A stretch of DNA of 63,699 nt, the filler included, from Octopus bimaculoides (taxonomy: Eukaryota): assembly GCF_001194135.2 (NCBI RefSeq). It is 5 parts of 4 records of this genome, joined end to end, with 100 filler letters (N's around TTAATTAATTAA, not from the genome) between each part and the next. Parts side by side here need not be neighbours in the genome. Positions count along the whole stretch, not along the records: positions 1 to 25,304 come from NC_068987.1; 4 more parts are not named here. One strand, written 5' to 3'. The notes under the pieces are model-generated. The model worked only from the letters and a program-made list of their open reading frames with translations, was not told the DNA's origin and did no database searches. Both the position numbers and the translations under genes were made by a program. The number at the start of each line of letters is the position of its first letter. Positions within the stretch are counted from its first letter, which is position 1. Shown here one piece after another: positions 1-63,699 of this stretch.

Positions 1-263
1 TACCCTGCTATGTATAATCAGGGCAGTGCAAAAAGTTGTTTTGCACAAGCATTTCTATAGCCAATTAGACGGACGAAATTTACGTACGCTTAATAATGTT
101 ACGCAAAACAGCCTTCAGACTTTCCCTATTAATTTCATCATCTTTTGAATTATGAACATATTTACATCATAAGGCTTTCTTTTTTAGTTGATTTTCACCT
201 ACCAAGACTTATCGTAGATGGCGTAATAAGTCACACCCGGACAAGGTCGGGTTATACTGCTAG
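1..263 (+). mobile_element. Non-autonomous Helitron 3' end
   Basis: GC hairpin CCCGGAC-AAG-GTCGGG (236-251), then 8 nt, then CTAG (260-263) and T: the canonical Helitron 3' terminus. The 5' end lies outside the window or is not recognisable. Confidence 0.6.
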
Positions 264-274
264 TATATATATAG

Positions 275-470
275 TTCAGAAATTCGGACTCAGAAACACG
301 GCTTCAACTTGATTTCACAAACTTGGATTCGTAACTCTGGACTCACAAATTTTGGTTTCACCAAGATTGGCTTCACACAAAACCTGGCCTCAAAAATTTG
401 GTTTTGAAAAAACATGGATTTCATAAAATCTGGCTTCACAAATTCGGTTTTCGATCCTTGAATTTCGAAC
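275..470. repeat. Degenerate ~15-bp minisatellite (consensus near TTGGCTTCACAAAA)
   Basis: About 11 diverged units, e.g. ttgatttcacaaa, ctggactcacaaa, ttggcttcacacaaaa, ctggcctcaaaaa, ctggcttcacaaa. Confidence 0.55.
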
Positions 471-982
471 CTTGGACCTAAACATAAATAAATCCTATGT
501 CAAAGTAACCATATAAACTAAAAGCTCATGTCACAAAACGGCTGCCAGACTACCTCAATAATTATAGTAAAAAAAATTAAATAGTCAAACAAAAAAATCT
601 AGTTTGCTTTAAATTCACACAAAACTGTTTCATACAAGCATACTGTGTAATTCATATACCCATTAGCTATTTATACAAATGTTAATATTTATCTTAACAG
701 AAAATAGCTAGAAAAATTACTACACCACCTGCCACAAATGCAGGTTTCAAAATTGACATAGATATTATAACATAATATGACTTAAGAGACTTTTTGTACT
801 CATCCAAATGTGACACAGAAATTATTTTATAACTGACAAGCAAAAAGTTCTGGCGAATTCCTGGAGCATAAAATAATTCCATAAATGCCAAATACAAAGC
901 ACAAAGTGCATAAACTAAACAGGCAATCATAGCTTCCAGAATCCCATTGAACCTTCTCTCACAGAAAAAAAAACTGTCACAA

Positions 983-2973
983 TGATTCTTTATTTTGGCA
1001 CTACGGCCATAACACAGAGAGGACAGCACAAGGACAGACAAAACACCACAGTGGGGACAAGAAACACGGAACGAACGAATGAAGGATGGATAATAACAAT
1101 GAGGATGAAATGGCTTGCCTGCTCCCCACTCGCAGGCAGCATCATTTAAATNNNNNNNNNNNNNNNNNNNNNNNNNNNNNNNNNNNNNNNNNNNNNNNNN
1201 NNNNNNNNNNNNNNNNNNNNNNNNNNNNNNNNNNNNNNNNNNNNNNNNNNNNNNNNNNNNNNNNNNNNNNNNNNNNNNNNNNNNNNNNNNNNNNNNNNNN
1301 NNNNNNNNNNNNNNNNNNNNNNNNNNNNNNNNNNNNNNNNNNNNNNNNNNNNNNNNNNNNNNNNNNNNNNNNNNNNNNNNNNNNNNNNNNNNNNNNNNNN
1401 NNNNNATAAATGAGTTTTTTTCCATCTTTTTTTACCTTTTTGCATCTGTTTTTACAGTCATTTAAAGTTTTAAAATTTTACTCACCTATTTTTACCATTT
1501 TATGTACGGCAAGAAGTCGTCACATTCTACTACTGGCGGCAAGACGTCGAACTCGACGCGTACTCCCGTTGGGTCTATCTTCTTTCCGAACAGTTCTCGT
1601 AGTTTTTCACATCTCTCGTCGTCAGTAACAATTGCTTTGGTGCTCTCTGGATAGTATTCCGTCGTTAGTTTCACTCTTATCACTGATTTCATTTTTGTGA
1701 TGTTCTTCTCTATCTCTGTACTTTTCGCATATGCTACCATATGCCATTTATGTTTTGTTTCTTTTTTATTTGTTTTTTTCTGTAGTCCCACTTGTTTTTC
1801 CTTGTTGGCTTCCTTTGATGTTGTTGGTATCTTGTGTTGTGCTTCTTTTTCTCCCCTTTCTTTTCTTTAGTGGACTCTTTGGCGGTGAGTCCACGTCTTC
1901 TTTCCTTTTCTTCTTCCTATTCACCACCGTTTACTCCTCCTCCACCTTCTCTGGACACTTCTCACATACTGGGTTTGTCGCTTTGGCATTTTGCTCCTGC
2001 TCCTCACTCTGCTGCTTCTGTTCCCCTACAACTTCGTCGTGTTTCTGGGGACACCTTGCTTTCATGTGTCCCCTTATTCCACAATGGTAACAGGTTGGAA
2101 GTCTTCCCTCCACCACTACCCTCACATCTTCCGGCAGTTTCACCTCCTCTGCTATCTTATGCAAGTCTTGTAAACTGACTTGGATGGCCGCTGCAAGGCC
2201 GTATCCCCAATAGTTTACTTCTTTCGTCCTTGTCAGTTTCAACACCTTCACGTCCTCCTCCATATTATACAGGATGGCTGCCACCAGCCACGCCTCCTCA
2301 ATCTCCGGGGGTACTCTGCCAATACTTATCCTGGCCACACGTTTGCCACAGTAAGTCGGCAGAAGTACCCACTCTGGCGTCCTTAGCTTCTTGTTCACTA
2401 ATGAACCTTACCTCCACTGTGCCGTATTTCCTCCGTCTCGTGTAAAATGTGAGGCTTTTCACCTCCTTTAGGCATTCCTCTATAGCCTCCACCATGGCTA
2501 TTTCTATTTTTTCAATGTCGTGGACAGCGTTCTATACATCACTGTCGTTTCATCACGCTTGCTGTTAAATTTTCTGACAGTGTCAGCTTTAGACTAGTTC
2601 CATCCTTCTGTATGAGTCTGTTGAACTCCTTCAACTTCTTCTGGTCCATCTTTATCTCTCGTACCTGCAACACGTCAGCTGTCAAACTATTTCCACTGGC
2701 TGAAGCATAGCTGCCGGCTGGAACTGGTTCGCTCTCCATTCTTCCTTTTTTCTCTACTTCATCCATAAATAGGGAAGAAAACAAAATATAATTTCTCAGG
2801 CAAAAAAATAGCAACTTATTAATTCAACAATGAGGTTCAACAATTAGGTTCACCCTTACGGGAGACCTTCAACAATTAACAATGTGACTTACGTCTAACA
2901 GGGATCAATAATGATTAACGCGAAAAATCCCCCCAAAAAACGAACTCTCAACCACTGCTAGTAAGACGAACTG
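983..2973 (-). mobile_element. Unit A: ORF1(gag)-only non-LTR-like element, Tx1/L1-type ORF1
   Basis: Decayed ORF 2766->1492, then 3' hairpin (1108-1147) and AATAAA (989-994). Bounded by the 14-bp direct repeat AAAAACTGTCACAA (969-982, 2974-2987). An N gap (1152-1406) lies in the 3' UTR. Confidence 0.7.
1492..2766 (-). pseudogene. Gag/ORF1-like protein of unit A (frameshifts, one internal stop)
   Basis: Joined ORF-track pieces: MDEVEKK..GSYAS.., FYTRRRKYGTVEVRF, LLPTYCGKRVARISIGRVP, VVVEGRLPT-CYHCGIRGHMKARC (CX2CX4HX4C), a K/E-rich linker, then KWHMVAYAKS..LPPVV. Confidence 0.75.
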
Positions 2974-2987
2974 AAAAACTGTCACAA

Positions 2988-4310
2988 AAAACTGGGTACA
3001 ATTATCTCTGCTTATAAAGGTTTGGTAAGGTCTAGCCAATTTGTTTAAAGTGTCACAGTTTGGCTATTAACACCTAGCTTCTCCCATTTTGACAATGGAC
3101 TTCATCCTGACCTCCTTACATTGCAGTATGAAAAACTGATTACCTGTTTAACTTAACATTATACTTTATAATTTCCTAACAGTCTGCATGTCTGTGTGTT
3201 TATGAGTCTGTGGTTCTGAGTGTTTATGTGCTTGCAAGTCTTTGTTTTTGCTTGGTAATGAATTCTTATCTGTAGCATTTTTCACTGGTGATCCTACTGG
3301 CGAACTTTTCCTGCTTATCGTTGTAGGTTGGTTTACTTCTTCCTTGGCTTTGTATTTTTTCTGTTCCCTTATCGTCAGTGATATCCTCCTCTCTCTTTTT
3401 CTTGATTTTACTACCACAAAATCACTTTCTTGTTCTGTTATCAGATTCTGCTGTTTTTCCACCATTATATTCTCCTGAATTCTCCCCTCTGCGATTTCCA
3501 TTACTGCTCTAGGGCAACTCTTTCTTAAGTGGTCCCCCCGCTTTCGCCACATTCGTGATACTTTGGGAGCCTCCCCATCAACATTATCTCCAGCTTTTCT
3601 TCATTTGGTCGCTATAAAGTTTCAGGTATTCCGTCATAATACTTTTGACTTACTGTACAAATTACCTCTATTCTGTAACCCCCCCCACACTTCACTTGTT
3701 GGCTGTTTATCATGCCCATCTTCCACTCTTCGCCGTTTCTCTCCTTATCTCCGAAAAAAAAAATCAATGCTATTATCCACTCTGGTTCTATGCACAGTGG
3801 GATTCTTCCCACCCTAATTCTAACAATTCGTTTATCCAAACAGTTTGGCGGCAATGTTCATTTCTCTCCCAGTATCATCCTCTTGGAGGATTTTTCCGCC
3901 TCCTCCTCTGATACAACGGTTACCACTATAGACGCATATCTCTTTCCTCTCGTAAAGAACGCTATGCTGTCTCCTATGTGTCTTTCCAAAATTTCTTCTA
4001 TTTCTTTCTGTGGCGTGTTTTCAATTCTGTTTTTATTTGAAGATGTTCTGAATATTACCGTCTTCTTTTCCATTTTCCCTTTTTCCTTCTCTGGCAGGGT
4101 CAGTTTTATACTTGATCCCTCCTTCTTTACCATATTACTATATTTCGCTATCAGCTCTCTGTTGCACTGCAACATCTGTTTCAGCACACTCGGGTCAACG
4201 GGTACTCGACCTCCCGTAGCTTCGGCATAGCTTCCCATTCTTCACAATTATTCACTACCACCAAACAATGGTGGTTTCGCAACACACAAAAACACAACCG
4301 TTCACACCAA
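2988..4310 (-). mobile_element. Unit B: divergent ORF1-only relative
   Basis: Decayed ORF 4238->3166: MGSYAEATG.., FFTRGKRYASIVV, RIVRIRVGRIP, MLMGRLPK-YHECGESG/DHLRKSC (degenerate knuckle). The shared C-terminal domain and 3' hairpin were not found. Confidence 0.6.
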
Positions 4311-6057
4311 AAATGACGATGAAATGGCTGCATTAGGCCCCACTCTCAAGCAGTACCATTTAACAGTTAAATTATACAAATTAACAAATCTTTCTTACAC
4401 TCTTTTTTCTCTTTTAGCATCGTTTTTTAAAAAAAATTTGAAAGTCTATTTTTCCTTCTTTAAAAAAAAAAAAATTTACTTACTTTACTCTTTTTAACAG
4501 TTCATTAAGGATTTCAAATTTTCATACACCACGACCAATGGTAATTCGTCGAATTCAATTTCGACCCCTAAAGGGTCTATACTACTTCCGAACAGTTCTC
4601 TCAGTTTCTCGTATCTCTCCTTGTTAATGATTATTTCCTTGGTATGTTCTGTATATTTCTCCGGTGGTAACCTTATTCTTACGATCGATTTGAACTTCGT
4701 GATCTTTCGCTCGATTGCCATACTTTTGGCGTATGTAACCATATGCCATTTGTTTTCCATTTAACATCCGTTTGCTTCATCGACGGACCTGGGCTATCCG
4801 AGCAAGTCTTTCCACTTGGCTCCTCCCTTGGTGCACCGAAATAAACGTCAATGTTTGAGCTCTCCACGTCATGTTGCAATGATGTTTCTGCTTCCACTCT
4901 ACCTTCTATTGGTGATTCTGCTGGTGTCTCGAACCACTTCCTTTTCTCCTCCATCCTGTCCTGGCTCTCTAATAGAGAGCTTACCCGCTCTTTCCTTTTT
5001 CTCCTATTCATGACAGTGAATGATTCCCCCACTCTATTTTTCTCTCCTTCCGGCACTACCACTTCGGTGCTCTGTTTTTCACTTTTCTACTCTTCCTCTT
5101 CGTTTTCTTTCTGGGGCACCTTGCTTTCAAGTGCTCCTTTTGGCCACATAAGAAATATGTTGGTGGTCTTCCTTCCACTACCACTCTTAGTCTGACATCT
5201 TCTGGGAGAATGATCTCCTCTGTGATCTCGTACTGGTCGTTAAGGCTCACTTGTATAGCCATCTCGATGCCATACCCCCAACAATTAATCTTTTTGGTTC
5301 TCGTAATCTTCAAGATTTTCACTTCATCTTCCATTCTGTGCATGACTACTTCCACCAACCATGCTGCCTTAATCTCGGTGGGTACTCTGCCAATTCTTAC
5401 TCTGGCGACGCGCTTGCCACAGTAAGTCGGCAGAAGTACCCATTCCGGTGTCCTTATCGGCACAAAGGAGTGGTTTATTGCGTCTTCTTCGTTGCTAAAC
5501 CTTTTTCCCACTGTACCGTATTTCCTTCCACGCGTATAAAATGTGGTAAGCTTCTTTACCTTCTCGAGGCACTCCTCTATTGCCTCTATTGGGGCAACCT
5601 CTATTGCCTCTATTGGGGCAACCTCTATCTTTTTTAGAGGACGTGGATAACGTTCTGTACACCACTGTCCTTTTCGCCACATTTTTAGTCAATTCTTCCG
5701 GTTGAGTCGGCCTCAAACTGGCTCCTTCTCTTTCTATTAAATTTACTGCCCTCCTTCCACTATATGGGCTCTATCTTAATTTCTTTTACTTCCAGGGCAT
5801 TGGTAGATACTCCTCATGCGTAACTTCCAGTTGGTTCATTTTCCATCTCTCCTCTCTTCTCCACCTCACCCATAATTGGGGAAGAAAACAAATATGAAAA
5901 CAGTGAAAAACAGCAACAATAGTTCAAAATTCAACAAATTAAACAGATCCTAAGTTCACCCACACGGGGAGACCTTCGACAAGCATACAACAACAGACGA
6001 CTTCAGAATCACAAGTGATCTAACCCAAAATACCACCAACGCGAAAAAACAGGTCGG
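4311..6057 (-). mobile_element. Unit C: ORF1-only element, closest to unit A
   Basis: Decayed ORF 5873->4494 with LLPTYCGKRVARVRIGRVP, VVVEGRPPT-YFLCGQKEHLKARC and MENKWHMVTYAKS..LPLVV. In-frame 24-bp duplication (IEVAPIEA x2). 5' leader shares TTTTTCGCGTT and GAAGGTCTCCC..GGGTGAAC with unit A. 3' hairpin at 4322-4361. Confidence 0.7.
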
Positions 6058-7815
6058 TGTTTCTTTATTTGCTTATTCAAGCGTACATAAAGTGGACGAA
6101 CAAGGACAGACAAGACAGCACAAGTGGGGACAAATAACATAAAATAATGAATGATATGATAATTACACAATGAAGCTACTACTCGACCCCACTTCCAAGA
6201 AGTACCATTTAAATCTATTTTGTTAACTTGTTAACTAAATTATTTCGGCTCAGTATACAGTGGATTTAATTTTTCAAAGTCTACCACAGGTGGCAGAGGT
6301 CCAAAGTAGTTTATTTCTGTTCTCAATGGGTTTATCGCCTCTCCGAAGCTTGCTTTCAATTTTTTGTAACACTTTCTATCAATAAACATACATTTCCTAC
6401 CTGGAACTTGAACTGTCTCTTCTCTAACTCTGACAACTTTGTTAATTTTGTTAATTTTTTCTTCAATCGCAGGATTTGTCCAATATGTTATAAATCCTGT
6501 TGATATTTTGTATTGTTTTTCTTGCGGGTCTATCTGTGTAATCAGTTGATGTATTTATACCGTTTGAGTTCGAGTTTTTTCATGTATGTGAAGTGCCTGT
6601 GATTTCCTGTGGGTGTTCTGTTATTGGGGTTACTGTTCTGTATGTACCTGTATGTATGCGTTTGTTTGGGGATTGAGGCCTGTTTAGTGTCATTGTATTT
6701 GTTAGTTGCTGTGTAGGCATTTGTGTATCACTGTGTTCTTTCCTTCTCTTTTTCTTAGAGTTCTTTGGGGGTGAGTAGTTCTTTGTTACCTTTTTCTTTC
6801 TATTTTGTATTTCATACACTTCATTTAGACTTGATTCTTCCATGTCTTCCTCCGGCTTCTCACTGCTACTGATTTCTTCCTTTCTCACTTCTGATGGTGC
6901 TTGTTTTTGGAGGAGGGGACAGCTCACCTTAATGTGCCCATTCTCCCCGCAGTGGGAGGGTCTCCCCCTCCACTACTACCCGCAGTCTTACATCCGCCGG
7001 GAGTTCAACCTCCTCTGTTATCTTTTGAAGGTCCCTGATGGTGGCCTGGATTATGACCTCGAGGCCCTAACCCCATCAATTTAATTGTTCTGTGCGGCTC
7101 ACTTGTAGAACCTGCGGGTCATCCTCCATGTTCATCATAATGGCTGCCAGCAACCACATTTCTTTAATTTCCGGGGGGAAGCCCTGCCAATTCTTATTCT
7201 TGTTACTCTCTTCCCAAGATAAGTTGGTAGCAGTGCCTACTTCGACTTCAAGGCTTCCGTGGAGGTCATTACTGCTTCTTCCATTGACGAGAAGTGCACT
7301 TCCACCGTTCCAAATTTCCTGCCTCCACAAAAAAAAAATCGATTTTATCGCTCAACTTATTCAAGCATTCTTCAACATCTCCTGCCGTTTCTATCTTCTT
7401 AGTTAGCAGTGACAGAGTTCTGTACACCACTGTCATTAGTTCCTTGTTTGTTGTCACATCCACTGGTGGCGTCAGTTTTAACTTTGCGCCCTCTCTCCTA
7501 AATAAATCCAGGCTGTTCTCCACTGCCTCCAAATTCACAGTCACTTCTGTTACTTCCAGCTTTCTTACAAACTCCGCAACACTTTCACATTTCGCTACTG
7601 CTGCGTAGCTGCCAGCACGCGCTTGCTTTATCTCCGTTGTAGCTTTTTCCTCACTAGGAGAGAAAAACCACAAAACAAAAGGAAACAATCCTTAAATTCA
7701 AAACCATCAGCAGGCACCCCGCTAGGGGGGAACCCCTAACACAGATTAACCATCCGCAACACAAAAATTTTACAAAACACCAGCCGAACGCACTTCAACA
7801 AAAACAACCCGGTGA
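6058..7815 (-). mobile_element. Unit D: ORF1-only element, 5' end abuts an N gap
   Basis: Decayed ORF ~7688->6240: AGSYAAVAK, TVVYRTLS, VRLRVVVEG/RPSHCGENGHIKVSC. Hand-translated C-terminus YWTNPAIEEKINKINKVVRVR..KLKASFGEAINP..LPPVVDFEK. 3' hairpin 6169-6209 and AATAAA 6064-6069. Confidence 0.7.
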
Positions 7816-8503
7816 NNNNNNNNNNNNNNNNNNNNNNNNNNNNNNNNNNNNNNNNNNNNNNNNNNNNNNNNNNNNNNNNNNNNNNNNNNNNNNNNNNNNN
7901 NNNNNNNNNNNNNNNNNNNNNNNNNNNNNNNNNNNNNNNNNNNNNNNNNNNNNNNNNNNNNNNNNNNNNNNNNNNNNNNNNNNNNNNNNNNNNNNNNNNN
8001 NNNNNNNNNNNNNNNNNNNNNNNNNNNNNNNNNNNNNNNNNNNNNNNNNNNNNNNNNNNNNNNNNNNNNNNNNNNNNNNNNNNNNNNNNNNNNNNNNNNN
8101 NNNNNNNNNNNNNNNNNNNNNNNNNNNNNNNNNNNNNNNNNNNNNNNNNNNNNNNNNNNNNNNNNNNNNNNNNNNNNNNNNNNNNNNNNNNNNNNNNNNN
8201 NNNNGTGGAAAGCTAAGAATTTTTCTGCAGCTAAGTTTTCTATTTTGTCAATGACTTACAAAGCCTATAATTAAGGACTTCTTTGCGGCTGAGGCCTTAG
8301 CAGTTTTTCACGCGAAAAACCTGACGGCTGTATCATCCCAACAACTTTTTGGCAGTTCTCATCATGTTTCACGAGACGTTACTTCATTCTTACATAGCAT
8401 CATCTACTTGCTGAAAATAGCAGTAAAATGCGCGGTTACACTTCTAGTAAGTACGTAACATTTCTTGATGCCTTCCTATTCTCACATTTCGAAATTTCCC
8501 CAA

Positions 8504-8549
8504 GACACCTGATGAAGGCTGGAGAGTATATCAGCCGAAATGTTGTATT
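8504..8549 (+). ncRNA. Minimal type-I hammerhead ribozyme motif (slightly degenerate)
   Basis: GACAC-CTGATGA-A-GGCTG..CAGCC-GAAA-TG-TT-GTATT. About 80 bp are near-identical to 56807-56879. Confidence 0.55.
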
Positions 8550-8599
8550 AACAACAAACAAAATGCCCAGTTCAGCATATTTCGTCATGTCTCCATTTC

Positions 8600-8950
8600 T
8601 CTCGGCCTGAGAATGAAGGAACTCTGACTTGTCTTCTATTGCACGGCACCTTTCGGTAACTCTTGTTCACGGCTCCGACTTCATTTTCCGGTTACCTTGC
8701 TTGATAGTGTCTTTCAGCAATAACACTCAACAGTACCTCTCTTCGACTAGACGCCCTGTTTCGACCGCCGCATCTGCTTCTGCAATCTTCGAACTGCATT
8801 CCATCTTTTGGCACCCTTTTCAATGAACACTTGTCTTCTACTGTGCCATTTTGGATTCCGGCATCTTCTTATCATGACGCTTGTAGAGTTATTCTTTGCT
8901 ATTTACCACGTTATTCACTAACATCTTAAAGTGGACTCTCTGTACACAAT
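8600..8950 (-). mobile_element. Decayed LINE ORF2 fragment (RTE-like inter-domain region)
   Basis: Hand translation RNPKWHSRRQVFIEKGAKRWNAVRRLQKQMRRSKQGV resembles the APE-RT linker of RTE/L2-type ORF2. Confidence 0.3.
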
Positions 8951-10224
8951 GAACTTTTTGCGTGTTTGTACGTTTGAAAGACTGGCTTTACATGTTTTTC
9001 GCATGTTTTCACTTTTCAGGACCCCCTTTTCACATTGTTCCTATTTTTGATTAAATATTTTGTTCACACATCTTTGACTGTCAAATATTTTTTGCTCAAC
9101 GTTCATACATGCATACACACATACATGTTTTCAGCCTCGTGCTATCCACTCTGACATATCAATACTGAGCGTTGAATTTTGCATTTGGTCCTGAAATGTT
9201 TATTTTGCTTTCCTTTTCTTCTGCTTCAGCAGATTTTGGACAATTATTTTTTCACTTGTTTTCAACTGTTTGTACACCTTTTTGTACCTTGGTACATTCA
9301 GCTACCTGTTATTTTTCTTCTGTTTTCTCTTTTACTACCGGCCTCTTTATGCGTATCGCACATTTGTCTACGACAAATGTTCTCGCAGGGGCGTAACTGT
9401 AACAGAAGTGATTTACACTGTCATTATGTGAGATGTTTTCGTTGCGAGTTGTTTAGGCTTAAATACCTGGATATCGGCTTCACATGCCTTTTCGTTCCAG
9501 CAGGTCACGTGACCTGGTGGTTAGCCGAACTTCTTGTTCGCATTGGTCAGTTTCCAGCCACCCAATCGCGTTGGCGCAACAGTTCGTTTTTCCTTAATCG
9601 GGAAATTAATCGCCAGCCCTGGGAGCCTCCTGATCTCTATAAGAACTGCAGTTCTCGAGTGCGCTATGCCTTTGGCACACGCCACTGACTACATGCAACT
9701 CTTCTCTGACAATGATGTATCTGACACCAGCCAGTCTCCACTTTCATCTCCACCAGACGCCTGCCTACATCGTTGCTGTATGACCACCACGCAACCAACA
9801 GACTAACGGCTGCCTCTACACACCACCAAACAGTGCGTCAACTTTGTCTACAACATCGATAGTCCAGCCTGGCCACGAAGTCTCTCACAACCTTGTTGTA
9901 ACCTGTTATATTAATTTATTTCATGTATGGCAATCATTGTATTTTATATCAGAAAATAAATCGTCGCTAACCAATTCATTTTCATCTCACGTATATCATT
10001 TTCACATTGCTCTTATTTACCATCTTTGTTATAACTCCTTCAAGAGTCATGTTAGGGTACCACCTCTGCGAGTTGCAGAATTACTTATTCACTTTTCACT
10101 GGGGTTAACATTCAGGTTGACCATCGGTGTCCAGAAAATAGGTACCAGTAATTTACTGTTTGAATAAATTTACGCTTTATTAAAATTTCTCGGTGTTGTG
10201 TCGTTATTTCGAACAGAAGTGGTC

Positions 10225-10400
10225 GTTCGACCTGCTAGAAATACGAGCTAAATCTCCCTTAAAGCACACCTTACTGTCTTTAAAAGGGATTTGTTGAATA
10301 AAGTGGTCTTGGATTTCTGGCATAATGGGCCGGCCACGGTTGGGATGTCTTTGATGTCTTTGATCGTAGGTCTGCTCGCTTTGCGTTGATAAACACAATA
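10225..10400 (+). repeat. Dispersed repeat family (CTGCTAGAAATAGCAGCYAAATCTCCC)
   Basis: The same motif recurs near 12315, 35205, 36225, 52130, 54730 and 61430 on both strands. Confidence 0.6.
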
Positions 10401-10524
10401 GCAACAATAACCCTTACTATCTATCATATTAAAGTAAATTCTATCATATTACGGTAAATTCCTGTGGGGTAAACAATCTGTCACGCTATGAAAATGGGAT
10501 GGTTAAGGTATGAAGTGCGAGAGA

Positions 10525-10555
<31 letters not shown>

Positions 10556-10671
10556 GGGGAGTGGGAGGGAGAGAGATTTAAATGAACGGTATCAACACGT
10601 GCATACATACACCCATATACGAATGCTATTGGCGCGCAGGCATACACCCTGACGGCAATTAGTTGTGTGTA

Positions 10672-10705
<34 letters not shown>

Positions 10706-10750
10706 GGGGGAGAGAAAGAGGGAGAGAGAGAGAGAGAAAGAGGGAGAGAG
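10525..10750. repeat. (GA)n and (GT)n microsatellites
   Basis: Direct inspection. Confidence 0.9.
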
Positions 10751-11142
10751 AAAAGAACTAAAAGAGGACTTTTTAGAAAAATATCGTTTATCTTCAGCTA
10801 GCAAATGCGTGAAATATTCCATTTCAGTAGTTTTAGTCATTTGCTAAATTTATTCGATTGAAAGATCGCTTTTGGGTGGGTAGGATCCCTGTTCATCATT
10901 GGTAAATTTTGCACGGTAGAAATTGAACTCTGTTCTGCAAGCTAAGGAACCATCAACCAGCTATTTACAATGGTCACCATCCTAATATGTCCTATCTAAC
11001 CTTTTTAAAAGCGTGATGCATGACAAGTAATTATTTTATCGATCTCGGAATATTGAAGATTCGAATTCGATTCTAACCAGATTTAGACTTTAAACGTTAA
11101 GAGTTGTAACTAAGTAGCGGGGAGTGGGATATAGTAGGTCAG

Positions 11143-12203
11143 TAGGGTATAGTGGGCATTTGCCAGATTTTCATAATTTTCTCCCTACTCCAAACCAGGG
11201 ACTATGATGAAGCAGCCATTATGAATTGCATTATCCCTCCTACTCCTATAAATGTTATATTCTTCCTGGGGATTCCATTTCAAGTTCCTCATTCTGGACC
11301 AGAGCACTCAGTCACTAGACCAGCCAATATTTGATCGTCAAACAAAACTTCGCGGTGCTGTAAAAATTACTGCAGATTTGGATTTTTGTGCTGGAGGTAT
11401 GTTCAGAGTATCTTCTTTGCCTATGTTATGTTGGATAAAGGAAATATTCTTGAAAATTCAGAAATTCAAGGAAATTCAAAAACGGGGCATAATAAGTCAC
11501 TTGGCAGTTGGCGAAATGGAACATAACGGGTCACTTAAGATATAGCACACAGACGTCTATAAATATAAGAAAAGAATTAAAGAAGTCTTCCACACCCTAC
11601 AAATAGGTGCCAGTATCTGAAGGTATATTAGCAGCATCGTTTCATGTAACTACTAGTATTTACACAGAATCAAGAACTAGGTAGTAGAGCGTGTGGTAGC
11701 CAAAGTAAAAACAAAATCTAGGAGTGGAAAGACAGGAGAATAACTTGCTCCAAAATGGCAGAAAACAGAGTCTGACAATAGTGATGGTGACCATGACAGT
11801 GCAGATGATTCGGAGGAAAAGGAGACTGAGAGTTCCCTCTGCAAGAGATTCTGGAGCAGATACAAAGGCAAGAACAACGAAGTTTGGTCACTGTGTGACC
11901 TTTTTGATGGTTATGTTCTCCTTAGATTTATTCCAAAGGGAACAGATGTTACTCATGTTTTTCACATGTTTCTTTGTTGATTGCATTCAATGTTCACCCA
12001 AATTTGTGGAAGTAGTTTAACTATAATGATGTCTATATGAAGCAAGCATTCAAAATTGCTTCCTAATCCATCGGAGGTACTTATTAGAATCATGACGCAA
12101 TTTTTGAGATTGTAAATCCATGTTTAACTGTTACATTTTGGTTTTTATTTGACATTGTTTCCAAAATTTTTGGAAAATTGACCCATTACACCTCACCGTA
12201 CCC
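11143..12203 (+). mobile_element. Degenerate pogo/Tigger-like DNA transposon remnant
   Basis: Imperfect terminal inverted motifs GGGTATAGTG / CACCGTACCC. Acidic tract followed by a decayed PHD-like Cys pattern (SLCKRFWSRYKGKNNEVWSLCDL) near 11740-11990. Confidence 0.35.
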
Positions 12204-12826
12204 AATAAAACATGTACTCTGATGCTCTGCCGTTTCTGACTTTAAGATAGTCTTTCAGAATTTCCAGAACATTGTAAAATGAATCATCACAAGATCTCGA
12301 GCATGGTTGCTCAGTCTGCTAGAAATATCAGCTAATTCCCCTTCACATCACACATTACTGCTTCAAAATGGAATTACATTGAATATCATAGTTTTAGACA
12401 CACCGTGTCTGAAAAAGGAAACAAGAGACGATAACATTTGGTGTGTCCATCCGTCTACTGGACCATGGATGACCTGGCGGTAAATAACAACCACAACAAC
12501 AATAAAACAAAATGGAAATCGATTTGTCAAAAACTAAACTTTATTTATCACAAGACAAACTAGAAAAGAATGAAATGGTAGGAGGAGAGGTGATTGGGGA
12601 ATCAGACAAGTACGACATAAAGGTCTTTGTTATTCAACATTAAAAATAAAAATAAACGAGTATATTTATCTTTTTTGTGTAAGTCACAGTTTGTCGCTGA
12701 GGTTTGTCGCTAAGACAAGGGTCACGGTTGAAAATAAAGGGTTATTTCAAATCGATCGTAGTGATTTGTTTTGATTCCACGTTTGTACACATTCGATGAT
12801 TTATATATATATATAAAGGGACTCAC

Positions 12827-13096
12827 CAAACAACAGTTAGGGATATATAAATGCTTGAAAAACGATGGGTTGGTGATGGATGAGGACTGAGGTTGAAATA
12901 ACAACAATAACGTATCCCATTCTCTGATATCAGACTGGGGCTGAGAAAGAAAAGGAGTGAGAGGAAGAGGGGGAATTGGGTTCTTTGATGGACATATAGT
13001 TAAGATGAAGGTCTGCTTGTCTCTGTCTTGTTCATAAGATGCAACCATAACACTTTAAGTACTCTTAAAACGATGCTTTTCTTTCCCTGCTGCAGT

Positions 13097-13134
<38 letters not shown>

Positions 13135-13618
13135 TAAATGAGGGTAATACTAGAGGTTGTAAAAATAGAGTAGAAGTAGAAGGGTAATAGTAGCTGTGGG
13201 TTTGATAGCTGTGTTGGTAATAGTGGTTGTAGTAACAGCAATGGTGGTAGTAGTTGGAAATGTAGTACTTGGAGTGTAAGTATTTAAAGTAGTAGTAGTA
13301 GTGGTGGTGGTGGTGGTGGTGGTGGTGGTGATAGCGGTGTGGTGGTGGTGGTAGGTTGTATTGGTTAGAAATATCAATGATTACGAAACCAGCTCTTGAA
13401 AATATTTGCACGATAAATTTGTTTAACCAACAATTCCAAGTTGTTAAAATAATTTTACGGTCTCTTTAACCTCATCTTTGAAGGTGAAACACTTTTTGTA
13501 ATACAGTTTCACAATGTTTCGATCGATTTCGCCTCGGATCGTTATTCCTGGATGTGTACACAGTAACAAACAAGGATCGGAACTAGAAACTTAAATTTCT
13601 TAACTAAAGTGTGTACAC
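12827..13618 (-). other. Candidate host exon (mostly low-complexity UTR-like)
   Basis: Acceptor TTTTTCCTGCAG (ends 13619), donor GTGAGT (12826-12821), CpG-rich 5' part. An ATG at 13048 is open to the donor. No recognisable protein. Confidence 0.25.
13098..13352. repeat. (TAG)n and (GGT)n trinucleotide tracts
   Basis: Direct inspection. They explain the poly-His/Thr/Leu ORFs in the track. Confidence 0.9.
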
Positions 13619-14204
13619 CTGCAGGAAAAAGATACTTAATAACGACCGATGATCAAACCGATAGAAAAGTAACCTACGTGTAAAAAATTGAAAAATCTAC
13701 CTTCACTAAAAACATGAATTTAATACTCCAAAAAATTATAATTGTATTAGCAACTTGTCTGCAACGAATAAACATTAAATTTAATGTGTTTTAAAAAAAT
13801 ATTTAGTTATAAAGAACAAACACAAATATATTGCGTAAAATATATTTTCACAATATTTTACTGATCTTTTTTGCTGCTTGTGAAAATAATTCATCTTAAA
13901 TTTTTTGTCAACGAGAATAAATAGTGAATAAAATAAATAAAATGGGAAGCGAAAAACAAAATAAAATAATAGCCATTATAACAACAAACATGAAATGAGA
14001 GGGAAAGGAAGGAGACAGAGAAACAGGCGAGAGGAGGAAGAGCGAGAGGAAGGGAGAAGAAAGAGAGAGTTAATGAGTGAGAGGAAAAGAGAGAAAGACG
14101 GAGAGGCATTAATATAGTCTGGATGTTGAGACAATAATGTGACATCATTGTTAATGTCAGTTGAATAGTCTCTCTCTTTCCCTCCTCCCCTCTCTCTCCG
14201 TATA

Positions 14205-14449
14205 TATATTCTTTCATTCTTTTACTTGTTTCAGTCATTTTGACTGCAGCCACGCTGCAGCACTTCCTTTAGTCGAACAAATCGACCCCAGGACTTATTC
14301 TTTGTAAGGCTAGTATTTATTCTATCGGTGTCTGTTACTGAATTGCTAAGTTACGGGGACGTAAACACACAAGCATCGGTTGTCAAGCGATGGTGTTGGT
14401 GGTTGGGGGGACAAACACAGACACACAAATATATATATATATATATATA
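14205..14449 (-). mobile_element. CORE-like SINE, 3' half
   Basis: Reverse complement matches the 3' half of 57050-57510 (gtttgtcccccc..gtaacttagc..gaataagtcctggggtcgattt..aatgactgaaac). Confidence 0.7.
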
Positions 14450-14689
14450 NNNNNNNNNNNNNNNNNNNNNNNNNNNNNNNNNNNNNNNNNNNNNNNNNNN
14501 NNNNNNNNNNNNNNNNNNNNNNNNNNNNNNNNNNNNNNNNNNNNNNNNNNNNNNNNNNNNNNNNNNNNNNNNNNNNNNNNNNNNNNNNNNNNNNNNNNNN
14601 NNNNNNNNNNNNNNNNNNNNNNNNNNNNNNNNNNNNNNNNNNNNNNNNNNNNNNNNNNNNNNTATGTAGTTCTACAAATATATATAGTT

Positions 14690-16520
14690 TTATATGTAGT
14701 TACATATATAGGGAGAATTCACGAAAGAAAAACAAAAAAACAAAAGACGAAGGCAGGTGGTGTAGACAACAAACAGATGTATTAGTTTAACGCTCGGGAA
14801 GTGAAAAGTCTTTAACGTTTCGAGCCTACGCTCTTCCGCAGAAAGGAACACAGAAAGAAACAAGGAGAGAAAATAAAGAATGTGTAGTAGCTAGCGATCT
14901 ATCAGGTCGAATGCCGGACAGAGGGGTCACACAGGAGAGCTAGGAAGAAGGGGAAATAATAAAGTAGTGGTGATTCCAAAACGAAGGTGCGTGTGCATGT
15001 GCATAAGAGAGTATGTATGTGCGTGTGGAAGAGGGCTGGTGACCTTGACGTGTGCGTGTGTGTATGTGTAGGTGTGTGGATGTGGGGTTGGGAATGGCCA
15101 GTGCTAGTGTGTGCGTGGTGCTGTGATGTGATGTGGTGTAGTGTTGTGTGGTATGGTGGTGTATGGTGTAGTGGTGTGTGGTGTGATGGTGTTGGGAGGT
15201 GGGGAGGCGAGAGTGGGAAAANNNNNNNNNNNNNNNNNNNNNNNNNNNNNNNNNNNNNNNNNNNNNNNNNNNNNNNNNNNNNNNNNNNNNNNNNNNNNNN
15301 NNNNNNNNNNNNNNNNNNNNNNNNNNNNNNNNNNNNNNNNNNNNNNNNNNNNNNNNNNNNNGGGGTATAGGTGGGGTATGTGGGTAGGAGTGAAAAGAAG
15401 AAGTAGGAGTCGGAGCAAGAGAGGAGAGGTGGGTAGGAGGAAGTAGGTGTGAGAGGGAGAGAAGAGAGGGGAGGAGAGAGCAGGAAATGCAGTAGATGAC
15501 ATTGGTAGAAGTTCAGGTGAAGGAGTCGGTGATGTGATAGGGTCGATGATGGGTGCCGGTGAGGAGGGTGGTGTCGGAGAGGTAGGGTGGTGGGGTGGTA
15601 GGTGAGGGGAGACGGGAGACGGCGGGGCGTGTGCGGAGGGAGAGAACAGATGCACGATCCATGGAACGTGCTCTGGTAAGGGCGGTGTGGATAGTGGTGA
15701 GGGAATATCCACGTAGGATGAAGTGGTGAGCCATGAGTTGAGACTGAGTCTCAAAGTCATGGTCGTCACTACAGAACCTGCGTAGACGGAGGAATTGGGA
15801 ATAGGGGATGGAAAGTTTGGTGTGTTTAGGGTGGGAGGAGAAGTTGAGGTATGAGTGTGAGTCTGTGTGTTTGTAGTGGATGGAGGTGGTGAAAGTGGAG
15901 TGATGAATGCTGACCGAAATGTCAAGAAAGGAGACAGAGATAGTGCAGGAGAAGTGGAGGGCAGGATGGAAAGATTTGACGGAAGAGAGGAAGGAGTCTA
16001 GATGTTCGCTGAAGTGTCTAGATGTTCGCGGGAGAGGTCGCACCGATACAGTCGTCAATACAACGGCCAGAGTGTGACCAGTAAAACTTGAAAATATTNN
16101 NNNNNNNNNNNNNNNNNNNNNNNNNNNNNNNNNNNNNNNNNNNNNNNNNNNNNNNNNNNNNNNNNNNNNNNNNNNNNNNNNNNNNNNNNNNNNNNNNNAC
16201 AATTACGAATACAAACAAGAAGATAATAACAACAGGTGTCTTTCGACAGAGAACGAATCCAATTGAATTGGCGTGTAGGATGTGAAAGCCTAAAAGCAGG
16301 AACATGGGAGATGGACATAAGAGGTGTTGGCGGTCGGCAGTCAAGCCAAGAAAGAGAGATCATGGCTGGCCGGACACCAGTCACGTGCAAGGAAGAGAGA
16401 TGGGTAGGGGGCAGCGGGATTGAAGGATTAGAAAAGATCAGAGACAAAGAGAAAGGTACAGGGGAGATAACTGAGTGGGAAACAGTGGGAGTTAAAGAAA
16501 AAGAGGGCCAAGAAATGTGA
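14690..16520 (-). mobile_element. Penelope-like element remnant (RT C-terminus, GIY-YIG start, hammerhead-bearing 3' repeat)
   Basis: RCIDD (RT active-site-like), FLDISVS..HTDSHSYLNFSSHP..IPYSQFLRLRRFCS (typical PLE RT thumb), TSSNVIYCISC (GIY-YIG start). Hammerhead-like motif at 14810-14845. Confidence 0.8.
14810..14845 (-). ncRNA. Minimal hammerhead motif with core mutation (A6->C)
   Basis: Minus strand CTTT-CTGCGGA-A-GAGC-gtag-GCTC-GAAA-CG-TT-AAAG: stems I and II intact, palindromic AACGTT stem III. Confidence 0.55.
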
Positions 16521-16788
16521 GAGAGAGAAGGGGAGCGAGAAAAAGAAAAAAAGCAAGAATGTATGAAGGGAACTAAAAGATAGAATGAGAGTCGTACAAA
16601 ATGTAGACACATACCTACCATAAGGTGAACACAAGTGTTTACGTACGCCGCTATATGTATATATAAATATATAAATGGAACAAAAATGCAATAGAGGACA
16701 ATAAAACATTCGGACAGATAGACGATACAAAGGCGGACAAGAGAAACATCAATAAGAAGGACAGGCAAAAAAAGACGGATCAAATGGA

Positions 16789-16848
<60 letters not shown>

Positions 16849-17272
16849 TCTATTTATACATATGCATGTATATATATGTTGTTATATATGTATGTATNNN
16901 NNNNNNNNNNNNNNNNNNNNNNNNNNNNNNNNNNNNNNNNNNNNNNNNNNNNNNNNNNNNNNNNNNNNNNNNNNNNNNNNNNNNNNNNNNNNNNNNNNNN
17001 NNNNNNNNNNNNNNNNNNNNNNNNNNNNNNNNNNNNNNNNNNNNNNNNNNNNNNNNNNNNNNNNNNNNNNNNNNNNNNNNNNNNNNNNNNNNNNNNNNNN
17101 NNNNNNNNNNNNNNNNNNNNNNNNNNNNNNNNNNNNNNNNNNNNNNNNNNNNNNNNNNNNNNNNNNNNNNNNNNNNNNNNNNNNNNNNNNNNNNNNNNNN
17201 NNNNNNNNNNNNNNNNNNNNNNNNNNNNNNNNNNNNNNNNNNNNNNNNNNNNNNNNNNNNNNNNNNNNNNNN

Positions 17273-17306
<34 letters not shown>

Positions 17307-17521
17307 CAAATGATATATGAGCATATGCATGTATACATACATATATGTACATACCTACATTTACATGTATATATAGATGCATATCCGGGTACAGGACGTC
17401 AGAAAAATGAACGGGAACATAAAGCACGAAAACGGACTTTGTTTACAGACAACAGAACGAACACAGGAAAACAGACAAGCCACTTATGGAATTATTCCTT
17501 CATTAGCTGCCTCTATTCTAA

Positions 17522-17579
17522 ACTAGACGTTTCGAAGATGAGGCAGAACGCGCTCTTAGAATAGCTCTTCCTGAGTAGT
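17522..17579 (-). ncRNA. Degenerate hammerhead-like motif in a PLE-like repeat
   Basis: Minus strand ACTA-CTCAGGA..TCTTC-GAAAC-GTC-TAGT: G5->C in the core, 4-bp stem I, GUC site. Confidence 0.35.
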
Positions 17580-18431
17580 GGATTAACCCACTAAACAGAG
17601 GATTCCAAGGTAGCAAACACAAACCAAGACTTTTTTATTATTATTTATACACCCTGTTACCCTTAAAGAAAGATCAACCCACCAGTTAATATTTCTAGTT
17701 TAGTCATTTATACAACGTCCTGTAGTGTTACACTGCAAAATAGTATGATTTAAATATATTAAACCTTCATTCTTCTTCTTGAGCTCTTCCACTCTTCTTT
17801 TCTTTTATGTATTTTCCTTCACCCTGATGAAGCTCCATGTTCTAGATCGGATGTGTTACAAAATATGACGAATATTATTCTCAGAATTTTCAATGGCAAC
17901 ACTGTAGGACATTGGAAGAAGAAACGGCTGTTAGATGGGATAAAGTTTTGTATTTAAAAAATAATATTCGATGTTAGTCAATTGTTGTTGATCTAGATTT
18001 CTCCATTTCCTGATTAATTTAAATTTGATTCCTGATAAACTCATGTTTATCTTTATCATTGCCTGTATCCTATAAGCTTAATATGCTTGCATATGTATGA
18101 CCAGGGTTAACATAGATAATTATACCGGTAGTAAAACGGATATTTTTATTCCTTAGACGGTTATTCCAACCTCTACCTCTACTAACCTATATAATATATA
18201 TGTGCTTGTATGTGTGTGTCTATATGTCCTTGTCTATGTGTTTGTCCTTTACCACTGCTAGACAATCGTTGTCGATGTGTTTACATTCCTGTAACTTAGC
18301 AGTCCGGGAAAGAGACCAATAGAATAAGTACTAGGTTTGAAAAAGTTCTGAGGTCGATTCGTTCAATTAAGATTCTTCAAGGCGTTGCGACAGCATTGCA
18401 GCAGTCTAATGACTGAAACAATTAAATGATA

Positions 18432-18469
<38 letters not shown>

Positions 18470-21167
18470 GCATCCTGGCATTGCCTGGGTGTTATGACCT
18501 ACAGCCATATTGTACTATTTGTTCCTTTCTTATGAGCAGAATCAGCACAGCTGATATATAGCGAACTGGATTACTGGTGTAATGGAAGTTACTGTTTGTT
18601 TGAAAGTGAAGGTGGGGAGGGTACAATTTGCATGGGTTTGCATGAAAGTGCTTTCTGTTCTTAAGAAGGACCACAAACTATGTAATGTTTCATCGTATAA
18701 AATGGGGTTTATACGATTTTGCTCAGAAATCAAATTTTCAAAATTTTAGTTTCCCTACGTCCTCATCGCAATTTCTAAATTTGTAACTTATTTACGAATT
18801 TTCTTTTATCCATGTAGAAGAATACAGAGATGACGAATCTAGGATATATATATATATTTTCAAAGTTTAATTTATCATAAAGAAACACTCAATACCCTTT
18901 CCCCACTCGCCCACCCATCACCTACCCACTTTCAAAAAGCTAAAANNNNNNNNNNNNNNNNNNNNNNNNNNNNNNNNNNNNNNNNNNNNNNNNNNNNNNN
19001 NNNNNNNNNNNNNNNNNNNNNNNNNNNNNNNNNNNNNNNNNNNNNNNNNNNNNNNNNNNNNNNNNNNNNNNNNNNNNNNNNNNNNNNNNNNNNNNNNNNN
19101 NNNNNNNNNNNNNNNNNNNNNNNNNNNNNNNNNNNNNNNNNNNNNNNNNNNNNNNNNNNNNNNNNNNNNNNNNNNNNNNNNNNNNNNNNNNNNNNNNNNN
19201 NNNNNNNNNNNNNNNNNNNNNNNNNNNNNNNNNNNNNNNNNNNNNNNNNNNNNNNNNNNNNNNNNNNNNNNNNNNNNNNNNNNNNNNNNNNNNNNNNNNN
19301 NNNNNNNNNNNNNNNNNNNNNNNNNNNNNNNNNNNNNNNNNNNNNNNNNNNNNNNNNNNNNNNNNNNNNNNNNNNNNNNNNNNNNNNNNNNNNNNNNNNN
19401 NNNNNNNNNNNNNNNNNNNNNNNNNNNNNNNNNNNNNNNNNNNNNNNNNNNNNNNNNNNNNNNNNNNNNNNNNNNNNNNNNNNNNNNNNNNNNNNNNNNN
19501 NNNNNNNNNNNNNNNNNNNNNNNNNNNNNNNNNNNNNNNNNNNNNNNNNNNNNNNNNNNNNNNNNNNNNNNNNNNNNNNNNNNNNNNNNNNNNNNNNNNN
19601 NNNNNNNNNNNAACTTCCTTTTAAATTTATATCGAAGATCAGTTTTTAAAGACACTCATCACAAACACGGATTACAGAATAGAAGGACATGATTTCAATT
19701 CGATTTCAGCTGTAATCTTGCGCGTGCACATAAGAAATAGCATAATTAATACAGAAGTTTTAACTAGTGTGTGTGTGTGTGTGCGTGCGCACGTGTGTGT
19801 GCGTGCGCCCGTGTGTGCCAAATGGAGTTATTTTGTAACATTCTTTCGTTTGAAGCTGGGAATTTGTCAACTCGATCATATGGTTGATCATATGATTGTT
19901 CGTTAATTTCCTAAAAAAATTTTTTTTTCTCTATGCTTTGAATGGAGCAGAAATTGAAAGAGAGGAGAAAGTGAAAAGACAACATTTGACAACAGAAAGT
20001 GAGAGAGAGGAGAAAATGAAAGATGTATGTACGTGTGTATGAAATGGACATGTGTGTGTGTGCATTGCGCACGTGTGTGTGTGAAAGAGAGAAAGAGAAA
20101 GAAAGTGAAGGTGTGTGTTATATATATATATATATTTGTGCATGTATGTGTAAGTGGTACTCCCTCTCTCTTTCTCTCTCACACAAACACACATCTTTCA
20201 TATACACGTACATAAATACATATGCGTATATCCTTTTTGAATGTATGTGTACGCGTGCATGTGAGAAAGTGGATGATTGTATTTCCTCATAACGTATAGA
20301 GAAATGGATGTCTTTTAAGGTACAGACTCATATAAAAAATGGGACGTCGTAGTCTCTTTTTATGTCCATTGGCTGGAAATCTTTTGTCACATACCTTGAC
20401 NNNNNNNNNNNNNNNNNNNNNNNNNNNNNNNNNNNNNNNNNNNNNNNNNNNNNNNNNNNNNNNNNNNNNNNNNNNNNNNNNNNNNNNNNNNNNNNNNNNN
20501 NNNNNNNNNNNNNNNNNNNNNNNNNNNNNNNNNNNNNNNNNNNNNNNNNNNNNNNNNNNNNNNNNNNNNNNNNNNNNNNNNNNNNNNNNNNNNNNNNNNN
20601 NNNNNNNNNNNNNNNNNNNNNNNNNNNNNNNNNNNNNNNNNNNNNNNNNNNNNNNNNNNNNNNNNNNNNNNNNNNNNNNNNNNNNNNNNNNNNNNNNNNN
20701 NNNNNNNNNNNNNNNNNNNNNNNNNNNNNNNNNNNNNNNNNNNNNNNNNNNNNNNNNNNNNNNNNNNNNNNNNNNNNNNNNNNNNNNNNNNNNNNNNNNN
20801 NNNNNNNNNNNNNNNNNNNNNNNNNNNNNNNNNNNNNNNNNNNNNNNNNNNNNNNNNNNNNNNNNNNNNNNNNNNNNNNNNNNNNNNNNNNNNNNNNNNN
20901 NNNNNNNNNNNNNNNNNNNNNNNNNNNNNNNNNNNNNNNNNNNNNNNNNNNNNNNNNNNNNNNNNNNNNNNNNNNNNNNNNNNNNNNNNNNNNNNNNNNN
21001 NNNNNNNNNNNNNNNNNNNNNNNNNNNNNNNNNNNNNNNNNNNNNNNNNNNNNNNNNNNNNNNNNNNNNNNNNNNNNNNNNNNNNNNNNNNNNNNNNNNN
21101 NNNNNNNNNNNNNNNNNNNNNNNNNNNNNNNNNNNNNNNNNNNNNNNNNNNNNNNNNNNNNNNNNNN

Positions 21168-21355
21168 ACACACACACACACACACACACACATACACACA
21201 CACACACAAACACACACACATATACGACGGGCTTCTTTCAGTTTCCTTCTCCCAAATCCACTTTGATCGGTCCGAGGCTATAGTAGAAGACACCTGCCCA
21301 AGGTGCCACGCAGTGGGACTGAACCCGGAATGATGTAGTTGGGAAGCAAGCTTCT
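21168..21355 (-). mobile_element. CORE-like SINE, 5' half with (TG)n
   Basis: Reverse complement of gggttcagtcccactgcgtggcaccttgggcaggtgtcttctactatagcctcgg. Confidence 0.7.
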
Positions 21356-21585
21356 GAGAGAAGGTTTTAAAAAATGGAGAGAAAAAAATAACGCATCTGG
21401 ATTATAAATGTACTTGTTGAAACGACCGGAAAGAAATGATTGGGGAGACATGAGTGCCAAGGGAGACAACTGTAATCTGGCTAACGTGTTTTTGAGCAAT
21501 CGTGTATATGTGGCCACGCATGTTCGTGAGTTTGAAGACTATGTGAACGTGTGCATGTGTATGTATGGGTGTGTGCGTGTATATG

Positions 21586-21617
<32 letters not shown>

Positions 21618-22214
21618 AGTAAACAAGTACGTATGCGTGTGTGGAGCGATGTTTGCGCGTGCTCCGTGCATTTATGTATCTGTGTGTGTGGACATATGTA
21701 TATGTGTGGCAGTGTGTGAGGCTGTCTAACGTATATGCGTGTATGAGGCTAGCAGATGTGTGTATATGTGTGTGTATGCAAATAGATGTGTGTAGCAGCT
21801 AATGTGTGCGTTTATACTTTGTGCTAGTAACATGTGTGCATGCGTGTATAATCTCGTGTTGTTTTTAGGGTGTGTGTGTGCGTGTGTGTGACACTCTCGT
21901 GTGCGTGTGTATTATGTGTGTTTATGCGTGAATATTGTGTGTGTTTATGCGTGTGTATGTGTGTGAGCGGGTGTACGTGTTCTTGTTATAAGTTGGTGTG
22001 TGTATATCGAGATGTTGCATAAAGTGTATGTATGGATTTGAAACGTGTATAATATACTGTATTTGTGTTTATGTATATGTGTATAAGGGTGTGTTGTGGA
22101 CGTATGGGTGTGTTGTGGAGAGATGTATGTGGGTCGACCTGGATGGAGGTGCGAAGTGAAATAGGGGTGATAGAAAGAGGGGTTGGGAGGTGTGTAGTGT
22201 GTGTAAATGTGCGT

Positions 22215-22527
22215 GGAGGTGAGTTTAAGTGAAGAGAGGTAACGAATTGAGACCAGAAAGGATCGAGGAATGAAGAGAGAAAATAAATTCCTGCTCTCAA
22301 CGGAGGCAGGTGTTCGGGTGGCTTTTGTGCAAAGCCAGTCCGAACACAGACAGACGTTGTTGTTGTGGATGACCATCGAGCTGAAGTGGCGCGAGACCGG
22401 TTATTGCTAGTTCTGATGTTCCGGAGATGCTCGGCAAATCGGTCAGCTTAACGCAGGCCAATTTGACTAATGTACAGAGAATGGCAGAGAGCAGAGGATG
22501 CAGTAGATGACATTGCTGAAGATGCAG

Positions 22528-22530
<3 letters not shown>
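22215..22530 (-). mobile_element. Penelope-like GIY-YIG endonuclease fragment
   Basis: Hand translation across frameshifts: SNVIYCILCS..LYISQ.GLR*ADRFAEHLRNIR..EQEFIFSLHSSILSGLN. Confidence 0.65.
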
Positions 22531-22563
<33 letters not shown>

Positions 22564-22749
22564 NNNNNNNNNNNNNNNNNNNNNNNNNNNNNNNNNNNNN
22601 NNNNNNNNNNNNNNNNNNNNNNNNNNNNNNNNNNNNNNNNNNNNNNNNNNNNNNNNNNNNNNNNNNNNNNNNNNNNNNNNNNNNNNNNNNNNNNNNNNNN
22701 NNNNNNNNNNNNNNNNNNNNNNNNNNNNNNNNNNNNNNNNNAAAAAAGT

Positions 22750-23360
22750 AAAGGCTTTTAATGAAAAGTAACGATAGATATATACAATTAGATGAACGGA
22801 GGTAGGAATAAAGGTAATAAAAGTCATTATTGTGAGTTGTTAAAGAGATTCAAAAGCATACCGGTTTCGTAATATTACCAATAATTGCTTTGAATGCACA
22901 CTGAATACTGAAAGGTGTCAGGCCTACTAGTCCCTGAGTAAAAAGATTATGTGTAGGGGAGGTAAGTAGCTCTGGATTTGCTGCAATTAGGGTAGATCTA
23001 GATCTGTAATGTGAATGGTGTATGAGATGTATGGGGGTTAGTGGTATTAAGTGAAAGGTTAGTAGTGTTCTATATTATGTTATGTGTTCATATTTAGTTG
23101 TGGAAGATATTTATTGATGAAAGTTGCCTCTTTATTCATTCTTTGTTGTATTGAGGTGTTCAGTGAACATTGATAGAAGGGAAAAAGTAGGAAATTAGGA
23201 TTAAGATACCTCGCACACCTTTCTATGTGTCCACTGACCTGTATCTGTCTGTATTGTGGGTGGCGGATTTGTTCTTTGTGAAGAGTGGTTCTTCTACGGA
23301 GTGATATTCCTGTTTGGCCAATATAATTATTACCACACCCGAAGCATGTAATGGCATAAA
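22750..23360 (-). mobile_element. Second Penelope-like GIY-YIG C-terminus plus 3' region
   Basis: YAITCFGCGNNYIGQTGISLRRRTTLHKEQIRHPQYRQIQVSGHIERC..KEATFINKYLPQLN (ORF track 23080..). Confidence 0.8.
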
Positions 23361-24238
23361 NNNNNNNNNNNNNNNNNNNNNNNNNNNNNNNNNNNNNNNN
23401 NNNNNNNNNNNNNNNNNNNNNNNNNNNNNNNNNNNNNNNNNNNNNNNNNNNNNNNNNNNNNNNNNNNNNNNNNNNNNNNNNNNNNNNNNNNNNNNNNNNN
23501 NNNNNNNNNNNNNNNNNNNNNNNNNNNNNNNNNNNNNNNNNNNNNNNNNNNNNNNNNNNNNNNNNNNNNNNNNNNNNNNNNNNNNNNNNNNNNNNNNNNN
23601 NNNNNNNNNNNNNNNNNNNNNNNNNNNNNNNNNNNNNNNNNNNNNNNNNNNNNNNNNNNNNNNNNNNNNNNNNNNNNNNNNNNNNNNNNNNNNNNNNNNN
23701 NNNNNNNNNNNNNNNNNNNNNNNNNNNNNNNNNNNNNNNNNNNNNNNNNNNNNNNNNNNNNNNNNNNNNNNNNNNNNNNNNNNNNNNNNNNNNNNNNNNN
23801 NNNNNNNNNNNNNNNNNNNNNNNNNNNNNNNNNNNNNNNNNNNNNNNNNNNNNNNNNNNNNNNNNNNNNNNNNNNNNNNNNNNNNNNNNNNNNNNNNNNN
23901 NNNNNNNNNNNNNNNNNNNNNNNNNNNNNNNNNNNNNNNNNNNNNNNNNNNNNNNNNNNNNNNNNNNNNNNNNNNNNNNNNNNNNNNNNNNNNNNNNNNN
24001 NNNNNNNNNNNNNNNNNNNNNNNNNNNNNNNNNNNNNNNNNNNNNNNNNNNNNNNNNNNNNNNNNNNNNNNNNNNNNNNNNNNNNNNNNNNNNNNNNNNN
24101 NNNNNNNNNNNNNNNNNNNNNNNNNNNNNNNNNNNNNNNNNNNNNNNNNNNNNNNNNNNNNNNNNNNNNNNNNNNNNNNNNNNNNNNNNNNNNNNNNNNN
24201 NNNNNNNNNNNNNNNNNNNNNNNNNNNNNNNNNNNNNN

Positions 24239-24275
<37 letters not shown>

Positions 24276-24390
24276 CACACACACACATATACATAGGGAT
24301 TTGCGTCTTTACCCGCACATCTATATATATATATATACATATAGGCATAGAAAGGTACACACATAGGTACATACATACATACATACATAC

Positions 24391-24888
24391 AAAGCTGAAG
24401 ACAATGAAAAAGAGAATACCAATGCTGAACTATTGAGAAATCTGCAGTTACTCTATCCAGATTACAAGTTCAGGTTTATACCTGTAATTATTGGGGGCTC
24501 TGGGATATGTAACACACTGCTCAAGTACCAATCTTGATAAATTAGGCTTCTCAAAACCAGAAAGGAAAACGCTGATTCGAAGACTACTGATCCAATACAT
24601 CACTGGAAGTGAAAAAAATCCGAAAAACTTTTCAGAAGTTTATCATTTAAATATATATGAGCATGTCTAGATATGTAACTATATGCATGAGAATACATAC
24701 ATAAAACATATAAATATGCACATACATACATACATACATACATACATACATACATACATACATACACACATACCCTATTGTTAATGCTTAAATTTCAATG
24801 AAGGAACCTTGGAACCTTCTAACCTAGGTTAGAAACCAGTTCTTTCTCTATTGGCAAGAAATCTTGAAATAAACTGAATAATGACATA
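24391..24888 (+). mobile_element. 5'-truncated R4/Dong-like (RLE-type) LINE 3' end
   Basis: Hand translation KENTNAELLRNLQLLYPDYKFRFIPVIIG/ALGYVTHCSSTNLDKLGF..LIRRLLIQYITGS resembles the R4-clade endonuclease C-terminus. (CATA)n lies on both sides. Confidence 0.6.
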
Positions 24889-24913
24889 CATACATACATA
24901 CATACATACATGC

Positions 24914-24914
<1 letters not shown>

Positions 24915-24973
<59 letters not shown>
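24915..24973. repeat. (GATA)n microsatellite
   Basis: Direct inspection. Confidence 0.95.
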
Positions 24974-24974
<1 letters not shown>

Positions 24975-25348
24975 GAAACCTCAAAGAATGTGATTGAAAG
25001 AAAACTGGGTCATTTGCATTCTCTGAAAATTATCGTCTTCAATTCCAATAAAAACAAACTCCGGTAATTTTCTTTTCCCTTCATTTTCTGTTTCTTATAA
25101 TTTTTTTAGCCCCTCCCACCACCGTTTTTCCTCTAGAAAGATCTTTTGATTTTTATTTTGCTCTATTTGCTCTCTTCCTTTCCCATCTGTAGCTATTTAA
25201 AGTTATTTTCGACGTTACGTTTCTTTTGTTATAAAGAAAATGAAATGGATAAATTGTACTTTTAATAAAAGAAAAATAGAACATGCTTACCCTCACCTTT
25301 TTTTNNNNNNNNNNNNNNNNNNNNNNNNNNNNNNNNNNNNNNNNNNNN

Positions 25349-25360
25349 TTAATTAATTAA
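25349..25360. other. Assembly gap linker TTAATTAATTAA (artefact)
   Basis: Embedded in a 44N-12-44N 100-bp gap. The same motif sits in gaps at 53309, 58662 and 62479. It places stops in all six frames. Confidence 0.9.
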
Positions 25361-25404
25361 NNNNNNNNNNNNNNNNNNNNNNNNNNNNNNNNNNNNNNNN
25401 NNNN

Positions 25405-25609
25405 GTTTTCGTGCGGGTGACACGTAAAAGCACCCACTACACTCTCTGAGTGGTTGGCGTTAGGAAGGGCATCCAGCTGTAGAAACTCTGCCAAATCAGA
25501 CTGGAGCCTGGTGTTGCCATCCGGTTTCACCAGTCCTCAGTCAAATCGTCCAACCCATGCTAGCATGGAAAGCGGACGTTAAACGATGATGATGATGATG
25601 ATGATATAT

Positions 25610-25644
<35 letters not shown>

Positions 25645-25691
25645 TTAATGTCCGTCTTCCATGCTGGCATGGGTTGGACTGTTTGACTGAG
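25405..25691. mobile_element. Two RTE 3'-UTR tails, tail-to-tail
   Basis: Plus copy ..ggaaagcggacgttaaac(GAT)n abuts minus copy (CAT)n-ttaatgtccgtcttccatgc. Confidence 0.75.
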
Positions 25692-27466
25692 AGGTGTGAG
25701 AGTCTGGATCTGACCAGTTAAATCCTTTAGCATTCAGATTACTCTATCACATGTAATGCTTATTTATTCACGTTGTTTGGAATTGATCATGCATTATCTC
25801 ATAACTCCATGATTTCAATGATGTGATTATTCACTTTTAGAATGACATTTTAGAGTTGGTGTGCAAGACCAGATCTGGCCAGTTTGAACATAAAACATAT
25901 AGAATATTTTGGCCAGATATGGCCTGTTCAAATGCTAAAGTGTTAACTCTTTTGATTTCTGTCCACCTAAGACTGCCCCCTAGTTCCCGGATACAACGAA
26001 CTTACAGTTTTAATACAATCTAAATTATTCAGTTAAAAAGGTAAAAATAAAATAGAATAAAATAAAATAATCAAAAATCTACATTGTCAAACTTCTGCTA
26101 CTTCTCTTGAATTCTAGAGTTTTGGAATTGTCTCCTTGAAACAAGCCTAGTTCACTGCAGTTCTTTCTGGAAGCTTTTCGGGGTTTTTTTTTTTCTCTTT
26201 TTTACATTAAAGAAATCCATACAACAGCTAATTTTATTGAATGCTAGAGTTTTTGAATTGCTTACATATATGCATAGAAATATTATTTCTCTATGCACAA
26301 GGCCTTGAAACTTTTTTGTGGAAGGAGGCTAGTCGATTATATCGAACCCGGTACATAACTGGTACCTATTTCATTTACCCCAAAAGGATGAAAGGTAAAA
26401 TCGACCTTGGTAGAATTTGAACTCAGAACACAGCAGCAGATGAAATGTCGTTAAGCATCTCGCCTGGCGTGCTAACGATTCTGCCAGCTCTCAGCCTTTA
26501 TTTGCATAGAAATATCAATAGATTATTATTTTCCTGTAGACTCAGCTGGGGCATCGTATTGAGTGATAAATCTGACACTTCCACCACCTAGTCTCAACAC
26601 CAGTACTACCACTGCCATCGCCAATACCACCACTTCCCCCCCCCCCCNNNNNNNNNNNNNNNNNNNNNNNNNNNNNNNNNNNNNNNNNNNNNNNNNNNNN
26701 NNNNNNNNNNNNNNNNNNNNNNNNNNNNNNNNNNNNNNNNNNNNNNNNNNNNNNNNNNNNNNNNNNNNNNNNNNNNNNNNNNNNNNNNNNNNNNNNNNNN
26801 NNNNNNNNNNNNNNNNNNNNNNNNNNNNNNNNNNNNNNNNNNNNNNNNNNNNNNNNNNNNNNNNNNNNNNNNNNNNNNNNNNNNNNNNNNNNNNNNNNNN
26901 NNNNNNNNNNNNNNNNNNNNNNNNNNNNNNNNNNNNNNNNNNNNNNNNNNNNNNNNNNNNNNNNNNNNNNNNNNNNNNNNNNNNNNNNNNNNNNNNNNNN
27001 NNNNNNNNNNNNNNNNNNNNNNNNNNNNNNNNNNNNNNNNNNNNNNNNNNNNNNNNNNNNNNNNNNNNNNNNNNNNNNNNNNNNNNNNNNNNNNNNNNNN
27101 NNNNNNNNNNNNNNNNNNNNNNNNNNNNNNNNNNNNNNNNNNNNNNNNNNNNNNNNNNNNNNNNNNNNNNNNNNNNNNNNNNNNNNNNNNNNNNNNNNNN
27201 NNNNNNNNNNNNNNNNNNNNNNNNNNNNNNNNNNNNNNNNNNNNNNNNNNNNNNNNNNNNNNNNNNNNNNNNNNNNNNNNNNNNNNNNNNNNNNNNNNNN
27301 NNNNNNNNNNNNNNNNNNNNNNNNNNNNNNNNNNNNNNNNNNNNNNNNNNNNNNNNNNNNNNNNNNNNNNNNNNNNNNNNNNNNNNNNNNNNNNNNNNNN
27401 NNNNNNNNNNNNNNNNNNNNNNNNNNNNNNNNNNNNNNNNNNNNNNNNNNNNNNNNNNNNNNNNNN

Positions 27467-27775
27467 AGATGTTCAACTTCACTAGAATGTTCCTCATGCC
27501 ATTCAGTAACAACTTTAGGTGTGTGAATTGGTGCATTATCATCCTGAAAGATTGTGTTTCCCTCCGGAAACAGTTCCGCAACCATAGGATGAATTTAATC
27601 AGATAAAATGCTTAAATAGTCTTGGCAATTAATTCTGCCATGAAGGGAATCCATTGGGCTGGTAGATTTCTAAGATATAGCCCCCCCCCCCGATCATCAC
27701 AGATCCTCCTGCATGTGTAACAGTTGGAGGAAGATAGTCTGGGTCAAATGCTTCTTTTGGCTGTCTCCCATATAC
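27467..27775 (-). mobile_element. Tc1-family transposase fragment
   Basis: PTVTHAGGSVM-like motif and IFQDDNAPIHTPKVVTEW. Confidence 0.75.
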
Positions 27776-27780
27776 TTAGC

Positions 27781-29015
27781 TTCCCAAGGACTGTGATAAA
27801 CGAAACTTGGCATAATTATTAATCCTTCTCTACATAGCCACCACCAATGGTGACACACTTCTCTCATTGTTTTATGCAGCTGTGAATATCTCGTCTGTAA
27901 AAGTTGGTAGGTTACGTCTGAAGCTAAGACTTTACCTCAGAAATAAGTTCATCATCCTCTGCAAAGTGCTACCCCTTCAAAAAAGACTTCTTGGTTGGAA
28001 AGAGGTGGCAGTCAGATGGTGTGAGGTTGGGAGGGTAAGGGGGAGGAGGAAGGATTTCATAGCCACAGGAGTGTGCTTTCATCTGAGCAATATGTGCATT
28101 GTGAACTGGGGTGTCTCGGATGAGGGGGACTCCTTTCGTCAGCATGCCCCACATTTCTGCTTTGACGGTGTCCCACATTTCCTGCAGCAGAGAAGCATAA
28201 TATGCCCTATTAATTGTGCTCTTTGCCAGAGAATCGATCCTCACTACTCTGCACTGGTCCCAAAACACTGAGCATTACCTTGCCTGCTGAGGGTTGGACA
28301 TGAGCCTTCTTTGGAGGTGCTCAGTTATCATGCTTCCATTGCTTCGACTGGACTCGGGATCATAGCGATGGACCTGTGTTTCATCCTGTGTGATAAGTCT
28401 GCCTAAAAAGTCCTCATTTTCTTGGCATATTGCCAAAAGTGCCTGGGAGCAATTGACTTGTTCCTGCTTCTAAAAAGGTGTGAGCATCCGTGCAGACAAC
28501 TTCCACACGTGGAAATGGTCATCAATGATGTTTTTCCACGGACCCAACACTTATCTTCACTTCTTGGGCTAGTCGCTGAATAGTTATGCAGTGATCCTCC
28601 AAAATGGCAGCTTCCACTTTGTGGACAACGGTTGTCATCAATGGCAGAATGTGGTTGTCCAGGAATAAAAACAGTTTCCACCAATGTCCAACCACATTCG
28701 AACTTGTGATGGCAGTGCTTGACCACATCGTATGATGGTGCATCATCGCCATACGTTTCTTTCATCTCATTGAAAGTCTTTTTTGATGTGCAACCTTTCA
28801 AGTATAAGAACCTGATCATTGATCTGCGTTCAGCTACCTCCATTGTAACACGTTTGTCTGCTTTAGCTGCGGTAAAAAAAAGAAAAAGCAAATACAAGTG
28901 GAAAGCTGAAATTTACAATGCAACATGAAGAAACATGTATGATTATATCTGTACAAGTTCAGTTTCCTGTAATAACCAGAAGTAGGTCAGGAGAACTCTT
29001 TGATAAACACCCCGC
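27781..29015 (-). mobile_element. Mariner transposon, near full length, decayed
   Basis: MEVAERRSMIRFLYLKG..TYGDDAPSYDVVK (N-terminal HTH), ILPPPPYPPNLTPSDCHLF (YSPDLAP-SD motif variant). TIR-like AAACACCCCGC at the right end. Confidence 0.85.
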
Positions 29016-29028
29016 ATATATATATATG

Positions 29029-29062
<34 letters not shown>

Positions 29063-30579
29063 CCCAGATATGCATCTATATATACAGGTAGATGTAAGTA
29101 TGTACATACATGTATGTATATATGCATATACTCATTTATTATTTGTATTATATATATATATAGTATTAATAAGATAGGAGATGAAATGTGTGATAGATTT
29201 TATTGAGCACAGCACATGTTTCAACCCGTCGTACCGGGTCTCTTCGGGTATATCAATAATAAATGTCTCCCTAGAAATTTCTTTGGTCAGCTTACAGTTA
29301 AGTAATAGTGGGGACAAACACAAAAATATACCTTCTGTCACATACACACACACACACACACACATATGATTTGTTTCCACACAGTTTCCATCGACCAAAT
29401 TCACTGAAATGGTATTGTTTGGTCCCAGGGCTAAAGGAGAAGACACTTGCCCAAAGTGGCGTGCAGTGGAACTGAACCCAAAAGCACAAGGGTTGCAAAG
29501 TGAGCTTCTTAGCGAGATAACCAGCCGTTCCTGCACCATGCAGGTGCCCTGTGTAAACTTTATGCTTTGCACATAAAAAGTGCTGGGCCAAAGTGATGTT
29601 TGTTAAAACTTTCCTGTCAGCAAAATCATCCGCTAGTCCTGTTCTTTCGAAGACTAGCGGAACTAAAACACCCTTACTTGAAAAACGGGTAAGGGTTAGT
29701 GACGGGAAGGGCGTCCAGCTGTAGAAAATTTGCCTTGATAATAATTTTGTATTCATCTAGTCCATGCTAGCATGAAAAAAATGGATGTAAAACAAATGAA
29801 GTGCAACCGCGTGGTTTCTGGTTCAGTCCCATTACACAGCAGCTTGGGCAAATGTCTGCTAATGTAACCCCAAGCTGATCAGTACATTGTGAGTGAATTT
29901 GGTAGCTGGAAACTGTGTAGAAGCTCAATGTGTATATATATGTAAATATATATATATATATAGTGTATATATGTTTGTTTGTCCCCCACTACTGCTTGAT
30001 AACCAATATAACTTAGCAGTTAGGCAAAAGAGATCAACATAATAAGTACCAGACTTAACCCTTTAGCATTTAAACCAGTCATATTCGGCCCCTTTTATGT
30101 TCAAACTGGCCAGCTCCAACATTTCACACCTACCCTACAATGTCATTCTAACAATAAACGATCACGTCATTGAAATCTCAAAGCTATAATAAGCACAAGG
30201 CCTGAAATTTGGTTGATGGGGATAGCCGATTACATCGACCCCAGTACTCAACTGGCACTTAATTTACTGACCCCGAAAGGACGAAAGGCAAAGTCGACTT
30301 TGGCGGAATTTGAACTCAGAATGCAGCGACGGGCAAAATGCTTTTATGCATTTTGCCCAGCGTGCTAACAACTCTGCCAGCTTACTGCCTTCAAAGCTAT
30401 TCATGATTAATTCAAGACAATGTGAAGACAAGGTGATTCCTCAGCATGGCCACAATTCAAGACAACTGTTTCTGTCTCCCTGTCACACTCTAGCCTTTCA
30501 TCACCTGGCTCAAGATCACTTCCTCCAATGACCGTTTGCCTCTGATAGGATCTTTGTCTTGCACGTTACTTGGTGACCC

Positions 30580-31165
30580 TTGCCAGCGCTGGTGCCATGC
30601 AAAAAGCATCCAGTCCACATTGTAAAGTGGTTAGTGTTTGGAGGGGCTGTAAAAACCTTGCCAAAACTCACCTTGCCTGTTGCTGGTGCCTCATAAAAAG
30701 CATTCATTCCATTCTGTAGGGTGGTCGGCATTTGGAAGGGCAACCAGCTATAAAAACCTTGCCTGTTGCTGGTGCCACTTAAAAAGCTCTCATTCCACTC
30801 TTCAGGGTGGTCGGCATTTGGAAGGGCATCCAGCTATAAAAACCTTGCCAAAACTGACCTTGCCTGTTGCTGGTGCCTCACAAAGAAAACACTCATTACA
30901 TTCTGTAGGGTGGTCAGCATTTGGAAGGGCAACCAGCTATAAAAACCTTGCCAAAACTGACCTTGCCTGTTGCTGGTGCCACTTAAAAAGCTCTCATTCT
31001 ACTCTTCAGGGTGGTTGGTGTTAGGAAGGGCATCTAGCCATAAAAACCATGCCAAAACCAACCCTGAAGCCTGGCACACTCTTCTACCTAGGCAGTTCCT
31101 GTCAAACTGTCCAACCCATGTCAGCATGGAAAGTGGACGTTAAATGATGATGATGATGATGATGA
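30580..31165 (+). repeat. RTE-type 3' UTR with ~5 tandem 87-103-bp subunits and (GAT)n tail
   Basis: Units start CCTTGCCTGTTGCTGGTGCC at ~30671, 30757, 30858 and 30961, plus a diverged unit at ~30580. Ends ..ggacgttaaat(GAT)n. Confidence 0.8.
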
Positions 31166-31307
31166 AAACTTGTTGAATTTGTAAATGTTATTCTGTGTCT
31201 GAGAAAAAAATGAATGCGTATTGGAGCGTTAGTGAAATGCAAGAGTGTGTGAAGTAGCTTTGAAAATAAGTCAGCCTGTGTTTGTAAAATAACCTTATCT
31301 GGATTAC

Positions 31308-31434
31308 CTGCTTGTGGAGTTGAATGTGTACTGGGATGATTGTGAAGCTGGATGCTGTTAAACTGTACTCAATAATCAATATTAATTCATTGGACTGTTC
31401 TCGAAAAGTCAAGTGGTTGCTACTCTTTGAAAAC
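31308..31434 (-). other. Candidate host internal exon (127 nt)
   Basis: Acceptor TTCAACAG|G and donor CAG|GTAATC. One frame is open but unrecognised. Confidence 0.25.
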
Positions 31435-31849
31435 CTGTTGAATACAGCAATGTTTGTTTTGTTATTAAGCTTAATGTCAAACAGTTTATCATTGCACACA
31501 ATTATATATGTGTGTATTTATGTATATACATGGATAAACTTTATATATATATATGTAGATATAGTTATAAATACGAATATATTAATAAAGTGTATGTAAA
31601 TATTTTACTCACGGTTTTTTTTATTTATTTTTTCAATAAAATGAACATTATATTTGTTATATTTTGGGATGGTATTTTTTTCTTTTTTCTTTTTTGCCAA
31701 ATAAACACATACACTATATATTCGTTTTTTTTTTTTACTTCAGATTTGTTATTGTTCTTATATTTTATCCTTTGTTTGGACAAGGTGCCAAAGTGATTGA
31801 TTCTCATTGAATTGTCAGTTCCGTACGAGAGCCGCATAGACGAGCAACA

Positions 31850-32300
31850 CATCTTTAAGATGAGAGCAAATATGGTGAGATGGCAAAGCAGCTAGGGAGT
31901 GAGGGTCACCACTGGACTGTAAAACCAGTGGAAGTTGGATCGCGGGGATTCGTGGCTGCATCAGCCTGTCGGCTATTTGGACAGTTGGGTATCAAAGGCT
32001 GCAGAAGAACTGCCACAATTAAACACTTGTCTGGTGTTGTCGAAAAGAACTCAATGTGGATATGGGTGAAGAGGAATGACCACTGGACCTAGTTATAGAT
32101 TCCATTGATTATTTACAGGAAGGAAGAAGAGAACTGGTTCCTTCGTTGGTCAGAGTGGCCTAATGGACTGAAACACAGACCTGGGAACACAAGTTCATAA
32201 AAATCAATGACCCAGGTTCAAATCCTGCTGGCGACAGGAGTTTGGAAAGCAGCAGGAGGGCCCCTAGGAATCATGACCTGGGTAAGCCCATCCCCCATAG
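31850..32300 (+). mobile_element. HERO/NeSL-like RLE LINE 3' end
   Basis: KYGEMAKQL..KPVEVGSRGFVAASACRLFGQLG..EKNSMWIWVKRNDHWT* matches the PVEVGxRGF..SxWLWxKR C-terminus of restriction-like-endonuclease LINEs. Confidence 0.7.
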
Positions 32301-32309
32301 AGTGTCAGG

Positions 32310-32625
32310 CATAAGGGCCAAAACACTTGTCAGATATATCTTCTTCGCTAATGTCGACGTATTCCATGGCAACTGCCTCACTGGTTATAGTTGAGGCGGC
32401 AAAGAAGGCCACTGGTTTATTCATTTGTCTGTGTTCCAACGGGGTGGTAAAGACACTTTTGAACTGGTCATTCAGTACCTCACTGATCCTGGTTGGACTA
32501 TCTGTGAGGGAGCCATCCTTTTGGAAGAGGGGTCCTATCTTGCAGTGTAACGATGCTGTTTCTTTTGCATAATGAAAGAAGGCATCTGCGTAGGGCCAAC
32601 AACCCTCCCGAAAAAAAGCAAAAAC
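32310..32625 (-). mobile_element. CR1-like LINE ORF2 fragment
   Basis: FFHYAKETASLHCKIGPLFQKDGSLTDSPTRISEVLNDQFKSVFT; same family as 46090-46830. Confidence 0.75.
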
Positions 32626-33399
32626 TGAATGACTGCTGTAATAAGTGTGTGAATCCGAGAGGGGAATATGTTGAATAAAATCATAATTAACTGATTCTTC
32701 TCTATTTTCTTTTACCCAAAGCCAAGAACTTTTCAGCACCCCCTTATACGATGGGCTTTTAGCTTCTGTCAAATCCACTCACATGGCTTTGGTTGGCCCA
32801 GGGCTATAGTAAAAGATACTTGCCCAAGGTGTAACACAGTGGGGCCGAACCTAAAACCATGTTGTTTGGAAGCAAGCTTCTTACCACACTACCATGTTTG
32901 CATTCCACAAATTCTTCCTCAACAGCAGTCATTAGAGCATCAGACAGAATGCTTTGAGGTATTTGGTCCAACTCACTGTAATGAGAGTTCAAATCCAGCC
33001 ATGATCTGCTTTGTCTTTCATCCTTTCTGGGATCAATGGTAAAGTAACCAGTCCAAGATAGTGGATTAGCAGAAGTGTAAAAACGTTGGAGCAAAAATGT
33101 CTTTTGGTAGTTGTCTTGGTTCTTGGCATTCTGAGTCAAAATACCACCTTGGGCCTACTTGGGTGGAAGACTTAACCCATCGTCAAATTCAACACCACTG
33201 CCTGGCTCTTTGGGGGGATTTGACTCTGTCACAAGCACTAAGGCTGGGTTTCTCGTTTGCAGATCCCTGTCCTCAGAGGGCCCGTGACGGGGCATGGCAT
33301 TGCCTTGCTTTCAGAAGAAAAGATTAAAAGAAGAAAAAAAAACGAATTGAAAACAAAAATATAAACGAAATAAAAAAAAAACTAGGGAAGAAACTCAAC

Positions 33400-33965
33400 T
33401 TGAACTCACTATCATTACCCTCTGAATTTAACCAACGCTTTAGCTGACTGACCTACACTGATCGATCAATTCGTTCGTGTTTCCTTCCTTCTGTCAGTTA
33501 TGAGATAAAGACACCCCCGGTTGAGCTAGCAACTCCCCAGAGTTAATTGAAAGGACAGAAGTCAACAGAAACGACAGCCGCCCCATCGACAATAAGACAT
33601 TGCTGTTATAGAGTATATATTAAAATATAAAAAGCCATCTGTTACGTATCGATGCCATTCGAAGCAATTACAGAAAGATAAATAAAATACTAGTGGTGAC
33701 GGCGGCGGCGATGACGTTTACGACGACGACGACGACGATGATGATGATGATGACGATGATAATATCATCGTTCTTGTATAACGATGCTTCAGTTAGGAGC
33801 TGAACTAAGTTTCAGTCTGGACGTTTGTTTAAACACGTTTGAACGAACTACATATAACAATCTCTAGGGAACGGATCTAATGGCAGGTGTAGCAGGAATT
33901 TATTCTCCGTGAACGAAGAAGCTTTTATTTACCAAAAAACAGAGAATCTTCAGTCATGTAAGTAA
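33400..33965. promoter_or_regulatory. CpG-rich candidate divergent promoter / first exons
   Basis: Non-repeat, CpG-enriched block with outward-facing donors GTGAGT (minus, 33409-33404) and GTAAGT (plus, 33958-33963). T-rich skew flips across it. Confidence 0.3.
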
Positions 33966-36519
33966 GCTTGACCGTTTCTCTGGGGGTTTTTCCGTTCTTG
34001 TTTCATTTCCCTTCGGCTCCAATTGTTTCTTTATTTCGTCTTAATATCTTCCTTTTATTATTATGAAATGTCACATTTTTTTATTGCTGCTATTTGTCAA
34101 GCTCCAGTTTAAAACTCTATGATCAGAACCGTTCCAGTCATGACCATCAAATCTTTTTATTCCGACACAACAGAGTAATTAGGACTACATCATCCTATGT
34201 GTCCAACACGTTTTGTTTCTTGTTTTTAGGATATCAAGGTCTGTGATTTCAGGTAGATTTCGTCGCTTTCTCGTTACTTTATAATTGTTTTGTTTCTGTC
34301 GAATTATTTCTTTCCTTCCTCTATCTATCTACCCATCTACCCTCCGGTTTAAGGGGCACCCAATTTAGAGGGACCCAAACTATTAGTTCTATCAACATGT
34401 TTCTTTATGTTTCCATGTCTGTTTTTCCATAAATCGCTTCCGTGTAAACTCACCACAACCACTACCATTTGTGTAATTTATCCTTCGAACATCTTATCCT
34501 CCACCCTTCTAGCATACATAACAGAAATCATCCTCACTATTAATTCTATTATTATTACTATAATTACTTATAACAGTTGACAAAAGCGAGTATTGGGGGT
34601 AACCAAGACAGTTTTGGCATCCAATTTAAATGCACAAAAGCACCATCGAGATAGAATTTCGGCTCCACCAGAATTTCTTCTGTGTTGCTGTTCAACCCTA
34701 GGCTAATTGTGATTGAGCAGAGCTTTGATTAAATTAAAGGCCTTCGAAGCATGGACAAACCTGCAATTTTATTTGTTTATTTATTTATTTATTATTTCAG
34801 GAACTGTGTACCTTGGGTTACATTATCAAATGTGTATGTAGTTTAAGGGACAATTTCTGTTTGTTATTTGTAGCAGTTCGGAACACCTCAGAGACGTTTC
34901 CTTGTCTGTTCGTCCAACGCAAGGAACGTCACACTTGCGTCGGTTCCGCTTACCATTTCAAAGACAGCAAACACTACCATTTCACCCCTCCCCCCATTAC
35001 AGTATGTACTTCGGTTATGGAGGCGATTATCGTTGTTTAACCCCAGGTTACAAATGATCCAGCATACCTATAATTAAAAGGGGGTTTCAGTCATAATGTA
35101 TCTAGGACTACATCAACCAAAGCATCCTTGCGTTTTATTCATTCATTCATTTTTTTTTTCCTTGATTCCCAAAGATGGTAGGATATGATTCAAAGAAAAT
35201 TTGGCTGCTATTTCTAACAGCGCGAGCAACCACAGATGTTTCCACAATGACTGATAATGTCTGTGTGTGTGTGTGTGTACGTGCGTTTGTGTGTATGTGG
35301 ATGTGTGTGTTTCTGTACGTGCATGCTTGTGTGTGCGTGTATATATATGTGTGCATGTGTTCATATTTTTTTGTGTATGCATATGTCTGGGTGCGTGTGC
35401 ATATATGTATGCATTATGTGTGTGCGTGCGTTTAAGCCTGTGTGTATGTGTGTGGGGGTTGTTGTTCATAGCTTTTTCTTTGACTTTAGCGATGTAAACG
35501 AAGTAAAGTGGGACAGCTATCGCCAAAAACTGAATTTCGCTTTCGGTACCCGGTTTGCCAATAACTTACTCTGTTGTCATTGTTCTTTAGCCACAGGTCT
35601 GTCCTGATCAAACAGAATTATGACCAGAGGAATTTCCGCTGTGACCAATTCGTTCTTCACCTATGCACAACGAACCCTTTTTTTTTTTTTTTTTTTAATG
35701 TAAGCATGTATGTTTGCATGCATGGATGTATGTATGTATGAGTGTGTGTATATATGTAGGTAGGTAGGTCTGCATGCATTTATACATGCATAGATGAATA
35801 TAGCTAGACGTGCATGTATGTGTATGCGATATGTGTATGTATCTGTAGGTATTTGTGTATATGTGTGGATATATAATAGGTAGACATACATACATACATA
35901 CATAATACTCATACACACACACAATGAGTTTCTACACAATTTCCACCCACCACGTACCGCACTAACAGATCGAACCCTAAACCGCATAGTTACAAATGGA
36001 ATTTCTTGTCCTCATAGCCTATAGTTATGGGTTGTTTTTTTAATATTTTTGTACTTCACATACAAGATTAGATAACTCTAAAATCAAACAACACATTAAT
36101 CGAAACATTGGTATCTCTTCATCAATAAACGGTTTGTCATGGAGGTAATTGACGAAGTAGAGTAAAAGTACAAAAAAAAGACACACACTAACTAACAAAT
36201 GAGCCTCTACGTGGTACCTCAGCCTGCTAGAAATAGCAGCTAAATCTCTCACGAGCCACACCACCCTGTTCTCTTAAAAAATAAAACTAAACTGAAAAAT
36301 AAACGACACGTTCGATTATGTAGTCTGACGTGAGAGTCACGGCTGAAGCGTCTTTGATCGTCATACACCTAGACCAAGGCTGAAATGAAACCACATGATT
36401 CCAAGTTCAGTCCCACTGCGTGACAGCTTGGGCAGGTGTCTTCTACTATAGCTTCGGGCCGACTAAAGCCTTGTGAGTGATTTTGGTTGACGGAAACTGA
36501 AAAGAAGCCCGTCGTATAT

Positions 36520-36559
<40 letters not shown>

Positions 36560-36742
36560 GTATATGTTTGTGTGTCTGTGTTTGTCCCCCCCACCATCAC
36601 TTGACAACGGCATCCACAGAAAAAGCTAAGTGTTAATTATTTAGTCAATTTTATTAGGATGGTGTTATATGGAATGGCTTTCGTGTATTCTAAGCAAAAT
36701 CCAGCATTCTGGTTAGATTTGTTGCTGCAGGTCAAACCTTAT

Positions 36743-36957
36743 CAAACTTATGATCAAACTTATGATCAAACTTATGATCAAAACAAACTTATGATCAAAC
36801 TTAAGATCAAAACAAACTTATGATCAAACTTATGATCAAACTTATGATCAAAACAAACTTATGATCAAACTTACGATCAAAACAAACTTACGATCAAACT
36901 TACGATCAAAACAAACTTACGATCAAACTTATGATCAAAACAAACTTATGATCAAAA
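36743..36957. repeat. Minisatellite of CAAACTTAYGAT 12-mers with interspersed CAAAA
   Basis: About 15 units, direct inspection. Confidence 0.95.
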
Positions 36958-38778
36958 TCGTTTTGTCATACCAATTGTCTTTTTCTTTTTCTTTTCCCAG
37001 ACATAACAGATGCAGGTATGGCTGTGTGGTTAAGAAGTTCGCCTAGTAACCGTGTGGTTTCAGGTTCAGTCTCAGAGTGCTGCATCTTGGGCAAGTGTCT
37101 TCTACTATAGCCCCAGGCTGACCGGTTCTTTGAGAGTAGATTTGGTTGATGGGAACTGTGTGAAAGCTCATTGTATGTATGTATATATAAACACACACAC
37201 ACACATACATACATACACTTGTGTGTGTGTGTTTGTGTGTGGATGTCTGTGTTTCTTCCCTCCCCACTTTTCTACTGGAGTTGGTTTGTTTACATCCCAG
37301 TAACTTAATGGTTTGATAAAAAAAAAAAGGATGATAGAATAAGTACCAAACTTAAAAAGAATAAAAACAGGGGTCCATCAGTTCAACTAAACCCTTCAAG
37401 GTGGTGCCCCCACATGGCCAGAGTCCCATGCATTATGCGTTCTTCTTTCTTCTTAAGACAGTAAGAATGCGAATCAAGGAAAATCTGGTTGTTATTTCTA
37501 GCAGACTGAGTGACCACGTAAGTGTTCTGTTGTGGGGTTTGTGAGCATAGCGGGGTCATCCCTAAAAGATAGTAAGGGACACAGAGGGGCCCCTTTATAA
37601 ATAATAAATAACCCCACAATTCGGGAGCTAGAAGGATTGTTCCGGAATGATGGAGTGAGTTCTGATGGACTGACACACTCTTTCTTTGGCCCAGAAGCGG
37701 ATATTTAACGTGGGACACCACTGTTGGCAACTCATGTGCTCCAACATATGTCTTTGTTGCTAGGGCAGAGGTATTAGTTGTTAGGGTTTTTAGCTGATGA
37801 TTGTAGGGTCATGAGTTCAATATCCAGTGGCATGTTGTCTCACTGAGCAATGCCCTTTATTTCACGCCGCCCCAGTCCACTCAGCTGGCAAAGGTGAGTT
37901 CTACCTGTCATTCAAAAGGGGCCAGCCTTTTCATATTCTGTGTCATGCTGAATCTCCTTGAGAACCACATTAAGGGTATGCGTGTCTGTGGAGCACTCAG
38001 CCACTTGCACATTAATTTCATATCCATTGATCGGGTCAACTGGAACCCTCAGCGTTGTCATAACTGATGGCGTATCATCTCTGCTTCTGTAACTGAACAA
38101 AATATGGCAACAATCTATTGGTGAACGACAGTTGTCACCCTGTGGCTTTCAACATATCTGGGGACAAATGACAAAGAAGGTTCTATTTTATTTCTCTTCT
38201 TAGCTTCATTAGTCTCCTGCATTAGTCAGGTGATACTTGGGAGAGTACCTGCTGCTTCCAGCACTTTGGTCCCTCAAAGGACCTTTTTCAAAAAGTTTAT
38301 GATGGACAACATCAGTTTCCCTTGACGCAATGTATGAATAAACGATAGTTTGCATGCCCCTTTATCTTGTCCTTTTATTTATTGGTTTCTTGGTTTTTTA
38401 TTTTATTTTATTTTATTTTCTTTCTTTCTTTTTTATTTATATATTTTATTGGGATGGCCATTTTCTTGCTGTTTTGTTTTTTTCTAACACATGTACTTTC
38501 TCATGGAACTGTAGCACTGCATTTACATCTGAACTATTATTCTCATCTTGCTATTATTCTCAAATCAAAAGTTCATAAGATATAACTTTATGCCTGTTAT
38601 AAATAGATGATGCAATAGACAGTTGAGGTCGAACAGTGAGAGCGTTAGTCTTGTTATTGACCCTGTGTTGAAGTATTGGATTGTTATTGTGCGAATGGTT
38701 ATAATAAGAGAACCAACTCTTGTTACATTGCTTGTTGTTATACGGTCATATTTGGTACTGTGATATATTGTTATACGT

Positions 38779-39155
38779 GGAGGCGCAATGGCCCAGTGGT
38801 TAGGGCAGCGGACTTGCGGTCATAGGATCGCGGTTTCGATTCCCAGACCGGGTGTTGTGAGTGTTTATTGAGCGAAAACACCTAAACCTCCACGAGGCTC
38901 CAGCAGCGGATGGGTGGCGAACCCTGCTGTACTCTTTCACCACAACTTTCTCTCACTCTTTCTTCCTGTTTCTGTTGTGCCTGTAATTCAAAGGGACCAG
39001 CCTTGTCACACTGTGTCATGCTGAATATCCCCGAGAACTACGTTAAGGATATACGTATCTGTGGAGTGCTCAGCCACTTGTACGTTAATTTCACAAGCAG
39101 GCTGTTCCGTTGATCGGATCAACTGGAACCCTCGACATCATAACTGACGGAGTGC
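38779..39155 (+). mobile_element. tRNA-derived SINE, full length
   Basis: Head with A box TGGCCCAGTGG and B box GGTTTCGATTCC. Body and tail are shared with the partial copy at ~37900-38085. Confidence 0.75.
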
Positions 39156-39407
39156 CAACTAACTAATATTGTTACACACACATACACATTATATATTGTC
39201 ACTGATGATATAACTGTTGGCGATTACAGAAGTCTTGAATGGTCAGATTTTTTTCATGATTTTTGTTATATTCTAGTGAATTGTGCCCATATTCTTGAGT
39301 TGTTTTTTTTTTGTTTTTGATTTTTGGCATTGGATATGGTGGTTTGAGTTTGATTGCTAAATATTCCTGTTACAAGTATGCATAAGTATGATCCTGGTTA
39401 TGGTATC

Positions 39408-39665
39408 ATCATCATCATTTAACGTCTGCTTTCCATGCTAGCATGGGTTGGACGATTTGACTGAGGACTGGTGAAACCAGATGGCTGCACCAGGCTCCAA
39501 TCTGATTTGGCAGAGTTTCTACAGCTGGATGCCCTTCCTAACACCAACCACTCCGAGAGTGTAGTGGGTGCTTTTACGTGCCACCAGCACGAAGGCCAGT
39601 CAGGCGGTACTGGCAACAGCCACCCTCGAAATGGTGTACTTTACGTGCCACCTGCACAGGAGCTA
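39408..39665 (-). mobile_element. RTE 3'-UTR copy with (GAT)n tail
   Basis: Reverse complement of the family at 25405, 41440 and 63150. Confidence 0.75.
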
Positions 39666-40454
39666 ACTAGAAATATTCTGTTACAGTGTGTGTTTTTTCT
39701 GACTGATGGGCTACTCCTGTGCCAGCGGCACTGCAATCTGATTTTGGTGTATTTACACTATTTGCCACCAGTGAGAAATTTCCTCCAGATAAAACACAGT
39801 GGATGGCTTCTTTATGAGTTCAAACGTGCCCCAAGTATATTTGAACCGATAATAACCTTGCACTTTACTGTGTGCTTTGTGTCCTATCCCTTTCTAATGC
39901 CACCTTTGATGGGCTTCTTTCAGTTTCCATCAGCGAACCAAATCCACTTACATGGCTTATGGTTAGCTTGGGGTTGTAGTAGAAGATGTATGCCCAAGCG
40001 TTACACAATGGGATTGAATCTAAAACCATGGAGTTGGGAAGCGATCTCTTGGCTTACTGACCTCTCCTTGCCGATGACAATGACGCTACTGTCTCAGATA
40101 TTCGTCTGATATTTCTCTTTTCTACCTAGTTAACTTTACGCTTGACTGGCAAACGACCTACTTGGGCAGGTATCTGAAACATCTCATCAAAGATGTGTTA
40201 TGGTCTAATTGCTTTGTAAACCTCCTTCCCCTTCGTGTTCTTTAATGTTGCTTACAAATTATAAATGCTGTCAACTTGAATATCTGGTTAGGGTAGGACC
40301 CCTCTCTCTTTCATATGTAGGTATGCATGTATGTGTGTGTGCGTATATGCATATATCAGTATGTGTATGTTTGTATATGTATGTATATGTGTGTCTGGTG
40401 TCTCTGATGTGTATTGGGTATTTTTCTCTCTCAGGTGTGAATGTAGGTATGTGC

Positions 40455-40520
<66 letters not shown>

Positions 40521-40712
40521 TTATGTGTGTATATATGTATGTATGTATGCATGCATAATGTATGTATGTATGTATGTATACTGACATCCCTACCTACCTA
40601 CCTATCTACATACCAATGTACGTAAATATGTATGTATGTATGCATGTATGTATGTAACTGTGTATGTATGTGTGTGTGTATGTATGTAACTATGTATGTG
40701 TGTATGTATGTA

Positions 40713-41400
40713 TGAGGGGGTGTTCATTAAAGATTTCCCCCGACCCACTTCCCAAGGACTGGGATGAATGAAACTTGGCATAATTATTAGTCATTCTCTA
40801 CATGGCCACCACCAATGGTGACACACTTCTCCCATCGCTTTATGCAGCTGTGAAGACCTCATCTGTAGTGGTCAGTAGGTTGTGTCTGGAGCCAAGACTT
40901 TACCTCGGAAATAACTTCATCATCTTGGAGGAGACAGACCCTATTGGTCAGCATGCCATGCTTCTCTGCTTTGATGGCATCCTGCAATTTCTGCTGCAGA
41001 GAAGCATAATATTCCCCATTCGTTGTGGTGCCTTTTGTCAGAAGATCCATCATCACTACTCTGCGTTGGTCTCAAAATCTGTGAGCATCAACTTTCCTGC
41101 TGAGTGTTGGACATGAGCCGTCTCTGGAAGTGATGAGTTATCATGCTTCCATTGCTTCACCTGCACTTTAGTCTCAGAATCATAGTGATAGACCCGTGTT
41201 TCATTCTGTGTGATATGTTTGCCGAAAAAGTCCTCCTCATTTTCTTGGCATATTACCAAAAGAGTCTGGGAGCAATTGACTCGTACCTGGTTCTAAAAAG
41301 GTGAGAGCATCTGGGGAATCCACCGTGCAGATAACTTCCACACGTGCAAATGGTCATGAATGATGTTTGTCCACAGACCCATGAATGATGTTTTTCTGCT
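40713..41400 (-). mobile_element. Mariner 3' half (same family as 27781-29015)
   Basis: TA followed by TIR (T/C)GAGGGGGTGTTCATTAAAG. WKLSARWIPQML, TRVYHYDSET..QWKH, SAGKLMLT, YYASLQQKLQDAIK. Confidence 0.85.
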
Positions 41401-42125
41401 GCTTTTAAATAAAGTCGGGATGGCACCTGTGACCAGTGTCGCCTTATGGCACTTGTGCCAGTGACATGTGTAAGGATTTTTGAGCGAGATCGTTGCCAGT
41501 GCCCCTGGACTGGCTCTTGTGCGGGTGGCACATAAAATACACCATTTGAGCGTGGCCGTTGCCAGTACCGCCTGACTGGCCTTCGTGCGGGTGCACGTAA
41601 AAGCACCCACTACACTCTCAGGTTGGTTGGCGTTAGGAAGGGCATCCAGCTATAGAAACTCTGCCAAATCAGATTGGAGCCTGGTGTAGCCATCTGGTTT
41701 CACCAGTCCTCAGTCAANNNNNNNNNNNNNNNNNNNNNNNNNNNNNNNNNNNNNNNNNNNNNNNNNNNNNNNNNNNNNNNNNNNNNNNNNNNNNNNNNNN
41801 NNNNNNNNNNNNNNNNNNNNNNNNNNNNNNNNNNNNNNNNNNNNNNNNNNNNNNNNNNNNNNNNNNNNNNNNNNNNNNNNNNNNNNNNNNNNNNNNNNNN
41901 NNNNNNNNNNNNNNNNNNNNNNNNNNNNNNNNNNNNNNNNNNNNNNNNNNNNNNNNNNNNNNNNNNNNNNNNATTACAATCAGTTTATAAAGTAAACAAT
42001 GAATAAACTGGTTCAGCAAGGATGGCTTATCTCCCTTCGACCAGTCTATATCGGCTAAAAAAAAAATCGAATGGGAAACTGTCCTTAGGTTTCTTTTAGC
42101 TTGTATACACACATGTGCGCATATA

Positions 42126-42325
42126 CGAGGGTGTGCGGAAAAGTTCCTGGCTTTGAGTAAAAGAAAATTGAGGAGGAACAGTTAACTACGATTTTATTCA
42201 ATACATTCCCCTCTCAGATTCACACACTTAATGCAGCGGTCCTTCAGTTTTTCTAAGCCCTGTAAAAGAAATCGGAATGTTTTCTGCAATACCCTTAAAA
42301 CCACGAACTTTACACCACCCTCTCG
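42126..42325. mobile_element. Mariner-type MITE (200 bp)
   Basis: TA flanks with imperfect TIRs CGAGGGTGTGCGGAAAAGTTCCTGG / CCACGAACTTTACACCACCCTCTCG. Related pieces at ~32640-32735 and 43885-44090. Confidence 0.75.
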
Positions 42326-42714
42326 TACATACGTATGTATTTGCATATATACGTATGTGCATATAAGCACACACACACGCGCAAACGCGTATATACATAC
42401 ATATGTATATACATACAGACGACAAGAGGGAAATCTGATAGTTGTCAAATGTAGGCTATTAATGAGCTTTATTATCTAAATGTACATCACAATGTTTGTC
42501 GTTTTTAAACATATATGTCACAACAATATCTAACTATTCATTCAGCCTTTTCGATAATATCATCCACATGTCACACGCTCTGCCTTGTTTCACACATGTA
42601 TTCCTAGCCTAGTCCCGAGAGCTATAGTGCACATCACACTGTACCATGAGGTTTGGCTTCAATTTCCCCCAAATCACCTACCACCAGTTCATTCTTTGTG
42701 TAGATATATTATTG

Positions 42715-43009
42715 GCGAAAGGCGACGAGCTGGCAGAAACGTTAGCACGTCAGACGAAATGCTTAGCGGTATTTCGTCTGCCTTTACGTTCTGAGTTCAA
42801 ATTCCGCTGAGGTCGACTTTGCCTTTTATCCTCTCGGGGTCGATAAATTATGTACCAGTTGCGTACTGGGCTGATCTAATCGACTGGGCCACCTCCCCTG
42901 AAATTTCGGGCCTTGTGCCTAGAGTAGAAAAAGAATCGTGAGTACGCTGGGCGAAATGCATAGCGGTATTTTGTCTGCCGTTATGTTCTGAGTTCAAATT
43001 CCGCCGAGG
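42715..43009 (+). mobile_element. Second SINE family (ttctgagttcaaattccgccgaggtcgactttgcctttcatcc), two tandem copies
   Basis: One full copy plus the head of a second. Further copies at 26270, 30190, 54998, 56350 and 58278. Confidence 0.75.
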
Positions 43010-44189
43010 NNNNNNNNNNNNNNNNNNNNNNNNNNNNNNNNNNNNNNNNNNNNNNNNNNNNNNNNNNNNNNNNNNNNNNNNNNNNNNNNNNNNNNNNNNN
43101 NNNNNNNNNNNNNNNNNNNNNNNNNNNNNNNNNNNNNNNNNNNNNNNNNNNNNNNNNNNNNNNNNNNNNNNNNNNNNNNNNNNNNNNNNNNNNNNNNNNN
43201 NNNNNNNNNNNNNNNNNNNNNNNNNNNNNNNNNNNNNNNNNNNNNNNNNNNNNNNNNNNNNNNNNNNNNNNNNNNNNNNNNNNNNNNNNNNNNNNNNNNN
43301 NNNNNNNNNNNNNNNNNNNNNNNNNNNNNNNNNNNNNNNNNNNNNNNNNNNNNNNNNNNNNNNNNNNNNNNNNNNNNNNNNNNNNNNNNNNNNNNNNNNN
43401 NNNNNNNNNNNNNNNNNNNNNNNNNNNNNNNNNNNNNNNNNNNNNNNNNNNNNNNNNNNNNNNNNNNNNNNNNNNNNNNNNNNNNNNNNNNNNNNNNNNN
43501 NNNNNNNNNNNNNNNNNNNNNNNNNNNNNNNNNNNNNNNNNNNNNNNNNNNNNNNNNNNNNNNNNNNNNNNNNNNNNNNNNNNNNNNNNNNNNNNNNNNN
43601 NNNNNNNNNNNNNNNNNNNNNNNNNNNNNNNNNNNNNNNNNNNNNNNNNNNNNNNNNNNNNNNNNNNNNNNNNNNNNNNNNNNNNNNNNNNNNNNNNNNN
43701 NNNNNNNNNNNNNNNNNNNNNNNNNNNCTGAGAGGAGAATATGTTATATATAATAATCATAATTAACTGATTCTTTCTGTATTTTCTTTTACCCAAAGCC
43801 AGCTACTATGTGTATATATATATATAGTGTGTGTGTCAAATGCATACACACACACACACGCACACGTGCAAACATGCACTCACTCAGGTGGCAGGGCTGA
43901 AAAGTTCCTGGCTTTAAGGCTGTTACAAAAGGCCCAGTTCGAGGCCCAACCTTCCATGTTCTTTTACAGGGCTTAGAGAAACTGAAGGATTGCTGCAATA
44001 AGTGTGTGAATCTGAGAGGAGAATATGTTATATATAATAATCATAATTAACTGATTCTTTCTGTATTTTCTTTTACCCAAAGCCAGCTACTATGTGTATA
44101 TATATATATAGTGTGTGTGTCAAATGCATACACACACACACACGCACACACACACACATTTATGTATGGACATATGTATGCATGCTGTG

Positions 44190-44590
44190 GTTGCTTAAAG
44201 TTTGAAAGAGAGTGAATGAAGCATAAGAAGATGAGGAGAAAGTTGAGAAAGAGTGAACCAGTAGCAAATGAAGGAGTATTGTTTTTTTTACGTGTGTGAT
44301 TTGTGGGAGGAAATGCACGAGTCATGAGGGCCTGGTCAGCCATCAAAAAAGCCATAGGAGTCAACCCCCTGTAAATTGTGATACGGCTATTGTTCACAAC
44401 AGAACATGCATAACCTGTGGAAAGGTGTGCCGTCCAGTCGGGGGAATTAAAATAACGTGTCAAATGACTGCATATTGTTGCACTGGTTCCTTCTGTCAGC
44501 CAGCGCAACTGTGCATTATGCAATAGAATGTGCAAATCTTTGGTGTGGCTCAAGAGTCCTATAAGGGCCTCGCATTTCATTATCAATGAC
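44190..44590 (+). mobile_element. RTE-BovB-like LINE 3' end
   Basis: C2H2-like C-terminal motifs CGRKCTSHEGLVSHQKSH and CITCGKVCRPVGG. Confidence 0.55.
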
Positions 44591-45008
44591 TTATTTCAGT
44601 GATGCTTTCTAGCAATGGCTTTGCTCGTATACGAGAAAGTAGCCACTTTATAACGCATGTGTGTATACAGAAGTCACGTAATATCTCATCTGATGATTGT
44701 AAGACGATAGGGTATATACAATTAGTTTTCAGGTTGACTTGCTAACTAAAACTCCAACTTGAACGGCAACTTGAACAGCAGCATTGTTGTAACTGCTGAA
44801 GGACGTCTGTCTATAAGGCAGTGTTTCAATTGAGCAGGCTCATGCATAATAGGATAAAAGTATAAACAGACAAAACAACTGATATCAGATTAAATTATGT
44901 CTATTTATAGTTGTAAACACACCAACTGAAGTTGTTGCTTGTCTTTAAGATCATAAGAAAGATATACATACACACACACACACACACACATATACATATA
45001 TATATATT

Positions 45009-45312
45009 GTGGTGTGCAAGAGAGACGATTGCGCTGGTATGGACATGTGGTGAGAATGGATGAGGATAGCTGCGTGAAAAAGTGCCACACCCTAACATTT
45101 GAGGGAACCCGTGGAAGAGGTAGGCCCAGGAAGACCTGGGCTGAGGTGGTGAGGCAAGACCTTCATACATTGGGCCTCACCGAGGCGATGACTACTGACC
45201 GAGACCTTTGGAAATGTGCTGTGCGTGAGAAGACCCGGCAAGCCAAGTAAGATCGTTGCCAGTGCCCCTGGACTGGCTCTTGTGCGGGTGGCACATGAGA
45301 TGCACCATTTTG
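45009..45312 (+). mobile_element. RTE LINE ORF2 C-terminus joined to its 3' UTR
   Basis: RRLRWYGHVVRMDEDSCVKK..GTRGRGRPRKTW..DRDLWK..*, a classic RTE C-terminus. Confidence 0.9.
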
Positions 45313-46024
45313 NNNNNNNNNNNNNNNNNNNNNNNNNNNNNNNNNNNNNNNNNNNNNNNNNNNNNNNNNNNNNNNNNNNNNNNNNNNNNNNNNNNNNNNN
45401 NNNNNNNNNNNNNNNNNNNNNNNNNNNNNNNNNNNNNNNNNNNNNNNNNNNNNNNNNNNNNNNNNNNNNNNNNNNNNNNNNNNNNNNNNNNNNNNNNNNN
45501 NNNNNNNNNNNNNNNNNNNNNNNNNNNNNNNNNNNNNNNNNNNNNNNNNNNNNNNNNNNNNNNNNNNNNNNNNNNNNNNNNNNNNNNNNNNNNNNNNNNN
45601 NNNNNNNNNNNNNNNNNNNNNNNNNNNNNNNNNNNNNNNNNNNNNNNNNNNNNNNNNNNNNNNNNNNNNNNNNNNNNNNNNNNNNNNNNNNNNNNNNNNN
45701 NNNNNNNNNNNNNNNNNNNNNNNNNNNNNNNNNNNNNNNNNNNNNNNNNNNNNNNNNNNNNNNNNNNNNNNNNNNNNNNNNNNNNNNNNNNNNNNNNNNN
45801 NNNNNNNNNNNNNNNNNNNNNNNNNNNNNNNNNNNNNNNNNNNNNNNNNNNNNNNNNNNNNNNNNNNNNNNNNNNNNNNNNNNNNNNNNNNNNNNNNNNN
45901 NNNNNNNNNNNNNNNNNNNNNNNNNNNNNNNNNNNNNNNNNNNNNNNNNNNNNNNNNNNNNNNNNNNNNNNNNNNNNNNNNNNNNNNNNNNNNNNNNNNN
46001 NNNNNNNNNNNNNNNNNNNNNNNN

Positions 46025-46074
<50 letters not shown>

Positions 46075-46089
46075 AACTGGTCCAACGTT

Positions 46090-46830
46090 CTGTGTATGCA
46101 AGACATTGATCTGATACTCAGCCAGTTTAATGTCAACAGTGCAAGCTGTATGCACTAAATATATCCCAGAAAGAAAGGCCAGCATATTGTCAAACAAGAT
46201 TCCCAGGGACAGAGAAATTCTCATGAGATGCAGGTCAAGGATCTCAAAGCGGCTGAAGAGGCAGCTGAAGGATAGAGAGAAGTCTACCTTAACACAGACG
46301 CTCCGAGAAACTGAAAGTAAGATCAAACTCTGTCATGAAAGGGAAAGAGCAGAGAGAAAGAAAAGGGCTGTGGAAAGCATAAAAACAAATCCCAAAGGTT
46401 TCTATAAATTTGCAAAGGAAACAGCCACAATACAATATGAAATAGGACCATTGTTCCAAGAGAATGGCTCACTGATGGAGGACCAAGGAAGGATGAGATA
46501 ATCAGTGAACAATTTAAAAGTGTCTTCACTTCCCCTCTTGGACACATGCAGATAAAACATCTGGCTGAATTCTTTGATATTACAGCTCTAAGAAAGGAGG
46601 CGCCAGCCATCAATTACATTAACATTGAGGAAACAGATGTAACAATGGCTATAAATGAAATGAGTTCATGCTCTGCAACTGGTCTTGATGGCTTCCCAGC
46701 TCTTTATCCTAAAGTCATGTAAGCAGGCTTCAGCAAAACCACTTCAGATACTTTACCAAAGTTTCCTTGCGAGTGGTATACTTCCTATAAAGCTGAAAGA
46801 AGGCATTATATACCCTTTCCACAAAGGTGC
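46090..46830 (+). mobile_element. CR1-like LINE ORF2 fragment
   Basis: IKTNPKGFYKFAK..IGPLFQENGSL, SEQFKSVFT, ATGLDGFPA, PLQILYQSFLASGILP. Confidence 0.8.
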
Positions 46831-47559
46831 CAAACTGCTAAGTTACAGGGATGTAAACACACCAACATCGGTTGTCANNNNNNNNNNNNNNNNNNNNNNN
46901 NNNNNNNNNNNNNNNNNNNNNNNNNNNNNNNNNNNNNNNNNNNNNNNNNNNNNNNNNNNNNNNNNNNNNNNNNNNNNAATAAATTGAAAGTCAAATAATG
47001 TTTGGTAATACTCGACAAACTTGGCAATGAAATGAAGCTTAGAAGGTTTCTGTTTGAAAGCGAGAGTTTGTTTTGAAATTGTTCATGCATAGAAGCAATG
47101 GCTGATCATTTTATGACAAACACCTGCAAGAAATCTAGACGACATATCTAATATTGATGAGCTGACAGAAGGGGATTATATTGTAGGGGATATTTTCTAT
47201 TAATATGACAAGCGTAAGACATTAAAAACACTATTGTTGCGGTGAATAAAAATTAGTTTTCTGATCGAAGCATGTAGCTGAAATCTTGAAATAATACAAG
47301 AGACTTGAAGGCCACATTAATATATTAAAATTGAAAGCCACATTAATAAATTAAAATATTTAATATATTAAAATTGGAATTAATAGGAATTTTCTAGACA
47401 GTGTAATTACACTTTCTTTAAGAGAAGTTGCATATTCATTATTAATTCATAAGCAGCTTTCTTAATTATGGCTTAGATGAACATTGGAAAAACAATTTAC
47501 TTTCTTGCATTGTTGGGATTAATTCACACCTCAGCAGTATGGCTATAATGAACCAATGT

Positions 47560-47830
47560 GTTTGGTTAATCACCACATAAGCTCAAATCAAGGTGTTACT
47601 GTGCATACAGGTATTAGCAAAGTATCAAACAAGATTCTCTCTTATATAGGTTTCATATGGCAATGCCATGTCTTGCAGAGCTTATATATTAGTGGGAAGC
47701 AATAGATTGCAAACAATATGTTATTATGGAGCAGATCGGTGTTAGTAGAGAAGCAATATTTAACTGGTATAACTATTTTAGTGATGTATGTGTCATGTGG
47801 TTTAACAACAATTCTGTACAGGCTGGGAAA
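47560..47830 (+). mobile_element. Possible Merlin/ISXO2-like transposase fragment
   Basis: IGVSREAIFNWYNYFSDVC resembles the xxDWYNFCREVC motif. Short and uncertain. Confidence 0.3.
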
Positions 47831-48716
47831 ACCGATTTACACAATTTCTTGAATGTCTTTGACAGAATTATTCTGTCTTATTCTTATATTTTAGTTTTTT
47901 ATGAAGCAAATTACAATAAAATAAATCAAAAGCATTCTCCAGAAAAAGAAAAGAAAAAAAACACATTTTACATTTACCATTTTGTTTCAGGTTTATATCA
48001 CTATTACTTCATTTCAAAGAAAAACAATTCTTCCCTTTTTATTTATCTACTGAGTTTCCAGTAAATGATCTCTGCCAACTTTAGTAATTTCATTTTCTGG
48101 ATCATAAAACGAAACATTGCCAGCCATATATATATATTTTTGTTGGTTTTCTTTCTCTTAAGCATTCATTAATTTTACTCTTGAAATTCAAGTTTATTAA
48201 AAATAAAAGATTTAAAAAAAACAAATAAATTAATTAAAACATTTGTTGTAAGAGAAGAAACATTGCTTTTTTTCTTTGCTTTCGTTTTCTTTAATATAAA
48301 AAAAACAAATAAAAAAAGGTAGCTGCAAGGGAGATAACTGAGTGTTCATTATTAAATATGCCAGGCTGCGTGATCAATATTAGTTTGTAACATAGGCACA
48401 AGCCCACAAATTGTGTGGGGGGNNNNNNNNNNNNNNNNNNNNNNNNNNNNNNNNNNNNNNNNNNNNNNNNNNNNNNNNNNNNNNNNNNNNNNNNNNNNNN
48501 NNNNNNNNNNNNNNNNNNNNNNNNNNNNNNNNNNNNNNNNNNNNNNNNNNNNNNNNNNNNNNNNNNNNNNNNNNNNNNNNNNNNNNNNNNNNNNNNNNNN
48601 NNNNNNNNNNNNNNNNNNNNNNNNNNNNNNNNNNNNNNNNNNNNNNNNNNNNNNNNNNNNNNNNNNNNNNNNNNNNNNNNNNNNNNNNNNNNNNNNNGCA
48701 TAACAGTAATAAACAC

Positions 48717-48761
<45 letters not shown>

Positions 48762-49254
48762 AAGCATACTCAATACCAGATGTAGAGTTTAAGTTATAGA
48801 AAACATGGACTATAGTCAGAACCTATAGGCTGAACAATTGTGGCATAGATTTTATCTTTCTTTTCTATATTAGCGTGAAACCCAGGGTCCTGAATTTTTG
48901 CTGAGAGATTGTGGATATATATATATATATATATGGTGGTGGTGGTGGTGGATCATTATTGTTTGATAATAGACAATAAGGATTTAGTTGTTGGATCAAA
49001 CAAATCATCTGTTGCTGAATTAGCCTGGAAGTAACCGAGTAATCCACAGACACATGTACTGCTAAGGTAATTCTGTCAATGAGACACGGTGTGAAGCAAG
49101 GCTGTAACCTTTGAAATATAAGTACAATCCACTTGGCAGGCTTCTGTACAGTTTCCATCTATCAAGTTTTGCTCACAAGGTATGGGCCAAACCAAAGCCA
49201 TACAAAATATTTATCCCCTATACCATGCAGTGGCATTGAACTCAGGACCTTTTT

Positions 49255-50520
49255 AACCTGAAAGTATGAAGGGCAAAGTTGACCTCCGTAAAATTTGAAC
49301 TCAGAACATAAAGAGCAGGAAGAAATGCCGCTAATCACTTTGCTTGATGTACTAATGATTCAGCCAGCTTGCTGCCTTTGTTAATAATAATCCTTTCTAT
49401 TAAAGGCAGAAGGCCTGAAATTTTGGGGGAGGGTACTGGTCACTCAGACTGACCCCAAAACAATGAAAGACAAAGTTGAGCTCAACGGAATTTGAACTCA
49501 GGATGTAAAGACTGATGAAACGCTGCAAAGTATTTTGTCGGGCACAGTAATGATTCGGCCAGCTCACTGCTTTCAATAATAATAATAATAATAATAGTAA
49601 TAATAATAGTAATAATAATCCTTTCTACTGCAGGTGCAAGGCCTGAAATTTGGGGGAGGGGATAATTGATTACATCGACCCCCAGGACTCAACTGGTCCT
49701 TATTTTATCGACCCCGAAAGGATGAAATGCTGCTGAGAAGCATTTTGTCTGGTACAGCTCATTGCTTTCAATAATAATAATAATAATAATTTTTGAGTTA
49801 GGCACAAGGTCAACAATTTCGAAGAGAGGTGGGGGGGGGATAGTCTATATCATTGACCCCAGTAATTTCATCAACCTTCAAAGGATGAAAGGCAAAGTTC
49901 ATCCCAGTGGGATTTGAACTCAGAATGTAAAGAGTGCACAATGCTGGAAATCCACTGCCAATGCACTGCCCTTCAAATAATGATTTCTAGTATAGGCACA
50001 ATGCCTTGGATTTGTGGAGAGGTGTTAGTTAAATAAATCAGCCCCATTACATGACTGGTATTTTATTGACCTTGAAGAGAGAAAAATCAAAGTTGATTTT
50101 GACAGGATTTGAACTCAGAACCAGGATAAAACACTGCTTAGTGCTCTAACAATTCATTCTCTTATCTTGAATACAAAGCCACACAATTTTAATAAAAGTG
50201 TAGATGAGATGAGATTATATTGATTCCCAATAACTGATTGGTGGTCATTTCATTGATCTTCTCTTGGAAAGATAGAAGACAAACTTGACTAAGATTTGAA
50301 CTCAGAACCCAAAGCGGTGTGACTAAATACCATAAGATGTTATTCAATGTTCTGAAGAATGTACCACATAAGAATTTCTAACTGAGCATAAAGGCCAGAA
50401 ACTTAGGGTTAAAGGAGAGAGAAGGAAAGGTCAATTATATTGATGCTAGGATTTGGTCAGTTCTTTATTTTATTGACACCGGAAAGATGAAAGGCAAAGC
50501 TGACCTCGGCAAGATTTGAA
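49255..50520 (-). mobile_element. Head-to-tail cluster of ~7 diverged SINE copies
   Basis: The GATTTGAACTCAGAA / GATGAAAGGCAAAG motifs recur about every 180-200 bp, and several junctions are (AAT)n tails. Confidence 0.75.
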
Positions 50521-52959
50521 TTTACTTAGTTGTTTTAGAGAGAAAATTTAATGTGAATTGGAGGGGAGGGAGGATAGAAGAGATGCAAAAAGAAATAGAA
50601 AAAAAGAAAACAATTGCCTAAAATGACCACCACATATTTTACTATAAGTTATCTGTTTCTCCATTCTGGGATGGATGGGAAGTTCTCTGATTTATCGTTT
50701 GTCAGATTCCATATTTTTTGTGGGGTTTTCTTTTACAGCTGGATGCCCTCCCTACTGCTAACCATTCAACTGTGAAGGAGAGAAGCATGCCACAGCTAAC
50801 TGAAGCAAACTGATATGGAATGGTATGCATCTGTTTTGTCTTGTCTTGTCTGGGAGCAGAACATAGAGGCAGGCCCATAACAAGACTTCAATGCATAACA
50901 ACCACCTTATTGGTAGGAGATGAACTCATCACTCGGAAGTAGCAGTGAAAATTTCCCTCGAATCACATCTTGCTATTGTAAGAAAGGTGGGGGGAAAAGC
51001 CAGTTTAGATAATGTAGTGTCATAACGTGTGTTTGTGTGTGTGGACTCAAACACCAGAGGGTCTTGTCAGGGCATTGTTGTAACACGAGGAATGTCTTGT
51101 AGGGGTACTGTTCATGAGATACTGTATGAGTCGGGCACTTTTAAACCCTGTGAAACTAATGTTCAAGCTGATTTGTTCAGTTGATTTATTTATCAGCTCC
51201 AAAAAAGATCACAAGGAATGTTGGCCTCTGAGGGATTTAAACTCGGAGTGCTAACAGCCATAACAAATGCTGCAAGACTTTCTGTTTGGTACTGAAATGA
51301 CTCTGGTACTTTTAAAAGTACATTTTTTGGAGTCTCTAAAACAGTGTAAGGCACCTCAAAAAATAGTGTCTTAGGTATCTCTAAAAGTACAGTATTACGT
51401 CCATCTAAAATACCAGTGTTAAGTGTGCCTAAAATAGTCTTAGATACCTCTAGAAATACAAGGAATGTGTTGGAATTTATTTTATGTCTGCTTGGTCAGG
51501 ATAGTCCAGAGGCTAAACAACATCAGCAACTTGTGATCATAATTATTTCTATAATCAACTGAAGTGCAAATAATGCCTGGATGGGATAAATAAAGCACAT
51601 CTTCATAACTGGGATATTTGATAAGGGGAATCTTTCCTGAAATATTATAGACGCATTAAACAACCTATGTTGGGTAATACAGTATCTTCTTTTTGTTTTA
51701 ATTTATTGGCATCATGTTATATGTTTTGTCTAACCTTTCACCCAGATTGCTTAAATGTTTCATTTTTAAAAACAAAATATATATCAAGATAAAACTGATT
51801 TTTCTTGTTCTAGCAGGTAATTCAGCAGAAAATATCGGCTTTGAATTGCATAGTTGGAGGTTGATATTTAATAGGGAAAAGAGGAAGAAAACTGTAATTA
51901 CAATGATGTAGTTGTTGTTGTTGCTGATTGTTTAACCTTCCCAGGTCTGCTCTGATAGAGCATCAGATCTGTGATCAAAGAGCATTCCAGCAAATGACCA
52001 TCCCACCTATTTTGCCCCCATTAAGAAAAAAACAAACAAACAAAAACACTATGACTAGAACTACATTATCAAATGTGTCATTCCTCCTTATTTCTTTCTT
52101 AGGATAGTAAGGTGTGAATTGAGGGATATTTGGCTGCTATTTTTAGCAAGTCAAGCAACCACATACAAGCCTCCCTCTTTAGCTCCCAGGTATTTATAAT
52201 CAAGACGTGGTGTAAACACACGCACACAAGACAACAAACCAACCCATTAAAACTTAATTAGTTTCTCATTTACTCGGTTGACTTCAACAAATGTTAACCA
52301 GAACAAGATAGTAAGTGGTGGTAGTGGTGGTGGTGATGGTATGCCGGTAATTGTGGTAATAAGAACACTAACAAAGAGACTGAAGTAAACAAGCAACATC
52401 AAGAATATTACTAGAAATAACATAACTTTCTTTCAGTTGTATCTCAGAGGGGTCATTATGCCAATAACAACACATACACTGGTTATATTTCAGTTCACTT
52501 ATTATCTTTTGTTAACCAATTAGATAGATAATCAGTTGTTTGATTAATCGTTATGGGTTAAATAGTTAACCAACTGACAAATAAAAGTGAAGAAGTGAAA
52601 CAACCAGTGTGTGTGTGTGTGTTTATAATTAGCATAATGACTGAGAATTTGTGAATATGAGTGAGGGAGGCTGGAGATGCTATGAAAATATTTGTGGCCC
52701 TCCCCTCTATCTCAGTCCTTAAGTATTTGATGATTATAATTGAAAAAGCTGTACAAGGTTTCAAATAAACCAAGCTTGGTTATGAAAAACCAGTTCACTG
52801 AAAGTACTATTACTAAATAATAAACTAGTCCTATATTGTTAATAGTGACTTCGAATTTTGCTACAAGGCCAGCAATTTTAAGGGTAGAGGACCAAGATCT
52901 CAACGGTACTTATTTTAGTGACCCCGAAAGGATGGAAAGTAAAATCAATTCCAGCCGAA

Positions 52960-53009
<50 letters not shown>

Positions 53010-53594
53010 ATATATAATCAGCCAATATTATAACTGTTAGACTACTCACATGAGATGGTTTGTTTAGGACTGACCATACCTTTCAGAAATGCAGACAGTA
53101 GAAAGTTGATCAATGAACAAGGTTTTTTTTTTCTCAGTGTTTTTCTACTAATGTTCTCCTTTTTCTGGGTTAGTTGCCCTTGCCATGGCATAGTGTCCTT
53201 ATCCATTGGGATAGCGGATAGGGGTGCATCTGGGTACCAAACTATTTATTAAAACCTAAGTAAANNNNNNNNNNNNNNNNNNNNNNNNNNNNNNNNNNNN
53301 NNNNNNNNTTAATTAATTAANNNNNNNNNNNNNNNNNNNNNNNNNNNNNNNNNNNNNNNNNNNNTTACTACAGCATTATTTCAGATTTTCTGTTTCAAAT
53401 TAGTTATTTTTATAAAAAGATATAAAATATTTATGTTAACTAAAAATTGTTTTTTCCTAACATTCATGTTTTCTGTATATTTTGGAAAGTAGGGTCTCCG
53501 TTGGTCATCCTTGCACCTGAACATATATGCGCAGGCCGAGGGTCAGGTTTCTTTCCTTTCTTTGTGTGTGTTTTTTTTTTTTTTTCAGAAAGCT

Positions 53595-54020
53595 GCAGGT
53601 GTGGTTGTGTGGTAAGAAGTTTGATTCACAACAGCATGGTTCCGGTTTCGGTTCCACTGCGTGGCATATGTCTTCTTCCATAGCCCCGGGCCGACCAAAT
53701 CCTTGTAAGTGGATCTGGTTGATGGAAACTGAAGGAAACTCGTTGTATATATGTCTGTGTGTGAGTGTGTATGCGTGTGTGTGTGCATGTGCATGTGTGT
53801 GTGTGTCTGCCTGTCTGTATGTGTGTGTGTGTGTGTGTATCTTTGTGTCTGTGTTTGTCCTCCACCACCACTTGACAACCTAGCGGTCCGGCAAAAAAGA
53901 CCGATAGCGGGATATAAAAAACAAGTATTGGAATCGATCCGTTCGACTAAAATTCTTCAAGGTGGTGCCCCAGCTTGGCCAAAATCTAATGAGTGAAACA
54001 AGCGAGAAGTAAAAGATAAA
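53595..54020 (+). mobile_element. CORE-like SINE with internal microsatellite
   Basis: Same architecture as 57050-57510. Confidence 0.7.
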
Positions 54021-55353
54021 AAGGGCTAACAGTCGCCCTTGGAAGCGAGTTTCTTCTGTCCACGCCACTGATGTTTCTCCTGAGGAAAAGGCACAGACTT
54101 AGATTGATATAGTTCGGCGCTTGGGTCATCTCAGGTGTTATTGTCAGAACACAAAGAGCCGGAACAGATGCTACAAAGCACCTTGTCCGACACTCTTACG
54201 TTTCTGCCAATCTATCATCAGGGATTGGCACTTTTTTTTATCGATCTCCGAAAAGCTGAATGGCAGCAGCGCTGACTTCAGTGGGATTTGAACTCATAGC
54301 GCAACGTATTGGAACAAATACTGTGAGGCAGTTTCTTCAACGCTCTAACAACTCTACCAATTGACCGCCATGCTTTGTGGGAGGACGGCATAAATAAAAC
54401 AGATCTAAGAAAGACGAAATGTGGATGTCAGGTGAGACGAACCCAGGTCTCCCAATTGGCGCTTGAGTATATTATCAACGATGCTAGTCAGCACGTGACT
54501 CTCTACATCAGCGGTCCTTAATCCCTACTCCCAGGGCCGCATACAGCTCTTAAGCACCCTCCTGGCGGCCCTCCACAGTCTTCCTTCTCTAAACATAATA
54601 ACATTTTACATTGATTGGCCTATGGTTTTCTTTGGGGGGGGGGGCGAAAAAGTCCAGGGTTTGGATCTGGTCCGGATAATATAAAGGTTGAGACGCAGTG
54701 CTCGACAAAGTCGGCTCAAGCTGGTAGAAATTGCAGCTAAATCTCCCTTAGATTACATTCCACCGTCTTAAATAAAGGAAGGACACACACACGTTCTCTC
54801 TCTCTCACTTTCTTTCTCTCTCTCCCTCTTTCACACACACATCACACACACACATTCTCTCTTTCTGCCTCTCTCTCTCTCTCTCTTCTCTCTCTCACAC
54901 ATACACACATAAACGACAGGCCTTCACACAGTTCCCGGCTATTAACTTCGGTCACAGGGCATCGGTCGGCTCGCAGCTAGATCAGAAAACGCTTGAGGGC
55001 GGAGAGCTGACGGAATCGTTACCACGCCGGATAAAAAATGCTTAGCGGCATTTCGTCCGTCTCCACGTTCCGAGTTTGAATTGCGCCGAAGTCGACTTCG
55101 CCTTTCATCCCTTCGGAGGTCGAGAAGAAAAGTACCAGTTGAATACTGGGGTCGATGTAATCGACTTCCCCCCACCACCACCACCTGCTTTGAAATTGCT
55201 GGCCTTGTGCTAAAATTTGTAGCCTACATTAAAAAACACTAGCCCAAGATGCCGTGCACTAGGATTGAACACGAAAGTACGCAGTCGCAAGAAGAGCTTC
55301 TTAACTACACAGCCATGCTTATGCCTCTGTGAGTGTGTGTATATGTACATCTA

Positions 55354-55391
<38 letters not shown>

Positions 55392-55714
55392 TGTGTGTGT
55401 GTGTGTGTGCGTGTGCATATATATATGCATGCGCGTACACACGCATTTCTCTGTTAGATTTGTCTACCTTCGACTTAACAACAGAACATGACATAAATTA
55501 ACAACGCCCTTGCCTCTAGTTCCACTTGGGGAGGATTATAGAATTAATGGATTTGAGTATTAATAAAATTCACCGCTGGATTGATACGCCAGATACATTT
55601 AAATGAATATCTAATAAATCGCTTCAATTGGATGAGAATAACCGTGTCTGTTTAGTCACAACAAAACTGTTTATTTCTCCTGTAGACATTTTGAATAATT
55701 TATGTTAATTAGGC

Positions 55715-55917
55715 TCAGGTGTGGCTGTGTAGTAAGAAGCTAGCTTCCCTTGTGAGCAGTAAAGAAATAAGAAGCTAGCTTCCCGATTACATGGTTCTGG
55801 GTTCAGTCCCATTGCGTGGCACCTTGGGCAAGCATCTTCTACAATAGCTTCGGGCCGACCAAAGCGTTGTGAGTGGATTTGGTAGAAGGAAACTGAAAAG
55901 AAGCAGCAATGTGTGTA

Positions 55918-56015
<98 letters not shown>

Positions 56016-56190
56016 TCTGTCTGTGTTTGTCCGCCACCACCGCTTAACTGGTACTGGTATGGTTATGTCCCCATAACTTAGCGGTTCAGCAGATGGGTGT
56101 AGGCTTTAAAAAAATATAATTACTGGGATCGATTCATTCGACCCAGGACGGTCGCAGTCTAATGACTGAAACAAGAAAAAGAAAACAGCA
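55715..56190 (+). mobile_element. CORE-like SINE with long internal (GT)n
   Basis: gcaccttgggcaag core; (GT)n at ~55923-56012. Confidence 0.75.
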
Positions 56191-56708
56191 AATTTAAACT
56201 GTTGCTAGTGAGTTCAAATCTCGCCGAGGTCAACTTTGTTTTCATTTTATCCGTGGGTCGATAAGACCAGTGAAGTGCTAGGGTCATCCTCAAATCCACT
56301 GCCCTTAACATTCCTGGTTTACTACCTTAATCTGAAATTATTAATATTCTTTTCTACTCTAGACAAAAGGCCCAAAATGTTTCGGGGTGGGGGGGCCAGT
56401 CGATTAGATCGACTCCAGTACGCAACTGGTACTTAATTTATCGACCCCGAAAGGATGAAAGGCAAAGTCAACCTCGGCGGAATTTGAACTCAGAACGTCA
56501 AGACAGACGAAATACCGCTAAGCATTTCACCCGGCATGCGAAACTATAAATACTATTGGTGGTGGTGGTGGTGGTGGTGGTTGGCCCCTTGAGCTCTGAT
56601 CAGTTAATGGCTTATGATGTCTGACATGTCGAAGATCAAATCTGAGAGAGGAAATAATTAGACTTTTAAGCTTTGTAAAATAAGTTGGTTTCAGTGACAA
56701 ACACCGTT

Positions 56709-56911
56709 CAGTTCTATATTTAAGAGATGAGGAATTATGTACATTATTTACATTATTTACATTAATTACATTTGACGAATACCTTAGGAATGAGAACCCA
56801 GGTTCAAAATTTCCCCAAGACACCTGATGAAGGCTGGTGGGTATATCAGCCGAAACGTTGTGTTAACAACAAACAAGATGAGGACAAATATCCGTCAAAT
56901 TTAAATAATGT
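56709..56911 (+). mobile_element. 203-bp hammerhead-bearing non-autonomous element (retrozyme candidate)
   Basis: Flanked by 12-bp direct repeat ACAAACACCGTT (56697-56708, 56912-56923); contains a hammerhead motif and nested inverted repeats. Confidence 0.6.
56819..56864 (+). ncRNA. Minimal type-I hammerhead ribozyme
   Basis: GACAC-CTGATGA-A-GGCTG-gtgggtatat-CAGCC-GAAA-CG-TT-GTGTT: stem I GACAC/GTGTT, 5-bp stem II, palindromic AACGTT stem III, GUU site, one extra A after A9. Confidence 0.7.
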
Positions 56912-57049
56912 ACAAACACCGTTGTCATTAAAACTTCATCTCTCTAATCAATAAAAAGATAAAAAGATGCGATTTCGAATCCCACTGGAAGCAACTTTGT
57001 TTCGTGTACAGTTTTTAATAAATAGATAAGCTAAGTCAGTGATAACATA

Positions 57050-57213
57050 TGGAGTGGCTGTGTGGTAAGTAGCTTGCTTATGAACCACATGGTTCCAGGT
57101 TCAGTCCCACTGCGTGGCACTTTGGGCAAGTGTCTTCTACTATAGCCTCGGGCCTACCAACGCCTTGTGAGTGGATTTGGTAGACGGAAACTGAAAGAAT
57201 CCCGTCGTATATA

Positions 57214-57272
<59 letters not shown>

Positions 57273-57510
57273 GTGTGTGTATATGTTTGTGTGTATATGT
57301 TTGTGTGTCTGTGTTTGTCCCCCCAACATCGCTTGACAACCGATGCTGGTGTGTTTACGTCCCCGTAACTTAGCAGTTCGGCAAAAAGTACCGATAGAAT
57401 AAGTACTAGGCTTACAAAGAATAAGTCCTGGAGTCGATTTGCTCGACTAAAAGGCGGTGCTCCAGCATGGCCACAGTCAAATGACTGAAATAAGTAAAAA
57501 AGTAAAAGAG
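57050..57510 (+). mobile_element. CORE-like SINE, full length
   Basis: tRNA-like head (TGGCTGTGTGG..GGTTCAGTCCC), CTTTGGGCAAGT resembling the MIR/CORE domain, internal (TA)/(TG) tract, A-rich tail. Confidence 0.75.
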
Positions 57511-57633
57511 TATAATTCTGAGAGTAGCACAGAACTAATCAGAAATATTAATATGGTGAGAGGGGAGGAATAGATTATTGCTCATTTGATTAATTATATT
57601 ATTTCGGTATTTAGATAAGTAGGAGGGGACAAC

Positions 57634-57672
57634 TCCAGACATGTTCCAGTTTTATCAGACCTCTTCAGTGAA
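57634..57672 (-). ncRNA. Degenerate hammerhead motif
   Basis: Minus strand TTCA-CTGAAGA-GGTC-tgataa-AACT-GGAAC-AT-GTC-TGGA: palindromic ACATGT stem III, mutated stem II and GAAA. Confidence 0.35.
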
Positions 57673-57805
57673 ACAGATTTCGCCGTATTTGCCTAAGTAG
57701 CGATAGAGGAATCAGTAAATAATAAGTAGCTTGATATTTTAAGTTAGTAACCCCTTATTACTAGTGTTGTTGTTGTCGTCGTCGTTGTCGTTGTTGTTGT
57801 TGTTG

Positions 57806-57890
57806 CTACTGCTGCAGCTGCTGCTGTTGCTGTTTTCTGTAGGCATCGTATCTGTTTAAAATCATCTGCTCGTAGTTCCATGTGGTAACC
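57806..57890 (-). other. Candidate terminal coding exon
   Basis: Polypyrimidine tract plus AG acceptor (ends 57891), then VTTWNYEQMILNRYDAYRKQQQQQLQQ*. A second frame is also open. Protein not recognised. Confidence 0.2.
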
Positions 57891-58568
57891 CTTACATAGG
57901 GAAGAGAGAACCCTTCCCAAGAAAAAAAAAAGATAACAGAGGGACGGGCAAAATATAAACTGACTTCATCATTTTCACTAGTATCGTACTGCTACGTTAT
58001 TCGACATAAATCCTGATTAAATAACATATTTTACTTGAGTGAGTTAAAGACACCGACTCTGTCGCTCGGACTGCTTGGAATAATAGTCGAACCTACCAAG
58101 AATCAACCCTTAAAACTTTAAAAGCTCACAAAATCCTTAATAACTTTTTTTTAAATAAATAAATAAACGTGACACACTGGATAATATCTTAGAGATAATT
58201 AACGGGATGGTCACCAATGGAATGCCTTTTCATTATAGATCTACTTTGATCAGAATTTATATCTTAATGGCTTACTAAGGCGGCGTGCTGGCAGAATGGT
58301 TAGAATGGTGGGCAAAATGCTTAGCGGCATTTCGTCTGTCTCTACGTTCTGAGTTCAAATTCCACCGAGGTCGATTTATTGCCTTTCATCCTTTCGGGGT
58401 CGATACAATAAGTACAGGCTGAACCCTGGGGTGGCTGTGATCGGCTTAACTTGACTCTAAAACCGCATCAAAACTTGACTTGATGTGGTTTTAGAGTCAA
58501 GTTTTGACTGCTATCTCTAGCATGATGGTATCTTTTAGATCCCCTTAATTATAATTTTTACGTGTATA

Positions 58569-58617
<49 letters not shown>

Positions 58618-59163
58618 NNNNNNNNNNNNNNNNNNNNNNNNNNNNNNNNNNNNNNNNNNNNTTAATTAATTAANNNNNNNNNNNNNNNNNNNNNNNNNNN
58701 NNNNNNNNNNNNNNNNNATATATATATATATAAACATGTATGTATATTATCCTAGTTGCGAAAGAGACAATAAAGTTTCTTGTTTATTTCTGTGCATAAA
58801 TAAATAGTTTTGTTCTTTTAAACTTTAGTTGTTACAATAAACATTTTGAGGAATTTTAACAAAGCAGTATCATGAATACTTTCGACTAGTCATTTCATAA
58901 ATTTAAACTTTGTTACTATTAAAAATATGAAAAAGAGAAAAAAAAAAAAGAAAACGAAATATTGCAAAAGAAGTTTTATTTATGAATAATGAATTATTTT
59001 TAATTATACAAAGTACTATTTGTTTTTCTCTTTATGTTTACATTTTTGTTTTGTTATTAACAGTGTTTAAAACTGTATTTGAAACTTAAATAAAAAAAAT
59101 AGTATGGAATTTTTTTGTATTACTAGTCTTTTTGTCTTATATAAATAAAAATGTGTGTGTATG

Positions 59164-59211
<48 letters not shown>

Positions 59212-59395
59212 CATATATACATATATATAGCCTTGTGAATATATTTGGCAGACAGTAACTGAAAGAAGCCCTTTGTATATATATGTATATACAAAATGCA
59301 GACAATATTTGTTTGCAATTTTTAGCTGCCAATTTTATGCATATTTTTTTTAGTTTTGTTGTTGGACTTTTTCTTCTTAACGGTAATAACCATTT

Positions 59396-60430
59396 TTGTT
59401 TCATTTTTTTTGCAGAATAATTGAACCCCACAATTTGTGGAAGAGGCATGGAGTCCTTCTTGTTGGAATATGCACCAGGACAAGCAAGGAGATTTCAGAC
59501 TTCTTCAACATTAACAGAACGATAGTAGAAAAGGTCAGAAAGGAACTGGAAGAGTCAGGATTTGATTATGTGGTGACAGCAGAGAGGAAAACCCATGATC
59601 TACAACCTGACACTATCAGAATGCTGGACTTTGTTGATGAAATCCAGGATTTCATCAACAATGATCCAAGCAAGTTGATGCATGCCATTGCAAGGGAGAA
59701 AGGTGTGGGTGTAAAGCTCATCAGGCTGGATGTGCATGAGGATATTTGCTACTTTTACATACAAGAGGAAGAAGGGACAATTTCAGTCTAAGGCAATGCA
59801 GGAAAAGCAACTCAAGCATACCAGGCTGATAAATAAGTTGAAATACCTGCTGTGGTTCTTCTCTGACATGAAGAATTTCTGCCATGACCAGAAGACCAAC
59901 TCCCAGAACAACAGGTGGCTTACTGTCTCACCTAATGAATGTGGCCAGAGTCATGCAGACGAAATTTCCAGTGACAATCAAGTGAAGGTGACATCATGCT
60001 ACCCAGCTTATTTGCTGAGAGCCTCAGGCTGAATACTGACAACTACTTCCATGTTCTAAGTGAGATGGTGAAGCTCTGGATCAACCAGGTGGCTGCAGGG
60101 AGGTCGTACATGTAGCAGTGGGACTTTGTGCCCTATTACACCAGCTGGAAGACCCAGGCCTGGTTGTTGGAGAATTTCTTTGATTACACAGTACCTAACA
60201 TTTAGCCTTCCAACTTCCTTACTGCACCACCCACACTGACTTCTTTGTTTGGGAAATGAGAGACCAACAAATCCAGCTGCAACACGAAGGGTTGAGCTGA
60301 GGGCCAAGATTACCAGAGTCTTCAGGGGCCTAAAACAGAAAATAGTGATGAAGGCCTGCGGCTGGTTTTGAGATTGCCTGGAGGCTGTCATCGAGGCCAA
60401 AGGCAGGTTCATTAAGTGAGATTGACAGAA
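59396..60430 (+). mobile_element. maT (DD37D)-like Tc1/mariner transposase pseudogene
   Basis: LWFFSDMKNFCHDQKTNSQNNRW and hand-translated WDFVPYYTSWKTQAWLLENFFDYTVPNI*PSN. Confidence 0.75.
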
Positions 60431-61443
60431 CATGTCATGAAGACAAACTGACCCAAATTTGATGAATATATCTAAAAAAATAAAAACACTTATTTTTCTA
60501 AGGTAGTCATTATGCCAATGAATACCATCTACACACTGTACATATGTGTTAGTGTCTCCTCATGGTAATTACAAACAAGTGTCACTGTCATGCAACTGGT
60601 GTTCTTTGTTTCCACTATTCTGTGTTATTCTGGTCATGGGAAAATATTACTTTATATAGAAACAGATGAGGGTTGGCACTAGGAGGGGCATTCAGCTGTA
60701 GAAAATCCACCTCAACAAATTCTTTCCAACCCATGTGAGCATGAAATAATGGAGGTTGAAATGATGATGATTATGATTCATCTATAATACATTAAAAGTC
60801 AGTTTGAATCTTGCTTGCTTGCAATGTTACCCAGCCAAACTGGCGCATAATGGGAAAATACTATGAATTAAGACACCCTGAAACGTCAATACGGACAGAA
60901 TGAAACAAGTTTCATGTAAATCAGAGCAGTAGTTATTGAGATATTCGGGGTTTGGGGGTATAAATACCTAAAACGGTGCATAATGGGAAAAATGTTCTGA
61001 ATATAACTTCATCCTGAAAGGGAAGAAACTCTAACCTATTGATTAGAGAGTGATTTGACAACGAAAAATACAATTTGTTTTTTTACAGTAAATGTTTCTA
61101 TTTTCGCTTTTGTTAAACACAATATTTTAATCATTTAGAAATATTTTTAAGTGAATGTGATTTCAAAAATGTAAGTTGTTTGTACAGTAAGTATTTATAT
61201 TTTAGCTTTCTTTAAATAGACAATATTTTAATGTTTTTTAAAATTATTTTGAAGTGAATACTGTTACAAAAATTTCTTTTGCATATTTAAAAATTATTTT
61301 AAAGCGAAAATGACTTTAAAAATATGGTAAATATTTCGTAAAAGACCTGTTTGTAACTGTGGCGTGAAATAGTTTTTTCCCATAGGTTTTTTTTTAATGC
61401 ATTCAACATATCTCAGCTCCAACGATTTGGCTGCTATTTCTAG

Positions 61444-61690
61444 ATACCCTACTACCATGTAACAGATATTTGCGATAAAGAACCCGAAATACCTGTTACG
61501 TGGTAGCAGGGCATGCAAGAAATAACAGCCAAATCTTTCCTTTTCTGGGGAAAGGAGCTGTTTATATGTGATTTTGATGTCACATTCATTGAAAGCATGT
61601 GAAATAACCTGGAAAAGAAAAAAATCCACAAAACAAAACTCCGTTGCTGGGAAACTCAGAGTTTCCCAGTGACCCACTGGGTCACAGGTA
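61444..61690 (+). mobile_element. Possible Helitron-like non-autonomous element with foldback and twin hairpins
   Basis: 27-bp inverted arms 61444-61470 / 61488-61514, terminal hairpins 61647-61685, then GTAG-T. Confidence 0.3.
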
Positions 61691-62075
61691 GTTTAGTATT
61701 ATATGTATGTATGTATATATACCACCCTCATATTCATCATTGTCATTTCAGTGTTCACTTTTCCATTTTAGCTTCTCCAAATTTCTTGATTATTTTCATT
61801 GTTTTATTTGAAGAGGGGATTTACTCTGAAATAGAGGATTATTAAATAACCTACATAAGTTGATGCAATATCTTTATCTTAACTGCAGGCATTATAGAGA
61901 TAATTAGTATTAAGAGTAGAGTTGATAACAGGTGGGCCACTGAGGTGTTATCTGTGCATTTTGGTTCAAGACTCTTCAACTGTGTAGGGTGTAGTATTGA
62001 AGGAGGTGAAATTAGAGGGACAGGAACAGGTGTCTTGATGAAGACTTGAATGCATGGCTTCCTAAGCTTGAAGAA

Positions 62076-62125
<50 letters not shown>

Positions 62126-62178
62126 AGCTCTGATGATGAGGGAATATCCACAAAGTACAAGCTGAACATGTGAGAAAA

Positions 62179-62434
62179 TCTATATCTATATATATAAAAA
62201 TGAGAATGTGTGTCTGTGTGTGTGTATCCCTAAAACTCGAGAACTACGCAACCAATTTCATTCAAATTTTACACATGCCTTACTTAGGGTTCCAGTTGTG
62301 TTTTAGTCAAAAAATTTTTTTAACTTCTTGCAGAGTTCGAGCCCACGGCAACATAATATCTCCTCCACTATTTAAGTATTACGTGTCAAAAGTGAAACAA
62401 AAACACTCATGTCAAATACTTTCACTTTAAAAAT
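62179..62434 (+). mobile_element. Non-autonomous Helitron 5' end
   Basis: A|TCTATATCTATATATATAAAAATG start typical of Helitron 5' termini. Runs into an N gap. Confidence 0.5.
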
Positions 62435-63149
62435 NNNNNNNNNNNNNNNNNNNNNNNNNNNNNNNNNNNNNNNNNNNNTTAATTAATTAANNNNNNNNNN
62501 NNNNNNNNNNNNNNNNNNNNNNNNNNNNNNNNNNATATATATATATATATATATATACATATATATATACGACGGGCTTCTTTCAGTTTCTGTCTACCAA
62601 ATCCACTCACAAGGCTTTGATCGACCCAAGGCTATAGTAGAAGGTGCCACGCAGTGGGACTGAACCCAGAACCATGTGGCTGGTAAGCAAGCTACTTACC
62701 ACACAGCCACATACATACATACATATATACATGTATACATACATGCATATATACATACACACATACATACAATAAATATCTGTAGGGGCAAGTGTGACAA
62801 GAAGCTTGCTTTCCAACCACATGGTTCTGGGTTCAGTTCCACTATGTGGCACCTTTGGCAAGTGACTTCTACTATAGCCCCGAGCCAACCTTGTGAGTGG
62901 ATTTGGAAGACAGAAACAGAAAGAAACCACATGTTTGTGTTTGTGTTTGTCCCCCACCACCATGGTGGTCTGTTTATGTTCCTGTAACTTAGCATTTGGC
63001 AAAAGAGCTTGATAAAATGGTACAGGCTTTAAAACAAGTACTTGGAGTTGATTTATTCAACAAAAGATCTTTAAAGTGGTGCCCCAGCATGGCCACAGTC
63101 TAATGACTGAAACAAGTAAAAGATGAAAGATACATATATATATATAAAA

Positions 63150-63454
63150 GTACCAGTGGCATGTAAAAAGCACCAACCGAATGTGGCCGATACCAGTAAC
63201 CCCTGAGTGGCCCTCGTGCCAGTGGCACATAAAATACACTATCTGAATGTGATCGATGCTAGGCCTGCTTGACTGGCTCCTGTGCCGGTGGCATGTAAAA
63301 AGCACCCACTACACTCACGGAGTGGTTGGCGTTAGGAAGAGCATCCAGCTGTAGAAACTCTGCCAGATCAGATTGGAGTCTGGTGCAGCCGCTGGCTTTC
63401 CAGACCTCAGTAAAACCATCCAACCCATGCCAGAATTGAAAACAGACGTTAAAC

Positions 63455-63497
<43 letters not shown>
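63150..63497 (+). mobile_element. RTE 3'-UTR copy with long (GAT)n tail
   Basis: Internal subunit repeats, then gcacccactacactc..acgttaaac(GAT)n. Confidence 0.8.
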
Positions 63498-63499
<2 letters not shown>

Positions 63500-63661
63500 A
63501 TATACTTTCACATATTCTGCCTTTAGCAGAATCTTCTGTTGGAAGCATTGAGGCCAGGGTTCCTCTTTCAGGATACCTCCCGTACCCCAGTTTTGGAGGG
63601 CTTCTTAAAGGGGATAGGCACAGCCTTTTCTCCTGACTGAAAGATTAAAATTAAATTGCAT

Positions 63662-63699
<38 letters not shown>

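What the first reader, a model, noticed from the sequence alone, without database searches (positions are those of the whole stretch)
983..7815. Head-to-tail array of four diverged gag/ORF1-only retroelements (HeT-A/HAL1-like system candidate)
Seen: four units of about 1.3-2 kb, all on the minus strand and directly abutting. They share an N-terminal GSYA motif, a YRT..FxTRGxxY..RIGRVP core and a single, variably decayed VVVEGRxP-CCHC knuckle. No APE, RT, RNase H, protease or integrase sequence lies between them. In A and D, ORF1 is followed by a conserved 3' UTR with AATAAA, so these are not ordinary 5'-truncated LINEs. The units are too diverged to be a recent tandem duplication. Known: this ORF1 type is found in Tx1/L1-clade LINEs, many Tx1 families are target-specific, and Drosophila HeT-A and mammalian HAL1 are ORF1-only elements moved in trans, with HeT-A forming head-to-tail arrays. 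Inference: a cephalopod family of gag-only non-autonomous retroposons that repeatedly inserts at or next to its own kind. I do not know of a description of it.
Basis: partly seen in the sequence, partly recalled or inferred. Interest (0 to 1): 0.85.

Follow-up and report, generated by a model that had tools for sequence, protein, structure and literature searches.

The report
Chain of dead ORF1-only octopus LINEs
Four to five decayed copies of an octopus "half-LINE" retrotransposon, which keeps the RNA-binding ORF1 gene but has no reverse transcriptase, sit joined end to end; the family looks undescribed, but the kind of element and its chaining have known precedents.

Summary
Window 974-7815 (minus strand) holds four homologous units in head-to-tail order, and the 3' tip of a fifth sits at the edge of the gap at 7816.

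Each unit has a ~190-nt 5'UTR, one ORF and a 3'UTR. The ORF encodes a GSYA N-terminus, tandem RRMs, a CCHC knuckle, a basic linker and a conserved ~85-aa C-terminal domain. The 3'UTR has a conserved hairpin and ends at AATAAA.

All four units are pseudogenes, yet they diverged under purifying selection (dN/dS about 0.1-0.3). U3 and U4, and weakly U2, have closer relatives elsewhere in the genome than next door, so local duplication of a dead copy is excluded.

The family is found in octopods (three Octopus species and Argonauta). It has hundreds of diverged fragments, 5'-truncated copies and intact 380-450-aa ORFs. Eight outside copies lack ORF2. Autonomous LINEs (APE, RT, zf-RVT) in the same genomes carry a homologous ORF1 and a similar 3' end.

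A second head-to-tail junction in the same register exists at another O. bimaculoides locus. Most outside copies have no second copy of the family next to them. The HAL1-like reading is supported. The HeT-A-like self-targeting reading is not established: there are no telomere repeats and no oligo(A) at junctions. Serial template jumping is an equally good or better explanation for the chain.

The parts
7805..7815 (-). Probable 3' tip of a further unit (U0), cut off by the assembly gap at 7816-8204
   Evidence: TCACCGGGTTG followed by a T-run matches the U1/U2 junction ACACCGACCTG + T-run. This is similarity over only about 16 nt.
6050..7804 (-). Features: 5'UTR 7804 to about 7653; decayed ORF about 7652-6240; GSYA 7616-7596; RRM cores 7329-7291 and 7233-7180; VVVEG 6985-6962; knuckle remnant 6954-6916; C-terminal domain 6500-6243; 3'UTR 6239-6050 with hairpin about 6212-6170 and AATAAA 6069-6064.
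   Evidence: Six frame changes or stops.
4300..6049 (-). Unit U2. Features: 5'UTR 6049-5874; ATG 5873; decayed ORF to the stop at 4494; GSYA 5831-5817; RRM cores 5541-5497 and 5436-5380; knuckle 5184-5113 with first Cys changed to Tyr; C-terminal domain 4751-4497; 3'UTR 4493 to about 4300 with hairpin about 4365-4320. The distal 3'UTR is missing.
   Evidence: The longest intact stretch is the 208-aa ORF at 5682-5056.
2992..4299 (-). Unit U3, of a different subfamily (P0005/P0008/P0051-like). Features: shortened 5'UTR; ATG 4238; RRM cores 3959-3915 and 3842-3798; knuckle 3587-3511 with a frameshift; basic linker; C-terminal domain remnant about 3105-3040; deletion reaching to the 3' tip about 3015-2992.
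   Evidence: It is 79% nt identical over 1 kb to a copy in O. vulgaris (L006 10001-10931) whose flanks differ.
974..2991 (-). Features: 5'UTR 2991-2767; ATG 2766; decayed ORF to the stop at 1492; GSYA 2718-2698; RRM cores 2447-2403 and 2365-2309; intact CCHC knuckle 2119-2048; C-terminal domain 1749-1495; 3'UTR 1491-974 holding the assembly gap 1405-1152; hairpin about 1149-1105; AATAAA 994-989.
   Evidence: (Pfam zf-CCHC E 3.7e-4).
965..973 (-). T-run directly after U4's 3' end. It is the same feature that starts the next unit at the other junctions. No further family sequence follows it.
   Evidence: No homology downstream to the 5'UTR blocks or to repeat X.

Best explanation
The region is a head-to-tail chain of at least four, probably five, dead copies of an octopod family of ORF1-only non-autonomous non-LTR retrotransposons (a 'half-LINE', working like mammalian HAL1).

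**What a copy looked like when alive.** A live copy was about 2 kb. It had a ~190-nt 5'UTR and one ORF of about 400-460 codons. That ORF encoded a LINE ORF1-type protein: tandem RRMs, one CCHC knuckle, a basic linker and a conserved C-terminal domain of about 85 aa. The 3'UTR had an A-rich stretch and a conserved stem-loop, and ended a few to about 25 bases after AATAAA without a poly(A) tail.

**How it moved (inferred).** The element makes its own RNA-binding chaperone. It borrows the endonuclease and reverse transcriptase of related autonomous LINEs (APE, RT, zf-RVT) in the same genomes. Those LINEs have a homologous ORF1, and the last ~100 nt of their 3'UTR resemble this family's.

**How the chain formed.** The units belong to at least three lineages (U3; U4; U2 weakly separate from U4; U1 unplaced) that diverged while the protein was under selection. 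The chain was therefore built by reverse transcription, not by local duplication. My preferred sub-mechanism is serial template jumping within one target-primed reverse transcription event (about 0.4). In it, the RT reaches the 5' end of one RNA and continues on the 3' end of another. Successive insertions at the 5' edge of a resident copy come next (about 0.35). After insertion all units decayed neutrally.
For: **Shown.**
- The units are homologous and in register.
- The ORF1 has a tandem-RRM fold. The AF2 model has pLDDT 70-84 for residues 20-235, and the top Foldseek matches are HuD, Sxl and hnRNP A1 RRM1-2. There is a CCHC knuckle.
- The same protein type sits 0.2-1.3 kb upstream of APE+RT in L001 and L005.
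- dN/dS among units is about 0.1-0.3, with third positions near saturation. This holds in the C-terminal domain too.
- The family is large. A profile search gave 1004 hits at E<=1e-3 and 312 at E<=1e-10, mostly 90-300-aa fragments plus intact 380-450-aa ORFs. All looked-up members are from O. bimaculoides, O. sinensis, O. vulgaris or Argonauta hians.
- Eight outside copies lack a canonical ORF2. They share the same 3'UTR blocks in L002, L003, L004, L007 and L009.
- 5'-truncated copies exist (L002, L007A).
- One copy lies inside an intron of a Wtap-domain gene.
- Region-matched identity: U4-P0017 74% against U4-U2 49%. U3-P0134 70% and U3-P0051 53% against about 30% to its neighbours. U2-P0007 50% against U2-U4 41%.
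- The 3'UTR stem-loop has 13 pairs, 9 with compensatory changes. 81% of cells are paired against 69% in shuffles (0/500), and slid controls give 24-55%.
- The 3' ends align with those of the autonomous LINEs.
- The junction recurs in L007.

**Evidence for template jumping.**
- Every downstream unit keeps its 5' end. Truncation is seen only in the most upstream member (L007A, and L002 ahead of repeat X).
- No target-site duplication is recognisable between units.
- The density of disabling lesions is the same in all four units (p 0.94).
- The two copies of repeat X flanking one element in L009 are 92.5% alike, against about 75% between loci.
- R2 proteins make longer products by template jumping in vitro, and the same study saw head-to-tail tandem transgene junctions in cells (PMC11371274).
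Against: - Trans-mobilisation is inferred. The similarity between the 3' ends of the ORF1-only copies and the autonomous LINEs is modest (z 4.9; 57% column identity), and no partner with a near-identical 3' end was found.
- No clear target-site duplications were found for any copy, so TPRT itself is inferred from 5' truncations and dispersal.
- U1 has no closer relative outside the array among the 150 proteins examined.
- A single event would need several old lineages to be active at once.
- The lesion test has little power.
- The sample of outside loci is small (eight) and was chosen through annotated gene models.
- One outside copy (L006 10001-10931) is followed directly by an RT fragment. 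An ORF2-bearing relative of the U3 lineage is therefore not excluded.
Confidence: 0.62

Rival explanations
1. The family, or its partner's endonuclease, targets its own kind. The chain then grew by successive independent insertions at the 5' edge of a resident copy (double or multiple insertion, HeT-A-like array building).
For: - Units come from different lineages.
- A second junction in the same register exists at another locus.
- Every unit starts with a T-run that could be a preferred nick site.
- Three copies from different lineages end exactly at the same point of repeat X (L002, L004, L009). This looks like site preference.
- Tandem non-LTR dimers made by double insertion are common in Drosophila (PMC5932611).
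Against: - The 5' start of repeat X has no T-run, so one sequence preference cannot explain both E-E and E-X junctions.
- There is no conserved target-site duplication at junctions.
- Upstream units are not less decayed than downstream ones.
- In Drosophila most such tandems are tail-to-internal, whereas here the downstream 5' ends are complete (two junctions carry later deletions).
- There are no telomere repeats and no oligo(A) at junctions.
- Seven of the eight outside copies have no second copy of the family beside them.
Confidence: 0.3
2. Local tandem duplication (unequal crossing-over) of one inserted copy, or of a dead gene, followed by neutral decay.
For: The units are in register and directly abutting, and junction sequences resemble each other.
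Against: - Third codon positions differ two to three times more than first and second positions; dN/dS is 0.1-0.3.
- U3 and U4, and weakly U2, have closer relatives elsewhere in the same genome.
- U3 belongs to a separate clade, 28-30% aa identical to its neighbours.
Confidence: 0.05
3. A tandem cluster of a domesticated host gene derived from LINE ORF1 (ZCCHC3-like) that later died.
For: Past purifying selection on the protein. An AATAAA signal followed by a U-rich stretch resembles a genomic polyadenylation site.
Against: - All four copies are broken.
- There are hundreds of diverged fragments on many chromosomes.
- 5'-truncated copies exist, as do copies in introns and in chimeric gene models.
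- The UTR blocks remain 70-82% identical although dS is saturated, as expected for cis-acting retroelement sequences.
- The homologous ORF1 sits in autonomous LINEs.
Confidence: 0.03

Closest known systems
HAL1 (half-L1) of mammals
   Same: A non-autonomous LINE derivative that keeps ORF1 and the UTRs and has lost ORF2, so it depends on an autonomous relative (PMC5753468). Here the same layout is seen in twelve copies, counting the four in the window. The ORF shows past purifying selection.
   Different: This family derives from a different LINE group. Its ORF1 is of the tandem-RRM + CCHC type with an extra C-terminal domain, not the coiled-coil/RRM/CTD type of mammalian L1. There is no poly(A) tail, it is found in octopods, and it tends to sit end to end with other retroposons.
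HeT-A of Drosophila telomeres
   Same: Gag-only, needs RT in trans, and is found in head-to-tail arrays.
   Different: Here there are no telomere repeats in the window, no oligo(A) at junctions, a non-Jockey ORF1 type and many interstitial copies with no second copy of the family beside them. Promoter activity of the 3' end was not tested.
Tandem non-LTR dimers by double insertion (Drosophila; McGurk and Barbash 2018) and template-jump concatemers of R2 reverse transcriptase
   Same: Head-to-tail joining of non-LTR elements made by the retrotransposition machinery itself (PMC5932611; PMC11371274).
   Different: Here the chain has four to five members from different old lineages. The downstream 5' ends are complete, and no target-site duplicate is visible at the junctions.
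L1/Tx1-group LINEs with type I ORF1p (RRM + CCHC)
   Same: The same ORF1 architecture. The autonomous relatives in L005 and L006 have APE, RT and zf-RVT. The distant ORF1 homologue P0003 lies upstream of APE+RT.
   Different: The window's units have no ORF2. The clade of the partner's RT was not determined. The conserved C-terminal domain has no Pfam match.

Membership tests
ORF1-only non-autonomous LINE derivative (HAL1-like) | ORF homologous to ORF1 of autonomous LINEs of the same genomes | tested here: met
   P0013's ORF1 (about 30% identical to the units, with the same C-terminal motif) is followed by APE and RT in L005. A second full LINE lies at L006 63966-68190.
ORF1-only non-autonomous LINE derivative (HAL1-like) | No ORF2 between ORF1 and the 3'UTR, as a trait of the family and not of single copies | tested here: met
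   There are no APE/RT hits in the window. ORF1 runs straight into the shared 3'UTR in U1, U2, U4 and in L002, L003, L004, L007A, L009. The exception is L006a, which is followed by an RT fragment.
ORF1-only non-autonomous LINE derivative (HAL1-like) | 3' end shared with the autonomous partner | tested here: inconclusive
   The last ~100 nt align at 57% column identity with conserved blocks. The local alignment of U4 against L005 gives z 4.9; U1 against L005 gives z 1.1.
ORF1-only non-autonomous LINE derivative (HAL1-like) | Signs of retrotransposition: dispersed copies, 5' truncation, target-site duplications | tested here: inconclusive
   Dispersed copies on many chromosomes and 5'-truncated copies (L002, L007A) were found. 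Candidate duplications did not stand up as significant.
HAL1 proper (derived from mammalian L1) | Descent from the L1 clade with type II ORF1p | tested here: not met
   The ORF1 has tandem RRMs plus CCHC and the host is an octopus. It works like HAL1 but is not a member.
HeT-A-like telomeric array | Telomeric setting | tested here: not met
   No TTAGGG dimers with up to one mismatch in the window. The chromosomal position of the window is unknown.
HeT-A-like telomeric array | Oligo(A) between successive elements | tested here: not met
   The junctions read AATAAAGAA, then 11-15 nt, then a T-run.
HeT-A-like telomeric array | Promoter in the 3' end of the upstream element driving the next one | not testable with these tools
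   The idea that solo copies carry a 3'-end tag at their 5' end was checked and not supported (z<2).
Type I LINE ORF1p | RRM fold(s) followed by a CCHC zinc knuckle | tested here: met
   AF2 with Foldseek gives tandem RRM proteins at probability about 1.0. Pfam zf-CCHC scores 20.9 bits against a cut-off of 20.8 in U4. The knuckle is decayed in U1, U2 and U3.
Tx1-clade target-specific LINE system | Insertion at one specific target sequence | tested here: inconclusive
   Three copies end at the same position of repeat X. The window's junctions and L007 have no X, and L008's 3' end is lost in an assembly gap. RT phylogeny was not done.
Tandem duplication / satellite | Neighbours are each other's closest relatives and diverge neutrally | tested here: not met

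The most novel reading that the evidence does not exclude
The chain, together with the X-E-X arrangements at other loci, may be a natural record of a LINE reverse transcriptase joining several RNAs end to end in vivo. The joined RNAs would be ORF1-only elements of different lineages and an unrelated ~290-nt repeat. The joining would happen by serial template jumping, or by a targeting rule aimed at the 5' edge of resident retroposons. Chain-building would then be a regular property of this octopod LINE system rather than an accident.
Probability: 0.35. Interest if true: 0.7.

Novelty: new member of a known kind. Interest (0 to 1): 0.5.

Why it matters
ORF1-only 'half-LINEs' are well documented only in mammals. 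An independent origin in cephalopods, from a LINE group with a different ORF1 type, shows that keeping the chaperone gene while discarding the polymerase is a recurrent strategy.

It also gives octopus genome annotators an explanation for hundreds of 'CCHC-type domain-containing' and 'uncharacterized' gene models, some of them fused to host genes.

The ORF1 carries a conserved C-terminal domain of unknown fold, shared with the autonomous relatives. The 3'UTR carries a covarying stem-loop. Both are candidates for the contacts that let the element borrow a partner's reverse transcriptase.

If the end-to-end joining proves to be a regular outcome, the family would offer natural examples for studying template jumping or 5'-edge targeting by a LINE enzyme.

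Tried and rejected
1. **Termini at the A-rich tail.** I considered placing the element's termini between the A-rich tail and the block TTAAATGG. I rejected this because the copy in L002 carries the blocks after the A-rich stretch as its own 3'UTR.
2. **Target-site duplications around single units.** The candidates were U4 TTGTGACAG, U1 CACCG..TG, L007A and L009 AGCTAGC... The U4 motif also ends the L002 copy, so it is probably the conserved 3' tip. The L009 motif lies inside its longer 5'UTR. None reached significance.
3. **A pseudo-LTR or 'promoting in tandem' tag.** This would be 3'-end sequence at the 5' end of the L008 and L009 copies. It was not supported (z 1.6, 0.0 and 0.8).
4. **Repeat X as a 5'UTR of the family.** No similarity was found (z<1.5).
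5. **Programmed frameshift.** The C-terminal domain lies in the +1 frame relative to the knuckle in U1, U2 and U4. Intact relatives have one continuous ORF, and the shifts arise at different places, so this is probably coincidence.
6. **Word-indexed protein searches.** These returned only three proteins each. The exhaustive profile search was needed.
7. **Unavailable loci.** P0001, P0002 and the window's own 208-aa ORF are not on record for context look-up. The window's locus could therefore not be fetched from the chromosome-level assembly.
8. **Other negative results.** Rfam gave no hits in the window, L007 or L009. Pfam gave no match for the C-terminal domain.

Full report
**Observation**

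The minus strand of window 974-7815 holds four units that are homologous over nearly their whole length.
- Self-blastn finds 64-70% nucleotide identity at constant offsets.
- MAFFT aligns the units from the region upstream of the start codon to the AATAAA at the end.
- tblastn with the conceptual U4 protein hits the others at E 7.5e-66 (U2), 7.5e-40 (U1) and 5e-21 (U3), and nothing else in the piece.

The units are U1 7804-6050, U2 6049 to about 4300, U3 about 4299-2992 and U4 2991-974. Every unit is broken, with three to six frame changes or stops each. One deletion spans the U2/U3 junction and another removes the distal ORF and most of the 3'UTR of U3.

**The two gaps**

The gap at 1152-1405 lies in the A-rich, non-coding part of U4's 3'UTR, so reading frame is not at stake. 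The sequence before it aligns with the A-rich 3'UTR of U2. The sequence after it begins with the block ATTTAAATG.., which follows that A-rich stretch in U1, U2, L007, L009 and L002. The two sides are thus collinear with five other copies. By comparison with U2 only about 20 nt need be missing. A hidden insertion cannot be ruled out: in L002 a SINE sits exactly there.

At the other end, the last 11 bases before the gap at 7816 plus the following T-run match the U1/U2 junction. A fifth unit's 3' tip therefore probably lies there. Beyond that gap no family sequence is found.

**Anatomy of a unit**

A unit has the following parts.
- A 5'UTR of about 190 nt that starts with a T-run.
- One ORF.
- A 3'UTR made of an A-rich stretch, a conserved stem-loop, a T/C-rich stretch and AATAAA. 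The next unit's T-run follows 11-15 nt after AATAAAGAA. There is no poly(A).

The ORF encodes the following.
- An N-terminus with GSYA.
- Two RRM-like domains. The AlphaFold model of the intact relative P0005 has pLDDT 70-84 for residues 20-235, and its best PDB matches are tandem-RRM proteins such as HuD, Sxl and hnRNP A1.
- The VVVEGRxP-CCHC knuckle. Pfam zf-CCHC just passes its cut-off in U4.
- A lysine-rich linker.
- A conserved C-terminal domain of about 85 aa.

Between U2 and U4 it differs at codon positions 1/2/3 by 0.29/0.21/0.61. In intact relatives it lies in one ORF with the knuckle (P0005 404 aa, P0011, P0001). It is also present in the ORF1 of autonomous relatives (P0013, P0030, P0044). 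It has no Pfam match, and the model there is of low confidence.

The 3'UTR stem-loop has 13 pairs, nine with compensatory changes across seven copies. 81% of cells are paired against 69% in shuffles (0 of 500 reach the observed value), and slid controls give 24-55%.

**What the family is**

The exhaustive profile search found 1004 proteins at E<=1e-3 and 312 at E<=1e-10. Most are fragments of 90-300 aa, with a few intact ORFs of 380-450 aa. Some host gene models have swallowed a fragment: P0014, P0050 with an RGS-like context, and P0076 with LDL-receptor-like repeats. All twenty members I looked up that carry a name come from Octopus bimaculoides, O. sinensis, O. vulgaris or Argonauta hians.

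I fetched eight outside loci.
- **L005 (O. sinensis)** holds an autonomous LINE. Its ORF1 is 615 aa and about 30% identical to the units, with the same C-terminal motif. About 200 nt downstream comes an ORF2 with Exo_endo_phos, RVT_1 and zf-RVT.
- **L006** holds another such LINE.
- **L001** shows the distant homologue P0003 lying 1.3 kb upstream of APE+RT.
- **L002, L003, L004, L007, L008, L009** hold copies of the window's own lineages. In these, ORF1 runs straight into the shared 3'UTR wherever that end is readable, and no APE or RT lies in register. L002 and L007A are 5'-truncated. L009 lies in an intron of a Wtap-domain gene.

The last ~100 nt of the ORF1-only copies align with the 3' ends of the two autonomous LINEs at 57% column identity, with shared blocks around TGTTTTGTC, GCC and AATAAAG. 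The U4-L005 local alignment gives z 4.9 and U1-L005 gives z 1.1, so this link is suggestive rather than firm.

One copy, L006 10001-10931, breaks off in the linker and is followed directly by an RT fragment. No C-terminal domain or 3'UTR follows within 5 kb. I could not tell whether this is a rearrangement or a relic of an ORF2-bearing relative.

**Not a local duplication, not a host gene**

Between units, third codon positions are near saturation while first and second positions are much less changed. For U2-U4 the core differs by 0.25/0.18/0.51, with dN/dS 0.11; other pairs give 0.2-0.3. The lineages therefore diverged while the protein was functional. The UTR blocks remain 70-82% identical although dS exceeds 2. 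This suggests that they were constrained too.

Over matched regions the identities are as follows.

| Unit | Closest outside relative | Identity | To neighbouring units |
|---|---|---|---|
| U4 | P0017 (O. bimaculoides) | 74% | 49% to U2 |
| U3 | P0134 | 70% | about 30% |
| U3 | P0051 | 53% | about 30% |
| U2 | P0007 | 50% | 41% to U4 |
| U1 | none closer in the sample | - | - |

A host-gene reading is contradicted by four points: all copies are dead, the family is large and dispersed, some copies are 5'-truncated, and the ORF1 is homologous to that of autonomous LINEs.

Misassembly by collapse is unlikely. Collapse merges near-identical repeats, whereas these units are only 64-70% identical at the nucleotide level. 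The same kind of junction is also present in the chromosome-level assembly at L007.

**How the chain arose**

A second head-to-tail junction in the same register occurs at L007. A 5'-truncated copy ends with AATAAAGAAAACGTTGAGCGGCAG and is followed at once by the T-run and 5'UTR of a second copy. The gene model P0002 also spans two consecutive units. The copies at the other outside loci (L002, L003, L004, L006, L008, L009) have no second copy of the family beside them.

Several of those copies abut an unrelated repeat of about 290 nt, which I call X, end to end.
- X lies directly upstream of the 5' start in L003 and L009.
- X starts right after the 3' end in L002 (z 22), L004 (z 6) and L009.
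- In all three of the latter, the element ends at the same position of X.
- The three elements belong to different lineages.
- In L009 the two X copies are 92.5% alike, against about 75% between loci.

Two mechanisms fit the chain.

1. **Serial template jumping in one target-primed event.** This predicts complete 5' ends for all downstream members, truncation only of the most upstream one, no target duplicates inside the chain, equal ages, and like copies of X on both sides. All of these are seen, though the age test is weak (p 0.94). It has biochemical precedent (PMC11371274).
2. **Successive insertion at the 5' edge of a resident copy.** It has precedent in Drosophila double insertions (PMC5932611) and would explain the common end point in X. 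However, a single sequence preference cannot cover both the T-run start of the elements and the start of X, and no junction duplicate is seen.

I put the first at about 0.4 and the second at about 0.35.

The HeT-A comparison fails on what could be tested. There are no telomere repeats and no oligo(A), and the ORF1 is of a different type. The idea of a 3'-end tag at the 5' end of solo copies was checked and not supported.

**Comparison and novelty**

In function the family is closest to mammalian HAL1, an ORF1-only derivative dependent on an autonomous relative (PMC5753468). It is not a member of HAL1: the ORF1 type, the tail and the host differ. Head-to-tail joining of non-LTR elements is also known. 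Four literature searches found no description of such a family in cephalopods; the one detailed octopus LINE study concerns an RTE element with a single ORF. I therefore file it as a new member of a known kind. The chain-forming habit is the part that could prove more unusual.

**Limits**

- Trans-mobilisation, TPRT and the chain mechanism are inferred.
- No target-site duplication was demonstrated.
- The outside sample is small and was reached through annotated gene models.
- The partner's clade was not determined.
- The window's own locus could not be fetched from a gap-free assembly.

Noticed in passing
L009 8910-9122 and 11117-11325; L003 about 9340-9887 and 11712-11790; L002 about 11730-11940; L004 about 11665-11715: A ~290-nt repeat (X), unrelated to the family, abuts ORF1-only copies end to end. 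It lies upstream of the 5' start in L003 and L009. In L002, L004 and L009 it starts right after the 3' end, at the same X position each time. The two X copies in L009 are 92.5% alike, against about 75% between loci. X also occurs as inverted pairs. Its nature (SINE-like retroposon, target repeat or long target duplication) is open.
   Followed up: partly
window 15513-16098 (-) and 23080-23360 (-): ORF fragments that look like a Penelope-like element. One has motifs I recall from the RT-linker region but no Pfam hit. The other has a GIY-YIG domain (Pfam E 5.5e-4, just under the cut-off).
   Followed up: partly
L006 10933-12194: An RT fragment (RT residues about 226-662) follows a U3-like ORF1 copy directly in the same orientation. 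No C-terminal domain or 3'UTR of the ORF1-only element follows within 5 kb. This is either a rearrangement or a relic of an ORF2-bearing relative.
   Followed up: partly
L002 about 11108-11500; L006 from about 68571: What looks like the same SINE sits in the A-rich 3'UTR of the L002 copy and directly after the 3' end of the autonomous LINE in L006. It starts GGCGCAGAAGTGGCTGTGTGGTAAGTAGCTTGC in L002 and shares ..CCACATGGTTCCGGGTTCA.. with the L006 insert. It was recognised by eye only.
   Followed up: no
window, U1, U2 and U4 (knuckle versus C-terminal domain): In three units the C-terminal domain lies in the +1 frame relative to the knuckle. The shifts arise at different places, and intact relatives have one ORF, so this is probably coincidence rather than programmed frameshifting.
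   Followed up: partly
proteins P0014, P0050, P0076, P0121: Host gene models in octopus annotations contain fragments of this family fused to unrelated domains (for example an RGS-like context and LDL-receptor-like repeats). These are likely annotation chimeras or exonised fragments.
   Followed up: no
L003 5' flank about 9640-9790 and 3' flank 11712-11790: This copy has a truncated 3'UTR and is flanked by direct repeats of 55-75 nt or more (91% alike) that are part of repeat X. This is unusual for a target-primed insertion.
   Followed up: no
L005 about 15340-15375: The autonomous LINE ends in a (TTA)n microsatellite tail after GGCCAATAAAAAGAATTAA. The ORF1-only copies show no such tail.
   Followed up: no
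window 8217-25304: The rest of the piece is rich in assembly gaps and in (TA)n, (CA)n and (TATG)n-like microsatellites. It has no further copy of the family and no evident host gene.
   Followed up: partly

What the first reader, a model, noticed from the sequence alone, without database searches (positions are those of the whole stretch)
1050..6209. Covarying 3'-UTR hairpin with an invariant loop and a potential pseudoknot
Seen on the minus (sense) strand: three hairpins at 1108-1147, 4322-4361 and 6169-6209. They share an outer AAUG/CAUU stem, but the inner stems differ while still pairing (UGCCUGC/GCAGGCA; CUGC/GCAG; UACU-CUUG/CGAG-AGUA). All keep AGUGGGG in the loop. After units A and D, a complementary CCCCACU sits about 60-70 nt downstream (plus 1050-1057 and 6122-6129), giving 8 bp of loop pairing, followed by a conserved UUGUCUGUCCUUGU tract and AAUAAAGAA. 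In C the downstream half is lost at the junction with B. Known: LINE RTs recognise structured 3' UTRs, such as L2 stem-loops and the R2 3' UTR fold. Inference: this is the cis signal for trans-mobilisation, or another functional RNA structure.
Basis: partly seen in the sequence, partly recalled or inferred. Interest (0 to 1): 0.75.

Follow-up and report, generated by a model that had tools for sequence, protein, structure and literature searches.

The report
Folded 3′ end of octopus LINEs
The three hairpins belong to the folded 3′ untranslated region of an octopus jumping-gene (LINE) family and its offshoots that have lost the copying enzyme; compensating mutations preserve a long-range G-run/C-run pairing and a tiny terminal hairpin, so the RNA signal is real but of a known general kind.

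Summary
The window (minus strand 986-7811) holds four head-to-tail, decayed copies of an ORF1-only retrotransposon. Its protein is the ORF1 of a two-ORF (APE-RT) LINE found intact in Octopus sinensis and Argonauta. An ORF1-only copy with an intact ORF and a perfect 16-bp target-site duplication shows that these RT-less units are mobilised as such.

Support differs between the three RNA features.
1. A 3-4 bp terminal hairpin just before the A-rich end (AAAUAAAGAA) covaries strongly. It is shared by LINEs, ORF1-only units and a ~230-nt SINE, so it is the likely RT recognition site.
2. The loop G-run/downstream C-run pairing is kept through compensatory changes in several subfamilies (AGUGGGG/CCCCACU, AUGGGG/CCCCAU, GCGGGA/UCCCGC, UGGGAA/UUCCCG).
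3. The local hairpin stems are only weakly supported once free choice of register is controlled for.

Whether the G:C pairing forms a pseudoknot or a competing nested long-range helix is open. SINEs carry the tail but not the hairpin or C-box, so the hairpin/pseudoknot is probably an accessory fold of the LINE 3′ UTR, not the minimal trans-mobilisation signal. Verdict: a new variant of a known kind, of moderate interest.

The parts
1108..1147 (-). Hairpin H1 of unit U4 (copy A): AAAUG..UGCCUGC [GAGUGGGGA] GCAGGCA..CAUUU
   Evidence: (MFE -15.7 kcal/mol, z -2.1)
1050..1057 (-). C-box (box 1) of copy A, UCCCCACU; complementary to loop AGUGGGGA (8 bp)
   Evidence: (best duplex site downstream, -15.0 kcal/mol, 1.9% of shuffles as good)
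1021..1041 (-). Pyrimidine tract UUGUCUGUCCUUGU plus box 2 (GUCCUCUCUGUG) of copy A. This is the start of the tail shared with LINE and SINE copies.
996..1009 (-). Terminal hairpin of copy A: UGGC-CGUAGU-GCCA
984..996 (-). A-rich 3' terminus of copy A (AAAAUAAAGAAUC). It marks the element end and contains an AAUAAA hexamer.
   Evidence: element ends defined by TSDs in L005, L006, L007
4322..4361 (-). Hairpin H1 of unit U2 (copy C): AAAUGG..CUGC [18-nt loop with AGUGGGG] GCAG CCAUUU. The unit is truncated ~20 nt further 3', so it has no C-box or tail.
   Evidence: (z -0.2)
6169..6210 (-). Hairpin H1 of unit U1 (copy D): AAAUG.UACU.CUUG [GAAGUGGGGU] CGAG.AGUA..CAUU
   Evidence: (z -0.9)
6122..6129 (-). 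C-box (box 1) of copy D, CCCCACUU; complementary to loop AAGUGGGG (8 bp)
   Evidence: (-14.5 kcal/mol, 0.6% of shuffles as good)
6094..6113 (-). Pyrimidine tract plus box 2 (GUCCACUUUAUG) of copy D
   Evidence: (80% identity over 56 nt to the LINE tail L002 18014-18069)
6071..6082 (-). Terminal hairpin of copy D: GCUU-GAAU-AAGC. Its stem is fully different from copy A but still paired.
6059..6070 (-). A-rich 3' terminus of copy D (AAAUAAAGAAAC), joined directly to the 5' end of the next unit
986..7811 (-). Head-to-tail array of four decayed ORF1-only LINE derivatives: U1 about 6059-7811 (5' end in gap), U2 about 4300-6058, U3 about 3000-4299 (aberrant 3' part), U4 984 to about 2990. Each has a 5' UTR, then an ORF1 with an N-terminal region, an RRM-like domain, a CCHC knuckle, a K/E-rich linker and a ~90-aa C-terminal domain, then the 3' UTR.

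Best explanation
The hairpins are the proximal part of a structured 3' UTR. It belongs to an octopod two-ORF LINE family (ORF1 with a CCHC knuckle; ORF2 with APE, RT and zf-RVT) and to its ORF2-less, ORF1-only derivatives. Four decayed head-to-tail copies of the derivative make up window 986-7811.

The UTR has two functional layers.

(1) A distal tail of ~55 nt: pyrimidine tract, box 2, a 3-4 bp terminal hairpin, then the A-rich end AAAUAAAGAAAU, with no poly(A). LINE, ORF1-only and SINE copies all share it. It is most likely what ORF2p recognises and where reverse transcription starts, as in 'stringent-type' LINEs.

(2) A proximal G-run just after the stop-codon region. It base-pairs with a C-run box 40-70 nt downstream. 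In full-length LINE copies the homologous G1:C1 helix encloses a second hairpin. That hairpin's UGGGGUC loop matches the CCCCACA loop of a further hairpin placed just before the tail.

These G:C contacts fold away the AU-rich spacer and dock the stop-codon end of the UTR next to the tail. I infer that this is an accessory cis fold: it presents the tail, or helps assemble the RNP on elements that encode ORF1p. It is not the minimal signal for trans-mobilisation.

Shown: element identity, tail sharing, TSDs, and covariation of the terminal hairpin and of the G:C helix. Inferred: RT binding at the tail, and the docking or accessory role.
For: Element identity:
- The best protein relatives are Octopus CCHC proteins; 504 relatives were found.
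- The same ORF1 architecture sits directly upstream of an APE-RT ORF2 in Argonauta L005, O. sinensis L004 and L007. Pfam finds Exo_endo_phos, RVT_1 and zf-RVT.
- The L005 LINE has a 16-bp TSD and ends ...GGCGAAUAAAGAAAUG with no poly(A).
- An ORF1-only element, L007 2495-4185, has an intact 463-aa ORF and a perfect 16-bp TSD.

Tail:
- nhmmer finds it in 19 places, including LINE, ORF1-only and SINE copies.
- One SINE copy has a 13-bp TSD, and three octopus SINE copies plus an Argonauta one lack the G-hairpin and C-box.
- Terminal hairpin: 94% of cells are paired, all 4 pairs show compensatory changes, and the covariation score is 0.888 against 0.226 in shuffles (0/500). Slid controls score 0.15 or less.
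- In a register-free control, 14 of 16 copies have a stem of at least 4 bp, against 4.06 expected.

G:C helix:
- Variants are AGUGGGGA/UCCCCACU, AAGUGGGG/CCCCACUU, AUGGGG/CCCCAU, GCGGGA/UCCCGC and UGGGAA/UUCCCG.
- Matched loop/box partners pair better than mismatched ones (P about 0.001).
- Covariation score is 0.316 against 0.157 (0/500), with 3 pairs compensatory. An alternative mapping gives the same result.
- The loop's best duplex site anywhere downstream is the C-box, with p of 0.03 or less in 6 of 10 copies.
- The LINE second hairpin covaries (UCUGA/UCAGA against UCAUGA/UCAUGA) while keeping its CCCCA loop.

Strand: G-U pairs in the stems fit the sense strand only.

Literature analogues: ORF2p of stringent LINEs binds the 3' tail stem-loop (PMC4176376). 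[quoted passage not shown]
Against: - Only about 10 independent 3' UTRs could be collected, and no genome-wide harvest was possible.
- The covariation counts rest on small hand-built ungapped mini-alignments, in which I chose the sites.
- Pairing is weak or ambiguous in four copies: L002b (duplex p 0.48), L007 unit 1 (5 bp, p 0.25), the O. sinensis L004 LINE and the Argonauta LINE.
- Two LINE copies (L002 17838-18070 and L003 68290-68575) show no recognisable G-hairpin/C-box pair.
- The local hairpin itself is not statistically secure.
- In copies A and D, a nested long-range helix that destroys the hairpin dominates the predicted ensemble.
- The proposed docking function is pure inference.
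Confidence: 0.6

Rival explanations
1. One reading: the hairpin with its loop-to-downstream pseudoknot is itself the cis signal by which a LINE RT recognises and trans-mobilises these RT-less units.
For: The structure sits in the 3' UTR of non-autonomous units that carry TSDs. It also occurs in full-length LINE 3' UTRs. Its pairing covaries. R2 protein does use a pseudoknotted 3' UTR element.
Against: SINE copies with TSDs are mobilised with only the distal tail and lack the hairpin and C-box. Some LINE copies lack a recognisable version. The far stronger covariation signal is in the terminal hairpin.
Confidence: 0.2
2. There is no pseudoknot. The G-run:C-run pairing is a plain nested long-range helix, homologous to the LINE G1:C1 stem, which closes the proximal 3' UTR. 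The 'hairpin' is then an alternative or incidental fold, possibly a two-state switch.
For: In copies A and D, the pseudoknot-free ensemble gives the GGGG:CCCC helix a pair probability of about 1.0, extended to about 20 bp at the cost of the hairpin. In LINE copies the homologous AGUGGG/CCCACU helix is nested and the G-run is not in a hairpin loop. Hairpin stems fail the register-free control and RNAalifold.
Against: In L002b and L007 unit 1 the local hairpin is long (14 and 13 bp; z -1.7 and -5.4) and would have to melt for a nested helix of only 5-6 bp to form. A loop of 6-10 nt with the G-run at its 3' side recurs in 8 of 10 copies.
Confidence: 0.3
3. The G-rich hairpin loop is a binding site for the element's own CCHC-knuckle ORF1 protein (a packaging signal), as retroviral nucleocapsid knuckles bind G-rich loops. 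The C-box only masks or regulates it.
For: The hairpin is present in elements that encode ORF1p (LINE and ORF1-only) and absent from SINEs, which encode none. ORF1 has a CCHC knuckle and a weakly RRM-like domain. Binding of G-rich loops by retroviral NC knuckles is established knowledge, not tested here.
Against: There are no binding data. Protein binding alone does not explain the covariation of the loop flanks with the C-box. The structure model has low confidence (pLDDT 57).
Confidence: 0.2
4. Chance or relic: the G-run and C-run are merely inherited sequence blocks, and the hairpins are fortuitous folds of decaying repeats.
For: Single-copy energies are mostly unremarkable. The downstream region is C/U-rich, so CCCC is easy to find. 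Duplex p-values are not significant in 4 of 10 copies.
Against: Compensatory double changes occur at three pair positions across subfamilies. Matched partners beat mismatched ones. The motif order is conserved between Octopus subfamilies that are only about 70% identical.
Confidence: 0.1
5. A self-cleaving ribozyme or other known RNA family, or an LTR/polyadenylation module of an LTR element.
For: The tandem units with AAUAAA plus a downstream U-run at first looked like LTR R/U5 regions.
Against: There is no Rfam match at E<=1 in the region or in related loci. Full-length relatives are TSD-flanked LINEs without LTRs. Copies end 3-6 nt after AAAGAA, not at a poly(A) tail.
Confidence: 0.03

Closest known systems
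Stringent-type LINE/SINE 3' tails (eel UnaL2, zebrafish ZfL2-1/-2; L2 clade)
   Same: An APE-RT LINE without poly(A). A short conserved stem-loop lies just before the 3' end. The same tail is carried by a partner SINE with TSDs. Stem pairing is conserved while the sequence varies.
   Different: The RT clade was not determined here. The terminal motif is A-rich (AAAUAAAGAAAU) rather than short tandem repeats. The stem is only 3-4 bp. There is an additional upstream G-run/C-run long-range contact. ORF1 is of the CCHC type.
R2 3' UTR RNA (pseudoknotted element bound by R2 protein; PMC12222951)
   Same: [quoted passage not shown]
   Different: R2 is a site-specific, single-ORF element with a restriction-like endonuclease. 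Here the endonuclease is APE-type, insertion is dispersed or in arrays, and the G:C contact lies upstream of the tail rather than within the minimal element.
ORF1/gag-only non-autonomous LINE derivatives (mammalian HAL1; Drosophila HeT-A with TART/TAHRE)
   Same: RT-less elements that keep an ORF1/Gag with a CCHC knuckle and share 3' sequences with an autonomous LINE. As with HeT-A/TART, they lie in mixed head-to-tail arrays.
   Different: The loci seen are not telomeric (L002 lies at 51 Mb of a 95-Mb chromosome). There is no oligo(A) at the junctions. This comparison is from my own knowledge and was not tested.
Retroviral packaging-signal hairpins with G-rich loops bound by NC zinc knuckles
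   Same: A G-rich hairpin loop in an RNA whose own protein carries a CCHC knuckle.
   Different: The location is the 3' UTR rather than the 5' leader. The loop has a covarying RNA partner. No binding evidence exists.

Membership tests
Stringent-type LINE 3' tail (LINE/SINE common tail) | Autonomous partner encodes an APE endonuclease and a reverse transcriptase | tested here: met
   ORF2 downstream of the homologous ORF1 in L004, L005 and L007. Pfam hits: Exo_endo_phos, RVT_1, zf-RVT.
Stringent-type LINE 3' tail (LINE/SINE common tail) | Conserved stem-loop immediately upstream of the 3' end, with pairing kept by compensatory changes | tested here: met
   Alignment A7: 94% paired, 4 of 4 pairs compensatory, score 0.888 against 0.226 (0/500). 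14 of 16 copies have a stem of at least 4 bp, against 4.06 expected.
Stringent-type LINE 3' tail (LINE/SINE common tail) | The same tail is present on a short non-autonomous (SINE) partner flanked by TSDs | tested here: met
   A ~230-nt element at L006 10446-10674 has a 13-bp TSD, and further copies occur in L006, L007 and Argonauta L005. tRNA origin was not confirmed: ARAGORN and Rfam were negative.
Stringent-type LINE 3' tail (LINE/SINE common tail) | No poly(A); the element ends at a defined sequence | tested here: met
   TSDs abut ...AAUAAAGAAAUG (L005)...GUAAAGAAAUA (L006 SINE) and ...AAUAAAGAAAUA (L007 unit 1).
Stringent-type LINE 3' tail (LINE/SINE common tail) | Cognate ORF2p binds the tail stem-loop and needs it for retrotransposition | not testable with these tools
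   Needs a binding assay and a retrotransposition assay.
L2/CR1 clade membership | RT phylogeny places ORF2 in that clade | not tested
H-type RNA pseudoknot | Hairpin-loop nucleotides pair with a downstream single strand, supported by covariation | tested here: met
   5-8 bp in the ORF1-only copies. Compensatory changes occur at 3 pair positions.
H-type RNA pseudoknot | The hairpin stem and the loop-downstream helix form at the same time | tested here: inconclusive
   The nested ensemble prefers a long-range helix over the hairpin in copies A and D. The hairpin is strong in L002b and L007 unit 1. A 0-1 nt loop 1 across an 8-bp stem 2 is sterically tight, so a full 8 bp is unlikely in a pseudoknot.
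Kissing-loop complex (full-length LINE copies) | Two stable hairpins with complementary loops | tested here: met
   L007 LINE units: GCUCG-UGGGGUC-CGAGC and UCUGA-CCCCACA-UCAGA, or UCAUGA-CCCCAAA-UCAUGA. Duplex p = 0.01-0.03. Only two or three related copies were available.
ORF1-only non-autonomous LINE derivative (HAL1-like) | ORF1 is homologous to that of an autonomous LINE, ORF2 is absent, the LINE 3' end is kept, and there is evidence of own insertion | tested here: met
   ORF1 homology. Units of 1.7-2 kb without ORF2. Tail 80% identical to a LINE tail. 16-bp TSD around L007 2495-4185.
Known self-cleaving ribozymes / any Rfam family | Match to a curated covariance model | tested here: not met
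   No hit at E<=1 in 986-7811. No gathering-score hit in L006 or L007.
LTR retrotransposon (LTR/PBS/PPT) | Direct long terminal repeats flanking an internal region; a primer-binding site | tested here: not met
   TSD-flanked full-length and ORF1-only copies have no terminal repeats. The repeats seen in the window are whole units in tandem.

The most novel reading that the evidence does not exclude
The G-run/C-run contact also works between molecules. The G-loop of an RT-less ORF1-only RNA (GUGGGG) would kiss the CCCCAC loop of the hairpin that precedes the tail of a full-length LINE RNA, or the reverse. RT-less RNAs would then be co-packaged into the LINE RNP and copied by end-to-end template jumping. 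That would explain both their trans-mobilisation and the mixed head-to-tail LINE/ORF1-only arrays that have no TSDs between units.
Probability: 0.1. Interest if true: 0.75.

Novelty: new variant of a known kind. Interest (0 to 1): 0.45.

Why it matters
How the RT of a LINE without poly(A) chooses its RNA is known in detail for only a few elements (R2, UnaL2/ZfL2). Here one family offers three natural 'deletion mutants' side by side: the full LINE, an ORF1-only derivative and a SINE. Together they separate a minimal tail (terminal hairpin plus A-rich end) from an accessory long-range fold, which gives a directly testable map of cis requirements in a lophotrochozoan LINE. Two further points matter. 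The family has coding-competent RT-less ORF1 elements with TSDs. It also forms head-to-tail arrays, which bears on how gag-only elements such as HeT-A or HAL1 persist. None of this overturns current ideas.

Tried and rejected
- LTR-element reading (AAUAAA plus U-run as R/U5): dropped once TSD-flanked LINE and ORF1-only copies without LTRs were found.
- Penelope/hammerhead or other ribozyme: no Rfam match.
- Search with the C-terminal ORF1 domain alone: no hits.
- Metagenome scan for the C-box plus tract motif: 0 hits.
- Five contig look-ups (window ORF, P0003, P0006, P0009, P0014) were not on record.
- nhmmer with hairpin-to-C-box profiles found no copies beyond those already known in the ~205 kb held.
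- MAFFT plus RNAalifold on six hairpins gave no consensus structure.
- The register-fitted count for the hairpin's closing stem looked excellent, but the shuffled-flank control discounts it.
- tRNA origin of the SINE could not be confirmed.
- The AlphaFold model of the ORF1 core has low confidence and gives only weak RRM-like/TAP-RBD matches.
- A TSD for the L006 solitary unit and for the window array was sought and not found.

Full report
**Observation.** I read the minus strand of 900-6500. The three hairpin regions are at 1108-1147 (A), 4322-4361 (C) and 6169-6210 (D), each with AGUGGGG in the apical region. The heptamer or its complement occurs 7 times in the window against 1.66 expected, and no shuffle reaches 7. 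Downstream of A and D lie UCCCCACU (1050-1057) and CCCCACUU (6122-6129), giving 8 bp with the loops. After these come UUGUCUGUCCUUGU and AAUAAAGAA. Copy C is cut off about 20 nt after the hairpin by the 5' UTR of the next unit. The assembly gap 1152-1405 sits in a non-coding A-rich stretch. Its flanks are colinear with two ungapped copies and only about 15 nt of unit sequence are missing.

**What the units are.** Window 986-7811 (minus strand) is a head-to-tail array of four decayed units of about 1.8-2 kb. They are 72-79% identical to one another.
- Each unit has a 5' UTR, then an ORF with a CCHC knuckle (Pfam zf-CCHC), a K/E-rich linker and a ~90-aa C-terminal domain with no Pfam match, then the 3' UTR.
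- The closest proteins are Octopus bimaculoides 'CCHC-type domain' proteins. An exhaustive profile search finds 504 relatives, including intact 386-623-aa proteins in O. bimaculoides, O. sinensis, O. vulgaris and Argonauta hians.
- In Argonauta (L005), O. sinensis (L004) and an O. sinensis array (L007), this ORF is followed within 8-50 nt by an ORF2. Pfam finds Exo_endo_phos, RVT_1 and zf-RVT in it. The protein is therefore the ORF1 of a LINE.
- The Argonauta LINE is flanked by a perfect 16-bp TSD and ends ...GGCGAAUAAAGAAAUG without poly(A).
- The window units lack ORF2. That such ORF1-only elements move as units is shown by L007 2495-4185, which has an intact 463-aa ORF1, a full 3' UTR and a perfect 16-bp TSD.
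- Mixed head-to-tail arrays of LINE and ORF1-only units, with no TSD between units, occur in the window, in O. bimaculoides L002 and in O. sinensis L007.

**The distal tail.** The last ~56 nt of unit D are 80% identical to the 3' end of a LINE ORF2 copy in L002. A profile of this tail finds 19 instances in the sequence held. These include a ~230-nt SINE present three times in O. sinensis, one copy with a 13-bp TSD, and once in Argonauta.

Just before the A-rich end, every class carries a tiny hairpin whose stem sequence differs between lineages but stays paired:
- UGGC/GCCA (copy A)
- GCUU/AAGC (copy D)
- CCUA/UAGG
- CGCC/GGCG
- UGCC/GGCA
- GCCC/GGGU
- ACCC/GGGU
- AGCC/GGCU

I built a mini-alignment of the stems with the loops replaced by a fixed linker.
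- 94% of cells pair and all four pairs show compensatory changes.
- The covariation score is 0.888 against 0.226 ± 0.072 in shuffles (0/500), and slid controls score 0.15 or less.
- I had chosen the registers, so I ran a register-free control: 14 of 16 copies have a hairpin of at least 4 bp ending within 1 nt of the A-rich motif, against 4.06 expected.

It matches the logic of stringent-type LINEs, whose ORF2p binds the tail stem-loop (PMC4176376). It also matches R2, where a structured element is followed by an A-rich single strand leading to the active site (PMC12222951).

**The G-run/C-run contact.** Related copies carry different but matching pairs:
- A: AGUGGGGA/UCCCCACU
- D: AAGUGGGG/CCCCACUU
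- L002b: AUGGGG/CCCCAU
- L006: GCGGGA/UCCCGC
- L007 unit 1: GGGGG/CCCCC
- LINE unit 2: UGGGAA/UUCCCG
- LINE units 3-4: AGUGGG/CCCACU

The tests gave the following.
- Pairing each loop with its own box gives more flanking base pairs than pairing it with boxes of other copies: a sum of 21 against 10.7 ± 3.0, P about 0.001.
- On an ungapped mini-alignment anchored by homology, 80.6% of cells pair and three pair positions show compensatory changes (G-C/A-U; U-A/C-G/G-C; G-C/A-U). The covariation score is 0.316 against 0.157 ± 0.038 (0/500), with slid controls at 0.15 or less. An alternative mapping that uses the LINE loop-loop pair gives the same picture.
- An unbiased duplex search of each loop against everything downstream picks the C-box. 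It beats dinucleotide shuffles at p of 0.03 or less in 6 of 10 copies, but not in L002b, L007 unit 1, L004 or L005.

In full-length LINE copies of L007 there are two G-runs and two C-runs. The first pair forms a nested stem around a hairpin with a UGGGGUC loop. That loop matches the CCCCACA (or CCCCAAA) loop of a second hairpin just before the tail, and the second hairpin's stem covaries. The ORF1-only 3' module starts at a sequence homologous to the LINE ORF2 stop region (UUAAAUGGUACU against CAUAAAUGUAAUAC). Its G-run corresponds to the first LINE G-run (my reading).

**The hairpin itself.** This is the weakest layer.
- MFE z-scores range from -5.4 to +0.4; the three window copies score -2.1, -0.2 and -0.9.
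- A register-fitted count looks impressive. However, a 4-bp stem enclosing the G-run arises in 42-84% of shuffled flanks: 8 of 10 observed against 5.95 expected.
- In copies A and D, the pseudoknot-free ensemble puts the long-range GGGG:CCCC helix at probability of about 1 and extends it at the expense of the hairpin.
- In L002b and L007 unit 1 the local hairpin is long and stable, so there the G:C pairing would have to be a pseudoknot.

Pseudoknot against nested helix or switch therefore remains open.

**Interpretation.** SINEs move with the tail alone. The tail, meaning the terminal hairpin plus the A-rich end, is therefore the likely RT recognition and priming module. The G:C contact is an accessory fold found in the elements that encode ORF1p. 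I infer that it compacts the AU-rich spacer and brings the stop-codon end of the UTR next to the tail. It may help present the tail, assemble the RNP or favour cis action. An ORF1p (CCHC) binding role for the G-rich loop is a live alternative, as is an intermolecular kissing role. The ORF1 core model has low confidence (pLDDT 57), with an 80-residue domain that weakly resembles RRM-like RNA-binding domains. No known RNA family matches.

**Limits.**
- Only about 10 independent 3' UTRs could be reached through the look-up route available.
- The mini-alignments are hand-built.
- There are no expression, probing or binding data.
- The LINE clade is not assigned.
- I found nothing in the searched literature describing this family's 3' UTR. 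The octopus LINE studied in PMC9115989 is a single-ORF RTE and is a different element.

**Verdict.** The feature is real and sense-strand specific. It is a new variant of the known class of structured LINE 3' UTRs, of moderate interest.

Noticed in passing
window 996-1009 and 6071-6082 (minus strand); L002 18040-18052; L003 68530-68545; L005 15222-15234: A 3-4 bp terminal hairpin directly before AAAUAAAGAA, with fully different but complementary stems in different copies. LINE, ORF1-only and SINE copies all share it. It is the strongest covariation signal in the region.
   Followed up: yes
window 1475-1489 and 4473-4486 (minus strand); L007 ~10985 and ~16257; L005 ~11585; L004 ~11803: A conserved 5' splice-donor-like motif (AG|GUAAGU or GUGAGU) sits right at the ORF1 stop codon in LINEs and ORF1-only units. 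In LINEs the ORF2 AUG follows within 8-50 nt. It could be a splice site, a U1-binding site or a termination-reinitiation signal.
   Followed up: partly
window 2848-2867, 5954-5974, 7713-7733 (minus strand); L007 ~14825-14845, ~20040-20060: A conserved 5' UTR hairpin with a CCC(C)/GGG(G) stem and a 4-5 nt loop (for example GGUCUCCC-GUAA-GGGUGAAC) occurs in every unit.
   Followed up: no
window 986-7811; L002 9300-18100; L007 4341-20850: LINE and ORF1-only units lie head to tail with the 3' A-rich end joined directly to the next 5' end, with no TSD or poly(A) between them. This suggests template jumping or insertion at element ends. It resembles HeT-A/TART arrays but is not at chromosome ends.
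   Followed up: partly
L007 2479-4201: An ORF1-only element with an intact 463-aa ORF1 is flanked by a perfect 16-bp TSD (GGATGTGATATAATGA). This looks like a recently mobilised RT-less element.
   Followed up: yes
L006 10433-10687; L006 465-692; L007 420-650; L005 ~8960-9135: A ~230-nt SINE family carries a B-box-like GGUUCAAAUUCC and the LINE tail, and is conserved between Octopus and Argonauta. One copy is inserted inside an ORF1-only unit with a 13-bp TSD. ARAGORN and Rfam do not call a tRNA.
   Followed up: partly
window 1152-1405; L002 10914-10964; L001 11030 onward: Assembly gaps repeatedly fall in the A-rich stretch between the ORF1 stop and the hairpin. This suggests a low-complexity segment or collapsed repeat that is hard to assemble.
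   Followed up: partly
window 3000-4299 (minus strand); L003 9955-10934: Unit U3 lacks the C-terminal ORF1 domain, the hairpin and the tail. A 79%-identical copy in O. vulgaris is interrupted at the same region by a 5'-truncated LINE RT fragment and was annotated as part of a 50-kb chimeric gene with an integrase domain (P0007).
   Followed up: partly
window 1492-1791, 4494-4760, 6240-6500 (minus strand): The ~90-aa C-terminal ORF1 domain (consensus ...KLRELFG..IDP.GV.VEFD.LPPVV...) is conserved from Octopus to Argonauta and has no Pfam match.
   Followed up: partly
window 10500-25304: The rest of the window is rich in microsatellites and N gaps ((GA)n, (TG)n, (TA)n, (TACA)n, (GATA)n). These produce spurious sub-threshold miRNA-family hits in Rfam (mir-297, mir-466).
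   Followed up: no
L002 5268-5740: An ORF with a GIY-YIG-like motif (...CVYSIPCSCGRLYKGET...) lies next to the array and is likely a Penelope-like element fragment.
   Followed up: no
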